A DNA stretch of 64,000 nucleotides from assembly GCA_031554215.1 (NCBI GenBank), contig JAVBKF010000119.1:32612-96611 (forward strand). Reading direction: 5' to 3'. Numbering within the stretch: the first letter of the stretch is position 1; the number at the start of each line of letters is the position of its first letter. A program made the position numbers and the translations under genes. The notes beneath the pieces were generated by a model. That model was not told the origin of the DNA, did not search any database, and saw nothing but the letters and a program-made list of their open reading frames with translations. The DNA comes from Bacillales bacterium. GTDB lineage: Bacteria > Bacillota > Bacilli > JARBTR01. Of the stretch, positions 1 to 64,000 are shown piece after piece.

Positions 1-2
1 TT

Positions 3-674
3 GTGCCGCTCGATCAACTGCTGATTACGGATGATGGTTTATTTACACCAGATGGTGTTCAGATTGATATTCTGTATCGTCAGACGTACCCAATTGAGCA
101 TTTGGTGAAAGATATTGATGAGGAAACAGGTGACAATATTGGCATTGAACTGCTGGCGTTAGTGGAACAACGGAAACTCGCCATTATTAATCCACCGTCT
201 GCTTTTCTCTTGCAAACAAAAGCATTGCAAGCGTACATATGGGAAATGTATGAAGTGGGTCATCCTTACTTTTCGGACGAAGAAAGGGAATGGATTAAGG
301 CCTATTTCTTGCCTACATATTACAACAGTGACAGGTTCACAGGCATAGCGCACTATGTGAAGAAGCCTTCATTTGGACGCGAAGGTGATACAGTGCAAAT
401 ATTTTCCGCAGATCATGTGGAGGAATTAAGCAATGAACACCGGACTTACGAACATGAAGTACCGATTTATCAGCAGTATGTTGAACTGCCAACGACAACA
501 CTTGAAACGGAAAGAGGGAAGGAAACCCTTTCCTATATTTATGGTTGTTTTGTCCTTGCAGGAGCGCCAAGTGCGATCGGGGTTAGAGCAGGAGAGAAAA
601 TAACCGGAAATGAATCGTATTTCTTACCAGTTGGCTTAGAGAAAAAACAGGAGGTAAATCTGCATGAACTTTGA
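3..674 (+). CDS. glutathionylspermidine-synthase-like protein, C-terminal part (circularly permuted ATP-grasp, YjfC/YgiC-like); 5' end is off the window
   Basis: Open frame from the window edge. The protein resembles GspS-family preATP-grasp/ATP-grasp proteins. A DUF350 membrane gene follows immediately with an 11-nt overlap, as in the E. coli yjfC-yjfL neighbourhood. Confidence 0.55.
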   Translation: MPLDQLLITDDGLFTPDGVQIDILYRQTYPIEHLVKDIDEETGDNIGIELLALVEQRKLAIINPPSAFLLQTKALQAYIWEMYEVGHPYFSDEEREWIKAYFLPTYYNSDRFTGIAHYVKKPSFGREGDTVQIFSADHVEELSNEHRTYEHEVPIYQQYVELPTTTLETERGKETLSYIYGCFVLAGAPSAIGVRAGEKITGNESYFLPVGLEKKQEVNLHEL

Positions 675-1065
675 TTTATTTATTAGCTTTATATTATATT
701 TCTTCTCGGGAATGGCGCTACTCACCTTAGGTATTTTGGTGTTTGAGCTTGGAACAAAGACGAAGGAATTTCAATTAATTAAGATGGGTAACCGTGCTGC
801 AAGCTACGCTTTTGGCGGAAGGATTCTTGGACTTGCTATCGTGTTGTACTCGGCAATTGCCAACTCAGTCGATGTGATGGATATGGTCGTTTGGGGCGTT
901 ATTGCGATTATCGCACAGTTACTTACTTTCTATATTTTTGAATGGGTGACGCCAAACTTTGACGTACATAAAGCCATTGATGAAGATAACCAAGCATTTG
1001 GAATGTTATTAATGTTTGTTTCTCTTGCTATTGGTGTTGTGATTGCAGGCTGTCTAGTGTACTAA
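664..1065 (+). CDS. DUF350 (YjfL-like) small integral membrane protein
   Basis: 133 aa with 4 predicted TM helices. AGGAGG RBS sits 9 nt upstream of the ATG. The start overlaps the upstream GspS-like gene. Confidence 0.6.
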   Translation: MNFDLFISFILYFFSGMALLTLGILVFELGTKTKEFQLIKMGNRAASYAFGGRILGLAIVLYSAIANSVDVMDMVVWGVIAIIAQLLTFYIFEWVTPNFDVHKAIDEDNQAFGMLLMFVSLAIGVVIAGCLVY

Positions 1066-1213
1066 ACAAAATATGTCTACAATGTTGATGTTAGGAAATC
1101 TAGCGTTGAACTGTATCCGCATAGGATGTAGTAGTGGGCTTAAAGCGATGCTTCCTAGAGAGATACATTACTCTAGTAATGGTAGCCGCAGAGAACCAGA
1201 CATCAACAAATAC

Positions 1214-1290
1214 AAAAAAAGAATCCGTATGATCATCAGTGCACGCTTACCCGAGAGGGATGGCCACTAACATCATATGGATTCTTTTTT
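1214..1290. terminator. bidirectional rho-independent terminator (long imperfect hairpin with an A-run on one side and a T-run on the other)
   Basis: The sequence is A7-GAATCCGTATGATCATCAGTG...CACTAACATCATATGGATTC-T6. It lies between convergent genes, the DUF350 gene (+) and the K+ channel gene (-). Confidence 0.65.
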
Positions 1291-1297
1291 CATCTAA

Positions 1298-2089
1298 TTA
1301 ATCAGCTACTTTATGAGCTGCATTTAACATTAGTTTTGAAATGGATTGACGAGAGAGCACGAACTGGTCCACTTTCACATGTCTGAAGTTTTCTTGATGT
1401 TTGACCTTCTGGATTTCGACAATTGTTTGGATATTTTGTTCGTGTAAATGATCGTAGCGTTCAATTGTTGTTGCCACGAGCAATGTGTAACCATCGGCGA
1501 GGTCAGCACTATCAATCCGGTCTGGTGAGAAAATCATGATAGCTGAAGCATCCTTAATATTCGCTTGATCAAGAACTTCAAATTCCGTTGGACTGCCCTT
1601 TACGTAATGAAAGCGCGGATCATCTTTAATCGGTGTTTCGTCAAGATGGCCAATTAACACGACTTCTTTCATTGATTTCTTGTCAGATAAAAGTTCATTC
1701 ACACTGAGCTTAGCTGTCTTTGTCCAGCCGATAATAACATAGTGGTTCTTTCCTGTAAACATAAGTCGTCCCTCCCTTTTTCGCTGATTGTGTCCGGTGA
1801 ATGCTGCGGCAATCTTACCAATTAATGTTCCGAATAAACCGATACCAAAGATGTCTACGACCAGCATGGCGAAAATTTGACCAGCCTGGGTTACTGGTGA
1901 AATATCACCGTACCCAATCGTTGTGATGGTTGTCATCGTCCACCAAAGACCATCCTGCAAAGAGGTAAAAGTTTCTGGTTCAATCAGTGTGATGATATAG
2001 GCACAAGAAAAAATGTAGATGATGGAGACCAGAATAATAAACCGAAGTCTGACATCGACGAGTTTGAAATAAAATCTTTTGAGAAACAT
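1298..2089 (-). CDS. two-TM potassium channel with C-terminal RCK/TrkA-like domain (MthK/YugO-like)
   Basis: Selectivity-filter signature TTIGYGD after two TM helices, followed by a cytoplasmic RCK-like domain. GAGGTG RBS lies 4-5 nt before the ATG. Confidence 0.8.
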   Translation of the reverse strand: MFLKRFYFKLVDVRLRFIILVSIIYIFSCAYIITLIEPETFTSLQDGLWWTMTTITTIGYGDISPVTQAGQIFAMLVVDIFGIGLFGTLIGKIAAAFTGHNQRKREGRLMFTGKNHYVIIGWTKTAKLSVNELLSDKKSMKEVVLIGHLDETPIKDDPRFHYVKGSPTEFEVLDQANIKDASAIMIFSPDRIDSADLADGYTLLVATTIERYDHLHEQNIQTIVEIQKVKHQENFRHVKVDQFVLSRQSISKLMLNAAHKVAD

Positions 2090-2512
2090 AATTCACCTCA
2101 TTTCTAACTTGCATGTATGTAACAGATGTATTTTAGCAGATTTTCACTGATTACAGGAGATTAATTTGTCAGATCGTCCCGAAATCCCGTTAGATAATTA
2201 TCTAATATGCTATCATTCTGAAATCTGCTTCTTCATCGGCGACCCTAGAATTGTGCTATTAGCAGTTGGCTTTTCGGCTTCAATTTAGCCTGATGTCAGC
2301 TTATATGTACTTTAGTATTCCAGATTAGCAATGAAAACATCCCTTAAAAAAGGGGAAGCGAAGTGAACTTCTGTATCAGTGAGTCGATGTGAATTCTTTG
2401 TTCGTAATGTAGACAGAAAAAAGTTTCTAAAGACGATTGACATTGACGTAACGTGAAGGTATATCCTAGTGGTAGACGCATGAATAAATGTTGTCAAAGG
2501 AGGTGTGCACCA

Positions 2513-3271
2513 GTGGAATATACGATTCAGAAATTAGGTCTACTTGCGGGAGTGAGTACGCGGACACTTCGCTATTACGATGAAATTGGGATTCTGAAGC
2601 CAGCCCGAATTAATTCATCAAAATACCGAATATATGGGCAGGAGGAAGTCGATCAGTTGCAGCAAATACTGTTCTACCGTGAACTGGGCGTGGGTTTAGA
2701 GGATATCAAGAAGATTCTACTGTCACCTGATTTCGATGGTGCTCGTGCGCTCAGAGAACATCACCGGCAATTAGTTGAAAAAAGAGCGCAAATTGAGCAA
2801 TTGATTAACAATGTCGTGAAATCAATTGCAACTATAGAAGGGGAGAATAAGATGACAAATCAAGAAAAATTTGAAGGTTTTAAGAAGAAGTTAGTTGATG
2901 ATAATGAGAAAAAATATGGGCAAGAAGTGAGAGCGAAATACGGTGACGAAGTGGTCAATCGTTCAAACGAGAAATTGCTCAAAATGACTGAAGATGATAA
3001 TGAGGCGATTAATCAATTGACCCAGGCGATTCACACGACTTTGGCAGCGGCAATGGAAACAGGTGATCCTGCTGGCGTACTGGCACAGAAAGCAGCGGAC
3101 CTTCACAAGCAGTGGCTCTGCTTCTACTGGGATGGCTATTCCAAAGAGGCCCATGCTGGACTGGGACAAATGTATGTCGATGATGAACGATTTCGTGCTT
3201 ACTATGACAAGGAAACACCGGGAGCTGCGGCGTTCTTGCGCGATGCAATATTGGTCTATGTTGGCGAATAG
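2513..3271 (+). CDS. MerR-family transcriptional regulator with C-terminal TipAS/Mta-like effector domain
   Basis: N-terminal MerR HTH (IQKLGLLAGVSTRTLRYYDEIGIL) and a long coiled linker. A GTG start at 2513 is preferred over the in-frame ATG at 2453 because AAGGAGG lies 10 nt upstream of the GTG. Confidence 0.75.
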   Translation: MEYTIQKLGLLAGVSTRTLRYYDEIGILKPARINSSKYRIYGQEEVDQLQQILFYRELGVGLEDIKKILLSPDFDGARALREHHRQLVEKRAQIEQLINNVVKSIATIEGENKMTNQEKFEGFKKKLVDDNEKKYGQEVRAKYGDEVVNRSNEKLLKMTEDDNEAINQLTQAIHTTLAAAMETGDPAGVLAQKAADLHKQWLCFYWDGYSKEAHAGLGQMYVDDERFRAYYDKETPGAAAFLRDAILVYVGE

Positions 3272-3343
3272 TATCAGCAGAAAGTCTTACGCACGCTAGG
3301 TATCCTACTAGCATCGTGATTGAATAAGTAAATGAACGATCCT

Positions 3344-3400
3344 AAAAGGGCCCTGCTAGCCCAGGTGCGTGATGACACACACGGGCTAGCAGGGCTCTTT
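3344..3400. terminator. bidirectional rho-independent terminator
   Basis: GGGCCCTGCTAGCCC...GGGCTAGCAGGGCTC GC-rich stem flanked by A/T runs. It sits between convergent genes, the MerR gene (+) and the glutathione peroxidase gene (-). Confidence 0.7.
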
Positions 3401-3451
3401 ACTATTTCTGGCAGTCTATAGGGCAGTACTATAGGCAGTTAGTCTCTTTTG

Positions 3452-3928
3452 TTATAACAGGCGTTCAATATCGGCAGCAATCTTTGCTGGTTTGGTCTGC
3501 GGGGCGTAGCGCTTGATGATCTTTCCATTTCGGTCAACTAAGAACTTCGTGAAATTCCATTTGATCTTCTTTAGCCCAAAAGTCCCCTTTTTCTCAGAGG
3601 TCAGATACTTGAATAATGGATCAGCCTGCTCACCATTGACGTCAATTTTTGCGAAAATAGGAAACGCTACGCCGTAGTTCATCGTGCAAAACGATTCTGT
3701 TTCTGCTGCATCTGCATATTCTTGATTGGCAAATTGACTGCATGGAAATCCTAGGATGGAGAAACCTGCGGGTTCATACGTCTTATAAAGTGCTTGTAAT
3801 CCCTCAAACTGGGGCGTTAGCCCGCATTTACTCGCTGTATTGACAATTAATAGCACTTTTCCCTTATAAGTTTCAAGTGGTACTGCTACGTGACTGCTTT
3901 TTTTGACTGTAAATTGGTAAATAGACAT
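3452..3928 (-). CDS. bsaA: glutathione peroxidase (BsaA/Gpx family)
   Basis: Conserved Gpx block LIVNTASKCGLTPQFEGLQALY around the catalytic Cys. The start was moved to the internal Met (MSIYQF) because GAGG lies 7 nt upstream. Confidence 0.9.
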   Translation of the reverse strand: MSIYQFTVKKSSHVAVPLETYKGKVLLIVNTASKCGLTPQFEGLQALYKTYEPAGFSILGFPCSQFANQEYADAAETESFCTMNYGVAFPIFAKIDVNGEQADPLFKYLTSEKKGTFGLKKIKWNFTKFLVDRNGKIIKRYAPQTKPAKIAADIERLL

Positions 3929-4081
3929 GGTACACCTCTTCATTTCTTAGATTAACCTTTATTTTGATGAAATAAGCTCTGGTTTTTCGCATATATAAAG
4001 CTTACGCGATCTTTCATTCTTTATGATGAAGCTGGTTTCAGAGGGGAGAATAATGGCAGATTGCTCGCTGTATAAATAGAT

Positions 4082-4096
4082 ATTGTATGGTACAAT
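4082..4096. promoter_or_regulatory. 15-bp perfect palindrome ATTGTA-TGG-TACAAT in the ferritin/bsaA divergent promoter region; candidate operator that also reads as an extended -10 (TGgTACAAT)
   Basis: Seen directly in the sequence. It lies about 40 nt upstream of the ferritin start and about 155 nt upstream of bsaA on the other strand. Both genes are typically peroxide- or iron-regulated in Bacilli. Confidence 0.3.
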
Positions 4097-4135
4097 GTGA
4101 GACAAAGAAATAGCTAACTCGAAAGGAGTATTTTT

Positions 4136-4651
4136 ATGATGAAGGAATCAATTACCACTATTTTATCACAACAAGTGAATGCAGAGTACTATTCGGCGTA
4201 TTTGTATCTGGCAATGGCAACTGATTGTGACCGGAAGGGACTTAAAGGATTTTCACGCTGGTTATTTTTGCAGGCGCAAGAAGAGTTGTCGCATGGCACA
4301 AAGATTTATCAATATATTCTAGAAAGAGGCGGCACACCAACATTTTCAGATATTAAAGTAGCGCCAAAGACAGAATGGGATTCCTTAATCAGTCTTTTTG
4401 AAGAAGTCTATGCGCATGAGCAAAAGGTAACTGAAATGATTCATGAGATTGCTTCGCTATCAATGCAGGAAAAGGACCATTCGACGTATTCATTCAATCA
4501 ATGGTTCATTAATGAGCAGGTTGAAGAGGAAGCCAGTGCAGATGAAATCTTGCAAACACTCCGCTATGTAAAGGAAGACCCGGCATCTGTATTTCACTTG
4601 GATCGTGAGCTCGGTGTACGGACATTGACACCTGAACCGGAAGTAGAATAA
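4136..4651 (+). CDS. ftn: bacterial non-heme ferritin (Ftn, ferritin-like diiron domain)
   Basis: 171 aa with ferritin ferroxidase-centre residues (E..EELSHG...QE motif pattern). AAAGGAG RBS lies 8 nt upstream. Confidence 0.8.
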   Translation: MMKESITTILSQQVNAEYYSAYLYLAMATDCDRKGLKGFSRWLFLQAQEELSHGTKIYQYILERGGTPTFSDIKVAPKTEWDSLISLFEEVYAHEQKVTEMIHEIASLSMQEKDHSTYSFNQWFINEQVEEEASADEILQTLRYVKEDPASVFHLDRELGVRTLTPEPEVE

Positions 4652-4724
4652 CGATATTTTGTAGCGTAGCTTTTTATTGTAGGCGGCTGAGCTAGAAATC
4701 GGCCTGTGGAAACCCCAGTTCCCC

Positions 4725-4769
4725 AAAAAATGAAGAATCATCCAGATGGGATGTGATTCTTCATTTTTT
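4725..4769 (+). terminator. rho-independent terminator of the ferritin gene
   Basis: AAAAAATGAAGAATCA...TGATTCTTCA stem followed by TTTTTTG. Confidence 0.75.
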
Positions 4770-5399
4770 GTTTTGACAATTTAAAAGTGGGAACGATGTT
4801 GCTAAACAGCAAGGTACGGCAGTTTTTTGTGCATCTATGTCTATAATGTTATGCCTAAAAGGTATTTATTTGTTAAACGAATTATCCAGTGTCAGCAGAA
4901 TGAAGCTGATTGCGGCATTATTTTTTTGGTACTGGTTTATTTAACAACGTGAAAATGGTTACGTACCCCCGTTTTTAGGACATGCTCTTATGAGTGCCTT
5001 AACGTGCGAAGTACCGCGAACGAGTGGATCGATGCAGGTTATCCCACATCTGCGTAAATCATCGTTGTCACAAACAATCGCTACGTCCTAAAAGCGGTTG
5101 ATGATATTGTTTAGGATTCATTTCAATTACATAAGAATCATCGGGGATTAGCCCTGATCTCACGTCGTTTTTCAGTTAGAACCGTCAAATTTTTATAATT
5201 TGTCGCAGTTTCGGGTAACTTAACATTAGTTTATTTGAAATCTCTCTGTTGGTGGGAGCAGTGTAGTCGCAGGATGTTATTGACCGTTTCTTTTATCTTT
5301 CCTGTCTGCTTTCACTTGTCCAGCTGATTTGTGATGTACATTATGTTGGCCTTATCCATACTATTTTAAAAAGAGGCACAAGGCTATTTCGGAGGAAAA
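4770..5399 (+). promoter_or_regulatory. about 630 nt ORF-free leader upstream of the giant glucan-synthase-like gene, containing a 13-bp long-range helix (4969-4981 pairing with 5085-5097) that encloses about 100 nt; candidate cis-regulatory RNA
   Basis: No ORF of 60 aa or more on either strand. CCGTTTTTAGGAC pairs with GTCCTAAAAGCGG with one G-U wobble. A further hairpin ATCGGGGattagCCCTGAT lies at about 5148-5170. Confidence 0.3.
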
Positions 5400-8300
5400 A
5401 TGACATATTTCATAGAAAATTTGCGTGAGGATGCCCGAAAGTTGGCTTTAACTCGAATTAGTGGCAAGAAAAAGTTGTCGGTCAGGTTATTTTTGACGGA
5501 TTTTAATCAAGATATGGCTAGTCTTCATCAGTTCGCTGACACGCTCCAAGAAAATCCAGCGAGCTGTGGGCAATTAGCGGAAAATTGGCTCCTAGATAAC
5601 GGTGAATTTATTGATGAACAAGCATTTGAAGTGTCGACAAATTTAAGCAATGCGCTACTGGATAGATTGCCTTGTTTAGATTCTGGTGCGCTCCGAATTC
5701 AATCAATTGTCAGTGGTTATTTGACGTGTGTTGATGGCGTGATTAGCGATGAATCATTGATTGCTTATATCAATGCATATCAAGAAATATCGGCACTCAC
5801 GATTGCGGAGATTAGAACGATTCCATTAGTTCTCCGAGCGGCATTAATCCACCGTTTTGCTGAAATGATGCAGGAACTAAGGGTTCGTAAAGAAATCTGT
5901 CATGATGTCGATCAATTTATGGCACAGCTTGATACTCAGGCGTTATCTTCAGCGGTGATTAACGAGGCACTTGATCGTGCTGGACAGAAAGTGCCATTAT
6001 CAGGAGCCTGGATTGTTCATTTGATTAGTCATTTGCGTGAATTTGCAGATGATAATGAGATGGTCAACGAATGGCTAAGTTGTCGTTTTGAAAATCAAGG
6101 TGACCTGAACAAAATTGTTTCTTATGAGCATGACCTGCAGTCGAGTTATCAAATGGTCGCAGGCAATTTAATCACCAGTCTGCGTAAAAATGAGCGCCGG
6201 GCTTGGGATGATATTTTTTCCAACATCAGTGTTATTGATCGGATTTTTCATGATGAGCCAACTAGTGTTTACCGTGAGATGGATCAAGAAAGTCGTAATC
6301 AATTATTAAATAAAGTGGAACTTCTTGGGCAGAAGCTGTATGTGCCCGAGCGGCTGATTGCGGAACGAGTCGTTCAGCTTGCAAGTGATGAAGTGACAAA
6401 TGAAAAGATGCGTAAGCGCATGCCGAGAAGCTATTCTCGCCAAACGTTCATTGCTTATTATCTTTGCGAAGATAAGGGCGTTAAAATACTTGCTCGGTCA
6501 CTAAAGAATTGTTGTAATCCGAAAGCACCAGCACCAAATCTCACACCAAAGTCGGAAAAGAACTATTTCATCTATCTAACTGGCTTCACGGTTGTATTCG
6601 CACTGATGTTTACGCTATGGCTTAGCTACGGTAAAACACATTTAATTGCCGAGTGGCTACTGATTATTTCAGCTGCCTGCTTCTTAGCAGGTGAATGGAT
6701 GGTGACTTGGTTACACACCTCTATTGAACTGACGGTAAAACCAGAACCGTTGTTACGCTATGATTTTGCAAATGGTATTCCTGACGATGCGAAGACCTTA
6801 GTGACGATTCCTGTCATTTGGTCTACGAATGAGGAAGTATCCGAGACTGCTGAGCGGTTGGAACTACATTATCTCAGTTGTCGTGATGACCATATTTATT
6901 TTGCGTTGTTAGGCGATTTTGTTGATTCAGATCAAGAAGGAATGACGGAGAAAGATCGCCATTTATACGCATTCGCGAAGGAGACAATTGCCCAGTTAAA
7001 CGCCAAATATCCGAAGGAGAACGGTCATTTTTTTCATCTCTTTCAACGGATGCGGTCTCACAATGAACGTGATGGTATTTTCATGGGCTGGGAGCGCAAG
7101 CGAGGTAAGTTGATCGAATTTGTTGAGATGATTCATGGTAAACAGGATACTCATTTTCAGCAAGGGGAACTTAGCTCAGCAAACGAGTTGCCAAGTTATT
7201 TACACGATATTCGCTACATCATTACGCTCGATGCCGATACGGAGCTACCGATGGGTAATGCGCATCGGATGATTGCGTCAATGCATCTCCCGTTTAATCG
7301 TCCGCGCTTAAATGCGAAATGTTCGAGGGTAATAGAAGGTTATGCGATGATGCAGCCACGCGTTGCTGTTAGTTTAGAATCTTCACGGCAGTCAAAGCTG
7401 ACATCATTTTGGACGGATGCTGGGCTAGATCCCTATGCATTTGCCGCGGCAGATCCCTATCAGGATGCAGTCGGTCATGGGATTTTTACCGGAAAGGGAA
7501 TTTTTGAAATAGAGACGTTTGGTTTGTTGCTTAGTAATCGGTTTCCAGATAATCAGATACTAAGCCATGATTTACTGGAAGGTTCATTCCTGCGAGCTGG
7601 ATTTCTTTCTGATATTGAATTAATTGATGCACATCCGAATAAATTTAGTGCTTATCAAAAGCGGATGCACCGGTGGGTCCGCGGTGATTGGCAACTGGTT
7701 AAATGGTTGTTTCCCACTGTGCGTAATCGTGCCAATCAGAAGGAGAAGACGGAGCTAGCCGCGATTAGTCGTTGGCAAATTATTGAGAATTTACGGCGAA
7801 GTTTATTGCCGATTGCTTATTATCTATTACTGGTGATTGCGATATTTGTTTTTTCAGGGATGACGGGTATTTGGCTGAGTTTGATCTTCTTGTCTATGTC
7901 CTTGCCAATCCTAAAACAAATTAGCAGTATGTTTGAAGGTGGGCGCATGAGCAAAGGATTCGTCAATACGGTTCTGCAAGTGCTGATTAATTTTTGGATA
8001 CTCCCATTTCAGGCAGCTGTCGTTGTCCATGCGGTCAGTGTCAGTCTCTACCGTCAGTTAATTAGCAAGAAGCATTTACTCGAATGGACTAGTTCTTCTC
8101 ATATTGAAAAAATGCAACATCGTTCAGACCAAAGGACTCTGGAGGGAATAACTGGTGGTTATACGCTCATCATTCTCTTTAGCGTCTTAACATTCATCTA
8201 CCAGCCATTCATTCCGTTCGTTTTCTGTTTAGCGTTATGCCTTTTTTGGGCACTTGCGCCCCTTGGTATGCGCTACCTAGATCGACCGACCCCGCAGGAA

Positions 8301-11300
8301 GAACTAACGATTGCAGATGAGGACCGTGCGATATTGCTGTCCCTTGCGGAGGATATTTGGCGTTTCTATGAAGAATTCGCTGATGAAGAAAATCATTGGT
8401 TGCCACCCGATAATGTTCAATTCGATCCAGATAAGGGTGCTGCTAACCGGACTTCACCTACGAATATTGGTTATCTGTTTACGGCAATTTTGGCTGCTGA
8501 ACAATTTGGCTTTATTTCGATAACCGATGTTGTACAAAAGATTGAACGTGTGCTACAAACGCTCAAACAGATGCAGAAATGGAATGGTCATTTGTTTAAC
8601 TGGTATGACACGATTTCACTTACACCGCTTGCCCCGAGATATGTATCGACAGTTGATTCAGGTAACTTTGTTGCTAGTCTGATGGCGACGAAACAAGGGC
8701 TAGATGTACTCAGAGAAACAAAGGCGGAAGAAGCAACTGCTGAACGCTTAGCGCTACTAAGCGAAGCGTTGGAACAACTCATTTCCGCTACTAATTTTCG
8801 GGCACTTTACAATGAAAAGGCTAAATTATTTGTGCTTGGCTACAATGATGTTGCCAGTAGACATGATGATATCCTATATGATTTATTGGCCTCAGAGGCA
8901 AGGCAAACGAGCTTTGTGGCCATTGCGCTTGGCCAGGTTCCCGTGAGTCACTGGATGGCACTGGGAAGGTCAACGAAGCGGCTCGGAAATCATATGGCAC
9001 TACTTTCTTGGTCTGGAACAATGTTTGAATATTTAATGCCATGGCAGTTATTGCGGACATTTGCTGGTACAGTTTGGGAAAGCACCTATAAAGGCATTGT
9101 TGGACAGCAGATTGATTATGCACATGCGCAAGGTGTTCCTTTTGGGATATCGGAATCTGGTTACTACGGATTCGATTTTCAAATGAACTATCAATATTAT
9201 GCATTTGGCGTCCCCGATACGGGTTTTAAACGTGGGCTTGGAGATGAGCTTGTGTTAGCGCCTTATGCGACCATTATGGCGTTACCTTTTGCTTTGGAAG
9301 CGGGTCTACGAGACCTCGGGCGCATGGCGAAACTCGGTGCAAGAGGCAAATATGGCTTCTTTGAAGCAATTGACTTCACAAAGAAGCGTATGCCAGAAGA
9401 TGAAGATTATATGATTGTTAAAAGCTGTATGGCACACCATCAAGGAATGAGTTTGTTAACCCTCGTTAATTTATTGCATCAAAATAAGATGGTAGAATTG
9501 TTCCATCGTGATATGCGGGTGCGTTCAGCGGAGTTGTTACTGAAAGAGCGTATACCAACAAAAGCATCGAAAATTCACGAGCATGTCAGCCATGAAGAGA
9601 AGAAACAGACCCAGAAGAAAGCACAGCACCATTATAAGCGCCGCTATGAGAGTGCTGAAATGCCAGTTGATGTGAATATCCATTCCAATGGACGACTAAC
9701 TTCCCTTGTGACGACACAAGGTGCCGGGTTCTTACAATTTGATGGCGTGGCTATCACCAGATGGCGTGAACAAAGTCCGCTAAGTTGGGGGAATTTCCTT
9801 TACATCCGTGATGTAGACAGTGGTGAAACTTGTTCACCAACATTTGAACCTTGCCAAAAACCGGCTCGGAAAATGAGTACACAATTTGCACTTGGGCATT
9901 CAAGCTTCTCACAAGAATCAGATAGTCTGCAAACAACGATGGAAATTTGTATTTCGCCAGAAGCTGATGTTGAATTTCGGAAATTTACGATCACGAATCT
10001 GCATCATGAAGAAAGGGCGCTCGAGCTGACAACTTTTGCAGAGCTTGCGTTAGCACCTATGCAGGCAGATGAAGCCCATCAAGCTTTTAGTAAGCTGTTT
10101 ATTGAGACGGATTATGATGTCGGTCACAATTGTTTACTTGCAAGAAAACGACCGCGGCACCAACAGGAAAACGGTCTTTGGGCGTATCATACGATGGCGC
10201 TCATCTCAAATGAACAGTCTGCTACAGAAGTAGAACGCAGGCAGATGGAACATGAAACGGATCGTCACTGGTTCATTGGTAGGGGGTATTCTGGGGGACA
10301 CCCGAGGGGACTCTTGGAGCCGTTAAAAGGAACGACAGGTGCTGTAGTTGATCCAGCGTTTATTATGCGGAAGTCTTTGAACCTGCGGCCAAATGAAACG
10401 GCGACACTGATCATTTTGACTGGAGCGACTGACAGCCGGGCGGCGGCGCTAGAAGCTGTCCAGAAATATACTGATGCCGATCAGGTAGAAGCGGCTTTCC
10501 GTTTGTCTTGGACACGAGGGCAAATTGAGCTCCGCCATTTCAGATTGACACAACAAGAGATTGCAACGTTCCAACAGCTTGTTGGGAAAGTATTGTTCAC
10601 GAATCACACTTCTGAAGAACGTAGGCAAGCAATTGTTGCCAATAAACTTGGTCAGAAAAGCCTTTGGTCCATTGGGATTTCGGGCGATAGGCCAATTGTA
10701 TTAATCCGGATTCCTGACACATCGTCACTAACACTAGTGAAGAAATTACTGACTTGTCACGAGTATTTGCGGAACATGGGTCTTCGTTACTCATTCGTAT
10801 TTTTAAACGAAACAGAAGAAGGTTATCAACAAGATGTGCAGAATATGCTCAATCGTTTAGTTGAAAAAGCGGTTGAAGGGGAACAAAGTGACGCAGGACG
10901 GATTCATGTTGTCACGGCAAAGTTGTTAGATCCTGCAGTTAAAACATTGCTAGTTGCAATGGCTAGGATTACCTTTGAAGCCAATGGTCCGAGTCTAAAG
11001 TCTCAGCTTCATATTGGCAGAAAAAACCCAAGCAAATACCGGATGAAAAGCTGCACGGCAAATGCCAGCGCTAGAAAAGAAGCTGTATTAGCTAATCAAA
11101 CAGAAGCTGGATTTGGAGTTCCTGATCCGAAAGCGAAACCAGGTGGCCGCGGTTATTATCATGAAGGCGTAGCAGTTTCAGAAGCGAAACCGTTCGCTAC
11201 GCAAACCAAAATCGCAGCAATGAGTGAAAGTCAAGATGAAGCAAGCGAAACTGTCCACAATGGTAAAGACGAGCTCCTATTTTACAATGGCTATGGTGGA

Positions 11301-13775
11301 TTTACGGCAGATGGAACAGCGTACAAAATGATCCTTTCAAAAGAGCGTCAATTGCCGTTACCATGGATTAATGTACTTGCTAATCCGTATTTTGGTACAA
11401 TCACTTCTGAAAAGGCAACTGGTTATACATGGTGGCGAAATAGCCGTGAGTGCAAACTAACGCCGTGGTCAAACGACCCAACCCTTGATACACCTGGGGA
11501 GCGCCTAGAACTCATTGACCATGCTAGTGGCCAGACTTGGCGAATCGGAGCAGGTGATGTAGCATGCCAAGTCACTTACGGTAGGGGTACATCGGTTTAT
11601 ACACAATCAAACCAGCAATTAAGCCAAGAAATGACTGTTTTTGTCCCAATAGATGATCCAATCAAAATCATTCGACTTCGGGTAAAAAATGATGCAGAAA
11701 CTGCACGTAAACTATCCGTTACGTATGCTGCTGATTGGGTGCTAGGTGTAAATCCGCCCGGCAATATGTCCTTTGTTGTCACAGACTGGGATGAAGCTAG
11801 TCAAACTGTGTTTGCTAAGAATCATTTCCAAGATCATTTCCGTTCTGCTACTGCATTTCTTAAAGTAGTCGATGATTCGGGGCAGGTCACAGAGGTAGGC
11901 GCATCATCTCTCAGTGATCAGGCTGAGAAAATGGGTTCATCGCTACCGGACTGTAACGATGCAGCTCAGCAAAACGCGAAGCAGGGGGACATAGCAATGC
12001 ATCGCGGTGCTGATTCAAGTGATGAGCAAGTGGCTGACGCACAGCCTACAGCAGCTGAGCAGATGGAACCACAAGGCAGTAACCGTGGTAGCAAAGTAGC
12101 AACGACATTTACACTTGATGCTGGCGGGCAAAAAGACATTTATATTCTACTTGGCTGTACCAATGCAAAACATGTTGCTAAAGAACTTGTGACAAAATAT
12201 ACGGACCCTAGCCGCTGTGAATCTGCTTTTGTAGCACTACAGGCATTTTGGGAAAAGCTACTTGGACAGATAACAGTGAAGACCCCGAGCAAAGAAATGA
12301 ATGTGATGCTCAATAATTGGCTCATGTATCAAACGCTTGGTTGCCGGATGTGGGCACGAACTGCTTTCTACCAGGCGGGTGGGGCTTATGGTTTCCGTGA
12401 TCAATTGCAAGATTCGCTTGCGCTCCTGCATGTTCGTCCAGATTTGACGCGTGCACAAATTATCCTTCATGCTTCGCATCAATATATTGAAGGGGATGTC
12501 CAGCATTGGTGGCATGAGGAGACTGCACACGGTATCCGGACGCGGTTTTCCGATGATTTACACTGGCTACCGTATGCGGTACTTCGCTACCTTGAACATA
12601 CGGGTGATAGGACGATCTTGGAGGAAACTGCACCGTATTTAGAGAGTGCACCCCTTGAACCAGACAACCATGAACGGTATGAACCGACTGTAGTTTCAGA
12701 AGAAGTAGGCACGATTTACGAGCACTGTGTTCGTGCGCTAGAACGCGGAATGACGATGGGTGAACATGGACTACCGCTTATGGGCATCGGTGACTGGAAT
12801 GATGGGATGAGCCGGATTGGTGCTGAGGGACGCGGCGAAAGTGTTTGGCTTGGTTGGTTCTACGGTAGCATTTTGCAGCAGTTTGCGAATGTGTGTGAGC
12901 ACCATGGTGATAAAGCCCGAGCCGAGCGGTACCGCTCCACTGTGAAAGAATTAGAAAACCACTTGAATATTCATGCTTGGGATGGTGCTTGGTTCAGACG
13001 TGCTTTCCATGATCAAGGGGTTTGGCTTGGTGCTGAGGATAATAGTGAGTGCCGAATTGATGCTATTGCCCAATCTTGGTCAGTGCTATCGGGACTCGGT
13101 GCAGAGAATAAAACGCGAAAGGCGATGGCTTCATTTGATCGTGAGCTCGTTGACAGACGGCTGGGGCTCGCGAAGATTCTTACACCAGGCTTTGACAAAA
13201 TGGACCCAAGTCCGGGCTATATTCAAGGATACCCACCAGGTATTCGTGAAAACGGTGGGCAGTACTCACACGGTGTCGTTTGGAGTATACTTGCTTGGAC
13301 AAAGCTAGGCGAAGGCGATAAAGCCTTTGAATTGTTCAATATGATGAATCCGATTAACCATGCGAAAACCAGTGAAGAAGTCCTGCAATACCGTGGTGAA
13401 CCTTATGTAATGGCAGCGGATGTTTACACTTCGCTACCACACGAAGGTCAATCGGGCTGGACTTGGTATACAGGCGCATCTGGATGGATGTATCAAGCGG
13501 GGATTGAAGGGATTCTAGGTCTTACGAGGCGCGCTGATAAACTGCATATAAAACCATGCATTCCAGCGAGCTGGCCAGAATATGAGATGACCTATCGTTT
13601 TGGTGAAAGCATTTACCATTTCACAGTGAAAAACAAATCAGGAACCGCAGGAGATGTGCAAAAGCTGGTAATTGATGGTGTCGATGCACAGGTTACAAAT
13701 GTGAATTCACCACTTGGTGTTGCACTTGAACTGAGTGACGATGGAGCGACACATGAGATTGAAGTGGAATTGTGA
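5400..13775 (+). CDS. cyclic beta-1,2-glucan synthase-like giant protein: N-terminal cytoplasmic domain, TM segments, GT84-like glycosyltransferase, TM segments, alpha/alpha-toroid domain, GH94 phosphorylase domain
   Basis: 2791-aa uninterrupted ORF. TM helices lie at about aa 384-450 and 790-950. The GT region carries ITLDADTELP (DxD) and QKRMHRW (Q..RW). A glucoamylase-like PTNIGYLF region is present. The C-terminal region matches the GH94 catalytic domain (NWLMYQTLGCRMWARTAFYQAGGAYGFRDQLQD...). This is the same domain order as Cgs/NdvB/ChvB. Confidence 0.75.
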   Translation: MTYFIENLREDARKLALTRISGKKKLSVRLFLTDFNQDMASLHQFADTLQENPASCGQLAENWLLDNGEFIDEQAFEVSTNLSNALLDRLPCLDSGALRIQSIVSGYLTCVDGVISDESLIAYINAYQEISALTIAEIRTIPLVLRAALIHRFAEMMQELRVRKEICHDVDQFMAQLDTQALSSAVINEALDRAGQKVPLSGAWIVHLISHLREFADDNEMVNEWLSCRFENQGDLNKIVSYEHDLQSSYQMVAGNLITSLRKNERRAWDDIFSNISVIDRIFHDEPTSVYREMDQESRNQLLNKVELLGQKLYVPERLIAERVVQLASDEVTNEKMRKRMPRSYSRQTFIAYYLCEDKGVKILARSLKNCCNPKAPAPNLTPKSEKNYFIYLTGFTVVFALMFTLWLSYGKTHLIAEWLLIISAACFLAGEWMVTWLHTSIELTVKPEPLLRYDFANGIPDDAKTLVTIPVIWSTNEEVSETAERLELHYLSCRDDHIYFALLGDFVDSDQEGMTEKDRHLYAFAKETIAQLNAKYPKENGHFFHLFQRMRSHNERDGIFMGWERKRGKLIEFVEMIHGKQDTHFQQGELSSANELPSYLHDIRYIITLDADTELPMGNAHRMIASMHLPFNRPRLNAKCSRVIEGYAMMQPRVAVSLESSRQSKLTSFWTDAGLDPYAFAAADPYQDAVGHGIFTGKGIFEIETFGLLLSNRFPDNQILSHDLLEGSFLRAGFLSDIELIDAHPNKFSAYQKRMHRWVRGDWQLVKWLFPTVRNRANQKEKTELAAISRWQIIENLRRSLLPIAYYLLLVIAIFVFSGMTGIWLSLIFLSMSLPILKQISSMFEGGRMSKGFVNTVLQVLINFWILPFQAAVVVHAVSVSLYRQLISKKHLLEWTSSSHIEKMQHRSDQRTLEGITGGYTLIILFSVLTFIYQPFIPFVFCLALCLFWALAPLGMRYLDRPTPQEELTIADEDRAILLSLAEDIWRFYEEFADEENHWLPPDNVQFDPDKGAANRTSPTNIGYLFTAILAAEQFGFISITDVVQKIERVLQTLKQMQKWNGHLFNWYDTISLTPLAPRYVSTVDSGNFVASLMATKQGLDVLRETKAEEATAERLALLSEALEQLISATNFRALYNEKAKLFVLGYNDVASRHDDILYDLLASEARQTSFVAIALGQVPVSHWMALGRSTKRLGNHMALLSWSGTMFEYLMPWQLLRTFAGTVWESTYKGIVGQQIDYAHAQGVPFGISESGYYGFDFQMNYQYYAFGVPDTGFKRGLGDELVLAPYATIMALPFALEAGLRDLGRMAKLGARGKYGFFEAIDFTKKRMPEDEDYMIVKSCMAHHQGMSLLTLVNLLHQNKMVELFHRDMRVRSAELLLKERIPTKASKIHEHVSHEEKKQTQKKAQHHYKRRYESAEMPVDVNIHSNGRLTSLVTTQGAGFLQFDGVAITRWREQSPLSWGNFLYIRDVDSGETCSPTFEPCQKPARKMSTQFALGHSSFSQESDSLQTTMEICISPEADVEFRKFTITNLHHEERALELTTFAELALAPMQADEAHQAFSKLFIETDYDVGHNCLLARKRPRHQQENGLWAYHTMALISNEQSATEVERRQMEHETDRHWFIGRGYSGGHPRGLLEPLKGTTGAVVDPAFIMRKSLNLRPNETATLIILTGATDSRAAALEAVQKYTDADQVEAAFRLSWTRGQIELRHFRLTQQEIATFQQLVGKVLFTNHTSEERRQAIVANKLGQKSLWSIGISGDRPIVLIRIPDTSSLTLVKKLLTCHEYLRNMGLRYSFVFLNETEEGYQQDVQNMLNRLVEKAVEGEQSDAGRIHVVTAKLLDPAVKTLLVAMARITFEANGPSLKSQLHIGRKNPSKYRMKSCTANASARKEAVLANQTEAGFGVPDPKAKPGGRGYYHEGVAVSEAKPFATQTKIAAMSESQDEASETVHNGKDELLFYNGYGGFTADGTAYKMILSKERQLPLPWINVLANPYFGTITSEKATGYTWWRNSRECKLTPWSNDPTLDTPGERLELIDHASGQTWRIGAGDVACQVTYGRGTSVYTQSNQQLSQEMTVFVPIDDPIKIIRLRVKNDAETARKLSVTYAADWVLGVNPPGNMSFVVTDWDEASQTVFAKNHFQDHFRSATAFLKVVDDSGQVTEVGASSLSDQAEKMGSSLPDCNDAAQQNAKQGDIAMHRGADSSDEQVADAQPTAAEQMEPQGSNRGSKVATTFTLDAGGQKDIYILLGCTNAKHVAKELVTKYTDPSRCESAFVALQAFWEKLLGQITVKTPSKEMNVMLNNWLMYQTLGCRMWARTAFYQAGGAYGFRDQLQDSLALLHVRPDLTRAQIILHASHQYIEGDVQHWWHEETAHGIRTRFSDDLHWLPYAVLRYLEHTGDRTILEETAPYLESAPLEPDNHERYEPTVVSEEVGTIYEHCVRALERGMTMGEHGLPLMGIGDWNDGMSRIGAEGRGESVWLGWFYGSILQQFANVCEHHGDKARAERYRSTVKELENHLNIHAWDGAWFRRAFHDQGVWLGAEDNSECRIDAIAQSWSVLSGLGAENKTRKAMASFDRELVDRRLGLAKILTPGFDKMDPSPGYIQGYPPGIRENGGQYSHGVVWSILAWTKLGEGDKAFELFNMMNPINHAKTSEEVLQYRGEPYVMAADVYTSLPHEGQSGWTWYTGASGWMYQAGIEGILGLTRRADKLHIKPCIPASWPEYEMTYRFGESIYHFTVKNKSGTAGDVQKLVIDGVDAQVTNVNSPLGVALELSDDGATHEIEVEL

Positions 13776-13924
13776 TTTAGGTTGAAAGTGCTTGATTAAA
13801 GTTGAGAGCAGGTTTTTGATTATCATTTGAGATGACGATGCTGAAACGTTTTGTGAAACGCGTTCTTATTGCATGTTCAATCATCGGCTCATGGTCTGAA
13901 GGATTTTTGCCGAAAAAAGGCGCA

Positions 13925-13970
13925 AAGGACAAGGGAGGCTTATCGCTAGCTCCCTTGTCCTATTGTTTTA
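13925..13970 (+). terminator. rho-independent terminator of the glucan-synthase-like gene
   Basis: GGACAAGGGAG...CTCCCTTGTCC stem followed by TATTGTTTT. Confidence 0.75.
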
Positions 13971-14524
13971 TGACTCGTTTTGATGTCCAGTGAAACTCAC
14001 TCCAGTCTAATACAGGCAGTTTGTTCCGGCAGGCGTGTTCAAATTGTGAGACTCCCTGTAAGCAACGATTGTCAACTACTAATCGCAGGCCTCACGCTCG
14101 TATCGAGGATGGTAAAGATATTGATTTCTAGTCCATGAATGATAGGTTGCATCGAACCATTATTTACAGTACGTGTTCCGCCGTATCTACGGTGTAGAGT
14201 TTGCTTTTTCTCCTAAGGTGTTCATACCATGTCTTGTTAACCATCATCAATTCCCCATTAGAAAAGGTGGAAATTCTGACTAGTCTATTTTAATAACGCA
14301 TCAATAAATCACTCGTTTCTATGTCATAAGAACCGACTTCTAGATTTGACCACGGCTTAACATGAATTGAAGGTAGAGAGAGCATGTTTATCAATTGCGC
14401 CTTTGGTTTGTCAGACGATGTGCCTTGTCCATATTTTTCATTCTATTCTGATTTATCTTCCGTGAAAGATTCTATTTTTTCCGACAATGAATAAGATGAA
14501 ATATCATAGTCAAGGGGGACAAAG

Positions 14525-15700
14525 ATGAAGAAATTTTATATCTTATTAACTGTTGTAGCATTGGTGGGCAGTTTGCTAGCTGGCTGTGGATCAAATGGGT
14601 CTGGGGGTTCAGACTTAAAGGAAATTAAGATTGCGACACAGAGCCCGTTGTCAGGTGGTAGTGCAACACTCGGTGAGGCCATTAAACTCGGTGCAGAACT
14701 CAATTTATCAGAACAAAAAGCAGCATTCAAAGAGCTTGGTTACTCATTGAAACTTGTTCCTTACGATGATCAAGGAGATCCTAAAAAAGGTGTTTCCAAT
14801 GCACAAACACTCGGTGCTGATAAGTCAATTGTAGCCCTTGTTGGTCATCTTAATTCAGGTGTGGCAATTCCTTCATCGAAAGTGTATGAGCAATATGGAT
14901 TAGCAATGGTATCCCCTGCTAATACGGCAGTGGATGTAACAGAAAGAGGACTGAAAACAGTTAACCGTATCGTAGCACGCGACGATTTGCAAGGACCGGC
15001 TGGCGCGAAATATGCAATCAACGAACTAGGTGCTAAGAAGATTTTCATCATTCAAGATAAGACAGCTTATGGCTCGGGGCTTGCAGATGCATTCAAGGCT
15101 GCTGCAGAGAAAGCAGGTGCTGAAGTTGTTGGTTTTGAAGGGATTACTGTCGGGGAGAAAGATTTCAATGGTGTGCTAAACCTCGTGGCCAACCAGAAAC
15201 CGGATGCATTATTCTTTGCTGGTTTATATTCAGAAGGTGGACTCATTATTAAACAAGCACGTGAAAAAGGCATTGATATCCCAATTCTCGGTGCAGATGG
15301 GATGGATTCGTCAACGCTCGTTGAAATTGCAGGTGATGCTGTGAAAAATACATATATCACTTCTGTTGCAGGCGATGCAGCCGCATCCAAAAAAGGCACT
15401 GCGTTTGTTGAAAATTATAAGAAAAAATTTGGTAAAAACGTAGAATCATTCTCAGTGTATGGCTATGATTCGATGGGTGTTGTCTTAGATGGTCTTAAAA
15501 GAGCGATTAAAGCCAATGATGGAAAGTTACCAAAGAGAGATGTGATTGCAGCAGCTATCCGTGCAACCAAAGATTATCAGGGTGCATTAACGCAAGTTTC
15601 GTTTGATAGCAAAGGGGATAATGAAAACGCGAAGGTATTTATTTATAAATTTAGCGAAGCGAAATACCCAGCAGACATGGTGTCAGAAGTGACGAAGTAG
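14525..15700 (+). CDS. branched-chain amino acid ABC transporter substrate-binding lipoprotein (LivJ/LivK-like, Peripla_BP_6)
   Basis: Signal peptide with lipobox LLAGC. Type-I periplasmic binding fold similar to Leu/Ile/Val-binding proteins. GGGGGA RBS is present. Confidence 0.8.
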   Translation: MKKFYILLTVVALVGSLLAGCGSNGSGGSDLKEIKIATQSPLSGGSATLGEAIKLGAELNLSEQKAAFKELGYSLKLVPYDDQGDPKKGVSNAQTLGADKSIVALVGHLNSGVAIPSSKVYEQYGLAMVSPANTAVDVTERGLKTVNRIVARDDLQGPAGAKYAINELGAKKIFIIQDKTAYGSGLADAFKAAAEKAGAEVVGFEGITVGEKDFNGVLNLVANQKPDALFFAGLYSEGGLIIKQAREKGIDIPILGADGMDSSTLVEIAGDAVKNTYITSVAGDAAASKKGTAFVENYKKKFGKNVESFSVYGYDSMGVVLDGLKRAIKANDGKLPKRDVIAAAIRATKDYQGALTQVSFDSKGDNENAKVFIYKFSEAKYPADMVSEVTK

Positions 15701-15744
15701 TCTTGCCCTGCAGTGATACATTAATCAAACACCAAACACCAAAC

Positions 15745-15795
15745 ACGCAATGTCTCCCTGCTGATTCATCAGCAGAGAGGGGCATTGCGTTTTAT
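15745..15795. terminator. bidirectional terminator between the binding-protein gene (+) and the PadR-associated membrane gene (-)
   Basis: ACGCAATGtCTCCCTGCTGA...TCAGCAGagAGGGGcATTGCGT long hairpin followed by TTTT. It is preceded by the A-rich repeats ACACCAA ACACCAA ACACGCAA. Confidence 0.7.
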
Positions 15796-15812
15796 CAATT
15801 TAACAAGGTTTT

Positions 15813-16832
15813 TTAGCGCTTGCTGGTTATTTCAGCTGTGAAGTGATTTTCCCTCACAGTGCGTTTCGCTTTCACAAAACCCATGACAGTGTCGATAATT
15901 GCAATGATGAAAATAACCAAAATCGTGATGATCCGCGCTGATGCAAATCCGTCTTTCACAGACCTCAGTGAGATATCTAGTAAATCAGCTAAGTATTGCA
16001 TAAAATCCGCTTCAACCAACGATTGGTCTAGTAACATCATTGTCGCAAGGATGCAAAAGTAGAGATTCTGGATTGTGTTGACAATGGCGATTTGCTGGTT
16101 CCAAGTGCCCTTAATCAGTTTCATTATATTCATCGCTAAATAAAGTGCAATATATAGCATCATAAAGGGCAAATACTGATTGTAGCGGTCTGCATTGAAT
16201 AAGGCCGGGATTGGTTCAGCCGTTGTATAAAAAAACCTAAAATTGGGCGTGAAGAAGATCAAGAAAGAAAAAATAAGCGTAAAGACAATGCTGACAATCG
16301 GCTCATACTTTGGAATTTGTTGCTGTGGTATAGCTGGTAAAGTGCCTGGGTCCCAAGTGGTAGGAATCGCCTTGCCATGCTTCGCTTCGTAATAGACAAC
16401 TTTCTCAATAATGATAAAGACGACAGCAACGATAGCGGCACTGAGAAAACCTGATAAGACTGTTGTGCCATAAATGTCAAAGAAATGCCCGAAAACAAAA
16501 CTCAGTGTAGGTGTTGATTCAGCTGAAAGTGTGACAGCAATGATTTTTCCTACCGCAACGACGGACATCGTGATGATGACCACTAGCTTCACAGTTGCAA
16601 GGAAGCTATGATAATACGTTGGACCGATTAAATATTGATGATCACTATGGTAGGCTTTCGCAAGTTCTTCTGGTTTTCCGAGGCTAGTCAAGACTGCCTT
16701 AATAGCTGCTGTTGAGGCAGAGGGAGGCAACATATCCTCAATGTTTGCTCTTAATTCATTGGTCACCTCAATCCGTGATTTTTTTGGTAAGTGCTTAACG
16801 ACTGCATAGATGTAGCGTTCAACTAAATCCAT
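15813..16832 (-). CDS. PadR-associated polytopic membrane protein (N-terminal HAAS/DUF1700-like or permease-prefix-like helical domain plus about 6 TM)
   Basis: Starts 13 nt after the padR stop, with AGGAGGTG RBS. The N-terminus MDLVERYIYAVVKHLPKK..ELRANIEDML is typical of anti-sigma-like sensor domains found downstream of PadR regulators. Confidence 0.5.
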   Translation of the reverse strand: MDLVERYIYAVVKHLPKKSRIEVTNELRANIEDMLPPSASTAAIKAVLTSLGKPEELAKAYHSDHQYLIGPTYYHSFLATVKLVVIITMSVVAVGKIIAVTLSAESTPTLSFVFGHFFDIYGTTVLSGFLSAAIVAVVFIIIEKVVYYEAKHGKAIPTTWDPGTLPAIPQQQIPKYEPIVSIVFTLIFSFLIFFTPNFRFFYTTAEPIPALFNADRYNQYLPFMMLYIALYLAMNIMKLIKGTWNQQIAIVNTIQNLYFCILATMMLLDQSLVEADFMQYLADLLDISLRSVKDGFASARIITILVIFIIAIIDTVMGFVKAKRTVRENHFTAEITSKR

Positions 16833-16845
16833 TTCTGTACACCTC

Positions 16846-17178
16846 CTATATAAATTGCGCCATCTGATTCACGACGTTCTTCCATTCTAGCTTCAACTGA
16901 TGATAAATCCGTTTTCCCATCAAGCTCATTTGATAATATTTTCGTGGTCTTGTTTCGGTTGTGTCCCACTCACTAACGAGAAGTCCTTGCTTTTCAAGGC
17001 GCCGAAGCAATGGATAGAGTGTTCCAGCTTCGATACCTGCATGTTTTTCCTCAAGTAGTTGCAATAGGGAGTAGCCGTATTGTGGTGAAGTCAGTTGACT
17101 CAGTACAACTAAAGTGATTGTGCCGCGCTTCAGTTCAACGAGAATGGTCGCCAACAGCTCTTCCTCTTGTGCCATCAT
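16846..17178 (-). CDS. PadR-family transcriptional regulator
   Basis: Winged-HTH PadR signature ...YGYSLLQLLEE...GTLYPLLRRLEKQGLL...YY.... The start was chosen at the third ATG after the GGGGGGA RBS; the ORF track begins at a GTG at 17190. Confidence 0.8.
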   Translation of the reverse strand: MMAQEEELLATILVELKRGTITLVVLSQLTSPQYGYSLLQLLEEKHAGIEAGTLYPLLRRLEKQGLLVSEWDTTETRPRKYYQMSLMGKRIYHQLKLEWKNVVNQMAQFI

Positions 17179-17424
17179 CATTCCCCCCACTCAGTCTCAA
17201 TAAATTTGTTTCGACACCTCATACTATAGTGTATGTAATACAGTATGTCAAATAAGTAGTAGGAATTACTTGTGGCAAGTGGGTGAAAACGACAATGTAG
17301 TCGTCCTGTTAGGTTAGCGAGTCAATGACGAAGCTAAGTGATATGGGCAATAATACCTGAAGATAGGGTATTTTACCGTGCCATGTATGTAGTATAATCA
17401 TCTAAGGAAAGAAGGTGTACAGGT

Positions 17425-18327
17425 ATGGAAATGATACCTGCCAAACATATAGTGATAAAGACCAAGAGCCCAGCTGGATGGTTTGGTGTGAATGAGTCCA
17501 TGAATATTTATCGTGGGTGTTCGCATGGCTGTATTTACTGTGACAGTCGTAGTGACTGCTATCAAAATCCGAATTTCGATACAGTGAAGGTGAAGGAAGA
17601 TGCACTGCGGGTGATTCATGATGATTTACAGCGTAAAAAGGTGAAAGGGATTGTCGGAACGGGCGCGATGAGTGATCCTTATAATCCAGTTGAAAAGCAC
17701 CTACGGCTTACCCGGCAAGCACTGGAACTACTGAACAGGTTTCGGTTCGGCGTGGCGATTGATACGAAAAGCCCCCTTGTTACACGTGATGTCGATGTTC
17801 TGCGGGCGATCATGGCGCACTCACCAGTGATTGTTAAAATGACAGTGACAACTGCTGATGATGATTTATGCCGACAATTGGAACCGTATGTAGCAGCAAC
17901 TTCAGAGCGGTTTGCAGCACTGAAAACACTCTCTGATAGCGGGATTTTCTGTGGTGTGCTGATGATGCCGATTCTACCGTTTATCAATGATTCAGAAGAG
18001 AACATCGTAGGCATACTACAACAAGCAAAGGCCGCGGGTGCCAAGTTTGTGTACCCAGCAATGGGCATGACGCTCCGCTCTGGCAACAGAGAGTACTACT
18101 ATCAGAAGTTAGAGGAACGATTTCCTGGGCTCAAACAGCAATACATTCAGGTATATGGCAATAGATATAATTGTTCAAGCCTGCATGCAAAGAAGCTATG
18201 GTCTGTGTTCTTATCAACATGCAACGAGCTAGGTTTGCTCTATAACATGACTGATATCATTACAGCCTATCAAAGTGGATATCGAACGGAACAACTGAGC
18301 CTATTCGGTGATGAATTGGAATGGTAG
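17425..18327 (+). CDS. radical SAM protein of the SPL / COG1533 (DNA-photolyase-like, Rv2578c-type) family
   Basis: CxxxCxxC cluster motif YRGCSHGCIYC near the N-terminus, in the same context as COG1533 proteins. GAAGGTG RBS is present. Confidence 0.7.
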   Translation: MEMIPAKHIVIKTKSPAGWFGVNESMNIYRGCSHGCIYCDSRSDCYQNPNFDTVKVKEDALRVIHDDLQRKKVKGIVGTGAMSDPYNPVEKHLRLTRQALELLNRFRFGVAIDTKSPLVTRDVDVLRAIMAHSPVIVKMTVTTADDDLCRQLEPYVAATSERFAALKTLSDSGIFCGVLMMPILPFINDSEENIVGILQQAKAAGAKFVYPAMGMTLRSGNREYYYQKLEERFPGLKQQYIQVYGNRYNCSSLHAKKLWSVFLSTCNELGLLYNMTDIITAYQSGYRTEQLSLFGDELEW

Positions 18328-18377
18328 ACTTCCTGCAATTGGACCCGATAGCGATTATTTCATTTAAGGAGTAGCGT

Positions 18378-18689
18378 ATGAAGGATGTAGATAGAAAAGA
18401 ATTTTATCAAAAAGTATACCACTTAGTTGGGAAAGTACCAGCGGGATATGTCCTAACCTATGGGACGATTGCCTTCCTTTGCGAGAGACCACAAAATTCC
18501 CGTATGGTTGGAAAAGCAATGACAGTGGTACCGAATGATGTTCCAGCCCACCGTGTGGTGAATCATGCCGGGAGGACAGTACCTGGGTGGGATGAACAGC
18601 GGTTGCTGCTTGAAGATGAGGGTGTCACTTTTAAGGAAAATGGTCATGTCGATCTAAAGAAACATATTTGGAGGCAAGCCACAATATGA
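18378..18689 (+). CDS. alkyltransferase-like protein (ATL; MGMT DNA-binding fold without the acceptor cysteine)
   Basis: MGMT C-terminal-domain sequence with TYGTIA HTH. The active-site motif is PAHRVV instead of PCHRV (Ala replaces the alkyl-acceptor Cys, as in TTHA1564-type ATLs). The C-terminus resembles E. coli YbaZ. It lies 50 nt downstream of the radical SAM gene. Confidence 0.75.
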   Translation: MKDVDRKEFYQKVYHLVGKVPAGYVLTYGTIAFLCERPQNSRMVGKAMTVVPNDVPAHRVVNHAGRTVPGWDEQRLLLEDEGVTFKENGHVDLKKHIWRQATI

Positions 18690-18810
18690 TGTGGCGTTTT
18701 TATAGAGTGGGGGTCATTAAATGCTTTGACTTGCATGATTTTTTTCTGTATCATTAGCCATGTGTAGCACTGGTTTTGATTAAAAGTAAATTGATTGGAG
18801 GAATTATCCA

Positions 18811-19125
18811 ATGCCGAAAGAAGATTTTGAGCTTCAAGTGTTGACGTTACTAACAGAATTTAAAAAAGAATTAACAGGATTTAAAGAAGAACTAACAGGA
18901 ATAAAAAAAGATGTTGCTGAACTCACAGATAAAGTTTCCTTATTAATGATGAATGACGAGCGTCATCGGGAAGACCTTGATGAAATTAAGCTGAATTTGT
19001 ATAAAACGAAACATGAGCCAAATGAAATTTCTCAATTATTAAAAGTTCATGGCAATATACTCCAGCGCAATACCTACGATATTGAGGTACTTAAAACAAA
19101 AGAATCAGAAAAGATCCCAGTCTAA
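18811..19125 (+). CDS. hypothetical coiled-coil protein with internal tandem peptide repeat (ELTGFKE / ELTGIKK)
   Basis: 104 aa with TGGAGGAA RBS. No recognisable family. A 21-nt imperfect tandem DNA repeat lies at 18868-18909. Confidence 0.45.
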   Translation: MPKEDFELQVLTLLTEFKKELTGFKEELTGIKKDVAELTDKVSLLMMNDERHREDLDEIKLNLYKTKHEPNEISQLLKVHGNILQRNTYDIEVLKTKESEKIPV

Positions 19126-19584
19126 TTTTCTTCTATTTTATCGGGCAAGAAACCGTATATACAGGATTTGAATTTTGAAAATCATTTGCTATAACCCTTT
19201 ACTACCCCCGTATTTCTCTGCTTCACAGTATCTAATCTTATCCTTTTAACATTGCAAAAGATTCTCTACTCGGGAAGTACTCCTTAATCTGATAATTTCT
19301 ATGTAATTAACACTAAAAATCAGTCAACGCCGGCTGACCCACGTTTCCAATCAAAATTTATTACGATGAACGATGGAGAGGTTAAGAAGTTTAGAAAAAT
19401 ATTAAAGAGGAGATGTTCCAAAATTCAGTTTGATTTTGTGAAATTTGGCGCATTTGATTTGTATACCTAAAGCTGATAAAAAATTGTTTTAATGATGCTT
19501 GTATTTGGATGTGAAAGCATAAAGTAGAGAAGTGCTGGAGGTAAGACCAGCACTGAAAGAAGTTTCCTTAAAGCGGGGGGACCA

Positions 19585-20337
19585 CTAGTCAAGCACCAAT
19601 CCAACAGGACAATGGTCACTGCCGTAAACCTCAGCATAAATACTAGCCTCAGAAATCTGCCCCTTCAAACGTTCGGAAATTACAAAGTAATCAATCCGCC
19701 AACCGACATTTCGCTCACGGACACCTGGCATGTAAGACCACCATGAATAACAGTCTTCCCGGTCAGGATAAAAACTACGGAAACTATCAACAAATCCGCT
19801 CGCCAGCAATTCAGTCATCTTCCCACGTTCTTCAGTTGTAAATCCAGCATTGCCGTGGTTTGATTTAAAGTTCTTAATATCCAGTTCCTGGTGTGCAACA
19901 TTGAGGTCTCCGCACAAAATAACAGGCTTCATTTGATCTAGTTCCAGCAAATATTGACGGAAATCATCTTCCCAAGTCATTCGGTAGGGAAGACGAGACA
20001 GATCACGTTTCACATTAGGTGTATAGCAATTGACAAGGAAGAAATCCTTATACTCAAGCGTAATCACGCGTCCCTCATGGTCATGTTCCTCAATCCCAAG
20101 TCCATAAGTCGCACTAATCGGTTCGGCCTTTGTAAAAATGGCAGTACCAGAATAACCTTTCTTATCAGCGCTATTCCAATATTCATGATAGCCAGCAAGA
20201 TCGATTTCTGCCTGCCCCTGCATCATCTTAATCTCTTGCAAACAAACGATATCAGCATCCATCGTTTGAAAGAAATCCATAAACCCTTTATTCAAACAAG
20301 CCCTGAGCCCGTTCACATTCCATGAAATTAATTTCAC
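19585..20337 (-). CDS. exoA: exodeoxyribonuclease III (Xth/ExoA family AP endonuclease)
   Basis: MKLISWNVNGLRA N-terminus. Conserved EEP-nuclease motifs (LQEIK, GDLNVAH, SDHCPV). Confidence 0.9.
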   Translation of the reverse strand: MKLISWNVNGLRACLNKGFMDFFQTMDADIVCLQEIKMMQGQAEIDLAGYHEYWNSADKKGYSGTAIFTKAEPISATYGLGIEEHDHEGRVITLEYKDFFLVNCYTPNVKRDLSRLPYRMTWEDDFRQYLLELDQMKPVILCGDLNVAHQELDIKNFKSNHGNAGFTTEERGKMTELLASGFVDSFRSFYPDREDCYSWWSYMPGVRERNVGWRIDYFVISERLKGQISEASIYAEVYGSDHCPVGLVLD

Positions 20338-20619
20338 TTTTATTCCCTACTTTCTTAATATTGCTATCCAAATCATAGCATTAGCTAGAGGGCGAGGCAA
20401 ATACCATTTTATACACGATGTTGCTATTCAGCATAGAAGAATAGCAGTGCCTTACGAATGAAGTAGGCTACCCATCATGTAGCGGGCAGAACGCCAGTCT
20501 GAATCCATTATCCCAAAGCCTTGTTTAAGAACATTAAACAATTGTTGTAATATTCTAGTTGTTCATTCTAGCACCCCCCATCCTAGCATAAGCTTACTTA
20601 ACAATGATCTAGGGGGGAC

Positions 20620-21609
20620 ATGATGCTGGAAAATATCCTGAACACACTACCGCAAGTATTGCTGGATGGTATCACACTAGGTACTGTTTATGCTGTGATT
20701 GCGATTGGCTACACACTCGTCTATGGTATTTTAGAACTGATTAACTTTGCTCACGGTGAAATATTTATGACAGGTGCCTTCATTGGGACTGCTCTGCTAC
20801 TTGTCTTCACATCAATTAGTGGTATTGCCGCCATTCCAACAATACTGATACTGATTTTTGTCATTATCCTGACTGCATTCTGTACAGGCCTTCTTGGTGT
20901 TGGAATTGAACGTGTTGCATACCGCCCGCTCAGAAAATCACCAAAACTGATCAGCCTGATCACTGCAATTGGTATCTCTTTCTTACTACAAGATCTGATC
21001 CGTTTCATCACGGAGTATAAGAAAGGCAACTACATCTTGACCGGTCCAAACTTATTTAGTGGGCAAATTCCGATTTCATTCTCGAAAATCACTAGCGTTT
21101 TCAATGATGCAACGCTAAAAACATCATTCCTACTCGTCCTCGTTTTTGCTGTCATCATGATGATTGGACTTGACCTGTTTGTCAATAAAACAAGGTGGGG
21201 AATGGCAATGCGTGCAGTTGCACAGGACCGGGAAATGGCTTCGCTAATGTCGATTAATGTCAACAAAGTCATCTCATTAACATTTTTTATTGGCTCATCA
21301 CTTGGCGGGGCAACCGGTGTGCTTTTTGCAGTTCAATACGGGACAATTGACCCATATATTGGTTTTATCCTTGGCATGAAAGCCTTTACAGCAGCGGTGC
21401 TTGGGGGCATTGGGAATATCCGTGGCGCGATGCTTGGTGGATTGATTCTTGGTGTTGTTGAAATGTTTGTGGCGGCAAACTTATCCATTCTCACCGATAA
21501 TAATTTTGGTGCTGAGTATAAAGACGTATTTGCTTTTATTATCTTAATCCTAGTGCTCTTGTTTAAGCCTGAGGGAATCCTCGGCAAGGCACAACATGAG
21601 AAAGTGTAG
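20620..21609 (+). CDS. livH: branched-chain amino acid ABC transporter permease (LivH-like)
   Basis: Polytopic permease similar to LivH. First gene of a livHMGF-like operon. GGGGGGA RBS is present. Confidence 0.85.
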   Translation: MMLENILNTLPQVLLDGITLGTVYAVIAIGYTLVYGILELINFAHGEIFMTGAFIGTALLLVFTSISGIAAIPTILILIFVIILTAFCTGLLGVGIERVAYRPLRKSPKLISLITAIGISFLLQDLIRFITEYKKGNYILTGPNLFSGQIPISFSKITSVFNDATLKTSFLLVLVFAVIMMIGLDLFVNKTRWGMAMRAVAQDREMASLMSINVNKVISLTFFIGSSLGGATGVLFAVQYGTIDPYIGFILGMKAFTAAVLGGIGNIRGAMLGGLILGVVEMFVAANLSILTDNNFGAEYKDVFAFIILILVLLFKPEGILGKAQHEKV

Positions 21610-21618
21610 GTGGCCCGA

Positions 21619-22878
21619 ATGAAAAAGACAATCACCACACTACTGCAAGACCAAAAGAAACAAGTTTGGCTGACTGCTGCTTATATACTGCTGACTTTCC
21701 TTGGACTCGTCGTCGCGAGTACATCAGTCATCGCATTTCTGCTTTTTCTGATTTCACTACTATTTTTGCATTACCTAAAAATTGATGCTCGGCTCAAAAT
21801 TGCCGCTTTTCTGCTGATTCTGGTCGTTCTGTTACCGTTTGCTGCAAGTCGGGGTGATTCCTACGAATCCTTCATGGATGTTGCGACGATGGTCGGCATT
21901 TATATTTGTATGGGGCTTGGGCTTAATGTCGTCGTTGGTTTTGCTGGGCTTTTGGACCTCGGCTTTGTGGCATTCTTTGCAATTGGTGCTTATACATATG
22001 CGATTTTCACGACACCACAGGCTGCGAACTTTATTCATTTCATCGACTTTCCGCTCAGTGGCGCGATGTTCTGGCCATTTATCCTACTTGGTGGTCTAGT
22101 TGGCGCGCTAGCAGGTGTCCTGCTTGGAATTCCGGTATTGCGTGTTAAAGGGGACTATCTGGCTATCGTCACTTTGGGGTTTGGTGAAATTATCCGGATT
22201 GTCTTTAACAACCTCGATAAGCCGGTCAACATTACCAATGGCGCTATGGGGATTTCCTCAATCAGTTCTCCCGTGTTATTTGGGACCCATTTTGTATCGC
22301 CGAGCCAGTTTTACTACGTTGTCTTGGTGCTTATGTTACTGACTGTTTACGCTGTTCGCCAGTTAGAGTTTTCAAAAATTGGCCGTTCGTGGAAAGCGAT
22401 TCGTGACAACGAAATTGCTGCACAAGCCGTTGGCATCAACTTGCTCAGAACAAAGCTACTAGCTTTTGCAGTCGGTGCCTTTTTCTCGGGGATGATGGGC
22501 GTAGTCTTTGCTGCTAAGCAGGGATTTGTTGACCCGACAAGTTTCACCTTTAACGAATCGATTATGATTCTGGTAATTGTTGTACTTGGCGGGATGGGCA
22601 GCATTCCAGGCGTAATCTTTGGTGCAGCGATGATGACTATTTTGAATCTACAAGTGCTAACGGAGGTAACCAATTGGCTTGGAGATATTTCTAGCATGGC
22701 AAATTTTCAGATTCCGCAGGCACTGTCCCCTGATAAATTGCAGAAATTTATCTTTGGGCTTGCATTAATATTAATTGCACTCTTTAAACCAAAGGGACTG
22801 ATTCCTTCAAAGAACCGTTTGCATAAAAAACTACCAGAAACAAAAACGAGTAACCAAAAAGGAGGGCGGGCACTATGA
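21619..22878 (+). CDS. livM: branched-chain amino acid ABC transporter permease (LivM-like, with N-terminal extension)
   Basis: Start chosen at the ATG 5 nt after AGGTGG. The LivM-type permease domain is recognisable. The stop overlaps the livG start (ATGA). Confidence 0.85.
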   Translation: MKKTITTLLQDQKKQVWLTAAYILLTFLGLVVASTSVIAFLLFLISLLFLHYLKIDARLKIAAFLLILVVLLPFAASRGDSYESFMDVATMVGIYICMGLGLNVVVGFAGLLDLGFVAFFAIGAYTYAIFTTPQAANFIHFIDFPLSGAMFWPFILLGGLVGALAGVLLGIPVLRVKGDYLAIVTLGFGEIIRIVFNNLDKPVNITNGAMGISSISSPVLFGTHFVSPSQFYYVVLVLMLLTVYAVRQLEFSKIGRSWKAIRDNEIAAQAVGINLLRTKLLAFAVGAFFSGMMGVVFAAKQGFVDPTSFTFNESIMILVIVVLGGMGSIPGVIFGAAMMTILNLQVLTEVTNWLGDISSMANFQIPQALSPDKLQKFIFGLALILIALFKPKGLIPSKNRLHKKLPETKTSNQKGGRAL

Positions 22879-23651
22879 CACTCCTTGAAGTCAAAGCACT
22901 GACAAAGAAATTTGGCGGACTAACCGCAATTGATGCTGTATCACTCACAATCGAAGCTGGCAAAATTACAGCAGTCATCGGCCCTAATGGTGCAGGAAAA
23001 ACAACTTTCTTCAATATGATCACTGGACTTTACCAAGCAACATCGGGCACTATTTATCTTGACGGTGAGTTGCTTCATAAATGTAAGCCGGATCAACTAT
23101 CAAGGCGCGGTATTGCTAGGACGTTTCAGAATATTCGTTTGTTTTCTGAGCTAAGTGTACTCGATAACGTACTGACCGCCTTTCATACGCATCTGAAGGC
23201 CAATCTATTTTCGGTACTAGTGCAATTACCAAAGATGAGGAATGAAGAAAAGAACGCTATACTGGAAGCCTACCACTTGCTTGAATACGTAGGGCTAGGG
23301 GCATTTGCCAATGAAACAGCGATGAACCTCAGCTATGGTGCCAAACGAAAACTAGAGATTGCCCGGGCACTGGCAACAAAACCAACATTATTACTACTCG
23401 ATGAACCGGCAGCAGGGATGAATCCAAAAGAAACCACGCAACTCACAGGGTTAATCAAAAAAATTAGAGAAGATTTTGACCTATCCATTGTATTGATTGA
23501 GCACGATATGCGGCTTGTTATGGATATCTCAGAACAAATATATGTGCTTGATCATGGGGTGAAGATTGCCGAAGGAACCCCATTTGAAGTGAAGAATAAT
23601 CCCAAGGTAATTGAAGCCTATCTTGGTTCAGGTTCAGTGAAGGAGGAATGA
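22875..23651 (+). CDS. livG: branched-chain amino acid ABC transporter ATP-binding protein (LivG-like)
   Basis: Walker A GPNGAGKTT, signature LSYGAKRKLEIARAL, Walker B LLLDEPAAG. Confidence 0.9.
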   Translation: MTLLEVKALTKKFGGLTAIDAVSLTIEAGKITAVIGPNGAGKTTFFNMITGLYQATSGTIYLDGELLHKCKPDQLSRRGIARTFQNIRLFSELSVLDNVLTAFHTHLKANLFSVLVQLPKMRNEEKNAILEAYHLLEYVGLGAFANETAMNLSYGAKRKLEIARALATKPTLLLLDEPAAGMNPKETTQLTGLIKKIREDFDLSIVLIEHDMRLVMDISEQIYVLDHGVKIAEGTPFEVKNNPKVIEAYLGSGSVKEE

Positions 23652-23652
23652 C

Positions 23653-24360
23653 ATGCGTTTACTAAACGTTGCTAATATAGACGTATCTTACGGTGGAGTC
23701 AGTGCGATTCGTGGTACTTCATTTCACGTAGATCAGGGTGAGATTGTTAGTTTGATCGGCAGTAATGGGGCAGGGAAATCAACGATCCTCAAATCAATTA
23801 GTGGTCTTGTAACCCCTGATGCTGGGACAATTAGTCTTGAGGGAAAAGAAATCCAGACGGTTGCGCCACATGCTCGAACAACACTGGGCATTGCTCATGT
23901 ACCAGAAGGAAGAAGAATATTTCCAAAACTAACTGTCAAAGAAAACCTGCTGATGGGTGGCTTTACAATTCGTAGTAAAGAGCTCATGAATGAGCGGCTT
24001 GAAATGGTATACCAGTACTTCCCGAAGTTACAAACAAGGCTAGAACAAAAGGGAGGGACTATGAGTGGGGGCGAGCAGCAAATGCTTGCCATTGGCAGAG
24101 CCCTGATGATGAATCCAAAATTACTGATGCTCGATGAACCATCTATGGGTTTAGCACCAATCATTGTTGAACAGATTTTTCATATTATCAAACGGCTTAA
24201 CCATGAAGGAACAACGATCTTCCTTGTTGAGCAAAACGCTTACCAAGCACTGCAGATTGCTCATCGCGGTTATGTATTACAAAGCGGTGAATTGATCCTG
24301 TCTGGGACGGGAGCAGAATTATTGAAAAACGAACAAGTACGTGAGGCGTACCTAGCGTAA
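23653..24360 (+). CDS. livF: branched-chain amino acid ABC transporter ATP-binding protein (LivF-like)
   Basis: Walker A GSNGAGKST, signature MSGGEQQMLAIGRAL, Walker B LMLDEPSMG. Confidence 0.9.
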   Translation: MRLLNVANIDVSYGGVSAIRGTSFHVDQGEIVSLIGSNGAGKSTILKSISGLVTPDAGTISLEGKEIQTVAPHARTTLGIAHVPEGRRIFPKLTVKENLLMGGFTIRSKELMNERLEMVYQYFPKLQTRLEQKGGTMSGGEQQMLAIGRALMMNPKLLMLDEPSMGLAPIIVEQIFHIIKRLNHEGTTIFLVEQNAYQALQIAHRGYVLQSGELILSGTGAELLKNEQVREAYLA

Positions 24361-24375
24361 ACAATTTGATGAAAG

Positions 24376-24438
24376 AAAAAAGTGAAACATCTCGAAGCTA
24401 AACTGGATTTCCAGTGGCCAACAAGTTTCACTTTTTTA
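24376..24438. terminator. bidirectional rho-independent terminator between livF (+) and the ygaD-like gene (-)
   Basis: AAAAAGTGAAAC...GTTTCACTTTTTT stem with flanking A and T runs. Confidence 0.7.
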
Positions 24439-24465
24439 TTTGTCCAATTATAAAGGCTGAACCGA

Positions 24466-26223
24466 TTAAGTACCTAGTTGTTGAATCTGGAATAACCGAT
24501 AATAAGCACCTTGCTTTTCCATCAGTTCGTGGTGTGTGCCAATCTCCGTGATTTCACCATGCTCAATCATCGCAATTCGGTCGGCATGGGTAATCGTTGA
24601 CAGTCTGTGTGCAACGATAAAAGTCGTCCGATTCTTGGAGAGTTTAATAATTGATTCCTGAATCAAATGCTCGCTTTCTAAATCAAGTGCTGAGGTAGCC
24701 TCGTCCAAAATTAATATCGGTGGGTTTTTCAAGAAAACGCGGGCAATTGAAATCCGTTGTTTCTGTCCGCCCGATAACTTGACGCCACGTTCGCCGACGA
24801 GTGTCGCGTAGCCTTCTGGTAACGCAGCAATGAATGCTTCCGCATTGGCCTGTTTAACGGCTGCTTCTACTTCTGCAAAACTAGCCTCAGGCTTACCAAT
24901 CAAAATATTGGAATGGACGGAGTCGCTGAACAAAATACTATCTTGAAACACAACACCTATATTATCCCGTAATGAGTGAATCGTTACATCGCGAATATCT
25001 TGTCCATCCAGTAGAATGCTACCGCCCGAAATATCATAGAACCGGGGGAGTAGTCCGACTAGAGAGGACTTTCCGCCACCACTCATCCCAACTAAGGCAA
25101 TCGTTTCGCCACGTTTGACATCGAGATTAATATTTTTTAGCGCATAACGATCATCATCGTAATACGAGAAGTAGACATTTTTAAAGGAAATATCCCCATG
25201 AACGGCCGTGCAATCTTTGGCACCTTCCCGGTCATCAATATCGTACTTTTCATCAAACAGTTCAAAGACTCGGTCCATTGAAGCAAATGATTGTGTCAAC
25301 GTGGTTGATGAATTGACTAGACGACGTAGTGGATCGTACAGACGGTCGATATAAGCAATAAATGCCACCATCGTACCGAGTGATAACTGACCATTAATGA
25401 CTTGAAAACTACAATAAAAAATAACCACAAGTGGTGCGATGTCTGTGATCGTATTGACGATTGCAAATGATTTGGCGTTCCAACGCGTTTGATCAAGTGC
25501 TTTCTCCATGAAATTGACATTAGTCTTATCAAAATTCTTCTGTTCATGCGCTTCAATAGCAAAACTCTTGATGACAGATACACCTTGAATTTTCTCATGA
25601 AGATACCCCTGCATCTCGGCCAGTGCCTGTGACCGGCGTTTCGTCAGGGTCCGCAGTCTTCCAAAAAAATAGCGAACCGAAATGGCGTATAGTGGCAATA
25701 ATATGAGTGAAATCATTGTCAGTTTGACATTGAGAGACAGCATAATAAGGATGACAAAGAATATAGTAGCGATATCAAGCCACAAATTCATTAGACCAGT
25801 GATCACAAAATCCTTCGTTAATTCCACATCATTAATCATCCGTGAAATGACTTCACCAACTTTAGCATTGGCATAGTACTTAAAGCTCAGTTTCTGTAAA
25901 TGCGAATAAAGTTTTGTTCGTATATCTACTAAGATTCTTGTTGCGGTCCATTGGGCGAAATACTGCCTGAAATACTCAACGGGTGGACGGATAACCATGT
26001 AGATGATAAACATTAGCCCCATAATCAGAAAGAGCTGATGAAATTTCTCATCTTGCGAAAGCTGACCATTCCCAATGATATCATCAATAATATATTTGAG
26101 CATAAGCGGCATGACTAAAGGAATAGCAAACTTAATCAATCCGATAAAAATCGTGCCGACAATGCGCCATTTATACGGTTTTACAAATTTTAAATAACGT
26201 TTAACTGAATCCAAACACATCAC
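24466..26223 (-). CDS. ygaD: ABC transporter fused permease/ATP-binding protein (type-I exporter, YgaD-like)
   Basis: Six-TM N-terminal domain followed by an NBD with Walker [10 protein letters not shown], signature [13 protein letters not shown] and Walker [13 protein letters not shown]. It is adjacent to a ygaC-like gene, as in B. subtilis. Confidence 0.85.
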
Positions 26224-26272
26224 TCATTTTTAAGGCAAGGAATCCTGCTAGAATTTTTGTGATTGTTGATTT

Positions 26273-26821
26273 TTACAACAATCTTGATCTTTTTTTCCGG
26301 ACCAAATTATTATACTTGCGGTGCCAATTCTGAACAAAACCTGGGGCAAAAGGCCCTTTTCGTGTTTCAATCCAATGAATTAACAGCTCCATATTCTGAC
26401 GAAGGATATGGTCAATACTATCTGGATACTGCATCAGTTCCATATGTAGGGCGTATTCATCTTCATCTAAAATAGCATATGACATATCAGGGAACACTTT
26501 GATATCTAGGTCGTAATCAATATACTTAACGGTGCCTTCATTATAAATGAAGGGCGAACTGAGATTGCAGTAGTAGTAAATACCGTCTTCCCGCAGCATT
26601 CCGATGACATTAAACCAGTTTTGGTAGTGGAAATAGCAAATGGCGGGTTCTCTTGTCCACCAAGTTCGACCATCCGATTCAGTCACAAGCGTGCGCTCGT
26701 TTCCGCCAATAATAATATATTGTGAGGCCTTCAAAGTGGTTGATTCTTGCCATGCTCGATGAATATGTCCATTGTGCTTGTAGCTGTGTATCTGAAACTT
26801 ATCTCCTTCTTTAGGAATCAT
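26273..26821 (-). CDS. ygaC: DUF402 / YgaC-family protein (FomD-like nucleoside di/triphosphatase fold)
   Basis: Close similarity to B. subtilis YgaC ([18 protein letters not shown]...[18 protein letters not shown]...CNLSSPF...[11 protein letters not shown]). The start was set at the Met matching the YgaC N-terminus. Confidence 0.8.
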
Positions 26822-27075
26822 TTTTGAACCTACTTTCACCTAGTGCAAACTAACTCATGTATATAGTCCTACTTATTATACCTTATTTGAAGATAAAATA
26901 AATCAAATATGTGTCTGGGTTAGTCTAAAGGACTAAAGATGAAACTGAAAAATAGCACGTTGTCTTTAGAAATTATGTGCTAGGGTGCCTGGCTACAATG
27001 AATGATCTAATAATAGACAAGAAAAAAACCTGCTCTTATACAAGCAAGAGCAGGCGCGTTTCACAATTTAATTGA

Positions 27076-27219
27076 TTAATTATTTTTTCCGTTTTGTTTT
27101 TGTTTTTGGACAGCATTTTCAGAAGCAAACTCTGTTCCAAAACCAGATTGCTGGGTATTTGGTGTTTTCGCAGCAGAGCTTTTTCCTTGTTTAGCGTCTG
27201 TTTTCTTTGATTTAGCCAC
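27076..27219 (-). CDS. small hydrophilic K/Q/N-rich protein, 47 aa; candidate minor small acid-soluble spore protein
   Basis: GGAGGTG RBS 7 nt upstream of the GTG start. Translation: VAKSKKTDAKQGKSSAAKTPNTQQSGFGTEFASENAVQKQKQNGKNN. It was not in the ORF track because it is under 60 aa. Confidence 0.4.
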   Translation of the reverse strand: MAKSKKTDAKQGKSSAAKTPNTQQSGFGTEFASENAVQKQKQNGKNN

Positions 27220-27379
27220 TTTAAATCACCTCCACAACGATTAATATAACCAAGGTTGATTCCGGTAATGCATGAAAAAACGAACTCCCTTTATTTCTCA
27301 ATTTTGGTGAGCGAATGAAGCACGGTTGTAGGGAAAATAATAGAGAGGTACGGAACATTAAAAGTAACGGAGGGACAAA

Positions 27380-27535
27380 ATGTCTAAGGATAAAGGAAAG
27401 AATAATGATCAGTATCAAAGTGAACTACTGCAACAGCACTCCAATCGAAAGAATTTATATAATCAAGTGAATGGAGAGACACAGGCTAATCAGACAGACC
27501 AAAAGACGAAGTTGCATAAAAAACGGGGCGGATAA
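27380..27535 (+). CDS. small hydrophilic protein, 51 aa; candidate minor small acid-soluble spore protein
   Basis: GGAGGGA RBS 6 nt upstream of the ATG. Translation: MSKDKGKNNDQYQSELLQQHSNRKNLYNQVNGETQANQTDQKTKLHKKRGG. It is transcribed divergently from the 47-aa gene. Confidence 0.4.
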   Translation: MSKDKGKNNDQYQSELLQQHSNRKNLYNQVNGETQANQTDQKTKLHKKRGG

Positions 27536-27849
27536 TGGCTGGCTGCGGTAGCGCACTTTTGTTTTGAATGCAGCTCATTGTTCAATAAGTGTTATAGGCC
27601 CAAAGGACTTTCAGGCTAGGACCTGAAATTTGTGTGTAACTAGCAGGCAAATGAAGTTATAGTGATAAGAATACCCCAGCATTTCGCAGTGCTGGGGTGA
27701 TTTACTTATTCTCTTTATAAAGATCTATGATTTGTATTTCCAGATACTCGTGGATTGTGGTCTCTTATGAATACCTATTACGTGATTGATTTGAAACATT
27801 ACCTGTGTATGTTGACTAGGCTTTTAAAGTGAAAACGCATGTTGGATCC

Positions 27850-29271
27850 TTATTTATCAAAGGAGGCAAGTGCGGCTTTTAATTGCAAATCATTTTGCTC
27901 ATCTTTAATTTTTTTAATAATATTTGCTTGCATTTTTTCAGCCGTTTTCTGATCAACAACACCAGTGACAGTTAATGCTTCATTTCGTTGAAAAGCCTTA
28001 ACAGCCGTTTCAGTTTGATCATCGAAATAGCCGTCGTTACGTCCCGGTGCAAAGCCATTAGCAATCAGGCTTTCTTGAGCTAATTGCACCTGGTCTGAGT
28101 TATCATTCACCTTTAATGTTTGAGTCAATTGGAGTGGATGTAGGCTAAAGTAAGCAGGTTGGTGCACTACGATTTCTGGTGTAATGCCTTTTTTGTGAAT
28201 CCAAGTTCCATTCGGAGTAAGCCATTTGAAAAAGGTCATCTTGATTTCACTACCATCTCCAAGAGATACGGCTTGTTGAACTGTTCCTTTACCAAAACTT
28301 TTTTCACCAATCAATGAATAGCCACCTGCTTCATCCATTGCAGCAGCAAGAATCTCTGCAGCAGAGGCACTTCCTTCATTTATTAGCACAGTAATCGGGT
28401 AGTTTTTTTCTTTTTTCAATTTTGTCCGAAAAGCTTCTGTTTTGCCATTGCGATCCTGTATTTGAATATAAGGCTGATCCCCGGGAATGAAATTTCCAAG
28501 GACACTTTCAACACTAGAAAGTAGACCGCCTGGGTTTCCTCTGACATCAATAATAAGTCCCTTAATATGCTTCATTTCAAGTGCAGTAAGTGTTTTTTTA
28601 AAGTCATCAGCCGTTTTCTCGCTAAATTGTGTGATTTCAATATAGCCAATGCTTTTACCATCTGATTTCTTCACAGCAGAGTGAATCGTTTCAATCGGAA
28701 TTTCTTTTCTTTCAATGTTAAAAATCACAGGTTCTGTGCTACCAGCTCTGAGGATACCAATTTTCACATCAGTGCCACTTTTCCCGCGAATTTTGGCTAC
28801 AACATCGTTGACTGTCATCCCAATGGTACTTTTCCCATTCACTGATACAATTTGATCATGGGGAAGTAAACCAGCCTTTTCTGAAGGTGAGTTTTTGAAA
28901 GGGGAGACGATGACAATCTTGCCATCCGAATCACTAATCTCAGCGCCAATTCCCTGAAAAGTAGAATCCAGTGCTTCCTCAAACTGAGTGGTTGCTTCTT
29001 TATCAAAGTAGACTGAGTAAGGATCTTTCAGTTCTGCAAGCATTCCTTTGATAGCACCTTCAGTTAAGCGTTGCTTGTCCACTTTTTCAACATAATTTCC
29101 GACAATCAACTCATATGCACGTGTGATTTTGTCATATTGCTTATTGTGAACTGGTTTTGCCGTCGTTGGTTGTTCACCAACATGCGAAAATCCCCACCAA
29201 GCACCTGCTGTCATTGAAATTAATAATCCGAAAATTGCACAAAAACTCCAAACCCAAACCTTTTTCATCAT
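27850..29271 (-). CDS. ctpB: carboxyl-terminal processing protease (S41 family, PDZ domain, C-terminal peptidoglycan-binding domain; CtpB-like)
   Basis: Signal/TM segment, PDZ, and S41 catalytic region (GSASAAEILAAAM...KSFGKGTVQ). Position downstream of ftsEX matches B. subtilis ctpB. The start was set at MMKKVW after the AGGAGGA RBS. Confidence 0.85.
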   Translation of the reverse strand: MMKKVWVWSFCAIFGLLISMTAGAWWGFSHVGEQPTTAKPVHNKQYDKITRAYELIVGNYVEKVDKQRLTEGAIKGMLAELKDPYSVYFDKEATTQFEEALDSTFQGIGAEISDSDGKIVIVSPFKNSPSEKAGLLPHDQIVSVNGKSTIGMTVNDVVAKIRGKSGTDVKIGILRAGSTEPVIFNIERKEIPIETIHSAVKKSDGKSIGYIEITQFSEKTADDFKKTLTALEMKHIKGLIIDVRGNPGGLLSSVESVLGNFIPGDQPYIQIQDRNGKTEAFRTKLKKEKNYPITVLINEGSASAAEILAAAMDEAGGYSLIGEKSFGKGTVQQAVSLGDGSEIKMTFFKWLTPNGTWIHKKGITPEIVVHQPAYFSLHPLQLTQTLKVNDNSDQVQLAQESLIANGFAPGRNDGYFDDQTETAVKAFQRNEALTVTGVVDQKTAEKMQANIIKKIKDEQNDLQLKAALASFDK

Positions 29272-29430
29272 TAAGTCCTCCTGGTGTACGACTGCCTTTT
29301 TCACTGAGTAGAAACATTGACAGGCTATCTGTCTATTTCTATCATCTTATGAGTGCGTGGACAAACTTATGAATATGCACAAAAAAACACACAAGCGTTG
29401 CAACTTGTGTGTTTGCGTTGAATATGACTG

Positions 29431-30774
29431 TTAATAGTTTAGGTATGGCATTGGATTGATACAGTTTGAATGGTTTGCTTGAAATCCGCCTCGCATCAAT
29501 TCAAAGTGTACATGCTGCCCATGCGACTGACCAGTATTACCCATGATACCAATTTGCTGTCCTTGTGAAACGGTATCTCCAGTGTTGACGTAGCGATTCT
29601 GCATATGTGCATATAAAGTGGAGTACGTTTGACCATTATAGCGATGGGCAATAATGACGCAATTTCCATATGAATTCGAGTAGTAGGAGCTACTAACGAC
29701 TCCGTCTGCTGCCGCATAAATTGGCACGTCTGATTTGTTAGCGATATCAACACCATAATGGAAACCATCCTCACGCGAACCAAAACCGGACGTGATTGTA
29801 CCGGCAGCTGGGTTGCTTAGAAGATTACCACTTGCTGGAGGAGGGGTATAACCACCACCGCTAGAACCACTAGATCCGCCAGAACTGCCAGAACCACTGG
29901 ATCCACTAGACCCGCCAGAACCACCATTATTATTATTATTATTATTATTATTGGTTTCTGCCGCCGCTGCTTCTGCCGCTTCTGCTGCCGCCGCCGCTTC
30001 TGCCGCTGCGGCCTCTTCTTGTGCAATCAACTGTGCAATAGCGGCCTCCTGACCTTCAAGAATCACATCTTCTTCTTCTTGATTGACAATATAACTCTCG
30101 ATTTCATGCTCCTGATCTGTTAATGTAACAAGTGTTTCTTCCTTTTGCTCTTTCTGAACCCCGAGTGTTGCCTCGAGACTTTGAAATTCAGCATTCAGTG
30201 ATGCTAACTCTTCCTTGTTTTTTTCAAGATCTGCTTTGGCACTTGTTAATTTCTTTTGGTCAGCAACTTGCGCTTCAATAATGTCTTGATCGGCAGTCAC
30301 TAACGCTGAAACTGCATCCATCCGCTCAACAAATTCTCCGAATGAACTGGCACCAAAGATGACTTCAGCATATCTCGATTCCCAACCGTTTTCCTGTACA
30401 AGAACGAGGCGTTCACGGATGATTTGATCCCGTGCGACTATGTTCTCTTGTAACGTGGCGATGTCAGATTCCAGTGAGACGATTTCATCATTTACCTGAT
30501 TAATTTGATCAGTTGTTGTTCTAATCTTCTCAGACGTATCAGAAATTTGTTGGTCAAGTTGCTCAATGTTGACTTGCGTGTCACCTTTTTCTTTTTTTAC
30601 ACCATCAAGTTCAGCTTGGCTCTGGTCAATGTTCTGGTCAATTTGAGATTGTTGCTGATCGATGTTTTCTTGCTGATTTTCATACTCTGAAACACTTGTA
30701 GCTAGAACGTGGTTCGGTAAGAAAATAAGCAATAGACAAATCATCGAAACGAGTAAGCTTCTTGCTTTTTTCAT
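29431..30774 (-). CDS. coiled-coil M23 (LytM-domain) peptidoglycan endopeptidase, EnvC-like, with N9 / Gly-Ser / Ala-Glu low-complexity linker
   Basis: Signal peptide, long coiled coil, then an M23 domain with intact HxxxD (HYGVD) and HxH (HVHFE) motifs. It lies immediately downstream of ftsX. Confidence 0.85.
   Translation of the reverse strand: MKKARSLLVSMICLLLIFLPNHVLATSVSEYENQQENIDQQQSQIDQNIDQSQAELDGVKKEKGDTQVNIEQLDQQISDTSEKIRTTTDQINQVNDEIVSLESDIATLQENIVARDQIIRERLVLVQENGWESRYAEVIFGASSFGEFVERMDAVSALVTADQDIIEAQVADQKKLTSAKADLEKNKEELASLNAEFQSLEATLGVQKEQKEETLVTLTDQEHEIESYIVNQEEEDVILEGQEAAIAQLIAQEEAAAAEAAAAAEAAEAAAAETNNNNNNNNNGGSGGSSGSSGSGSSGGSSGSSGGGYTPPPASGNLLSNPAAGTITSGFGSREDGFHYGVDIANKSDVPIYAAADGVVSSSYYSNSYGNCVIIAHRYNGQTYSTLYAHMQNRYVNTGDTVSQGQQIGIMGNTGQSHGQHVHFELMRGGFQANHSNCINPMPYLNY
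29926..29952. repeat. (ATT)9 trinucleotide microsatellite (encodes Asn9 on the minus strand) inside the M23 peptidase gene, next to GCC/GCT-rich Ala-coding repeats
   Basis: Nine perfect ATT units at 29926-29952. Flanking GS-rich and Ala/Glu-rich coding repeats run to about 30015. Confidence 0.9.
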
Positions 30775-30788
30775 TGTCCGTCTCCTTT

Positions 30789-31697
30789 CTATATTTTTAT
30801 ATACTTTCTAATCGATAACAAACTAGCGATTACACCAATAACGGTACCAATTGTAACGATTGAGAGTGCTACATAAATAATAAATGGATTTGGTGGTAGT
30901 GTTTTGAAAAATTCAAGCCCTGCGCGGCTTAGAATTTCATGGCGATCGACATAGATATAGCTAAGACTAATTGTTGCGATTGGAATAATCGATCCAAGTA
31001 TACCGAGCCAAATGCCTTCGAGGAAGAATGGCCATCTGATAAATGCATTTGTAGCACCTACTAGCCTCATGATTTCGATTTCACGTTTCCTAGAGAGAAT
31101 GGTGACACGAATCGTATTAACAATTAGGAAAACAGCAACTAATGCGAGTGCGACAATCAAAACGAAACCGATTGTTCGTCCCCATTTTGTAAATTCAAAC
31201 ATCTGCTCAACGTAATCTTCTCCATAATTTATATCGTCAACATTATTGAGCTCTTCTATTTTTGGTATAACTTCACTCGTTTGTTGTGGGTCTTTCAATT
31301 TGACAACGAAAACGTCATGCAACGGGTTATTGGCTTTGTATTGCTGATACAATTCTTCGCTTTGGTCAAGCCCTAGGCTTTCCTTGTGCATTTCCAGTTC
31401 CTCATCCTTCGATGAGAATTTAATAGAATCTACTTCAGCTATGTTGTCTAGCTCTTTTTTTAATTGTTGTTCATCCTCGGGGGTTGCAGTGACGTCAACA
31501 TGGACCCTGATTTCTGCACTCTTTTCAAACTGTTTTGTAATATAGCTTGTATTGGCGCCAATGACTACGAATACACCAAGCATTAGCAGTGTAACGGTTA
31601 CCGCACCGACGGAAGCAACAGTCATCCACCCATTACGAGCAAGGTTGAGCAAGCTTTCTTTGAAGTGATAGGCAAGGTCTTTACCCTTCATAGCCAT
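30789..31697 (-). CDS. ftsX: cell-division ABC transporter permease-like protein FtsX
   Basis: N-terminal TM, large extracellular loop, three C-terminal TM. The N-terminus aligns with B. subtilis FtsX (NGWMT.AS..AVTVTLL). The start overlaps the ftsE stop. Confidence 0.85.
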   Translation of the reverse strand: MAMKGKDLAYHFKESLLNLARNGWMTVASVGAVTVTLLMLGVFVVIGANTSYITKQFEKSAEIRVHVDVTATPEDEQQLKKELDNIAEVDSIKFSSKDEELEMHKESLGLDQSEELYQQYKANNPLHDVFVVKLKDPQQTSEVIPKIEELNNVDDINYGEDYVEQMFEFTKWGRTIGFVLIVALALVAVFLIVNTIRVTILSRKREIEIMRLVGATNAFIRWPFFLEGIWLGILGSIIPIATISLSYIYVDRHEILSRAGLEFFKTLPPNPFIIYVALSIVTIGTVIGVIASLLSIRKYIKI

Positions 31698-32367
31698 ATT
31701 CACCTCCTTCTTGGTCGCGGACAATTTCTCCACCTTCTATTGCTAGTACACGATGGCGGAAATTATTGACTAAGTCTTTGTTATGTGTAGCCATCACAAT
31801 CGTCGTTCCCATACGATTGATTTCTTCAAAAAGGTGAAGGATATCAACAGATGTTTCAGGGTCTAGGTTACCTGTAGGCTCGTCTGCAATAACAATCTTA
31901 GGGTTCCGTACAATTGAACGAGCAATCGAGATACGTTGTTGTTCGCCTCCAGACACTTCATAAGGTTTCATCCGGATTTTGTGTTTTAACCCAACTAGGT
32001 CAAGGACATCCATTACACGCTTCTTTTGCTTACTGCCTGTTGTACCAGTTACTTGCAAAGCATAAGTAATATTCTCGTATACGTTGAGTTTTGGTAGAAG
32101 CTTAAAGTCTTGGAATATCACTCCGACTTTTCTCCGGAGAATTGGAATCTTGCTATTCTTGTAACTTGAGACATCGACTCCGTCAATAATCACTGAGCCA
32201 GTTGTTGGTTTTTCTTCACGATACATTAATTTAATAAAGGTTGATTTACCCGCACCACTCGGTCCGACGATATAAACAAACTCTCCAGCTTCAATGTTCA
32301 CATCAACGCAATTGATTGCACTGACCCCATTGGGGTAGGTTTTGTATACATTTTTCATTTCAATCAT
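31681..32367 (-). CDS. ftsE: cell-division ATP-binding protein FtsE
   Basis: 228 aa with Walker A GPSGAGKST, signature VSGGEQQRISIAR and Walker B VIADEPTGNLD. Confidence 0.9.
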   Translation of the reverse strand: MIEMKNVYKTYPNGVSAINCVDVNIEAGEFVYIVGPSGAGKSTFIKLMYREEKPTTGSVIIDGVDVSSYKNSKIPILRRKVGVIFQDFKLLPKLNVYENITYALQVTGTTGSKQKKRVMDVLDLVGLKHKIRMKPYEVSGGEQQRISIARSIVRNPKIVIADEPTGNLDPETSVDILHLFEEINRMGTTIVMATHNKDLVNNFRHRVLAIEGGEIVRDQEGGEYGYEG

Positions 32368-32693
32368 ATTTTTATAGGCACCTTTCTATTTTTCAGCGTT
32401 GTATGGTCTATTATAATCGCAAGTGAAAGTGCCAGCTTCAAAAGACTGAAAGCCAAATAAAGTATAGGGCGCACTTTACTAATTTTCTAGGCGAGACACT
32501 TTTGTTATCTTATCATTATAGCACCTTAGCATCTGGGTGGGCAGGTTTTTTTGTGGGAATAATTTCTGATTGGTTGACCTGAAAAAAACAAGCACATTGC
32601 TGTATGTACTTGTCTTTTTCAGCTTTCATCAACTGAGCAGGCTAGTCTATATTTGCCAATTATCAACCTGATTTCGTCAATGAACCAAAATTT

Positions 32694-33869
32694 TTAGTAA
32701 TTTAACCAAGGAGCAGGATCAAAGCAGTTTGCATGACCATCTTGCCATCCACCGGTCATCAACTCGAAATGAAGGTGCTGTCCAAATGATTGACCAGTAT
32801 TGCCCATAATGCCGATCTGTTGCCCTTGCGTAACTACCTGACCATCTTGAACAAAGCGTGCTTGCATATGAGCATATAAAGTTGAATACGTTTGCCCATT
32901 GTAAGAGTGTGAAATAATGACGCAGTTTCCGTATGACGGAGAGTAATACGATTTAGCAACAACGCCACTACCAGCGGCATAAATCGGAACGTCCGCTCCG
33001 TTAGCAATGTCCATGCCTGGATGAAAATCTGATCCACGATTGCCAAATGGTGAAGTCACAGTACCCATCGTAGGATTAACAAGTGGGCTACCATCAATTG
33101 GCATTGGTGGTGCACCGTTGCTTCCGGCCTGAGCTAGTTGTGCCATGGATTTTTCCTGCGCCGCCAAAATCTCCTCTTGCTCTTTTTGATCAAGAATGTG
33201 CCCTTCTAGTTGGGCTTCCTGTGCTGAAAGTGAAGCAAAAAGTTGTTCTTTTTGTGCTTTTTGAACTTGAAGATCAGCAGATAGTTGTGTATACGCTGCA
33301 CTTAAATTAACCAGTTCTGCCATTTGGTTTTCAAGCTCTTTTTGTGATTCTTCCAGTTTCTTTTGGTCATTCATTTGGGCCTCAATAATATCTTGGTCAG
33401 CGCTAACGAGTGATGAGACAGCGTCCATTCTTTCAATAAATTGCCCGAAAGATGCTGCTCCGAAAAGAACTTCTGCATATCTTGATTCCCAGCCGTTCTC
33501 TTGTACTAGCACAAGCCGCTCCCTGATAATCTGATCACGTTCTACTATTTTCTTCTGTAACTCAGTTATTTCAATTTCTAAACTAGCAATATTTTGATTG
33601 ACGATGTTAATCTTCTCTTCTGTTTCTCTAATCTTAGCAGCTGTTTCACTTACTTTCATATCCAGTTCTTTGATTTGTGCATCTGTTTCTGCTTTAGATT
33701 GTTTCACTGCATCTAGCTGTGCCTGACTTTGGTTAATATCGTCTTGTACTGTTTGTTGTTGCTCATCTATAGTTGCTTCTGCAAGTGCAGTGGGCATCTG
33801 CCCGGTTGGTAGCAAAAGTAAAGACAGGCATGTAGCAGAAACAATTAACTGTTTTTTTATTTTAGTCAT
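32694..33869 (-). CDS. coiled-coil M23 (LytM-domain) peptidoglycan endopeptidase, paralogue of 29431-30774
   Basis: Signal peptide, coiled coil, and an M23 domain with HxxxD (HPGMD) and HxH (HLHFE). The C-terminal ~130 aa are near-identical to the other paralogue. Confidence 0.85.
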   Translation of the reverse strand: MTKIKKQLIVSATCLSLLLLPTGQMPTALAEATIDEQQQTVQDDINQSQAQLDAVKQSKAETDAQIKELDMKVSETAAKIRETEEKINIVNQNIASLEIEITELQKKIVERDQIIRERLVLVQENGWESRYAEVLFGAASFGQFIERMDAVSSLVSADQDIIEAQMNDQKKLEESQKELENQMAELVNLSAAYTQLSADLQVQKAQKEQLFASLSAQEAQLEGHILDQKEQEEILAAQEKSMAQLAQAGSNGAPPMPIDGSPLVNPTMGTVTSPFGNRGSDFHPGMDIANGADVPIYAAGSGVVAKSYYSPSYGNCVIISHSYNGQTYSTLYAHMQARFVQDGQVVTQGQQIGIMGNTGQSFGQHLHFELMTGGWQDGHANCFDPAPWLNY

Positions 33870-34635
33870 AAAATCTACCTCTCCATTAGCGATATTTGTC
33901 CTCGTTATGTTAGCAATGCATCTTCTTATCTAGTACATTGCGATTTATTTACTTATATTTTCAGAGGTGCGTCTTTGTAAACGATTGCAAGTTGTGCAAG
34001 AGCTACGCACCCAACAAGAGATATTATATCATTATTTGCTGACAATGGCGCTGATATTTTCTTTACAAATAGATTACAAATTATAACTGGAAAAATAGAC
34101 TACTGTTTTTTCTGCAATTCAGTATTGGTAGCGTAAAGCCTTTTACTACAAGGATGAGTTTGGTTTAATAGCGTAAGGGCGAGCTCTGACAGAGGAGGGA
34201 CAGGTGATTGCTACAAGGAAGCGTAAGCTGAATCTATCAGTTAAATTGAATGTTGATCAGTAAACCTTAAATCACATGAAATGGCGTTAAAACACCAACG
34301 CGTTTCCTATCTGGCGCAATTTAAAGGAAGGAAACTGTTTTTTGAAAATAGCGTGAGCGAATCTTTTCTGATGGCTGGGGACAGGGGGTACTTATGAAGC
34401 TTGTATTTGCTTTTGAACTGTTTCTTTTCCTTAGGGAAATCCTCGGTTCTTAGTCGTAAATAAACCGTTTGATCCTACTGCGAAATAGGCGTAAATCGGG
34501 ACATGGTCATTCGTGTCGCTGTTGAATGGCAACTCGTTTTCGCTATCTTGAGGTAAACGAATTATGATGAACTTTGAAATTTTACATTTAGTGACGTAAA
34601 ATAGGATGAACTGATGTGATAGAAAAGGAGACAAG

Positions 34636-35472
34636 ATGCCAACAGTTGCAAAAATTGAACAGCAGAAAAAGAATACTCAGCGTTATAACCTGTTTTTTGA
34701 GCGGAACGGACAAGCTGAATTTGCCTTTGGTGTCAGTGAAGATACTATTGTTCATTTTCAGATTTCAAAAGGAAAAGTGATTAGCGATGAAGAAATTGCT
34801 TCTATTCTATTTGAAGATGAAGTGAGCAAAGCGTTTCAAGCAGCGATGAACTACATTTCCTACCGGATGCGTTCTGTACTGGAAGTGAAGGTGTACTTGC
34901 GAGAACGAGATTACACGACTGATGTAGGTGACGCGGTTATTGCGAAATTATTGGAGCTTGGCTATCTGGATGATTTAAAATTTTCGCAGTTCTATGTGCG
35001 TAACGAAATGAATATTGCCCGAAAAGGCCCTGTGATTATTCAAACCGAGCTGAAAAACCGTGGGGTCTCACCTTACTTGCAGGAGGCAGCGTTGATGGAA
35101 TATCCAGAAGATCTACGTGCTGAGAATGCGATCAAATGGGCAAAAAAGACCTTAGCGAGGCAGAAAACGGCCGTAAGAACGGCTGAGCAGAAGACATTAC
35201 AGCTACTCATGCGAAAAGGGTTTACAATGGAGATGGCGAAGCGAGCATTGGAACAAGCTAGAGGCAAGAATGGTACGGATGAGTGGGGTCATCTTTGCGC
35301 CGAGGGATATAAGATTCACCGCAAGTACCGCGCTTATGACGATACTGAATATAAACAGAAAATGACGGCAAGTCTAATGAGGAAAGGCTATCCATATGAC
35401 TTGATTAGCCGGTTTTTACGGCATGAGAAAGTAGTTATCGAGAACCGTGAGGTAGAGGCGAAAGTCGATTAA
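34636..35472 (+). CDS. recX: recombination regulator RecX
   Basis: RecX three-repeat helical architecture. The N-terminus resembles B. subtilis RecX (YfhG). GGAG RBS is present. Confidence 0.8.
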   Translation: MPTVAKIEQQKKNTQRYNLFFERNGQAEFAFGVSEDTIVHFQISKGKVISDEEIASILFEDEVSKAFQAAMNYISYRMRSVLEVKVYLRERDYTTDVGDAVIAKLLELGYLDDLKFSQFYVRNEMNIARKGPVIIQTELKNRGVSPYLQEAALMEYPEDLRAENAIKWAKKTLARQKTAVRTAEQKTLQLLMRKGFTMEMAKRALEQARGKNGTDEWGHLCAEGYKIHRKYRAYDDTEYKQKMTASLMRKGYPYDLISRFLRHEKVVIENREVEAKVD

Positions 35473-35690
35473 TCCTGTGAATCATATTCATATAGGTACT
35501 GATTTTGGCAACAGAAAATAGGATAGCAAAGATTGAAAAAAAGCATGACGGTCATTAACAAACACTTGTTCGTAATGGTTTTTTTTGATAAGATAATCCT
35601 ATCAAATCTAAGTGGACTTACTATTTTGGTATGCAGTGACAATAAAGCAGACAGGTTATGGCAAGGAACCACTTTGAAATCGAGGGCATT

Positions 35691-37673
35691 ATGGCAGATC
35701 AATTTGAATTAGTATCAAAGTTTGAACCGAGTGGAGACCAGCCGGGAGCTATTCGCCAATTAGTGGATGGGCTTCATGCTGGTGAGCGGTATCAAACATT
35801 ACTTGGAGCAACAGGAACCGGAAAGACGTTCACCATTTCTAATGTGATTAAAGAAGTGAATAAACCAACGTTGATTCTCGCACATAATAAGACGCTGGCA
35901 GGGCAATTGTATAGCGAGTTTAAAGAATTCTTCCCCAATAATGCAGTTGAGTATTTCGTCAGTTACTATGATTATTTCCAACCAGAAGCGTATGTGGCGC
36001 ATACGGATACGTACATAGAGAAAGATTCTAGTATCAATGATGAGATTGATAAACTGCGTCACTCGGCAACATCATCATTGTTTGAGCGCCAGGACGTTGT
36101 AGTGATTGCCAGTGTTTCTTGTATTTATGGCTTGGGTAATCCAGAAGAATACCGGGAACTTGTGGTTTCGTTACGGACTGGCATGGAACTCGAGCGCAAT
36201 CAATTATTGCGTCGCCTTGTGGATGTGCAATATGAACGAAATGATATTGATTTCAAACGGGGAGCTTTTCGTGTTCGCGGAGATGTTGTTGAGATTTTTC
36301 CAGCGTCTCGTGATGAGCATTGTATTCGTATCGAGTTTTTTGGAGACGAAATTGAGCGGATTCGGGAAATCAACTATCTAACCGGTGAAATCATTGCAGA
36401 ACGCGATCATGTCGCCATCTTTCCAGCATCCCACTTCGTTACAAGGGAAGAGAAATTACTACAAGCAATTGAGAATATTGAGGTAGAGTTAGACGAACAA
36501 CTGAAAGTGTTTAAGGAAAATGGGAAGCTACTCGAAGCGCAACGCTTGGAGCAACGAACTCGATATGACCTAGAAATGATGCGTGAAATGGGTTTCTGTT
36601 CTGGCATTGAGAACTATTCGCGTCATTTGACATTACGTGAACCCGGGTCAATCCCCTATACGTTGTTAGACTATTTCCCAAAGGATTTCTTACTAGTCGT
36701 TGATGAGTCGCATGTTAGTTTGCCACAAGTACGTGCAATGTTTAATGGTGATAAAGCACGAAAGGAAATTTTGGTTGAGCATGGCTTCCGGCTACCATCA
36801 GCACTAGATAATCGGCCGTTGCAATTTCCTGAATTTGAGGATCATATTACTGGTGCTATTTATTGTTCAGCGACACCAGGACCGTTAGAACTCGAGCGAT
36901 GCCCGAATATGGTTGAGCAAATTATTCGTCCAACTGGACTACTTGATCCAATCATTGAAGTCCGTCCAATTGAAGGGCAAATTGATGATTTGATTCATGA
37001 AATTCATGAGCGAACAGCAAAGGATGAGCGCGTTTTGATTACGACGCTTACGAAGAAAATGTCTGAGGACTTAACAAAGTATTTAAAGGAAATCGGCATC
37101 AAAGTGAACTACTTGCATTCTGAGGTTAAAACACTTGAGCGAATTGAAGTTATTCGTGATTTACGTCTTGGAAAATATGATGTGCTGGTCGGGATTAATT
37201 TGCTCAGAGAAGGACTTGATATTCCAGAGGTTTCGCTCGTGGCAATCTTAGATGCTGACAAGGAGGGATTCCTTCGTTCAGAACGATCGCTGATTCAAAC
37301 CATTGGGCGGGCTGCTCGAAATGAAAAAGGCCGTGTGATTATGTATGCGGATCGTATCACCAACTCGATGGAAATTGCCATAGGAGAAACAAACAGGCGC
37401 CGCACAATTCAGGAAGCTTACAATGAAAAGCATGGGATTATACCGCAAACAATTAAGAAAGATATCCGTGATATTATTAAAGCAACACAGGCAGGTACAG
37501 CTGATGGTATGGGTGAGGAAGAAACACCGAATTACGCTTCCATGACGAAGAAGGAGCGTCAACAGATGTTGAACCGCTTAGAACATGACATGAAAGAAGC
37601 AGCTCGGTCACTTGATTTCGAGACAGCTGCACAGCTTCGTGATATCATTATTGAATTGCGAGCACAGAAGTAA
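35691..37673 (+). CDS. uvrB: excinuclease ABC subunit B
   Basis: UvrB helicase motifs ([14 protein letters not shown]), beta-hairpin region and C-terminal UvrC-interaction domain. Start chosen at MADQFELVS after GAGGG. Confidence 0.95.
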
Positions 37674-37706
37674 TCCATGCAGTAGCACGAAACTGCAGGA
37701 GAACTC

Positions 37707-38213
37707 ATGTATATGAAAAACATTCATGCAAATTGGATCTTACTGTTTAGCTCGTTCATTGATGCGAAGGGAGTGGCTATCTTGGTACGAGCGGAAATGT
37801 ATGTTGCAGTTCATCTCTTTCTCATCAAGGATGATAGAATTCTATTGCTTCGGCGATACAATACTGGCTTTATGGATGGCCAGTACAGCGTTATAGCAGG
37901 TCATGTTGATCGGGGAGAATCCGTGGTTCAAGCAATACACCGTGAAGCAGAGGAAGAAGCGGGTATCCTGCTTGCACCTGACCAATTACAAACAATACAA
38001 GTCATGCACCGAAACAGCGATACAGAACGAATTGATTACTTCTTTTTTGTGGAAAATTGGATAGGGACCATTCGGAATGCAGAGCCATCTAAATGTGATG
38101 ATTTGGCTTGGTTTGCGATTGAAGCATTGCCTGAGAATATGATTCCGTATGTACGATATGCATTAGAGCAGTATCAGCAGGGAGAATACTTCACTCTATT
38201 TGGTTGGGAATAA
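37707..38213 (+). CDS. NUDIX hydrolase
   Basis: Nudix box GHVDRGESVVQAIHREAEEEAGI. The N-terminal 30 aa are uncertain; an alternative start lies at 37797. Confidence 0.7.
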   Translation: MYMKNIHANWILLFSSFIDAKGVAILVRAEMYVAVHLFLIKDDRILLLRRYNTGFMDGQYSVIAGHVDRGESVVQAIHREAEEEAGILLAPDQLQTIQVMHRNSDTERIDYFFFVENWIGTIRNAEPSKCDDLAWFAIEALPENMIPYVRYALEQYQQGEYFTLFGWE

Positions 38214-38262
38214 GCAGATAGCGATGGCATGAATTTAAAAGGAATGAAGAGGTAGTTAAGTT

Positions 38263-41130
38263 ATGGCAATGGATAAAATCGTAGTCAAGGGTGCACGTGC
38301 CCATAATTTGAAAGATATAGATGTGACGATCCCGAGAGATAAATTGGTTGTGCTAACGGGTCTTTCTGGTTCGGGGAAATCGTCATTAGCATTTGATACA
38401 ATTTATGCAGAAGGCCAAAGGCGGTATGTGGAGTCACTATCGGCTTATGCTCGTCAGTTCTTAGGACAGATGGATAAGCCAGATGTCGATACAATCGAAG
38501 GGTTGTCGCCAGCGATTTCAATTGATCAAAAGACCACTAGTCGTAATCCGCGTTCAACCGTTGGAACGGTTACGGAGATTTATGATTATTTGCGATTAAT
38601 GTATGCGCGGGTTGGACGCCCAATTTGCCCTACTCACAAAATTGAGATTACATCACAAACAGTGGAGCAGATGGTTGACCGGATATTAGAACATCCAGAA
38701 GGAACAAAAATGCAAATCCTTGCACCAATTGTTTCTGGCCGAAAGGGAACGCATGTAAAAGCTTTGGAAGATGTTAAACGCCAAGGCTATGTACGCGTGC
38801 GCATAAACGGTGAAACGATTGGGCTTGATGACGATATTCAATTAGAAAAAAATAAAAAGCACAACATTGAGGTAGTCATTGACCGTATTGTTGTCAAAGA
38901 TGGCATTGCAGCTCGCCTTTCTGATTCACTAGAGGCGGCACTACGTTTGGCGGATGGCATGGTGCTCGTCGATGTGATTGATCAGCAGGAAATCCTATTT
39001 AGTGAACACCATGCCTGTCCGTACTGTGGGTTTTCAATTGGAGAACTAGAGCCAAAGTTATTTTCATTTAATAGTCCGTTTGGTGCCTGTACAACATGTG
39101 ATGGTCTGGGTATGAAGCAGATGGTTGATCCAGATTTGGTGATACCAGACAAAAGTCTCAGCTTGAGGCAAAATGCGATTGCGCCGTGGGATTCGCCAAC
39201 AAGTACGTACTACCCGCAATTACTGGAAGCTGTTTGTGACCACTTTAAAATAGACATGGACACTCCTGTTGGAGAGCTTCCTAAGGAACAATTTGAGATC
39301 ATTCTCGGTGGTTCCAAAGGTGAGAAATTTCCTTTTCGTTATGTCAATGAATTTGGTTTCACGCGCGACTCGGAAACAAAATTTTCAGGTGTCATACCGA
39401 ACATCGAACGCCGTTACCGGGAAACTTCATCAGAGTATGTCCGTGAGTCAACAGAGCGCTATATGGCGCAAGTGCCATGCCCTACTTGTAAAGGACATCG
39501 TTTGAAAAAGGAAGCACTAGCTGTCCAAATTAACGGAAAGCATATTAGTGAAATCACTTCCTATTCTGTTACAGAAGCAATGGATTTTGTTGGCGGACTT
39601 GATTTAACTGATAAAGAGAGACAGATTGCTCGGCTTGTACTGCGGGAAATTGAAGAGCGTTTAGGATTTCTCATCAATGTTGGGTTAGATTATTTAACCT
39701 TGTCCCGAGCGGCGGGTACGCTTTCAGGCGGAGAGGCACAACGTATTAGACTGGCAACCCAAATCGGATCTCGTCTAACAGGCGTACTGTATATACTTGA
39801 CGAGCCTTCGATTGGCCTTCATCAGCGTGATAATGAGCGCTTGATTGAGACGCTAAAAAGCATGCGTGATATTGGCAATACCTTGATTGTTGTAGAGCAT
39901 GATGAAGATACGATGCTCGCGGCAGACTATTTACTGGACATTGGTCCTGGTGCGGGAGTTCATGGTGGTGAAATCGTTTCGATTGGTACACCAGAGGAAG
40001 TAATGAACGATCCAAAATCCCTCACAGGTGATTATCTTTCAGGTAAAAGATTTATTCCATTACCACTTAAGCGCCGAAAGGGCGATGGTCGTGTCATTGA
40101 AATTATCGGAGCCAAAGAAAATAATCTCAAAGATGTCTCTGTCTCGATTCCGTTAGGAACTTTTGCCGCAGTTACCGGTGTTTCTGGCTCGGGGAAGAGT
40201 ACGCTCATTAATGAAATTCTCCACAAGTCACTCGCGCAGAAAATTAATCGAGCGAAGGCGAAGCCAGGAGAACATAAGGAAATCCGTGGGGTTGAGCAGT
40301 TAGAAAAAGTGATTGATATTGACCAATCACCAATCGGGCGGACACCAAGATCAAACCCAGCGACCTATACGGGTGTTTTTGATGATATTAGGGATGTCTT
40401 TGCAATGACAAATGAGGCCAAAGTACGCGGTTATAAGAAAGGCCGCTTTAGCTTCAATGTCAAAGGTGGTCGTTGTGAAGCCTGTAACGGTGATGGCATT
40501 ATCAAGATTGAAATGCATTTTCTTCCAGATGTTTATGTTCCATGTGAAGTTTGTCGTGGTAAACGTTACAATCGTGAGACACTTGAAGTGCTTTATAAAG
40601 GGAAGAATATTTCTGACGTATTGCAGATGACCGTGGAAGATGCGATAAGCTACTTCGAGCATATACCGAAAATCCAACGTAAAATGACAACTTTGTTTGA
40701 TGTTGGACTGGGGTACATTACCCTAGGGCAACCAGCAACAACACTTTCTGGCGGAGAAGCACAGCGTGTGAAACTAGCATCAGAATTGCATCGTCGATCG
40801 AACGGGAAGAGTTTCTACATTTTGGATGAGCCAACAACAGGGCTACATGTCCATGATATCGCTCGCCTCCTCGAAGTGTTGCAACGCTTAGTGGAAAATG
40901 GTGATACTGTGCTCGTTATCGAACATAATTTAGACGTAATTAAAACGGCTGATTATGTGATTGATCTTGGTCCTGAAGGTGGCCATAAAGGTGGCCAGAT
41001 TATTGCGACTGGTACGCCGGAAGATGTGGCAGAAGCGAAAGCAACCTATACCGGTAAGTACTTAAAACCGATACTGGCAAGAGAACGATCACGAATGGCT
41101 GAAGCTGGTAGTCAACTGGAGACCGTTTAG
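38263..41130 (+). CDS. uvrA: excinuclease ABC subunit A
   Basis: 955 aa with two ABC ATPase modules, zinc-finger CxxC motifs, and signatures [12 protein letters not shown] and [12 protein letters not shown]. Confidence 0.95.
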
Positions 41131-41235
41131 ACCACGCTGCCAGTACAATTCACCTCACCGCATTATCTGCCTGTTGATGCCTATAAGAGCTGTTTCATGA
41201 AAAATTAAGAACCAGTCTTATAGGCCGTTCATAGG

Positions 41236-41622
41236 ATGCTAATAGTGGATTGTGAGGTGAAAAATTTGATTAACTGGTTTATCAAGTTTTTACTTTTTGG
41301 GCTTTTCTTCATCGGTGTTGATAAGACCGATATTTTTAAAGATTTCATGGTTTCGAGTACGGCTTGGGCGTTTGTTGTAGCAGCAGTCGTAAGCATCATT
41401 GGCTTAGGACTGAAGTACACAATGACTACGCTGATGATTCCAATGCGAAACTGGACGTATTGGCTTTTTGGGGCGGCCTTTAATACAATCGTATTGGCAC
41501 TGACAGACGGTGTTATTGGTGCTGACTTTAAAGCCGGAACCGTGTGGCATCTAATTGCCATTTCATTGATTTTGTCACTAGGTAGCATGCTGGTTGATAA
41601 GGTCCTTAGCTTTAAAAAATAG
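41236..41622 (+). CDS. small four-TM membrane protein (possibly phage-holin-4_2 / YvlD-like superfamily)
   Basis: 128 aa, all hydrophobic helices, followed by a strong terminator. The start is uncertain (alternative GTG at VKNLINW). Confidence 0.45.
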   Translation: MLIVDCEVKNLINWFIKFLLFGLFFIGVDKTDIFKDFMVSSTAWAFVVAAVVSIIGLGLKYTMTTLMIPMRNWTYWLFGAAFNTIVLALTDGVIGADFKAGTVWHLIAISLILSLGSMLVDKVLSFKK

Positions 41623-41661
41623 TGAGGTAAGTCATAATAGTGGTGTTTTGTTCCATCGGAC

Positions 41662-41703
41662 AAAAACTGCCTTAGGATATTCCGTTCTTGGGCAGTTTTT
41701 TTG
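41662..41703 (+). terminator. rho-independent terminator
   Basis: AAAACTGCC...GGCAGTTTTTTTG. Confidence 0.8.
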
Positions 41704-41788
41704 ATTGTTCTGGAAAATGAAGATAACCCGACAGTATTTTTGTTTACTTCGTTTCTGTGTGTTACAGTAATCCTAACAACTTGCCTAG

Positions 41789-42388
41789 GTGTATGCGCAA
41801 GTGGTAGCGATGAAGGGGGAGAAGAGGTTGATTGCACAGTTTCAACCATTTCCAGAATTGGTGACTAAGAGGCTAAGATTACGACAGTTAATCAATCAAG
41901 ACGCACCTGAACAATTTCTTTGCCGGAATGATGAAGAAATGATTCGATTGATCAACACCCGAAGACTAGACAACACAAACGAGGCTATAACATTGATTCA
42001 CTCCCTAAATCAAGGCATTGCAGAGAACCGATGGATCGTTTGGGTGCTGATGTTGCAAACGGATTGTGATCATCGTTTCATGGGGAGCATTTGTCTTTGG
42101 AATTTTTCCACCGAGGACCAAACTGCTGAACTTGGATATGGAATATTGCCTCCGTATCAGGGGCAGGGGTACATGGATGAGGCAGTTAAGGCTGTGCTTC
42201 AATACGGATTTCATCAGATGGATCTAGCAAGCATTACTGCAATTACAGAAGCAACTAATCAATCATCGCTAGCACTGCTTAGTCGGAATCGTTTCATAGA
42301 GGTTGAGGATTTCCTGAGAATCGATCGGAATTTTAGAGGGGACGAGCTGAGGATGAAGCAATTTTCTCTTAAGAGGGGAAACCTGTGA
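41789..42388 (+). CDS. GNAT-family N-acetyltransferase (RimJ/RimL-like)
   Basis: GNAT fold with N-terminal RLRLRQL motif and acetyl-CoA binding region (QGQGYMDEAVKAVL). The start is uncertain; an alternative TTG at 41828 has a GGGGGAG RBS. Confidence 0.65.
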   Translation: MYAQVVAMKGEKRLIAQFQPFPELVTKRLRLRQLINQDAPEQFLCRNDEEMIRLINTRRLDNTNEAITLIHSLNQGIAENRWIVWVLMLQTDCDHRFMGSICLWNFSTEDQTAELGYGILPPYQGQGYMDEAVKAVLQYGFHQMDLASITAITEATNQSSLALLSRNRFIEVEDFLRIDRNFRGDELRMKQFSLKRGNL

Positions 42389-42555
42389 TGTGAGGGTGTG
42401 TTCACTGCATGTATTCACTTTTCCAAACACCGATTGAGTAGCGTTTACCCATCCAAAAACAAACAAAGTGTAGTACGCTCCAAAAAGCTAGTTCAAAGCA
42501 TTGATCATTTGGAGGCATACTATACTGAGGTGTTTTTTCATTATGAAGCTGTAGG

Positions 42556-43626
42556 TTACTTTGCCGTTGCTTCGATTTCTTGTAGTATCGTTCGCAATGC
42601 ATCACGTCCCTGTGCAAGCGCCATTCTGCTTTTCATTTCAACAGACTGCTGTACCAGTTCTGTGAGTGATTCCAAAAAGGATTTCTCAGTAATGGATTCT
42701 TCATCAAGTGTTAATGCTAGCCCTTTTGTTGTGAAATTTTGTGCATTCAAAATCTGATCGCCGCGGCTTTGTGCTTTGGGTAATGGGATAATCAGCATCG
42801 GTATTTTCAGTGCAAGAAACTCGAAAATCGCATTAGATCCACCGCGTGTGACAACAAAGTCTGTCGCAGCTAAGATATCCGCAAGCGATTCGTCAACATA
42901 CTCGAATTGCTGATAGCCATCTTTGTTCGTAAGCGAGTTGTCTAGATTACCTTTTCCACAAATATGGACGATTTGAAAGCTGTTAGTGAGCGTGGGTAGT
43001 GTTTCGCGGACAACTTCATTGATTTTTCTTGCACCCAGGCTGCCGCCCATTACAGTAAAGACAGGCTTTTCGGGTGTAAATGCCAATAATGCTAGACCAT
43101 TCTCCTTTGAACCATTCAATATGTCTTTGCGTAAAGGTGAGCCGATTGCTTTTGTTTTATTTGCTGGCAAGTATTTCACCGTCTCAGCGAAGGATGTAAA
43201 AATTTTTGTTGCAAACCTTTGTGAAATTTTATTAGCAAGTCCTGGGGTTAAATCACTTTCATGAATATAGCTGGGAATCCCTAATGATTTTGCCGCTAGA
43301 ATGACTGGAACGGAAACAAATCCACCCTTTGAAAATACGAGTGTCGGCTTTATTTTCTTTAGCGTCGACCTGGCGCCAAAAATACCGCCTACTGTGCGGA
43401 AAGCATCTTTGATATTTTCAAAATCAATGTACCTTCTTAGTTTCCCGCTAGCAATTGGATGATAGGGAATATTAATTTTCTCAATCAATTCACGCTCAAT
43501 CCCAGATTTAGAGCCAATGTAGTGGATCTCCCATTGCGCCCGATCTAACTGATCAATAATTGCAATATTCGGGGTGACGTGTCCGCCAGTTCCCCCGCCT
43601 GTGAAAACAATTTTATGCTTGCTCAT
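42556..43626 (-). CDS. MurG-family (GT28) undecaprenyl-PP-MurNAc-pentapeptide N-acetylglucosaminyltransferase-like glycosyltransferase
   Basis: N-terminus KIVFTGGGTGGHVTPNIAI (MurG G-loop) and C-terminal UDP-sugar-binding GT-B domain. GGAGG RBS is present. It lies outside any dcw cluster. Confidence 0.7.
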   Translation of the reverse strand: MSKHKIVFTGGGTGGHVTPNIAIIDQLDRAQWEIHYIGSKSGIERELIEKINIPYHPIASGKLRRYIDFENIKDAFRTVGGIFGARSTLKKIKPTLVFSKGGFVSVPVILAAKSLGIPSYIHESDLTPGLANKISQRFATKIFTSFAETVKYLPANKTKAIGSPLRKDILNGSKENGLALLAFTPEKPVFTVMGGSLGARKINEVVRETLPTLTNSFQIVHICGKGNLDNSLTNKDGYQQFEYVDESLADILAATDFVVTRGGSNAIFEFLALKIPMLIIPLPKAQSRGDQILNAQNFTTKGLALTLDEESITEKSFLESLTELVQQSVEMKSRMALAQGRDALRTILQEIEATAK

Positions 43627-44171
43627 ATTTCCTCCAAACAGCTATTTTCCCTAGCGATAAGGTCACCCTCGGGGGTTATTTGCGCTGAATATTTTATCAT
43701 TTATTCAAGTTCTTTATACAATTCAATCTAGTGGTTGATCCGCCAGTTGCTTCCATGTTTCTAATGACTAAACTGCAACGAATGGTAACAGTACAGGCAA
43801 CAAACCGTGCGAAATGTAATGTCATTATAGCAGATTAAGCAATTGACGACATCTTTTTCTACACATGCGTCAAATTTAATGCCGATCGTACCAACATACA
43901 AGAAAACACATTTGGCAAAAATTCATTTCCCGCTCTGTATGCTGGTTTTGTCATTTCACAAAGGGAGAACTGGTTCGTTTAAAAAGCAATTTAAGTATCT
44001 GCATGTAGTTTCTTGATTAGCGCCGTCTAATCATGATCATAGAAGGGGTTCTGTTGCATTGTCTAAGGAGGGCACTGTCATATTCTTAATAGGAACACTT
44101 CATTTAATCACCTTGTTGCTTTAACATTAAAACGGCGCTTATCATGTGGCTTGATCACGGCAATGCTCAGT

Positions 44172-44200
44172 TTGACATGGTTGCTGAATTTCGTTAGAAT
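44172..44200 (+). promoter_or_regulatory. candidate sigma-A promoter (TTGACA, 17-nt spacer, TAGAAT) for the ydeI-like gene
   Basis: Both hexamers read directly from the sequence. They lie about 105 nt upstream of the ATG at 44306. Confidence 0.5.
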
Positions 44201-44305
44201 GTACTCTCGATGAAGCGTGGAATTTCAAAAGGATTCCTGCATGGAACTATTCAAAAAAGTAGTACACTATATGATCAATAGGAATAATGAAGGGAAGTGT
44301 TCTTG

Positions 44306-44899
44306 ATGGCAGATGTTCAATTGAACCCTAAGGTTGATGCGTATATTGCTAGATCAAAGAAATGGCCGACAGAATATGAGCGGCTGAGAACAATCGTACT
44401 TGATTGCAAGTTGACCGAAGAATTAAAATGGGGCGTACCTTGTTACACGTACCAAGGTAAGAATGTCGTGCTGATTCATGGCTTTAAAGAGTACTGTGCT
44501 ATTCTATTTCACAAAGGGGCGCTTTTAAAAGATACGCATAATCTGCTTGTGCAACAAACGGAGAATGTTAAAGCTGCTAGGCAACTTCGGTTTGCCAGTA
44601 TTGAAGAATTAGTTGCCAATGAAATGATTGTGAAGGCTTATATCTTCGAGGCGATTGAACTTGAAAAAGCCGGTGCAAAAGTAGAGAAATCAAAGCCTGC
44701 TGAGATTGTATTGCCAGAAGAATTACTGGAAAAGTTTGCAGAAGCGCCTGAAGTGAAAACGGCATTTGAAGCGCTGACCCCTGGGCGACAAAGGGGCTAT
44801 ATATTGCTTTTTTCCGCGCCTAAGCAATCAAAGACGAGAATGGCAAGGATTGAAAAAGCCATTCCGCAAATTCTTGCTGGTAAGGGACCGAATGATTAA
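44306..44899 (+). CDS. YdeI/OmpD-associated family protein (DUF1801-containing)
   Basis: N-terminal DUF1801-like region (KVDAYIARSKKWPTEYERLRTIVLD...ELKWGVPCYTY.GKNVV) and the YdeI C-terminal motif (TPGRQRGYILLFS.PKQSKTR). Confidence 0.7.
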   Translation: MADVQLNPKVDAYIARSKKWPTEYERLRTIVLDCKLTEELKWGVPCYTYQGKNVVLIHGFKEYCAILFHKGALLKDTHNLLVQQTENVKAARQLRFASIEELVANEMIVKAYIFEAIELEKAGAKVEKSKPAEIVLPEELLEKFAEAPEVKTAFEALTPGRQRGYILLFSAPKQSKTRMARIEKAIPQILAGKGPND

Positions 44900-45269
44900 T
44901 CTAACGTACAAACAAATAAACACTCACCTGAAATGAGGTGATTCAACTGAGTCGCTCATTTCTAGTGGTGGATCCAAATAAACGCTCGTTAAACGAGGCC
45001 GAGGCATGTTGCAGATGGAATTCTGTATATATGCCTTTTTTTTTGAACGCTGCTTCTGCTCTCTAGAAGAGTTAATCGCATAGGAATCAGGTGTGATTTT
45101 GTGACGAAATGTATGGGTGTGCAAGTGATATTTTCTGATGGAAAACATTGATAGAACATTCAATGAAGATTACTAAGTGACTTAGCCTGTAGAAATTTGC
45201 TATACTAGCTATTATTCGTATAGGGACTTTTGTCATATGAAAAGCCCAAAGTAAAGTGAGGCAATTGGT

Positions 45270-46826
45270 ATGAGTGTTTTAAATGTAGAGAATTTAAGTC
45301 ATGGTTTTGGAGACCGTGCTATTTTTAACAATGTTTCCTTCCGTTTGTTAAAAGGGGAGCATGTTGGTTTGATTGGGGCAAATGGCGAGGGAAAGTCTAC
45401 CTTCATGGATATTGTCACTGGTAAACTGCAGCCTGATGAAGGAAAGATTGCTTGGTCACGAAAGGTTCGTGTTGGTTATTTGGATCAGCATGCAGTTCTT
45501 GGGAAAGGGCAGTCGATTCGTGATGTGCTGAGTACGGCTTTCACATATCTATATGAAGCTGAGACCGAAATTGGTGAGCTCTATATGAAAATGGGTGATG
45601 CCACGCCTGAAGTGCTGGAGAAATTATTGGCAGATGTCGGTGAGTTGCAGGAAATATTGGATCATAACGATTTCTACCAAATCAATTCAAAGGTTGAGGA
45701 AGTTGGTCGTGGGCTCGGGTTACATGAAGTCGGGTTTGACCGGAATGTTGAGGAACTCAGTGGTGGACAGCGGTCTAAGGTGTTACTTGCAAAGCTGCTA
45801 CTTGAGAAGCCTGAAATTCTGATGCTGGATGAGCCGACGAACTATCTGGATGAACAGCATATTGAGTGGTTGAAACGGTTCTTGCAGGAGTATGACAATG
45901 CCTTTATTCTCATCTCACATGATATTCCTTTCCTCAATAGTGTGATTAATTTGATCTATCATATGGAGAATCAAGATTTAACGCGTTATGTTGGGGATCA
46001 TGATAACTTTCTGAATTCATATGAGATGAAGAAGCAACAGATGGAGTCTGCATTTAAAAGACAGCAACAAGAAATTGCTAGCTTAAAGGATTTTGTTGCT
46101 CGGAATAAGGCGAGTGTTGCAACGCGGAATATGGCGATGTCGCGCCAGAAGAAACTCGATAAGATGGAGGTCATTGAACTTGCGAAGGAGAAACCAAAAC
46201 CCTCGTTCCAGTTTAAGGAGGCACGGACACCGAGTCGCTGGATTTTTGAAACAAAGGAGATTGTGGTTGGCTATAATGAGCCGCTGTCAAGACCGCTTGA
46301 TCTGAAGATGGAGCGTGGGCAAAAAATTGCCTTTGTTGGCGCAAATGGTATTGGAAAAACGACACTTTTGCGTAGTATTCTTGGCGAAATCAAACCGATC
46401 TCAGGGCAGGTTGAACGTGGTGATAATCTGCACATAGGTTATTTTGAACAGGAAGTGAAAGGGGCGAATCGGAACACTTGTTTAGAGGAAATTTGGAATA
46501 CGTTCCCGTCACTGACGCAGGCAGAAGTTCGTTCGGCTTTGGCGCGATGTGGTTTAACAACGAAGCATATTGAAAGTAAGGTTGATGTGCTCAGTGGTGG
46601 TGAGAAGGCAAAGGTACGGCTTTGTAAACTGCTCAATATTGAGACGAATTTACTGGTGCTCGATGAGCCGACAAACCATCTGGATGTCGATGCAAAGGAA
46701 GAGTTAAAGCGGGCACTGAAGGCTTATCGCGGCAGTGTTTTGCTGATTTCACATGAACCAGAATTTTATCGTGATGTTGTGCAGGAAGTTTGGAATTGTG
46801 AGGACTGGACAACGAAGCTGTTTTAA
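45270..46826 (+). CDS. ABC-F family ATPase (two tandem ABC domains, no TM domain)
   Basis: Two Walker A motifs (GANGEGKST, GANGIGKTT), two signature motifs (LSGGQRSKVLLA, LSGGEKAKVRL) and an inter-domain linker. Confidence 0.85.
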   Translation: MSVLNVENLSHGFGDRAIFNNVSFRLLKGEHVGLIGANGEGKSTFMDIVTGKLQPDEGKIAWSRKVRVGYLDQHAVLGKGQSIRDVLSTAFTYLYEAETEIGELYMKMGDATPEVLEKLLADVGELQEILDHNDFYQINSKVEEVGRGLGLHEVGFDRNVEELSGGQRSKVLLAKLLLEKPEILMLDEPTNYLDEQHIEWLKRFLQEYDNAFILISHDIPFLNSVINLIYHMENQDLTRYVGDHDNFLNSYEMKKQQMESAFKRQQQEIASLKDFVARNKASVATRNMAMSRQKKLDKMEVIELAKEKPKPSFQFKEARTPSRWIFETKEIVVGYNEPLSRPLDLKMERGQKIAFVGANGIGKTTLLRSILGEIKPISGQVERGDNLHIGYFEQEVKGANRNTCLEEIWNTFPSLTQAEVRSALARCGLTTKHIESKVDVLSGGEKAKVRLCKLLNIETNLLVLDEPTNHLDVDAKEELKRALKAYRGSVLLISHEPEFYRDVVQEVWNCEDWTTKLF

Positions 46827-46914
46827 ATCAGGTTTGTTGCCGATAAGCGCGTAGATGTTTTCATTGCTGATAACAGTGGTATCCTATTGTTCAAACAAAT
46901 GGGGGGTGTGGGTG

Positions 46915-47796
46915 ATGATTCTGCAGAGGTTAGCGCAGACTGATCTGGCGTTGTTTTTGGATTTTTGCAAACGTTACCGAGATATGGTCGATGATTCTTA
47001 TCTGACAGATGATGAATTGGCACTGTTTGTCGTGGACATGGTGAAATTTCCTACGGTTATTGTTAAGGATGGTTTAGCAATTGTAGCGGCAGCGTCACTG
47101 ATTGTTGATGCTGAAAATCGTGTGGCGAGGTTTCGGATTTTCCACTCAGAAGCCTCTGAAGACTCACTTTATCGTGAAATGTTGGAAGCAGTTCTAGCTG
47201 GATGTGCAGTGGATGCTGTGTCGATTTATGGCGATCATGATCGCGTAGATTTCTTTATGCGATTGGCACGGTTACAATTTGAGTTCGAGCGGTTCATCTT
47301 TGTAATGAGGCGTGAGATTGATGGCAGTCAGGTTCCTGTGCGACTGCCGATAGGATACCGGTTGCGACCGATGCAGTTTGATCAGGATGAAGTGATTTAT
47401 CAGCAGGTACGAAATACAGCCTTTGCAGGTCTTGCCGGTAGCATGCCACTATCATTGGAAGCGGTAGCGCAGTTGCCAGATCAACATGAGCATCTAGACA
47501 ATGGGATTTTGTTACTTTGCCGAGAAATGGCGGTTGTTGGTCTTGTACGCGTGACGAAGTATGAGGAAGGTGGCAAAGTAACGACAGCGATTGAGCCGAT
47601 TTGTATTCTACCAGATTATCAAGGGCAGGGGCTTGGACGACATTTGCTTCGGGCTGGACTCAATATTTCTGCCGCCCATGGCATTTCTACTTGCACACTT
47701 TGTGTGAATGCAGACAACAAGCGGGCAGCACTGTTGTACGAACAAGAGGGATTTACCTTTGAACATATCGTGCAATGTTGGCGTTACGCTCCTTAA
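46915..47796 (+). CDS. two-domain GNAT-family acetyltransferase
   Basis: C-terminal GNAT motif (PDYQGQGLGRHLLRAGL). Start chosen after the GGGGGTG RBS. Confidence 0.6.
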   Translation: MILQRLAQTDLALFLDFCKRYRDMVDDSYLTDDELALFVVDMVKFPTVIVKDGLAIVAAASLIVDAENRVARFRIFHSEASEDSLYREMLEAVLAGCAVDAVSIYGDHDRVDFFMRLARLQFEFERFIFVMRREIDGSQVPVRLPIGYRLRPMQFDQDEVIYQQVRNTAFAGLAGSMPLSLEAVAQLPDQHEHLDNGILLLCREMAVVGLVRVTKYEEGGKVTTAIEPICILPDYQGQGLGRHLLRAGLNISAAHGISTCTLCVNADNKRAALLYEQEGFTFEHIVQCWRYAP

Positions 47797-48034
47797 ATGT
47801 TGGCTTGGCTGTTACTACAGAAAGTTTGTGTGGCCGCGGGTGTCAGTATTTTTTCGCTAGAATGCTAGAGATGCGAGACATATGATATGAATATCTGTAT
47901 ACTGCTAGTAGGAGATTTGGTTTGACTGTAGTTTAGATTCGGTTGTTTTGTACCAATCAATTGCGTTAGATTGTGATGAATTACGGTTATAGATAAATGA
48001 TTTTTTTATTAAATGAAATGATGAGGTGTGTGGA

Positions 48035-48880
48035 ATGGAATTACTTATGCTTGATCCGGTGGCATTTACGCTTGGACCATTGACAGTCTATTGGTATGGG
48101 CTGATTATTTCACTTGCAATTCTGATTGGCATGATGTGGGCAATTTATGAAGGGAAGAAACGCGGTATTGATCCTGATACATTTGTTGACATGTTGATTA
48201 TCATCATCCCTGTAGCCATCCTTTGTGCACGGCTTTATTATGTAATTTTCAGTTGGTCAAGCTATGCTGGGCATCCGGTAGATGCGTTTAAGATATGGGA
48301 AGGTGGTCTCGCGATTCATGGGGCACTTATCGGTGGTGTGATGACTGCATATCTATTGACACGGAAACAAAAGGTGCCATTTTGGCTTCTCGCAGACGTC
48401 GTTGCACCAAGTATCATGCTTGGACAAATCATGGGGCGTTGGGGTAATTTCTTCAACCAAGAAGCTTATGGTAGTGAGGTTTCAAAGAGTTTTCTAGAGA
48501 ATTTACATTTGCCTGACTTTATCATTAATCAGATGTATATCAATGGTGCTTATTATCATCCAACTTTCTTATATGAATCACTATGGAATGTAGTGGGTCT
48601 CGTACTTGTGCTACTCTATCGCCGAAGCAATCAACGCGTTGGTGAGTCATTCTTATTGTATGTGATTTGGTATTCTGTAGGTCGTTTCTTTATTGAGTCA
48701 CTTCGCACTGACTCGCTGATGTTCTTCGGTCTAAAAACAGCACAGTTAGTGTCGCTTGCGCTGATTATTGGTAGCGTGATTGTCTGGATTTACAGAAGAA
48801 AGATATCAACTGTCAGATACATGGATGTTCAATTGGTGCAAGGGACGAGCGAAATGGTTGAGGCAGAGAAAAAGGAGTAG
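48035..48880 (+). CDS. lgt: prolipoprotein diacylglyceryl transferase
   Basis: Lgt signature regions ([30 protein letters not shown]). Confidence 0.9.
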
Positions 48881-48886
48881 GCAAGT

Positions 48887-49828
48887 ATGGCAATGGTGAG
48901 GCGTGGGCTTTCTCTTGGTCTGGCAACGACTTGGAAATTGGCGAAGATATTGTTCCCGATTACGCTGATCATAACCTTTTTGTCATACACAGCAGCGCTT
49001 GATTGGTTAATTGCGATTGTGACGCCTTTTATGAATTTGATTGGATTGCCAGGGGACGCAGCGATTCCGCTCGTCCTTGGCGCTACACTAAATATATATG
49101 CAGCTGTTGGTGCTGCACTTAGTTTATCGTTTACTGTGAAAGAAATGTTCATCATCGCTATGATGGTTTCGTTCTGCCATAACATTTTCGTTGAAACGGG
49201 TGTGGGGATGAAGCTTGGTGCAAAAGCTGCTGTGATTGTCAGTGTGAGACTTGGTCTTGCACTGACTTCTGCTGTTTTAATTAATTGGTTATGGTCTGGC
49301 GGGAAAGAGATGGCTGTTTCAGGTGGAAGCGCTTATATAGATGCTTCGGTCACTGGATTTTGGGAGATTCTTTCGGTCTCGGTTCAGAAAGCAGTCGGTA
49401 GTGATTTGCAGGTAATGAAAATTATTTTGCCACTGATGGTATTGATTCAGATCATGCGCGAGAAGAATTGGTTGCTAACATTTTCTGAATGGATGGCACC
49501 AGTAACACGTTTTTTGGGGCTTGAAAAAAAGCATTCATTAACACTCGTTTCTGGCATGTCGCTTGGGTTTGTGTACGGAGCAGGTATTATGCTCGATGCA
49601 GCAAAGGAAGACAAAGTGAATCATGAGGATATTACCAAGATTGTTGTCATCTTAATTGCCAGTCATGCGATGTTTGAGGATACCTTGATTTTCATTCCAC
49701 TTGGGATTCCGATTGTACCGTTGTTTAGCTTGAGAATGCTGACGGCAATGCTTGTTGCCTTTGTATATGCGAAAGTGATTGGGAGGAGAAATTTAGATGG
49801 TGAAAAAGATTACAACATTACTGTTTGA
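48887..49828 (+). CDS. yvoD: nucleoside-recognition (Gate) domain membrane protein, YvoD-like
   Basis: Polytopic membrane protein. Its position between lgt and ppaX matches B. subtilis lgt-yvoD-ppaX. AAGGAG RBS is present. Confidence 0.7.
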   Translation: MAMVRRGLSLGLATTWKLAKILFPITLIITFLSYTAALDWLIAIVTPFMNLIGLPGDAAIPLVLGATLNIYAAVGAALSLSFTVKEMFIIAMMVSFCHNIFVETGVGMKLGAKAAVIVSVRLGLALTSAVLINWLWSGGKEMAVSGGSAYIDASVTGFWEILSVSVQKAVGSDLQVMKIILPLMVLIQIMREKNWLLTFSEWMAPVTRFLGLEKKHSLTLVSGMSLGFVYGAGIMLDAAKEDKVNHEDITKIVVILIASHAMFEDTLIFIPLGIPIVPLFSLRMLTAMLVAFVYAKVIGRRNLDGEKDYNITV

Positions 49829-50444
49829 TGTAGATGGTACGTTAATTGATACAAATGAGTTAATCATTGATTCGTTTCTACACACACTGGAACATTTTTG
49901 TCCGGGGCAATATGGACGTGAAGATGTGATTCCGTTTATTGGTCCGACGCTCGAGGAGACATTTAGCTCGATTGATGCAGACCGAACAGATGAGATGGTA
50001 CAGGTGTATAGAAAGTTTAATGTCGGTAGACATGATGCGATGGTCAAAGAATTTACAGGCGTTTCAGAGGCAATCATTGCTTTAAAAGATGCGGGATACA
50101 AGCTAGGAATTGTGACTTCTAAGATGAATCGGCTTGCGATCAAGGGGCTGAATTTGTATGATTTAGATCGGTATTTTGACTGCATTATTGGTTGTGATGA
50201 TATTGTCAAACCAAAACCTGATGCTGAACCTGTGCTAAAGGCGTTGTCGCTCCTCCAGGCAACACCAGAAGAAGCGCTGATGGTCGGTGACCGGCATCAC
50301 GATATTTTGGCAGGAAAGAATGCGGGCACGGGTACAGTTGGTGTTAGTTGGTCTTTACTCGGCAGGTCTTACTTAGAAAAGTATCAGCCTGACTATATCA
50401 TTGATGATATGAAAGAGCTGCTCGCGATTGCTAAAGGGGAGTAA
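49797..50444 (+). CDS. ppaX: HAD-family pyrophosphatase PpaX-like
   Basis: HAD motif I LLFDVDGTLIDT, plus motifs II and III (S/T, K...GDRHHD). It overlaps the yvoD stop. Confidence 0.8.
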   Translation: MVKKITTLLFDVDGTLIDTNELIIDSFLHTLEHFCPGQYGREDVIPFIGPTLEETFSSIDADRTDEMVQVYRKFNVGRHDAMVKEFTGVSEAIIALKDAGYKLGIVTSKMNRLAIKGLNLYDLDRYFDCIIGCDDIVKPKPDAEPVLKALSLLQATPEEALMVGDRHHDILAGKNAGTGTVGVSWSLLGRSYLEKYQPDYIIDDMKELLAIAKGE

Positions 50445-50697
50445 CTGAATTTGTTAGCAGTTTCCTAGAAGAAAAGTTGTACCTAAAGGGAGCATCAAAA
50501 TTACCGCGGGGAGATGAATTTGTGATCTACTCGCTTCTCCTTATCAAATCAGCGTTTGTACTGTGCACATTACACCGTTTTGGCAAATTGAGAGGGCATG
50601 TTCCAATGGTTTCAACTAGGAGCCTGAATTTCCTCTCGTTTTTTTACTGAGAAATTGATAAAATAGAAAGATGATTTATGAAGGTAGTGTGATGTAG

Positions 50698-53600
50698 TTG
50701 AGTTTTTTTAAGAAGTTATTTGAAGAAGATGAAGAAAAAGACAAAAATGAGGTGGATGCAACAAAAACAAAGGGGAAGTTTCGCTTTCCTGTTGTTGATG
50801 ACCATTCCTTTAATACACTAAATGATAGAGATGTGTTGCAGCGAGAGCGGGATACAGATGATGAAGCGTATTCGCGGGTGAAGCGAACACGTCATTTTCG
50901 CACGGCTGATCCGGTCGAGGCACAAACTTCCCGCCGAGTTGGACGATCAAAGCTCAAGCAGCCCGATATGGAGCAGGGAACAGGTTTATTCCGCAAGAAA
51001 TTTAGACCGCTTGAAGTACCTCCACCAATGCACTTGATCAATCAATGTGATGAACAAGTGGTATTTGTTTTGCCTGATTTAGATGAAAAATGGGGCATAA
51101 GCTCCAAGAGGTCAGAGAAGACTCTTTATAGCGAGTATTTGAATTATATAGATGACATGAAGGGCACAGATGTAGCAAACCAATTAGATGCCGAACCTCA
51201 AGCAGTTGCGGAACCTCAAGCAGTGCAGGATGAAGTTCCAACTGCCGATGATATCCCAATTTTGCAAACTGGTGTAGCGCAAACGCCGCTAGTGGGCAGT
51301 AGTGAAAAGCCACTGAACCATTACCAGCAATATCTATCGCCAGACCTCCTGTCTGCGTCCGAGAAAGAATCAAGTTCTCTTGTAACACAGAAAGAGCCTG
51401 ATACTGCTACTTTTGTTGTGAGTTCTGTTCCGGTGCAGGGGGCTATTCAGATTACAGTGCCGAATGTATCACCCGGAAGTGAGGTTGATGTTCGTGTAAG
51501 GCAAGCAGATGACCGTGTTGCTAGCGATAGTGGAGGTCTACAGCAAATGGCGGTAAGAAGCGAACAATCAGCAAGAATGTCTAGCGAGTCAATGCAGGAG
51601 ACAATGACCCCACCAGATCAGGTAATTGAACAAAGTGATTTGGGGCAGGCATATAACGAAATACTAGAAGAGGGGCAACCGCAGACGGCGAGTGGTTTGA
51701 CGGAGCGAACATTGCAAGAGGAAACCGTGCTTGCTAGTATTCAGCCTGTCAGTACAATGCCTGTACAAGATGACCAAGTGATGGTAACAACGCTACCAGA
51801 GGCGAGTACGATCGTCAAAACAGCGCCAAACGCCGAGCAAGGTGCCGAACAAACTATCGCTTCAAATATAGAGCAAAGTGCCGCCCAAAACGTAGTTTCA
51901 ATGGCTCAGCAGGATGCAACAACGGCATCAGTATCGGTAGCAGCGCCAATAGAGCCAATAGAGCAAAATGCTGATGCGAGTAAGGCTTCACCGCCAGTGC
52001 AAGCTGAACCATTCGCTTCCACTGCAATACCAGAGCCAAATAGGGCGGTCAATATAGCGCCAACATTGGTGCAAGATATAGCGGGAACAGCATCAATATC
52101 TTCGGAGCAGCTCATTGAAACAGATCCAAACACATTCCAAGTGCAGCTAGAAGGTTCCGAATCAACTGTCACGGCAGCAGCACCAGTGTCTGGCATAGCT
52201 ACAATGCCTTCAGAAGCAGTACTTGCTAGTCAATCAGAGCAAATAATGGCTAATGATGAGCAGGGACAGTATGAAAAGCCGCTCATGGCATTTCTACGTC
52301 CGAAGAGTGACCAAGTAGCAGATACAAGTTGGGCGGAGTCGCAGGCGCAAGTACTTGACAGTACACTGATGGAGTTTAACGTCAATGCCAGTGTCGTTGA
52401 TTTTGCACAAGGACCATCTGTGACACGTTTTGAAATTCAGCCAGAGCCTGGGGTGAAAGTCAGTAAGATCACCAATCTTAGCGACGATTTGAAATTAAGT
52501 TTAGCAGCGCGTGATATCCGTATCGAGGCACCAATTCCGGGTAAGCGAACAGTGGGAATTGAAATTCCTAATCGTGACACACGTCCTGTTTTCATTCGTG
52601 AAATTCTCGAAGAAGATGCTTTTCAGAAACATCCATCGCCACTTGCAGTTGCAGTTGGGCTTGATATTTCTGGTGAGCCGATTGCCACAGATTTAGCGAA
52701 AATGCCACACGGCCTTGTTGCTGGTTCAACAGGTTCAGGGAAAAGTGTCTTTATCAATTCTTTACTAATTAGTCTACTGTATAAATCATCACCAGATGAT
52801 GTGAAGTTTCTTTTAATTGATCCGAAAATGGTTGAGCTCAATTCTTATAACGGGATTCCTCACCTCGTCTCTCCTGTGGTAACTGATCCGAAAGTGGCAA
52901 CAGCGGCGTTGAAGTGGGCTGTCGAGGAAATGGAACGTCGCTACGATCTTTTTGCAAAAACAGGCGTGCGCGATATTGTTCGTTTTAATGAAAAAGCAAA
53001 GAGTGCAAACCAAACATCAGTCAAATTGCCGTATATTGTGATTGTCATTGATGAGTTAGCAGATCTAATGATGACAGCTCCTGTTGATGTTGAGGAAGCT
53101 ATTTGCAGAATTGCTCAAAAGGCACGGGCTGCTGGGATGCATTTGATTGTCGCAACACAAAGACCATCTGTTGACGTGATTACTGGTCTGATTAAGGCCA
53201 ATATCCCAACGAGAATTGCCTTCTCCGTCTCAGCACAAACTGATTCGCGGACAATCCTTGACCAAGGCGGCGCAGAAAAGCTACTCGGGCGTGGTGATAT
53301 GCTGTTCCTTGAGAACGGAACATCGAAATCGGTTCGCTTACAAGGGACCTATGTCTCAGACGATGAAATCGAGGAAATTGTTGATTTTGTTAAAAGACAA
53401 GCAAAACCAAACTTCTTGTTTGCACCGGAGGATTTGATTAAATCTGAGCGCAGTCAAGCCGAAGAGGATAGTCAAGATCCGCTCTTCTTTGAAGCTTGCC
53501 GATTTGCGGTGGAAGTTAGTACCATTTCGATTTCCAGTCTGCAACGAAAGTATCGTGTCGGCTATAACCGGGCAGCACGGATGATTGATGTAATGGAACA

Positions 53601-53703
53601 GTTTGGCGTTATATCAGCATCGAATGGTAGTAAACCGCGAACGGTACTCATTTCATACGATGATTTAGATACGATTAAAGATTTGATGACGATTGAAGAC
53701 TAA
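50698..53703 (+). CDS. sftA: soluble FtsK/SpoIIIE-family DNA translocase, SftA-like (no N-terminal TM domain)
   Basis: About 500 aa of low-complexity N-terminal region, then an FtsK motor (Walker A GSTGSGKS, Walker B VIVIDELADLM) and a C-terminal gamma winged-helix domain. It lies next to murC, as in B. subtilis. TTG start. Confidence 0.8.
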   Translation: MSFFKKLFEEDEEKDKNEVDATKTKGKFRFPVVDDHSFNTLNDRDVLQRERDTDDEAYSRVKRTRHFRTADPVEAQTSRRVGRSKLKQPDMEQGTGLFRKKFRPLEVPPPMHLINQCDEQVVFVLPDLDEKWGISSKRSEKTLYSEYLNYIDDMKGTDVANQLDAEPQAVAEPQAVQDEVPTADDIPILQTGVAQTPLVGSSEKPLNHYQQYLSPDLLSASEKESSSLVTQKEPDTATFVVSSVPVQGAIQITVPNVSPGSEVDVRVRQADDRVASDSGGLQQMAVRSEQSARMSSESMQETMTPPDQVIEQSDLGQAYNEILEEGQPQTASGLTERTLQEETVLASIQPVSTMPVQDDQVMVTTLPEASTIVKTAPNAEQGAEQTIASNIEQSAAQNVVSMAQQDATTASVSVAAPIEPIEQNADASKASPPVQAEPFASTAIPEPNRAVNIAPTLVQDIAGTASISSEQLIETDPNTFQVQLEGSESTVTAAAPVSGIATMPSEAVLASQSEQIMANDEQGQYEKPLMAFLRPKSDQVADTSWAESQAQVLDSTLMEFNVNASVVDFAQGPSVTRFEIQPEPGVKVSKITNLSDDLKLSLAARDIRIEAPIPGKRTVGIEIPNRDTRPVFIREILEEDAFQKHPSPLAVAVGLDISGEPIATDLAKMPHGLVAGSTGSGKSVFINSLLISLLYKSSPDDVKFLLIDPKMVELNSYNGIPHLVSPVVTDPKVATAALKWAVEEMERRYDLFAKTGVRDIVRFNEKAKSANQTSVKLPYIVIVIDELADLMMTAPVDVEEAICRIAQKARAAGMHLIVATQRPSVDVITGLIKANIPTRIAFSVSAQTDSRTILDQGGAEKLLGRGDMLFLENGTSKSVRLQGTYVSDDEIEEIVDFVKRQAKPNFLFAPEDLIKSERSQAEEDSQDPLFFEACRFAVEVSTISISSLQRKYRVGYNRAARMIDVMEQFGVISASNGSKPRTVLISYDDLDTIKDLMTIED

Positions 53704-53887
53704 CGACTTCGGGTTCGGTATTCTGGTAAACACTTAGAAATGGTTCAGTCCAATGAATTGCGACTGAATCAATATAAAGGCGTTACCCAGTCGCTCAGTT
53801 TGGTTGATATTGATAAAGTTGATGCCAAAATCGACGATCAATAACGATGAATCAAGTGATGAGACATTGATTCTACAAGGAAAAGGG

Positions 53888-55012
53888 ATGGCTATGAAAG
53901 AGATTGAAATGAAGATGAATGGTGAGATTAGCCGTTTGACAAACCGAACATTTAAATTCGATAAACGCATTGCGGAAGGCTGGTTTTCGGCAGTCTATTT
54001 CCTGAAAACAAAGGAGATAGTTGAGGCAATGGTGCCAGACAACCTAGTGACAATGCAATTTTTTCAACGTGAAAATGGGGTTATTTGCGGGACGGATGAA
54101 GCCATTGCTTTAATTCAGTCCTTCGCTGAGGATCCAATGGCACTAGAAATCTATTCACTTAAAGACGGTGATAAAATGGAGCCGTTTGAGACAGTGATGA
54201 CAATTACAGGTGCCTATCAGAATTTTGGCTTCCTTGAGGGAATCATAGATGGCATTCTGGCAAGAAGAAGTTCTGTGGCAACGAATGTGTTTAATGTTGT
54301 GAAGGCAGCGAAGTCTGCGGGTGTTCAGAAGCCAGTTATTTTCATGGGTGATCGCGATGATCATTTTCAGATGCAGTCTGGTGATGGCTATGCCGCCTAT
54401 ATTGGCGGGGCAACGGCGCAAGCAACACATGCAATGAATGAGTGGTGGGGTGTAGAAGGCATGGGGACAATGCCACACGCACTGATTCAGTTATTCAATG
54501 GCGATATCGTGAAGGCTTGCGAGGCGTATGTCGAGAAGTTTCCAGATGATGATTTAATTGCGCTTGTTGACTACAATAATGATTGTATTGAGGATTCGTT
54601 AAAAGTGGCACGGAAATTTGGAGATAAACTAAGAGGTGTTCGGGTTGATACATCAAGAACGATGATTGATCAGTACTTCCTGAGAAACCAACAGCTCTTA
54701 GGATCGTTTGATCCGAGGGGTGTTTGCGCTGAGCTAGTCGTTGCCCTGCGAAGCGCCTTGGATAAGGAAGGCTATGGGCATGTAAAAATTTGTGTCAGTG
54801 GTGGTTTCACGGTAGATCGGATTAAATATTTTGAGAAAAATGGTGTTCCTGTTGATATGTACGGCGTAGGCGGTAGTTTGCTGAAGGTGAACTTAGGCTT
54901 TACAGGTGACAATGTTCAGCTGAATGGAAAGTCAGAAGCAAAGCAAGGGCGTAAATATCGGCCAAATCCTCGATTAGAAAAAGTAGAATTGCTAAATGAT
55001 TGTCCAGAGTAA
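53888..55012 (+). CDS. short archaeal-type nicotinate phosphoribosyltransferase family protein (Ta1145-like)
   Basis: Motifs shared with archaeal NAPRTases: AVYF, YIGGA....GTMPHAL, VRVDTS, KICVSGG. Start chosen at MAMKEIE after the AAGGAAAAGGG RBS. Confidence 0.7.
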   Translation: MAMKEIEMKMNGEISRLTNRTFKFDKRIAEGWFSAVYFLKTKEIVEAMVPDNLVTMQFFQRENGVICGTDEAIALIQSFAEDPMALEIYSLKDGDKMEPFETVMTITGAYQNFGFLEGIIDGILARRSSVATNVFNVVKAAKSAGVQKPVIFMGDRDDHFQMQSGDGYAAYIGGATAQATHAMNEWWGVEGMGTMPHALIQLFNGDIVKACEAYVEKFPDDDLIALVDYNNDCIEDSLKVARKFGDKLRGVRVDTSRTMIDQYFLRNQQLLGSFDPRGVCAELVVALRSALDKEGYGHVKICVSGGFTVDRIKYFEKNGVPVDMYGVGGSLLKVNLGFTGDNVQLNGKSEAKQGRKYRPNPRLEKVELLNDCPE

Positions 55013-55506
55013 TGTAGTGAGAATAACGTTGCAATCCAGCTGTGGATTTCATAATGGGTCTTTTTTTACAAGAGGTGAGTTGTGTTTGGCAATGAGGTAT
55101 ACAGGCATAAATGAATTGTTGAATTAGGCCTGTACCTTTGGATGGGACTCTGCTCTCCTGGCTATAGCTGGGTGATGAACGCTTTCTAATCAGCATTTTG
55201 TACTGGCTGTGAGGAAAACAACAAGTAACAGTATGAATCTGTAGGCAATGCTCACTTACAAAGAAAGGAATGCACGATAACCACTATGCATTTTCCAAAT
55301 AGCGAGTATTACTAGTTGACTCTGTGTTGTTTTTCAGGCATTCTAAAATGTGATTCATGAAAATAGTGCGTTGCAATGTAGAATCGGTTCATTTTTTCAA
55401 CTGTGATGATTATTAAATGTTTGATTCAATTTTTAGACATAATAAGAATGTCAATAAAATATATAGAAGATAGTACGCTGCGCTAAAGTGGCGTCGGGGG
55501 TAGGAC

Positions 55507-56799
55507 ATGACAGTGTATCATTTTGTGGGAATTAAAGGATCAGGCATGAGTGCACTGGCACAAGTGCTTTTCGATATGGGGCTGACTGTACAAGGATCTG
55601 ATATTGATAAACATTTCTTTACAGAGGTAGCACTCGTGGAACGTGGTATCAGGATCATGCCTTTTTCTGAGGAGAATGTTGAAGGCGGCATGACAGTGAT
55701 TGCGGGTAACGCTTTCCCTGAGACACATATTGAAATCGTTCGAGCGATGGAACTAGGTGTGCCCATTATTCGCTATCATCATTTCTTGGGCGAACTATTG
55801 AAGCGTTATACGAGTGTGGCAGTAACTGGCTGTCATGGTAAGACTTCAACAACTGGCCTGCTAGCTCATGTGTTAAGAGGGCTGGCACCGACATCTTTCC
55901 TCATCGGTGATGGCACTGGTCACGGTGATGAACAAGCTGAATATTTTGCTTTTGAGGCTTGTGAGTATCGCCGTCATTTCTTATCCTATCATCCCGATTA
56001 TTGCATTATGACGAATATTGATTTTGATCACCCTGATTATTACAAGAACATGGATGATGTCTCAGATGCCTTTCAAGAAATGGCGAACAATGTCAGTAAG
56101 GGAATCATTGCCGATGGCGACGATGAGAATCTGCGCAAATTACGTGCTGATGTTCCGATTATTTACTATGGATTCGGTGAGGACAACGAGTTCAGGGCAT
56201 GTAATGTTGTGAGTACTAGTGAGGGGACAATCTTTGATGTTTACGTCAAAGGTGATTTTCTTGATCAATTTCTTATTCCGACATTTGGTAACCATAGCGT
56301 ACTTAATGCATTAGGGGTAATTGCCCTTTGTACATATGAAAAAGGAGACCTTGCGATTGTGAAAATGCAATTGGCATCGTTCACTGGTGTGAAAAGACGA
56401 TTTACCGAGAAAGCTTTTGCTGGGCAGACGCTTGTTGATGATTATGCCCATCATCCAACGGAGATTTTTGCCACATTAGATTCAGCACGCAAAAAGTATC
56501 CTGACCGTGAGCTGGTGGCGATTTTTCAACCACATACCTTCACACGAACGCAAAAGTTTTTGAGAGAATTTGCTGAAGTGTTGAAAGGGGCTAATAAAGT
56601 CTACCTTTGTGATATTTTCGGTTCAGCAAGGGAAGATGCAGGTAGTTTATCAATTGAGGATTTACGTAAGGAAATTCCGGGTGCAGAAATCCTTTCTGAA
56701 AATGATACGGCGAGACTGAGGCAGCACGAAGGCGCTGTGCTCATTTTCATGGGTGCTGGTGATGTACAGAAGTATCAGGCTGCTTATGAGTGCTTGTAA
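55507..56799 (+). CDS. murC: UDP-N-acetylmuramate--L-alanine ligase
   Basis: Mur ligase N-terminal GIKGSGMS, central [10 protein letters not shown]-loop and a C-terminal domain. Confidence 0.9.
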
Positions 56800-56826
56800 T
56801 TTGCTTGTATAGAGAGATTCTGAATA

Positions 56827-56867
56827 GAAAAACGCGCTAGTTCCGGGTCAGGAACAGCGCGTTTTTC
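56827..56867. terminator. bidirectional rho-independent terminator between murC (+) and the first M29 aminopeptidase gene (-)
   Basis: AAAAACGCGCTAGTTCCgggtcaGGAACAGCGCGTTTTT. Confidence 0.8.
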
Positions 56868-56951
56868 TATGCACATAGTTTGATCTGGACAATGATCATT
56901 TTCTAAGGGTAAGTAATTCGGCGTAAGTATCACGGCTAAATGTTTGCAATC

Positions 56952-58067
56952 CTATCTCAAGTTTTCTGGATTCAGACAACTGAGTTCAGGGAGGACAAAG
57001 TGTCCGTCTTTACGAATGAGGACATCGTCGAACCAGATTTCTCCCCCGCCCCACTCAGGGCGCTGAATACTCACTAAATCCCAATGGATAGCAGAATGAT
57101 TTCCATTCGATGCTGCCGCGTAGCATGAGCCTGGGGTAAAGTGAAAACTTCCATCAATTTTTTCATCAAAAAGAATATCTTGCATGGGGTTTAATATGTA
57201 AGGATTAACGCCTATTGCGAATTCGCCAACATAACGTGCGCCTTCATCGGTGTCAAACACGTTGTTCATACGCTCGGTGTCATTTGAAGTGGCCTCGATA
57301 ATCTGCCCATCTTTAAAAGTCAGTTTGATTTGCTCATAAGTGAATCCTTGGTATGGTGATGCGCAATTATAACGGATCACCCCGTTGACGGAATCACGCA
57401 CAGGTGCAGTATAAACTTCGCCATCAGGGATGTTTCGCAGTCCACAGCATTTGACAGCTGGAATATCCTTGATGGAGAAAGTCAAATCCGTTCCTGGTCC
57501 AACTAGGTGAACGCGGTCAGTCCTGTTCATCAGGTTGACGAGTTGTTCCATTGATTCAGCCATATGCTGATAGTCTAAGTTACAAACATTGAAATAGAAA
57601 TCCTCGAATGCCTCTGTGCTCATCTTTGCTAACTGTGCCATTGAACCATTTGGGTAACGAAGGATGACCCATTTTTTCTTTAAACGATGGTTTTTGTGCA
57701 CCTCTTGTAGAATTGTTTGCTCATAAATCTTTGTTTTTTCCGCAGGAATGTCTGAAAGTTCATTGATGTTAAATCCAGAGCGAACCCCGATATAAGCATC
57801 CATTTCCTTCATCAAATTAGCTTCATATGCTGCCATCGTCTCAAAATGTTTGGTTGTCGCACCTTTACGAAGTGCTCGTTCAACCCGCGCATCTTTCACG
57901 CTAACAAATGGCTGTCCACCAGCATTATACGCTTCCTCAATTAATGCTGTGACAAGCTCTAACTCAAATGAGCCGTTATTTTCGATAAACACCTTTTCTC
58001 CCTTTTGCAAGTGGACTGAATAGTTAATTAAGTTTTTTGCTAGTTGTTGCACTCTTGAGTCTCTCAA
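56952..58067 (-). CDS. M29-family aminopeptidase (AmpS / aminopeptidase T-like), paralogue 1 of 3
   Basis: 371 aa with M29 motifs (GPGTDLTFSI, DTDEGARYVGEFAIG, LFDEKIDGSFHFTPG). Confidence 0.8.
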   Translation of the reverse strand: MRDSRVQQLAKNLINYSVHLQKGEKVFIENNGSFELELVTALIEEAYNAGGQPFVSVKDARVERALRKGATTKHFETMAAYEANLMKEMDAYIGVRSGFNINELSDIPAEKTKIYEQTILQEVHKNHRLKKKWVILRYPNGSMAQLAKMSTEAFEDFYFNVCNLDYQHMAESMEQLVNLMNRTDRVHLVGPGTDLTFSIKDIPAVKCCGLRNIPDGEVYTAPVRDSVNGVIRYNCASPYQGFTYEQIKLTFKDGQIIEATSNDTERMNNVFDTDEGARYVGEFAIGVNPYILNPMQDILFDEKIDGSFHFTPGSCYAAASNGNHSAIHWDLVSIQRPEWGGGEIWFDDVLIRKDGHFVLPELSCLNPENLR

Positions 58068-58216
58068 AACGAATCTCTCCTTTGTTGTGTGTTTGGTTAC
58101 TAGCGGGTTAAGATTGCTTCAGCGTGGGGCAGGATTTGGTTTCATCTTTCACTTTTCAGCTTTAGGCTAACAGTCATCCAGTTTAACTAAATATCAGGAC
58201 GGTAAGCTGACGGATA

Positions 58217-58255
58217 AAAGCACTTACCCATTGCCTGAAATAGGTAAGTGCTTTT
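58217..58255. terminator. rho-independent terminator between M29 paralogues 1 and 2
   Basis: AAAAGCACTTACC...GGTAAGTGCTTTT. Confidence 0.7.
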
Positions 58256-58269
58256 GTCCGCTTTAAACA

Positions 58270-59385
58270 CTATTGAAGGTTTTCTGGGTTTAGACACTCA
58301 AGTTCTGGTAGAACAAAGCGGCCATCCTTGCGGATCAACACATCATCAAACCAGATTTCCCCGCCGCCCCATTCAGGACGCTGAATGTTGACTAGGTCCC
58401 AATGAATGGCGGATTGATTGCCGTTTGATGCCTCGTCATAGCAAGACCCAGGTGTGAAATGGAAACTACCATCAATCTTTTCATCAAAGAGAATGTCTTG
58501 CATTGGGTTTTGGATGAAAGGATTGACGCCAATCGCAAATTCACCAACATAACGTGCGCCCTCGTCAGTATCAAATACTTGGTTAATCCTTTCTGTGTTA
58601 TTGGCAGTTGCTTCAATAATTTTGCCATCTTTAAACTTCAGCTGAACATTTTCATAGGTAAATCCTTGGTATGGCGATGCGCAGTTATAAGAAATAACGC
58701 CGCTCACTGAATCACGAACTGGTGCCGTATAGACTTCTCCGTCCGGGATATTTGCTGTCCCTGCACATTTAATTGCTGGTATGTCTTTAATCGAGAATTT
58801 CAAATCAGTACCTGGTCCAACAAGGTGAACGCTGTCTGTATTGTTCATTAGTGTGACCAAATTTTCCATCGCATCACCCATTTTGCGATAATCGAGATTA
58901 CAAACATTGAAGTAGAAATCTTCAAAGCCCTCTGTACTCATTTTCGCAAGCTGTGCCATAGATCCTGATGGGTAACGAAGAACGACCCATTTTGTTTTCA
59001 AGCGATGTTCTTTATGTACGTCATTCCAAATCGTTTGTTCATAAATTTTTGTTTTATCAGCTGGGACATCTGACATTTCATTGATATTTGCACCGGAGCG
59101 AAGACCAATGTAGGCATCCATTTCTTTCATGAGGTTTGCTTCGTACTCCGCCATTTTCTGGAAATGTCCTAGTGTTGCCCCCTTGCGAAGTGCTCTTTCA
59201 ACGCGTGCATCCTTCACACTAACAAACGGTTGACCACCAGCTTTATACGCTTCCTCAACTAGTGCAGTGACTAGGTCGAGTTCAAAAGTGCCGTTGTTTT
59301 CAATGTATACGGTTTCCCCTTTTTGCAAACTTACAGAATAATTAATTAAATTTCTGGCTAATTGCTGTACTCTTGGATCTCTCAT
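58270..59385 (-). CDS. M29-family aminopeptidase, paralogue 2 of 3
   Basis: 371 aa, roughly 80% identical to paralogue 1 by eye. Confidence 0.8.
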   Translation of the reverse strand: MRDPRVQQLARNLINYSVSLQKGETVYIENNGTFELDLVTALVEEAYKAGGQPFVSVKDARVERALRKGATLGHFQKMAEYEANLMKEMDAYIGLRSGANINEMSDVPADKTKIYEQTIWNDVHKEHRLKTKWVVLRYPSGSMAQLAKMSTEGFEDFYFNVCNLDYRKMGDAMENLVTLMNNTDSVHLVGPGTDLKFSIKDIPAIKCAGTANIPDGEVYTAPVRDSVSGVISYNCASPYQGFTYENVQLKFKDGKIIEATANNTERINQVFDTDEGARYVGEFAIGVNPFIQNPMQDILFDEKIDGSFHFTPGSCYDEASNGNQSAIHWDLVNIQRPEWGGGEIWFDDVLIRKDGRFVLPELECLNPENLQ

Positions 59386-59474
59386 TTTACTGTCTCCTTC
59401 TGATAAAGGTTGAACCCTTTGATAAACTACATTCTACACCATATAAGTCAAAAAGTTAAATGATACAGGTTGAG

Positions 59475-59500
59475 AAAAAACAGACCGCTCTACGTGCGGT
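59475..59500 (-). terminator. rho-independent terminator downstream of M29 paralogue 3
   Basis: On the minus strand: AACCGCacgtagaGCGGT followed by a T6 run. Confidence 0.55.
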
Positions 59501-59614
59501 TAGAGTAACCTTGTACATAGGTGCTCAGAGTCAAGGCATTCGCGTGAAAGGTGCTTGACCAGTTCTATATAAGTGATGCTTATTCATTTGACTGAATAAA
59601 AAATCGCCGGATGA

Positions 59615-60727
59615 CTATCGTAAATTTTCTGGATTCAAGCACTCAAGCGTTGGCAAAGTGAAGCGGCCGTCCTTCCTGATGAGGACATCATCAAACCAAA
59701 TTTCACCACCACCCCATTCAGGGCGCTGAATGCTAACAAGATCCCAATGAATCACAGACTGATTGCCATTTGAAGCACCACTGTAGCATGTTCCAGGCGT
59801 GAAATGAAAACTGCCTGCAATTTTTTCATCAAATAAGGTATCCAGCATTGGACTGAGAATATGCGGATTGAGGCCAATCGCAAATTCACCGATGTACCTA
59901 GCGCCTTCATCCGTATCTAAGACCTTATTCAAACGTTTGCTATCATTGGCAGTTGCCTCAACAATCTTGCCATCCTTGAATTTGAAGACAATATTTTCAA
60001 AAGTGAAACCATTATGGATGGACGCACAATTGTAGGATAGAATGCCGTTGACTGAGTCGCGCACTGGTGCGCTATAAACCTCTCCATCTGGAATATTCCG
60101 AATGCCGTAACATTTGACTGCAGGAATGTCCTTAATTGAAAAAGTCAGGTCGGTACCTGGTCCGATAATATGTACGCGATCAGTATGATTCATCAGCGTC
60201 ACAAGATTTTCCATGGCATATCCCATCTTGCGATAGTCAACATTTGACACCTTGAAATAGAAATCTTCAAATGCTTCCGTACTCATCTTGGCTAGTTGGG
60301 CCATTGAGTTACTTGGAAACCGAATTACGACCCACCGAGTATTTTCTAAATTTTGATGAATGGCTTTGACAACTGTTTGTTTAAATATTTGATTGCGCTC
60401 GCCGGATACGTCTGATAATTCATTAACATTTGTACCTGATGTTAAACTGATATAGGCATCCATCTCTCCAAAAATAGCGGCTTCATAGTTAGCCATTTTT
60501 TGAAAATGATCTACTGTCGCTCCGTTTCTGAGGACTCTTTCAACTCTGGCATCCTTCACACTAACGAAAGGTTGGCCGCCAGCTTTATAGGCTTCTTCAA
60601 TGAGAGCAATTACGAAATCTTGTTCAAAGGAGCCAAGATTTTCAATAAGCATCTTCTCTCCCTTTTGTAATTTGACAGAATAATTAATTAAATTACTTGC
60701 TAATTCCTGCAGACGAAAATCTCTCAT
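59615..60727 (-). CDS. M29-family aminopeptidase, paralogue 3 of 3 (most divergent)
   Basis: 370 aa with the same motif set. Roughly 65-70% identical to the other two by eye. Confidence 0.8.
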   Translation of the reverse strand: MRDFRLQELASNLINYSVKLQKGEKMLIENLGSFEQDFVIALIEEAYKAGGQPFVSVKDARVERVLRNGATVDHFQKMANYEAAIFGEMDAYISLTSGTNVNELSDVSGERNQIFKQTVVKAIHQNLENTRWVVIRFPSNSMAQLAKMSTEAFEDFYFKVSNVDYRKMGYAMENLVTLMNHTDRVHIIGPGTDLTFSIKDIPAVKCYGIRNIPDGEVYSAPVRDSVNGILSYNCASIHNGFTFENIVFKFKDGKIVEATANDSKRLNKVLDTDEGARYIGEFAIGLNPHILSPMLDTLFDEKIAGSFHFTPGTCYSGASNGNQSVIHWDLVSIQRPEWGGGEIWFDDVLIRKDGRFTLPTLECLNPENLR

Positions 60728-61184
60728 CTTAAAATTGTCCCCCTTAGTATGGTGTTTGACACAGGTGTTTCCATTACTTCATAAATGGTGTAACCTCGGT
60801 TCAGGGTATTCCAAATTTCTTGGGATAGTATGGTTATTCAAACCAAAATGAACGAACACAGGTCAAATGCACCTCAGGTAGAACTATTTTACACTATGTA
60901 AGCGGATAAGTTAATCTGAATTTGACAAATAATTATTTATTTTTAAATTTTCAAAAACTTTTAATGGTGAAGCAGTAAGGTTTTCAGGTGTATTTGAGGC
61001 AATTTAGCGCCTCTTTAAAATGGGGAAAAGAAGCTTTTGATTTGAAAAAATTTAGAAAGAAATTTTAACGTATGATTCCGTGCAATCTGATGAATACTAA
61101 AAAAAGTGAAATGAGCTATTTCAATTTTCAACAAAATAGTGTATATTAATAGGGCAAAAAAGAATATCTAAAGAAGGGTTTACT

Positions 61185-61586
61185 ATGGAAAATATTCTTT
61201 ATATTAGTGTTGCGATCTTTGCTGTTGCATTTCTCATCCTAGCGATTTACTTAGCGAAGACATTAGCTTCGGTAAAGCGAACTGTGAATGGAATCAACCA
61301 GACAATAAGTGGTATGGAAAGTCAGCTACAAGGTATTGCGGCTGAGACAGAAAGCTTACTTCAAAAGACGAATGCGCTTGCTGATGATATTCAATATAAA
61401 TCAGAAAAATTGAATGTCATGTTTGAGCTAGTCAACGATGTTGGCGAATCTGCAAAAAAAGTAAAAGATTCCATCGCGAATTTCTCGCTAAAGAAAGATG
61501 GCGTTATTGGCAAGGAAAGTAATCATTCTTGGGTTTCAACATTAACGGAAATAGGAAAGATTTTTTTAAAAAATAAATCAAAATAA
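61185..61586 (+). CDS. ytxG: DUF948 membrane-anchored protein, YtxG-like
   Basis: N-terminal TM then a coiled region. Position downstream of murC matches B. subtilis murC-ytxG-ytxH. Confidence 0.7.
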   Translation: MENILYISVAIFAVAFLILAIYLAKTLASVKRTVNGINQTISGMESQLQGIAAETESLLQKTNALADDIQYKSEKLNVMFELVNDVGESAKKVKDSIANFSLKKDGVIGKESNHSWVSTLTEIGKIFLKNKSK

Positions 61587-61608
61587 GCGTCGAAAAGGGG
61601 TAATTTAA

Positions 61609-61878
61609 ATGGCTAATTCAAAAGATTTTGTAGTAGGTGTTGTAATAGGTGGTATTGCTGGTGCAGTGACTTCGTTGCTTCTTGCACCGAAATCCGGAAA
61701 AGAACTTCGTGGTGACATAAAAGAGAAGTCAGGTGAACTTTACCAAAAGACGGAGCCGATGCGTGAGAAAGGTTCTGAATGGGTAACGATTGCAAAGGAA
61801 AAAGGAACAACAATGAAGCAAAAGATGACTCAAAAAGGCAATGAAGCTGGAGATAAAATCGAAGAGTTAGTCGAATAA
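61609..61878 (+). CDS. ytxH: YtxH-like small protein (N-terminal TM helix, general-stress-protein-like)
   Basis: N-terminal GVVIGGIAGAVTSLLLAPKSGKELR motif typical of YtxH. AAAGGGG RBS is present. Confidence 0.7.
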   Translation: MANSKDFVVGVVIGGIAGAVTSLLLAPKSGKELRGDIKEKSGELYQKTEPMREKGSEWVTIAKEKGTTMKQKMTQKGNEAGDKIEELVE

Positions 61879-61901
61879 AGCGTTTTTTGAATGAACCAAT
61901 T

Positions 61902-61944
61902 GAACATCATTGAATGGCGAAACCGTTCAATGATGTTTTTTTTT
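61902..61944 (+). terminator. rho-independent terminator after ytxH
   Basis: GAACATCATTGAA...TTCAATGATGTT followed by T9. Confidence 0.8.
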
Positions 61945-62187
61945 GAAACCTACGGATAGTAACCCTAAACGCAACCTTTTGTACGTGAATAAAGAGGGAA
62001 GGTGGCATTTGGTTCTAGTACAGATCCGTTCGTGTTGACAGGATCGTTTTAAACTGGATCGTTATAGGATGCATAATTTTTGCCATTGCTAATTCATATG
62101 GCTTATCTTGAATAGAGATCATGCAGTTACAAAACGGTTTGGTATTGATATGTCAGGACATTGATTGGAAATGGGAGGAGTATTGTG

Positions 62188-63744
62188 ATGAACCTAGATA
62201 ATTTCAGGGAAAGCATTTATGAGATGATTGTCAGTACGTCAACTGACTTGCCTAAAGACGTGCGAAGAGCAGTTAAACGTGCAACGATGAATGAGAGTGC
62301 AGGAACCCGGGCCTTGCTCAGTCTTGAAACAATTGGTCAGAACATTGCCATGGCAGAATCCAAGATGTCACCGATTTGCCAGGATACAGGGATGCCAACA
62401 TTTAAACTCCGTTGCCCAGTCGGTGTCAATCAAATTGAGTTAAAAGAGGCAATTCATGAGATGGTGATTAAAGCAACAGATAAGGGCATTCTCAGACCCA
62501 ATTCTGTTGATTCTCTTACTGGTGAAAATAAAGGGAACATTGGCCCGGGAACCCCGATTATCAAGTTTGAACAATGGGAAGAAGATGTGATTGAATGTAA
62601 ACTCATTCTCAAAGGTGGCGGCTGTGAGAATAAAAATATTCAATATAGTCTGCCGTGTGAACTAGAAGGTGTGGGAAGGGCTGGTCGTGACCTCGATGGA
62701 ATCCGCAAATGCTTACTGCATGCCGTTTACCAAGCACAGGGGCAAGGTTGTGGACCCGGCTTTATTGGTGTCGGAATAGGTGGTGATTGTAGTAGCGGAT
62801 ACGAGCTTGCCAAAGAACAACTATTTCGCCATATGGACGATGTGAACCCAAACGAGACACTAGCAAAATTGGAAGACTACATCATGGCGAATGCCAATAA
62901 ACTTGGTATTGGCACAATGGGATTTGGTGGCGAGACCACACTATTGGGTTGTAAAATTGCCGCCGCTAACCGGTTGCCAGCAAGCTTCTTTGTCTCTGTT
63001 GCTTATAACTGCTGGGCGTTTCGTCGTGCAGAGGTTCGCATGGATGCGCATACAGGTAGGATTGATGAGTGGTCTTACGCTGATGGAGACAAGACGCTCT
63101 TTGCTAACGGTCGCAAAGAGGAAAGTGATGGTTTTGAAAAAGCAGATGGTGTGATGGTGCCTTCGGAAGTGAAGCATTTAGTGGCACCTCTTAGTGAGGA
63201 AGCGGTCCGTGCACTAAAGGTTGGTGATGTGGTTCAGATTGACGGGATGCTCTATACTGGTCGTGACGCGATTCATAAGCATTTGTCGACGCATGAATGT
63301 CAGGTGGATTTGAATGGGCAGATTATCTACCATTGTGGCCCCGTGGTGATGAAAGATCAGCATGGACAGTGGAAAATCACTGCGGCAGGTCCAACGACAA
63401 GTATGCGCGAAGAGCCCTATCAGGGTGATGTCATGAAGAAATTTGGGGTTCGTGCTGTCGTTGGGAAAGGCGGTATGGGAGCGAAAACGCTGAAAGCTTT
63501 TGAGGAACATGGTGGTGTTTACCTAAACGCGATTGGTGGTGCAGCACAGTTTTATGCAGCAGCGATCCAGTCCGTTAAAGCTGTTGATTACATGGAATTT
63601 GGTATCCCTGAGGCAATGTGGCATCTGCAGGTGAAGGGATTTACCGCGATTGTCACCATGGATGCGCATGGGAACAGCCTTCATGAGGATGTTGAAAAAA
63701 CATCGCTAGAAAAACTTAGTCAATTTAAAGATCGGGTTTTCTAA
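62188..63744 (+). CDS. class I (Fe-S dependent) fumarate hydratase, fused alpha and beta domains
   Basis: N-terminal catalytic-domain motifs (CQDTGMP, KGGGCEN) and a C-terminal beta-domain. Start moved to the ATG after the GGGAGG RBS. Confidence 0.85.
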   Translation: MNLDNFRESIYEMIVSTSTDLPKDVRRAVKRATMNESAGTRALLSLETIGQNIAMAESKMSPICQDTGMPTFKLRCPVGVNQIELKEAIHEMVIKATDKGILRPNSVDSLTGENKGNIGPGTPIIKFEQWEEDVIECKLILKGGGCENKNIQYSLPCELEGVGRAGRDLDGIRKCLLHAVYQAQGQGCGPGFIGVGIGGDCSSGYELAKEQLFRHMDDVNPNETLAKLEDYIMANANKLGIGTMGFGGETTLLGCKIAAANRLPASFFVSVAYNCWAFRRAEVRMDAHTGRIDEWSYADGDKTLFANGRKEESDGFEKADGVMVPSEVKHLVAPLSEEAVRALKVGDVVQIDGMLYTGRDAIHKHLSTHECQVDLNGQIIYHCGPVVMKDQHGQWKITAAGPTTSMREEPYQGDVMKKFGVRAVVGKGGMGAKTLKAFEEHGGVYLNAIGGAAQFYAAAIQSVKAVDYMEFGIPEAMWHLQVKGFTAIVTMDAHGNSLHEDVEKTSLEKLSQFKDRVF

Positions 63745-63986
63745 TTTATCGGGGACTACAATTTAACTGTAAGGTTAAGTGGCTGCTGCTTGTATCCTCA
63801 CGGGAGTAGTCACTGTCACCGTTGATGCTAGAGGCATGCCGTTATTGAACCGAGATGTGCTGAAATAAGCTGGGTGATGTAGCTGAAAATCATCTGAGCA
63901 TGCAGACCGACTGATAGCCAGCTTTTTTAATTGGAGTATGGCGTGAAAAGAAGTATAATGAAACTAACGAAGGGGGTTTTTTAGCA

Positions 63987-64000
63987 TGGAGCAACTACAC
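63987..64000 (+). CDS. start of an unidentified gene (MEQLH...), truncated by the window edge
   Basis: AAGGGGG RBS 9 nt upstream of the ATG. Only 5 codons are visible. Confidence 0.2.

Follow-up and report, generated by a model that had tools for sequence, protein, structure and literature searches.

Does a spore-forming member of the Bacillota encode a complete cyclic β-1,2-glucan synthase (Cgs), and if so, would the enzyme work like its proteobacterial counterparts? The question arises from one very large gene, here called cgs, in the 64,000-nt stretch of Bacillales DNA that we analysed as a whole (hereafter the window). Cyclic β-1,2-glucans have been studied almost only as periplasmic osmoprotectants or host-interaction factors in Brucella, Agrobacterium and rhizobia, and a monoderm cell has no periplasm for the classical osmoprotective role. 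In our assessment the window protein is likely to be a cyclic β-1,2-glucan synthase that works like the Agrobacterium enzyme, and we infer from sequence which substrate it uses, which product and ring size it yields and what its physiological role is.

As the first-pass annotation had read it, the 8.4-kb ORF is uninterrupted, with no internal stop and no frameshift, and has GGAGG as its ribosome-binding site, 6 nt 5′ of the ATG (Table 1). Our main reference was the Agrobacterium tumefaciens enzyme (AtuCgs, or ChvB, considered with Brucella Cgs and Sinorhizobium NdvB), which has been solved by cryo-EM with every catalytic domain in the cytoplasm (Sedzicki et al. 2024, PMC10901819). A phmmer comparison with AtuCgs (8rf9/8rf0) gave 1571 bits over query residues 50–2753 in three collinear segments, the first pairing residues 50–1099 with 61–1098 of the 8rf9 chain and the second 1111–1867 with 1226–1981. 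Pfam returned, in order, a Glycoamylase domain (PF10091, 1163–1361), two GH94 supersandwich stretches and the GH94 catalytic domain (PF17167, 2283–2707, E 3e-119). Taken together, these matches describe a single 2791-aa chain with collinear NTD-TM-GT84-TM-cyclase-GH94 domains, and the end-to-end alignment confirms the Cgs/NdvB/ChvB domain order proposed at first pass. The two proteins are similar in length (2791 aa vs the 2818-residue 8rf0 chain), follow the same NTD-2TM-GT84-4TM-CY-GP1-RFL-GP2-GP3 order and are each encoded by a stand-alone gene, although their identity in the cyclase (CY) and phosphorylase (GP) regions is just 33–38%. Six transmembrane helices, arranged 2 + 4 around the glycosyltransferase domain as in Agrobacterium Cgs, were called by a simple Kyte-Doolittle scan (window 19, cut-off ≥1.6) and not by a dedicated topology predictor, and they place membrane blocks on either side of the glycosyltransferase as previously suggested.

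Table 1 Features of the cgs locus, in window coordinates.
Feature	Residues (aa)	Position (nt)	Strand	Basis or detail
Upstream terminator hairpin		4724..4770	.	A-run on 5′ side, U-run on 3′ side
Promoter-like motif TTATAA-N14-GGGTAA		5193..5218	+	Perfect TATAAT within, 5194–5199
cgs ORF	2791 aa	5400..13775	+	ATG start, internal stops 0; ORF list and translation
N-terminal cytoplasmic scaffold domain (NTD)	1–385	5400..6554	+	AtuCgs NTD alignment, segment 1
TM helices 1–2	388–438	6561..6713	+	Hydropathy
GT84 domain	441–795	6720..7784	+	Residue-by-residue alignment to 8rf9
TM helices 3–6	798–960	7791..8279	+	Hydropathy; aligned to AtuCgs TM region
Cyclase (CY), GH189 α/α-barrel	963–1420	8286..9659	+	phmmer, AF2, Foldseek
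GP1, first GH94 supersandwich	about 1421–1700	9660..10499	+	Pfam PF06165, best 1425–1675; phmmer segment 2
Rossmann-fold-like (RFL) subdomain	about 1701–1867	10500..11000	+	phmmer segment 2
Insert 1, expanded polar RFL-to-GP2 linker	1868–1951	11001..11252	+	Homologue alignment
GP2-GP3: second supersandwich, GH94 barrel, C-terminal β domain	1952–2791	11253..13772	+	Pfam, 8rf9 alignment
Insert 2, acidic GP2 loop	about 2161–2237	11880..12110	+	Homologue alignment
Downstream intrinsic terminator of cgs		13922..13966	+	Hairpin, then UAUUGUUUU

Pfam gave no match for the GT84 region and an NCBIfam scan of the whole protein no family, neither collection having a GT84 model, so membership of the glycosyltransferase family is assigned only through the alignment to the PDB chain. 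In that alignment D506, R566, D611 and D613 correspond to AtuCgs D527, R586, D624 and D626, while D724 (catalytic base), R758, W759 and R761 correspond to D739, R773, W774 and R776; Y679, within GLDPYAF, aligns with the primer tyrosine Y694, within GIDPYVF. The roles of these residues (UDP-coordinating Asp, DxD, base, RW and a primer Tyr in an IF1-homology loop) are known from AtuCgs (PMC10901819), with which the window protein shares all mutationally or structurally implicated residues, the primer tyrosine included. The DxD (D611-A-D613) and RW (R758-W759) motifs noted earlier are thus both present, but the accompanying glutamine is Q753, which makes the motif Q-x4-RW as opposed to the canonical QxxRW.

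The cyclase matched the isolated domain from Thermoanaerobacter italicus (TiCGS-Cy, GH189, 8wy1), also of the Bacillota, better than any other sequence (2.7e-121; 409 bits vs 346 for AtuCgs). Using the residue roles established for TiCGS-Cy (Tanaka et al. 2024, PMC10834661), we found the E/E catalytic pair, the supporting Glu and the His-His pair to be identical, E1166 (acid/base), E1210 and E1252 (nucleophile) equating to Ti E1356, E1400 and E1442, and H1346 and H1347 to H1536 and H1537; D1086 and E1166 match Atu D1104 and E1300. The AF2 model of the domain (pLDDT 86, pTM 0.88) retrieved 8wy1 (TMq 0.86) and 8rf0 (TMq 0.87, rmsd 2.4) as its top folds in Foldseek. Within GP2-GP3 (model pTM 0.82; Foldseek top 8rf0, TMq 0.79, followed by GH94 cellobiose phosphorylases), D2468 (catalytic acid, GDWNDG) and D2334 (FRDQLQD) equate to Atu D2528 and D2393, and H2624 is among the residues mapped, at script-derived positions, through the 8rf9 alignment. 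Stand-alone GH94 phosphorylases acting on cellobiose, chitobiose, cellobionic acid or 1,2-β-oligoglucan share the fold of the C-terminal 840 aa (TMq 0.68–0.78) and the catalytic Asp; they are, however, soluble proteins of about 800–1100 aa without GT84, TM helices or cyclase, whereas GH94 here takes up the final third of a membrane protein of 2791 aa that also carries GT84 and GH189.

Measured against the relative with 81% identity, the dN/dS is about 0.065 overall, which points to a working gene, and lies between 0.02 and 0.08 in the seven folded regions with a computable ratio (N-terminal domain 0.068, GT84 0.06 and, lowest, RFL 0.023 at 93% amino acid identity); since dS for this pair is saturated at about 2, all our dN/dS values are approximate. 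These figures bear on the reading that the protein is mainly degradative, a membrane-anchored GH94/GH189 enzyme that would phosphorolyse or rearrange imported β-1,2-glucans and whose glycosyltransferase would be vestigial. Homologues are indeed often named “cellobiose phosphorylase” or “GH36-type glycosyl hydrolase domain-containing protein”, and Gram-positives such as Listeria catabolise β-1,2-glucooligosaccharides via a GH94 phosphorylase (reviewed in PMC11842490). The names, however, are automatic annotations drawn from the GH94 part only, the constrained GT84 domain has lost neither the primer tyrosine nor any catalytic residue, and no sugar ABC importer, β-glucosidase or glucanase adjoins cgs here or in 45 other loci. 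We therefore regard a degradative role as very improbable.

The cyclase does depart from its characterised relatives in one respect. AtuCgs carries a 4-helix protrusion (about 120 aa, with about 127 residues at the aligned position), and in TiCGS the two conserved halves of the domain are separated by about 157 residues. In the window protein some 5 residues separate them, the site falling at query 1093–1105, and the AF2 model has a plain helical hairpin there. The protrusion is missing from the whole clade (P0001, P0002, P0003, P0005 and P0006), which, judging from the aligned sequences, has lost it, whereas other full-length homologues from Bacillota keep a remnant of 6–90 aa. In AtuCgs the protrusion forms a back-to-back dimer (PMC10901819). 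The loss had been overlooked at first pass. As a feature, the protrusion belongs to both characterised members and is no catalytic requirement.

The two low-complexity inserts reported earlier also exist, with refined boundaries, but neither lies within the GH94 catalytic barrel: insert 1 is the linker between RFL (1847–2012 in native AtuCgs; PMC10901819) and GP2, and insert 2 forms a loop in the supersandwich of GP2. Most homologues from Bacillota have an RFL-GP2 linker of about 50 aa; that of the window protein has 106, about 48 aa more than in AtuCgs. Long linkers of unrelated sequence occur in P0002 (108 aa), P0003 (128), P0033 (115) and P0109 (74), so that insert 1, in which 74% of residues are small or polar, is by alignment a recurrently expanded linker. 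Insert 2 occurs in P0001 and P0002 only and is shared with the 81% relative alone. At its site all 17 of the other Bacillota homologues compared carry W-T-x-DR-x-EF-x-G-RNG...LSG-TG...CGA-Q-K, AtuCgs has a related stretch, TSRREFIGRFGSAQAPQG, and the window loop, about 30 aa longer than that of AtuCgs, has lost the FIGR-type motif; insert 2 replaces a conserved GP2 motif. It is predicted to be disordered (AF2 pLDDT 24–33 over 2167–2227), and both inserts are fast-evolving, with 40% identity and an approximate dN/dS of 0.31 for insert 1, and 22% and 0.79 for insert 2, whose length is kept.

Since the protrusion is absent and the GP2 motif has been exchanged for a probably disordered loop, product size or the balance of cyclic to linear glucan could differ from that of characterised enzymes. 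Carried further, this becomes the proposal that the clade has the same family of enzyme with another product, linear β-1,2-glucan or odd-sized rings, as a consequence of a remodelled chain-measuring surface and a lost dimer contact. It draws on the clade-wide absence of the dimer-forming element, on the lost motif and on the position of the two inserts flanking GP2, given that the RFL/GP2/GP3 surface binds glucan and has been proposed to set ring size (PMC10901819). Nevertheless, the cyclase and phosphorylase catalytic residues are all intact under strong purifying selection, the nearly neutral inserts (one of them predicted to be disordered) look more like passive linkers than binding surfaces, and the dimer is without known role even in Agrobacterium, so we consider a different product unlikely.

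The first-pass view that cgs sits alone between strong terminators holds, as both flanking hairpins proved real. The upstream one (−22.7 kcal/mol, z −5.18) looks bidirectional and most likely terminates the ferritin gene, the downstream one (−25.5 kcal/mol, z −4.54) is separated from the stop codon by 140 nt whose folding does not exceed that of shuffled sequence (z −0.5), and for neither hairpin was any of 200 shuffles equally stable. Between the upstream hairpin and the cgs ATG lie 625 nt of non-coding DNA. A riboswitch as the reason for this long leader was ruled out by Rfam scans, which gave no hit in all 64 kb at the gathering threshold and, in the leader at E ≤ 1, only chance-level matches to the terminator hairpin. 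Small ORFs in the leader reach at most 41 aa and none is conserved, and neither blastn nor tblastx matched the extra 420 nt (4776–5195) to anything else in the window or in the loci fetched. The putative promoter TTATAA-N14-GGGTAA recurs at equal spacing 5′ of cgs in three related loci (L081, L082 and L083) and was not found in the 500 nt 5′ of cgs when 38 further loci from Bacillota were searched, which makes it clade-specific and not a family-wide regulator site. It may be a sigma-B promoter or a sigma-A −10 box with an operator behind it. Genes for ferritin and glutathione peroxidase lie near cgs.

The first-pass description of these enzymes as classically proteobacterial and rare in aerobic spore-formers applies to the experimental literature only; genomically they are common in Bacillota. 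Full-length matches at 45–57% identity with the same Pfam set, mostly from stand-alone genes, number over 100 protein clusters in Bacillota, and a species-level genome scan found at least 595 loci; GT84 as a family has roughly 2,000 representatives. Source taxa include Paenibacillus, Bacillus, Neobacillus, Effusibacillus, Thermoactinomycetaceae, Desulfotomaculum and Sporomusa, and cultured carriers of cgs include Paenibacillus baekrokdamisoli, Neobacillus sp. and Bacillus sp. OV166. JGI labels several of these homologues “cyclic beta-1,2-glucan synthetase”, and one at NCBI is named “ndvB [Bacillales bacterium]”. Both the GT and the GH94 regions score against the Cgs family, as first proposed, and the nearest homologues all possess the GT domain. 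From Bacillota, the T. italicus cyclase has been assayed as an isolated domain only (PMC10834661) and no full-length enzyme is known to have been, and a preprint on α-1,6-cyclised glucan synthases leaves Gram-positives unmentioned.

Discovery of the family in Proteobacteria, together with a G+C content in the 3′ half of cgs (0.46–0.50) somewhat above that of the flanks (about 0.40), might suggest a recent horizontal acquisition from that group, or a decaying remnant. Yet none of the best-scoring 120 homologue clusters falls below 45% identity, against the 33–38% of AtuCgs (CY and GP regions), and all those with a named source are from Bacillota; the ferritin-cgs adjacency and the promoter-like motif are kept down to the 57%-identical relative; and the ORF combines its low dN/dS with an intact frame. 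Homologues, synteny and dN/dS effectively refute both readings, which we regard as extremely improbable.

We found cgs without linked partner genes, both in the window and at 45 other loci from Bacillota, which bears out the earlier description of a self-contained unit. The added proposal that glucan would be made in a Gram-positive envelope is not supported so far: the catalytic domains of the solved AtuCgs are cytoplasmic (PMC10901819), and the window has no Cgt/NdvA-type exporter. The glucan may stay in the cytoplasm or leave through a transporter encoded elsewhere. Unlike AtuCgs, the window protein belongs to a monoderm spore-former, with no cgt/chvA/ndvA exporter or cgm (Cgm-type modifying enzyme) found within 64 kb and no recurrent exporter family beside cgs across 46 Bacillota loci. 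The sole ABC_membrane+ABC_tran exporter of the window (24466–26223) was rejected as a dedicated Cgt/NdvA partner, being a Sav1866-type multidrug exporter (Sav1866 orthologue, 781 bits) with no Cgt-named chain among the best 60 of its 317 PDB matches. A GalU/GtaB-like gene, recognised by eye from its N-terminal motif (no Pfam run), lies directly 3′ of cgs in six related loci, which fits UDP-glucose as the substrate.

If the window protein is a cyclic β-1,2-glucan synthase of the Agrobacterium kind, its six-helix membrane anchor would carry a large cytoplasmic assembly line in which GT84 would glucosylate its own Y679 and then lengthen this primer from UDP-glucose. Shortening of the chain with phosphate would fall to the C-terminal GH94 phosphorylase. 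Ring closure, a transglycosylation, would fall to the GH189 cyclase in the middle of the protein (E1252 as nucleophile, E1166 as acid/base), which would set free a ring of roughly 17–25 glucoses and restore the primer. By analogy, the role is most likely protection against osmotic or general stress. A more elaborate scenario, which we think rather unlikely, is that this small clade of uncultured Bacillales (the window and its 81% and 54–57% relatives) has a streamlined monomeric Cgs in which the missing protrusion and the two inserts around GP2 alter the length-measuring surface (odd rings or linear chains), driven by a sigma-B-like stress promoter beside ferritin/glutathione peroxidase and making a monoderm-specific, cytoplasmic or wall-associated stress protectant.

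For the family, these results mean that the synthase occurs widely in complete form, and under selection, among Bacillota that have no periplasm, where the place and purpose of the glucan, from its export to stress survival, spores and biofilms, are questions that have apparently gone unasked so far. The window enzyme is not special enough to alter this overall picture; as a compact natural variant, with no dimer protrusion and with linkers that are probably disordered, it could serve structure-function or production work.

The cyclic β-1,2-glucan-synthase-like gene (cgs) lies exactly where the first-pass annotation had placed it, its coordinates and length agreeing with both the ORF listing and the translation, and a GGAGG ribosome-binding site is found 6 nt 5' of the ATG. 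Its product matches Agrobacterium tumefaciens Cgs (AtuCgs, PDB 8rf0/8rf9) at 1571 bits in three collinear segments spanning residues 50-2753, as well as the cyclisation domain of Thermoanaerobacter italicus CGS (TiCGS, 8wy1). The functionally tested residues of these enzymes (PMC10901819, PMC10834661) were mapped via sub-region alignments and a script, and all of them are kept in the window protein. Structural modelling with AlphaFold2 supports the assignment: the predicted cyclase region (pLDDT 86, pTM 0.88) retrieved 8wy1 (TMq 0.86) and 8rf0 (TMq 0.87, rmsd 2.4 Å) as best folds and then β-1,2-glucanases, and the predicted GP2-GP3 part of the GH94 region (pTM 0.82) retrieved 8rf0 first (TMq 0.79) and then GH94 phosphorylases. 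The gene shows none of the features that would speak against a Cgs, namely GH94 and glycosyltransferase regions failing to score against the family, an ORF split by frameshifts, or closest homologues among cellobionic-acid or chitobiose phosphorylase fusions without a glycosyltransferase domain.

Coordinates of cgs, its product and its flanks (nucleotides in window numbering unless a locus is named; aa in the numbering of the product; L081 and L082, loci of the 81% and 57% identical relatives; L083, a further locus of the same clade)
Feature	Position	Strand	Details
Ferritin gene, directly upstream of cgs	4136-4651 (window); 1357-1875 (L081); 9365-9871 (L082)	+ (window)	same strand as cgs
Upstream hairpin	4724-4770		-22.7 kcal/mol, z = -5.2; A-run 5', U-run 3'
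Bipartite motif TTATAA-N14-GGG[T/C]AACTTA	5193-5218 (window); ~-217 to -192 (L081) and ~-59 to -34 (L082/L083) from cgs ATG		
cgs ORF	5400..13775	+	ATG start; 2791 aa; single, uninterrupted
Downstream hairpin	13922-13966		-25.5 kcal/mol, z = -4.5; then UAUUGUUUU
TM helices	two at aa 388-438, four at aa 798-960		both sides of glycosyltransferase region; hydropathy scan
GT84 residues	D506, R566, D611/D613, D724, R758-W759, R761		= Atu D527, R586, D624/D626, D739, R773-W774, R776
Primer site, in GLDPYAF	Y679		= Atu Y694, autoglucosylated tyrosine
Cyclase residues	D1086, E1166, E1210, E1252, H1346-H1347		= Atu D1104/E1300; Ti E1356, E1400, E1442, H1536/H1537
Glycoamylase-type alpha/alpha barrel	aa 1163-1361		Pfam
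GH94 supersandwich, two stretches	best aa 1425-1675		Pfam
Insert 1	aa 1868-1951		linker from Rossmann-like (RFL) subdomain to GP2
Insert 2	aa ~2161-2237		GP2; only in window protein and 81% relative, among sequences compared
GH94 catalytic domain	aa 2283-2707		Pfam, E = 3e-119
GH94 residues	D2334, D2468		= Atu D2393, D2528

The reading of the gene as a cyclic-glucan synthase thus stood in substance, given the full-length AtuCgs match and the retained residues, and the proposed setting of its product in a Gram-positive envelope is conjectural, while its supposed rarity in aerobic spore-formers was overstated: it holds for the experimental literature and is wrong for genomes, because Bacillota homologues are so numerous. 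A word-indexed protein search returned the identical NCBI protein from a 106-kb contig, then the 81% and 57% relatives, and then more than 100 further clusters at 45-55% identity, most of which align from end to end and every one of which carries an identical Pfam set, from many Paenibacillus species, Bacillus, Neobacillus, Evansella, Effusibacillus, Thermoactinomycetaceae, Cohnella, Desulfotomaculum relatives, Sporomusa, Pelosinus and others. Several are already named ‘cyclic beta-1,2-glucan synthetase’ by JGI and one ‘ndvB [Bacillales bacterium]’ by NCBI. Scanning one genome per species gave at least 595 cgs loci, the 34 best of which are all from Bacillota, with Acidobacteriota, Gemmatimonadota and Planctomycetota following from ~35% identity. 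For the GT84 core by itself, a search at E ≤ 1e-30 retrieved 2,051 representatives (50% clusters). In the literature searched, Firmicutes CGS is confined to rows of CAZyme tables and to the T. italicus domain studied in isolation (PMC10834661), no other Bacillota species having yielded a characterised CGS domain. A 2025 review (PMC11842490, section 11) calls T. italicus ‘a Gram-negative bacterium’, which shows that the field has so far left CGS in monoderm bacteria out of account.

Against the 81% relative, Nei-Gojobori dN/dS for cgs is 0.065 overall. Seven folded regions allowed a separate estimate and gave 0.02-0.08, while excessive dS saturation precluded one for TM1-2, the cyclase and GP2; owing to this saturation all ratios are approximate. 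The gene is not decaying. Its architecture was compared with 18 Bacillota homologues and the two solved enzymes. The cyclase of AtuCgs carries a four-helix protrusion of ~127 aa through which the enzyme dimerises back to back (PMC10901819), and that of TiCGS one of ~157 aa. This protrusion is fully absent from the five members of the window clade (P0001, the window protein; P0002, the 81% relative; P0003, P0005 and P0006), whereas other Bacillota retain between 6 and 90 aa of it; the AlphaFold2 model has a plain helical hairpin at this place. The two inserts noticed at first pass are both real; neither lies within the GH94 catalytic barrel, which amends their first-pass placement in or next to the GH94 domain. 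The linker holding insert 1 (74% small/polar residues, approximate dN/dS 0.31) is ~50 aa long in most homologues and reaches 106 aa in the window protein, 128 in P0003, 115 in P. chitinolyticus and 74 in Bacillus sp. OV166; these linkers, unrelated in sequence, have grown independently in several lineages. Insert 2 replaces the GP2 motif W-T-x-DR-x-EF-x-G-RNG...LSG-TG...CGA-Q-K, which is kept in the 17 other Bacillota homologues compared and can be made out in AtuCgs. The insert is predicted to be disordered (pLDDT 24-33) and evolves almost neutrally (approximate dN/dS 0.79, 22% identity to L081) with its length maintained. With the dimer motif lost and the surroundings of GP2 remodelled, the window-clade enzyme might form rings of another size or a glucan that is more linear, which we regard as improbable.

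The chromosome is of Bacillales type, as first proposed, since the remaining window consists of Bacillales core genes (ftsEX with PcsB-like hydrolases, ctpB, recX, uvrBA, murG, lgt, ftsK/spoIIIE, murC, liv ABC) and its UvrB shares ~80% identity with Neobacillus, Bacillus, Metabacillus and Cytobacillus and 86-94% with metagenomic proteins. Among these genes, two encoding PcsB-like coiled-coil/M23 peptidoglycan hydrolases (29431-33869, minus strand) flank ftsX and a 228-aa ORF (31681-32367) that is probably ftsE by position, and a CtpB-like S41 protease adjoins the block, a duplicated divisome-hydrolase arrangement; elsewhere (56952-60727, minus strand) a tandem array holds three paralogous aminopeptidase genes of the M29 (thermophilic) type, each encoding 370-371 aa. 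Rfam at gathering score found no family in window positions 1-64000; neither tRNAs nor T-boxes nor riboswitches were detected, a somewhat unusual outcome for 64 kb of Bacillales chromosome.

Upstream of cgs lie genes for a glutathionylspermidine-synthase-like protein, a K+ channel, a MerR regulator, glutathione peroxidase and ferritin, and downstream one for a Liv-type binding protein; Pfam domains recorded for the locus of the 81% relative confirm the peroxidase, ferritin and binding-protein identities, and the other names come from reading the translations. No glucan-related gene is among the cgs neighbours in the window. Its sole ABC exporter (24466-26223, minus strand) was considered as a Cgt/NdvA-like protein and rejected, being a half-size protein very closely orthologous to Sav1866 (781 bits). 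When every ORF lying within 7 kb of cgs was clustered across 46 Bacillota loci, no exporter, acyl-/succinyl-transferase or glucanase family recurred, so that the description of cgs as a self-contained unit extends to the family throughout Bacillota. The only functionally suggestive recurring neighbour, absent from the window, is a GalU/GtaB-like candidate UDP-glucose pyrophosphorylase (N-terminal motif only) directly 3' of cgs in 6 of the 46 loci (e.g., L016 18180-19175), which would supply the presumed substrate, UDP-glucose. The proposed flanking terminators are likewise borne out by folding energy and z-score; the upstream hairpin looks bidirectional because of its A- and U-runs and is most likely the terminator of the ferritin gene.

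Synteny with stress genes is kept across the window clade: ferritin adjoins cgs in all four loci (window, L081, L082, L083), and glutathione peroxidase just precedes the ferritin gene in the window and L081, which makes a stress-linked role of cgs in this clade plausible. The non-coding stretch before cgs measures 749 nt in the window, 387 nt in L081 and 130 nt in L082, and all four loci share, at fixed spacing, a bipartite motif that is absent from the region 5' of cgs in the 38 other Bacillota loci searched. The general-stress sigma-B promoter has the consensus GTTTAA-N12-15-GGGTAT, and the motif resembles a promoter of this type; alternatively, the perfect TATAAT at 5194-5199 may be a sigma-A -10 box and the GGGYAACTTA block an operator. 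Between the ferritin terminator and the motif, an extra ~420 nt (4776-5195) without counterpart in the 81% relative contains no credible ORF, has no Rfam hit and is matched by blastn/tblastx to nothing in the window or the fetched loci. The last ~90 nt before the ATG (5310-5399) are nearly identical to those of the 81% relative despite saturated synonymous sites, and may be a conserved 5'-UTR element.

By homology, the six TM helices would anchor a cytoplasmic assembly line in which GT84 would autoglucosylate Y679 and extend this primer from UDP-glucose. The growing chain would arrive at the RFL/GP surface, where GH94 would trim it with phosphate, and the GH189 cyclase would close the ring by retaining transglycosylation (E1252 as nucleophile, E1166 as acid/base), releasing it and regenerating the primer. 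Within its well-defined family, the window Cgs stands as a new and uncharacterised member whose architecture shows minor lineage-specific changes, and the role of a complete cyclic-glucan synthase in monoderm spore-formers is a question for the whole Bacillota branch rather than for this locus.

Follow-up and report, generated by a model that had tools for sequence, protein, structure and literature searches.

The window analysed here, a 64,000-nt stretch of DNA from a Bacillales bacterium, carries a radical SAM gene directly followed by a gene for an alkyltransferase-like (ATL) protein. Our preferred reading, which we hold to be probable though far from certain, is that the two genes, each distributed independently of the other, adjoin and are probably transcribed together within a single narrow Bacillales-like lineage, and that they do not constitute a conserved functional module. 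Since the pairing recurred in the nearest relative alone, we regard it as a local gene arrangement rather than as a conserved repair module; both genes add a member to families already known, and a 'module' is not established. Against our reading stands the consideration that two genes of the DNA-damage type are unlikely a priori to lie side by side by pure chance. Were the two genes truly a module, this would provide a function for part of the large orphan COG1533 superfamily, as well as a second downstream partner for ATLs besides nucleotide excision repair (NER). The clean negative result on conservation spares experimental effort on the radical SAM/ATL pair.

The locus and its counterpart in the nearest relative

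The radical SAM gene (17425–18327, forward strand; 300 aa, ATG start) was identified from the list of open reading frames (ORFs) and by a match to Pfam PF04055, and the ATL gene (18378–18689, forward strand; 103 aa, MGMT fold) from the same list and by a match to PF01035. The intergenic spacer between them (18328–18377, forward strand) is 50 nt long. YRGCSHGCIYC occupies residues 29–39 of the radical SAM protein, with the cluster cysteines Cys32, Cys36 and Cys39, and VPAHRV occupies residues 55–60 of the ATL protein. The coordinates and motifs of the initial annotation, which had described the two ORFs on the same strand and 50 nt apart, were thereby reproduced. The Shine–Dalgarno (SD) sequence AAGGAG lies at 18366–18371, 6 nt 5′ of the ATL start codon, and a terminator scan found no terminator-like site in the 50-nt gap. 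A terminator-like hairpin with a T-run (GCCACAATATGATGTGGC then GTTTTTATAG) was detected by the terminator scan at 18678–18705 on the forward strand, where it overlaps the ATL stop codon, and is likely to mark the end of a bicistronic unit. Given the Pfam domains, the SD sequence in the gap and a terminator only after the ATL gene, we consider both genes to be real and, as far as such sequence signals can tell, probably to form one transcription unit in the source genome.

Upstream, a divergent intergenic region of 234 nt (17191–17424) separates the radical SAM gene from a PadR regulator gene (16846–17190, reverse strand), next to which lies the gene for a HAAS-domain membrane protein (15813–16832, reverse strand; both assigned by Pfam). 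The divergent orientation of PadR and its membrane partner relative to the radical SAM gene had been pointed out before, and their shared 234-nt upstream region was confirmed. A promoter scan and the sequence itself revealed a strong promoter-like site for PadR (TTGACA-17-TATAGT, 17251–17223, minus strand) and a TATAAT ahead of the radical SAM gene at 17393–17398. The inverted repeat CATACT-N16-AGTATG (17220–17247) overlaps the minus-strand promoter-like site of PadR and is a candidate PadR operator. No LexA (Cheo) box was found upstream of the radical SAM gene, where the best site had 3–4 mismatches. An Rfam scan of the whole window returned no match, indicating that the 234-nt leader is without a riboswitch, and neither the radical SAM protein nor the ATL matched the PADLOC defence models.

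The nearest relative (GCA_031554185.1, locus L001) encodes two focal proteins that are 77% and 74% identical to those of the window. Its gene order of HAAS, PadR, radical SAM and ATL was as in the window, and among the loci surveyed this was the only other place where a radical SAM gene adjoined an ATL gene. Here the gap between the two genes was 235 nt as compared with 50 nt in the window, a GH3 insertion separated PadR from the radical SAM gene, and both outer flanks differed from those of the window. Because the GH3 insertion breaks the link to the pair, PadR/HAAS is a self-contained dyad that is not tied to the radical SAM and ATL genes.

These observations bear on an alternative that we consider unlikely, namely that the two genes form a lineage-specific repair pair in which the ATL would flip an alkylated base and present it to an enzyme with the fold of spore photoproduct lyase (SPL) for radical reversal or processing, a route that would be independent of NER and useful in anaerobes. 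The common strand, the short gap with its SD sequence, the lack of a terminator between the genes and the terminator after the ATL gene all speak for such a pair, as does its retention in L001 even though both flanks have changed. The length of the gap, on the other hand, is not conserved, and the missing LexA box likewise counts against it.

Further genes surround the pair in the window. An exodeoxyribonuclease III gene (xth; 19585–20337, reverse strand; TIGR00633, 321.5 bits) lies in convergent orientation ∼0.9 kb downstream; it was rejected as a member of a repair island, as a tblastn search against the L001 locus detected no xth. The genes of a Liv-type ABC transporter are split, with the binding-protein gene (14525–15700) parted from livH/M/G/F (20620–24360) by a 4.9-kb block of HAAS, PadR, radical SAM, ATL, a 104-aa coiled-coil ORF and xth. 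No liv genes were seen near the L001 copy of the HAAS-PadR-radical SAM-ATL block. The 104-aa ORF (18811–19125) contains heptad-like repeats (EFKKELTGFKEELTGIKKD) and is preceded by a promoter-like site at 18726–18754; it matched no Pfam family, and what similarity it had to YabA and a PADLOC candidate model was weak and below threshold. Just upstream of the studied region, a single ORF of 2791 aa spans 5400–13775 on the plus strand.

Family assignment of the two proteins

Pfam assigned a sole domain to the ATL protein, PF01035 (DNA_binding_1, the MGMT C-terminal domain; 69.5 bits, residues 8–83 of 103), and detected no N-terminal Methyltransf_1N domain. Ala57 replaces the acceptor Cys of the PCHR motif, and Tyr28 and Arg42 are retained. 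We read the active-site columns in an alignment of the best 120 database homologues and found the lesion-binding Tyr28 and the Arg finger Arg42, which align with vpAtl and Atl1, to be invariant (120/120). The acceptor column held Ala or Ser in each of the 25 top-ranked homologues and Cys in most of the others, and in the two nearest relatives (L001, PAYRV; L002, FAYRV) the adjoining His was lost too. In the PDB, the best matches of the ATL profile were vpAtl (2KIF, 3.5e-20) and then Atl1 (3GVA, 9.3e-19), with full-length methyltransferases matching only at 1e-10 or weaker. ATLs are defined as proteins without the N-terminal domain and without an active-site Cys that keep the helix-turn-helix (HTH) with the Arg finger and the Tyr (PMC10779285), and on its sequence features the window protein fits this definition. 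The homologue columns, the invariant Tyr and Arg and the matches to vpAtl and Atl1 thus bore out the initial identification of the second gene as an ATL.

It is extremely improbable that the Ala at the Cys position reflects a sequencing error or the decaying pseudogene of an active methyltransferase. More distant single-domain relatives do carry PCHRV, which would favour such an origin, but the Ala or Ser of the 25 closest homologues, the additional loss of the His in L001 and L002, the invariant Tyr and Arg and the intact, full-length ORF all argue against it. A sequencing error at Ala57 was excluded by the homologue alignment: since all 25 closest homologues are without the Cys, its loss is a trait of the clade, and the concern that relatives of the ATL might retain it did not hold for the closest ones.

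ATLs hand lesions to NER (PMC10779285). By analogy with the family, we infer that the window ATL would most probably bind O6-alkylguanine and recruit UvrA/UvrC. It would scan DNA and flip O6-alkylguanine into its pocket via Tyr28 and Arg42, would be unable to take the alkyl group with Ala57 in place of the acceptor Cys, and would hand the lesion to UvrA/UvrC-dependent excision repair.

The radical SAM protein matched Pfam Radical_SAM (PF04055; 58.4 bits, residues 26–194), and its best NCBIfam matches were two COG1533 families, PA0069 (NF033668; 163.8 bits, 5.5e-48) and Rv2578c (NF038135; 150.8 bits, 4.4e-44), both below their cut-offs of 360 and 430, respectively. The SPL model TIGR04070 likewise stayed below its cut-off (20.9 bits versus 400), the Pfam SPL family PF20903 gave no match at E ≤ 0.01, and a sequence-based profile search of the PDB returned no relevant match, SPL included, even at E ≤ 10. 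With PA0069 and Rv2578c scores under half of each cut-off, the protein belongs to a separate subfamily. More than 7800 homologues were found at E ≤ 1e-10. Clostridia, Spirochaetes and gut or termite metagenomes account for most of these homologues, whose source labels included 'SPL family radical SAM protein' and 'DNA repair photolyase'. When an AF2 model (pLDDT 82, pTM 0.85) was searched with Foldseek, the top six PDB matches of this predicted structure were all SPL entries (4K9R/4FHC; TM 0.59–0.62, 12–13% identity), and other radical SAM enzymes reached TM values of 0.4–0.5. Judged by this model, the protein represents an orphan COG1533 subfamily with a predicted SPL-like fold and is not an SPL. 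Its earlier description as an SPL-like COG1533 radical SAM protein therefore holds for the superfamily, given the PA0069 and Rv2578c matches and SPL as the closest fold, but all three family cut-offs were missed.

Compared with SplB (4FHC), the window protein shares the radical SAM partial barrel and the N-terminal-side CxxxCxYC motif, with a fold alignment of ∼290 columns, and lacks the ∼80-aa N-terminal extension. In the SPL of G. thermodenitrificans, Tyr98 directly follows the third cluster Cys, and further SPL features are Cys140, which is the fourth catalytic Cys, and a β-hairpin near the C-terminus with Arg304 and Tyr305 (PMC3467042). Of the C-x-Y-C-Y motif of SplB, the first Tyr is kept in the window protein (Tyr38), whereas the position of Tyr98 is taken by Asp40 (C36-I-Y38-C39-D40), which is invariant in the alignment of its family. 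The family alignment contained three extra invariant cysteines (C45, C250 and C266), and DSSP analysis of the AF2 model made no C-terminal β-hairpin with Arg/Tyr evident.

The radical SAM protein would bind a [4Fe-4S] cluster via Cys32, Cys36 and Cys39 and generate a 5′-deoxyadenosyl radical. COG1533 genes have been reported to be LexA-regulated in several phyla (PMC8565304), and a LexA site has been described for Rv2578c (PMC3381160). With SPL as the closest fold and LexA control in other COG1533 subfamilies, a DNA lesion would be the leading guess for the substrate of the protein, whose family is without a conserved gene partner. Both the fold, to the extent that the predicted model is right, and the SOS regulation of COG1533 genes elsewhere would also suit a repair pair. 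Rather unlikely, in our view, is the alternative that the radical SAM protein has no DNA substrate and might instead act on RNA, a protein or a small molecule, and that its position beside the ATL is incidental. The failure to match SPL by sequence in the PDB, the invariant Asp40 at the SPL-specific Tyr position, a model without the C-terminal β-hairpin and the absence of DNA-repair neighbours from all 80 family loci surveyed (see below) are consistent with this alternative. It is opposed by SPL being clearly the best fold (TM ∼0.6 versus 0.4–0.5 for other radical SAM enzymes) and by the nearest named families, PA0069 and Rv2578c, belonging to COG1533 with its LexA-regulated members.

Gene neighbourhoods of the two families

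On the ATL side, one genome per species was scanned with the ATL alignment, yielding 555 confirmed relatives, of which the best 80 loci were surveyed (flanked by at least 1 kb upstream in 78 cases and downstream in 72). A gene of the radical SAM family was present near the ATL gene in only one of these loci (L050), 2.3 kb away and with unrelated genes between. This gene was absent from sibling loci and directly followed a TRAM/U5-methyltransferase gene, a position that would agree with a substrate other than DNA. The third-closest ATL (L002, a Bacillales MAG, 68% identity) had an ECF sigma factor upstream instead, and no radical SAM gene within the 2.2 kb available on that side. On the radical SAM side, we surveyed the best 80 metagenome loci (52–69% identity; downstream sequence of at least 400 nt in 69 and of at least 1 kb in 58). 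None had a match to the MGMT/ATL profile within 4 kb, even at E ≤ 1, and seeds of Ogt, AlkA-like and AlkD-like proteins also found nothing near the radical SAM gene (0/80). Both surveys are limited to the best 80 loci of each family, and within COG1533 they stay close to the window's own subfamily.

The contexts of ten other Cys-less ATLs were all unlike that of the window (e.g. L002, L003, L026, L040, L076, P0128, P0134, P0137 and P0138), and the neighbours included an Fe-S aldo-keto reductase (twice), asparaginyl-tRNA synthetase and an iron repressor with an M20 peptidase. Clustering of conserved neighbours turned up generic ABC ATPases and synteny confined to single taxa, but a universal partner for neither family, and in the library of literature that was searched, 'alkyltransferase-like' was nowhere paired with 'radical SAM'.

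A repair pair is thus disfavoured from both sides, with no MGMT-domain or other alkylation-repair gene near the radical SAM family, no radical SAM gene in 79 of the 80 ATL-family loci and none upstream of the third-closest ATL. The initial annotation had proposed a two-gene damage module and had named adjacency unique to the source genome as the observation that would speak against it. This is in substance what the surveys returned, with L001 as the only exception and the single further co-occurrence non-adjacent. What stands of that annotation is the identity of the two genes; the conserved functional repair pair is not supported.

The surveys also brought up other neighbours of MGMT/ATL relatives. 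Fusions of YjbR with a Cys-bearing MGMT domain, ∼330 aa long, were present in L045, L050, L058, L059, L061, L065, L067 and L077, and in five of these (L050, L058, L059, L061 and L067; Mogibacterium/Anaerovoracaceae) the fusion was directly preceded by a second one, which joins a 2-thiouracil desulfurase (DUF523) to an AlkD-like DNA_alkylation domain. L011 and L018, both from Desulfosporosinus, each have an AlkD-like gene adjoining the short MGMT gene. In three lineages, the gene for an aldo-keto reductase that bears a 4Fe-4S dicluster domain at its C-terminus abutted or overlapped an ATL or short MGMT gene (L162/L163, 3967–5336; L180/L181, 2964–4312; L048, 5890–7510); the ATL is Cys-less in L162/L163 and L180/L181, and the Cys is kept in L048. 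L180 has a UvrD helicase gene 1.2 kb downstream.

Comparison with ATLs and DUF1848 repair operons

Like E. coli YbaZ/eATL, vpAtl (2KIF) and S. pombe Atl1 (3GVA), the window ATL is a single MGMT C-terminal domain of ∼100 aa, with an HTH that bears the Arg finger, a lesion-binding Tyr and no acceptor Cys. It differs from these proteins in having Ala in place of the Cys where Trp is usual, in belonging to a clade that mixes Ala and Ser, and in that PCHRV is kept by a sister clade whose proteins are just as short. Short single-domain relatives of ∼100 aa were in fact mostly Cys-bearing (74 of 81 genome loci and 90 of 120 database matches). Such PCHRV proteins are spread over L004–L081 (e.g. L007, L011, L025, L074 and L080), are common in Bacteroides, Desulfosporosinus and Listeria, and, as single-domain MGMT proteins with a Cys, fit the usual AGT/ATL dichotomy poorly.

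A second point of comparison is DUF1848 (PF08902), an Fe-S family of ∼310 aa with a C-terminal CxxxCxYCY motif. This motif (YNTCSHGCLYCYA) is near-identical to the N-terminal YRGCSHGCIYCDS of the window radical SAM protein. DUF1848 genes were found in Ada-type clusters (with Ogt, AdaN Zn/AraC, HhH-GPD and AlkD-like genes) or right after ATL or short MGMT genes, in contexts spanning Spirochaetes, Firmicutes and Desulfovibrio (L172, 1943–4727; L178, 2441–5186; L179, 2255–3924; L182, 1803–4939; L170, 1927–3993). The gene orders included ATL-VapB-PIN-DUF1848, Ogt-AdaN-DUF1848-HhH-GPD, AdaN-DUF1848-Ogt-AlkD-like, HhH-GPD-DUF1848 with a 4-nt overlap, an HhH-GPD glycosylase gene two genes upstream and, on one IMG/VR contig, AdaN-HhH-Ogt-DUF1848. 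In two spirochaete loci, DUF1848 followed an ATL or short MGMT gene directly (L026, 5194–6481, 17-nt gap; L005, 5992–7262, 9-nt overlap). One locus of the repair-linked clade had none of these alkylation-repair neighbours. The link of DUF1848 to alkylation repair is real, and it is clade-specific, since 35 of 36 DUF1848 loci on IMG/VR contigs were without alkylation genes. Loci L183–L217 (IMG/VR, classed as viral) represent a separate DUF1848 clade (32–49% identity) without alkylation-repair neighbours. A search of the literature mentioning DUF1848 yielded nothing on its function.

Homology between DUF1848 and the window radical SAM family was considered and rejected, as hhalign aligned the Cys motif alone (26 columns). 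The HMM of the radical SAM family matched DUF1848 at E = 0.013, and an AF2 model of DUF1848 (pLDDT 85) had no SPL-like PDB match (TM at most 0.33). On these three counts, the DUF1848 evidence cannot be transferred to the window by homology. On a 4.9-kb metagenome contig (L153, 1975–3764), a DUF1848 gene lies directly upstream (∼40–50 nt) of a window-type radical SAM gene.

As an analogy, DUF1848 may modestly raise the prior for a functional radical SAM/ATL pair: with its genes repeatedly among those for Ogt, Ada, AlkA and AlkD, a radical-type enzyme beside an alkylguanine binder is not far-fetched. The Ada-type operons, the spirochaete genes directly after ATL or MGMT genes and the arrangement in L153 could all be cited in favour of a repair pair, although no homology of DUF1848 to the radical SAM family is demonstrable outside the Cys motif. 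Very unlikely, to our mind, is the most elaborate proposal, in which the ATL would have been recruited as the lesion-finding subunit of an SPL-fold radical SAM enzyme for the radical removal or rearrangement of alkyl or other base damage, a direct reversal independent of NER and of oxygen, with DUF1848 in Ada operons as a parallel invention. Our preferred reading remains that of two independently distributed genes, an ordinary ATL and an orphan radical SAM enzyme, which would act separately from each other.

Set against the window pair, the partners of DUF1848 are full-length Ogt, AdaN, AlkA-like and AlkD-like proteins, all of them absent from the surroundings of the radical SAM family, and DUF1848 itself is another family, with its Cys motif at the C-terminal end. 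What the Ada-type operons and the window pair have in common is a CxxxCxxC Fe-S protein that adjoins an O6-alkylguanine-binding protein, and of the two it is DUF1848 in its Ada-type operons, recurring in several phyla, that provides the better-supported and more promising lead for radical chemistry in alkylation repair.
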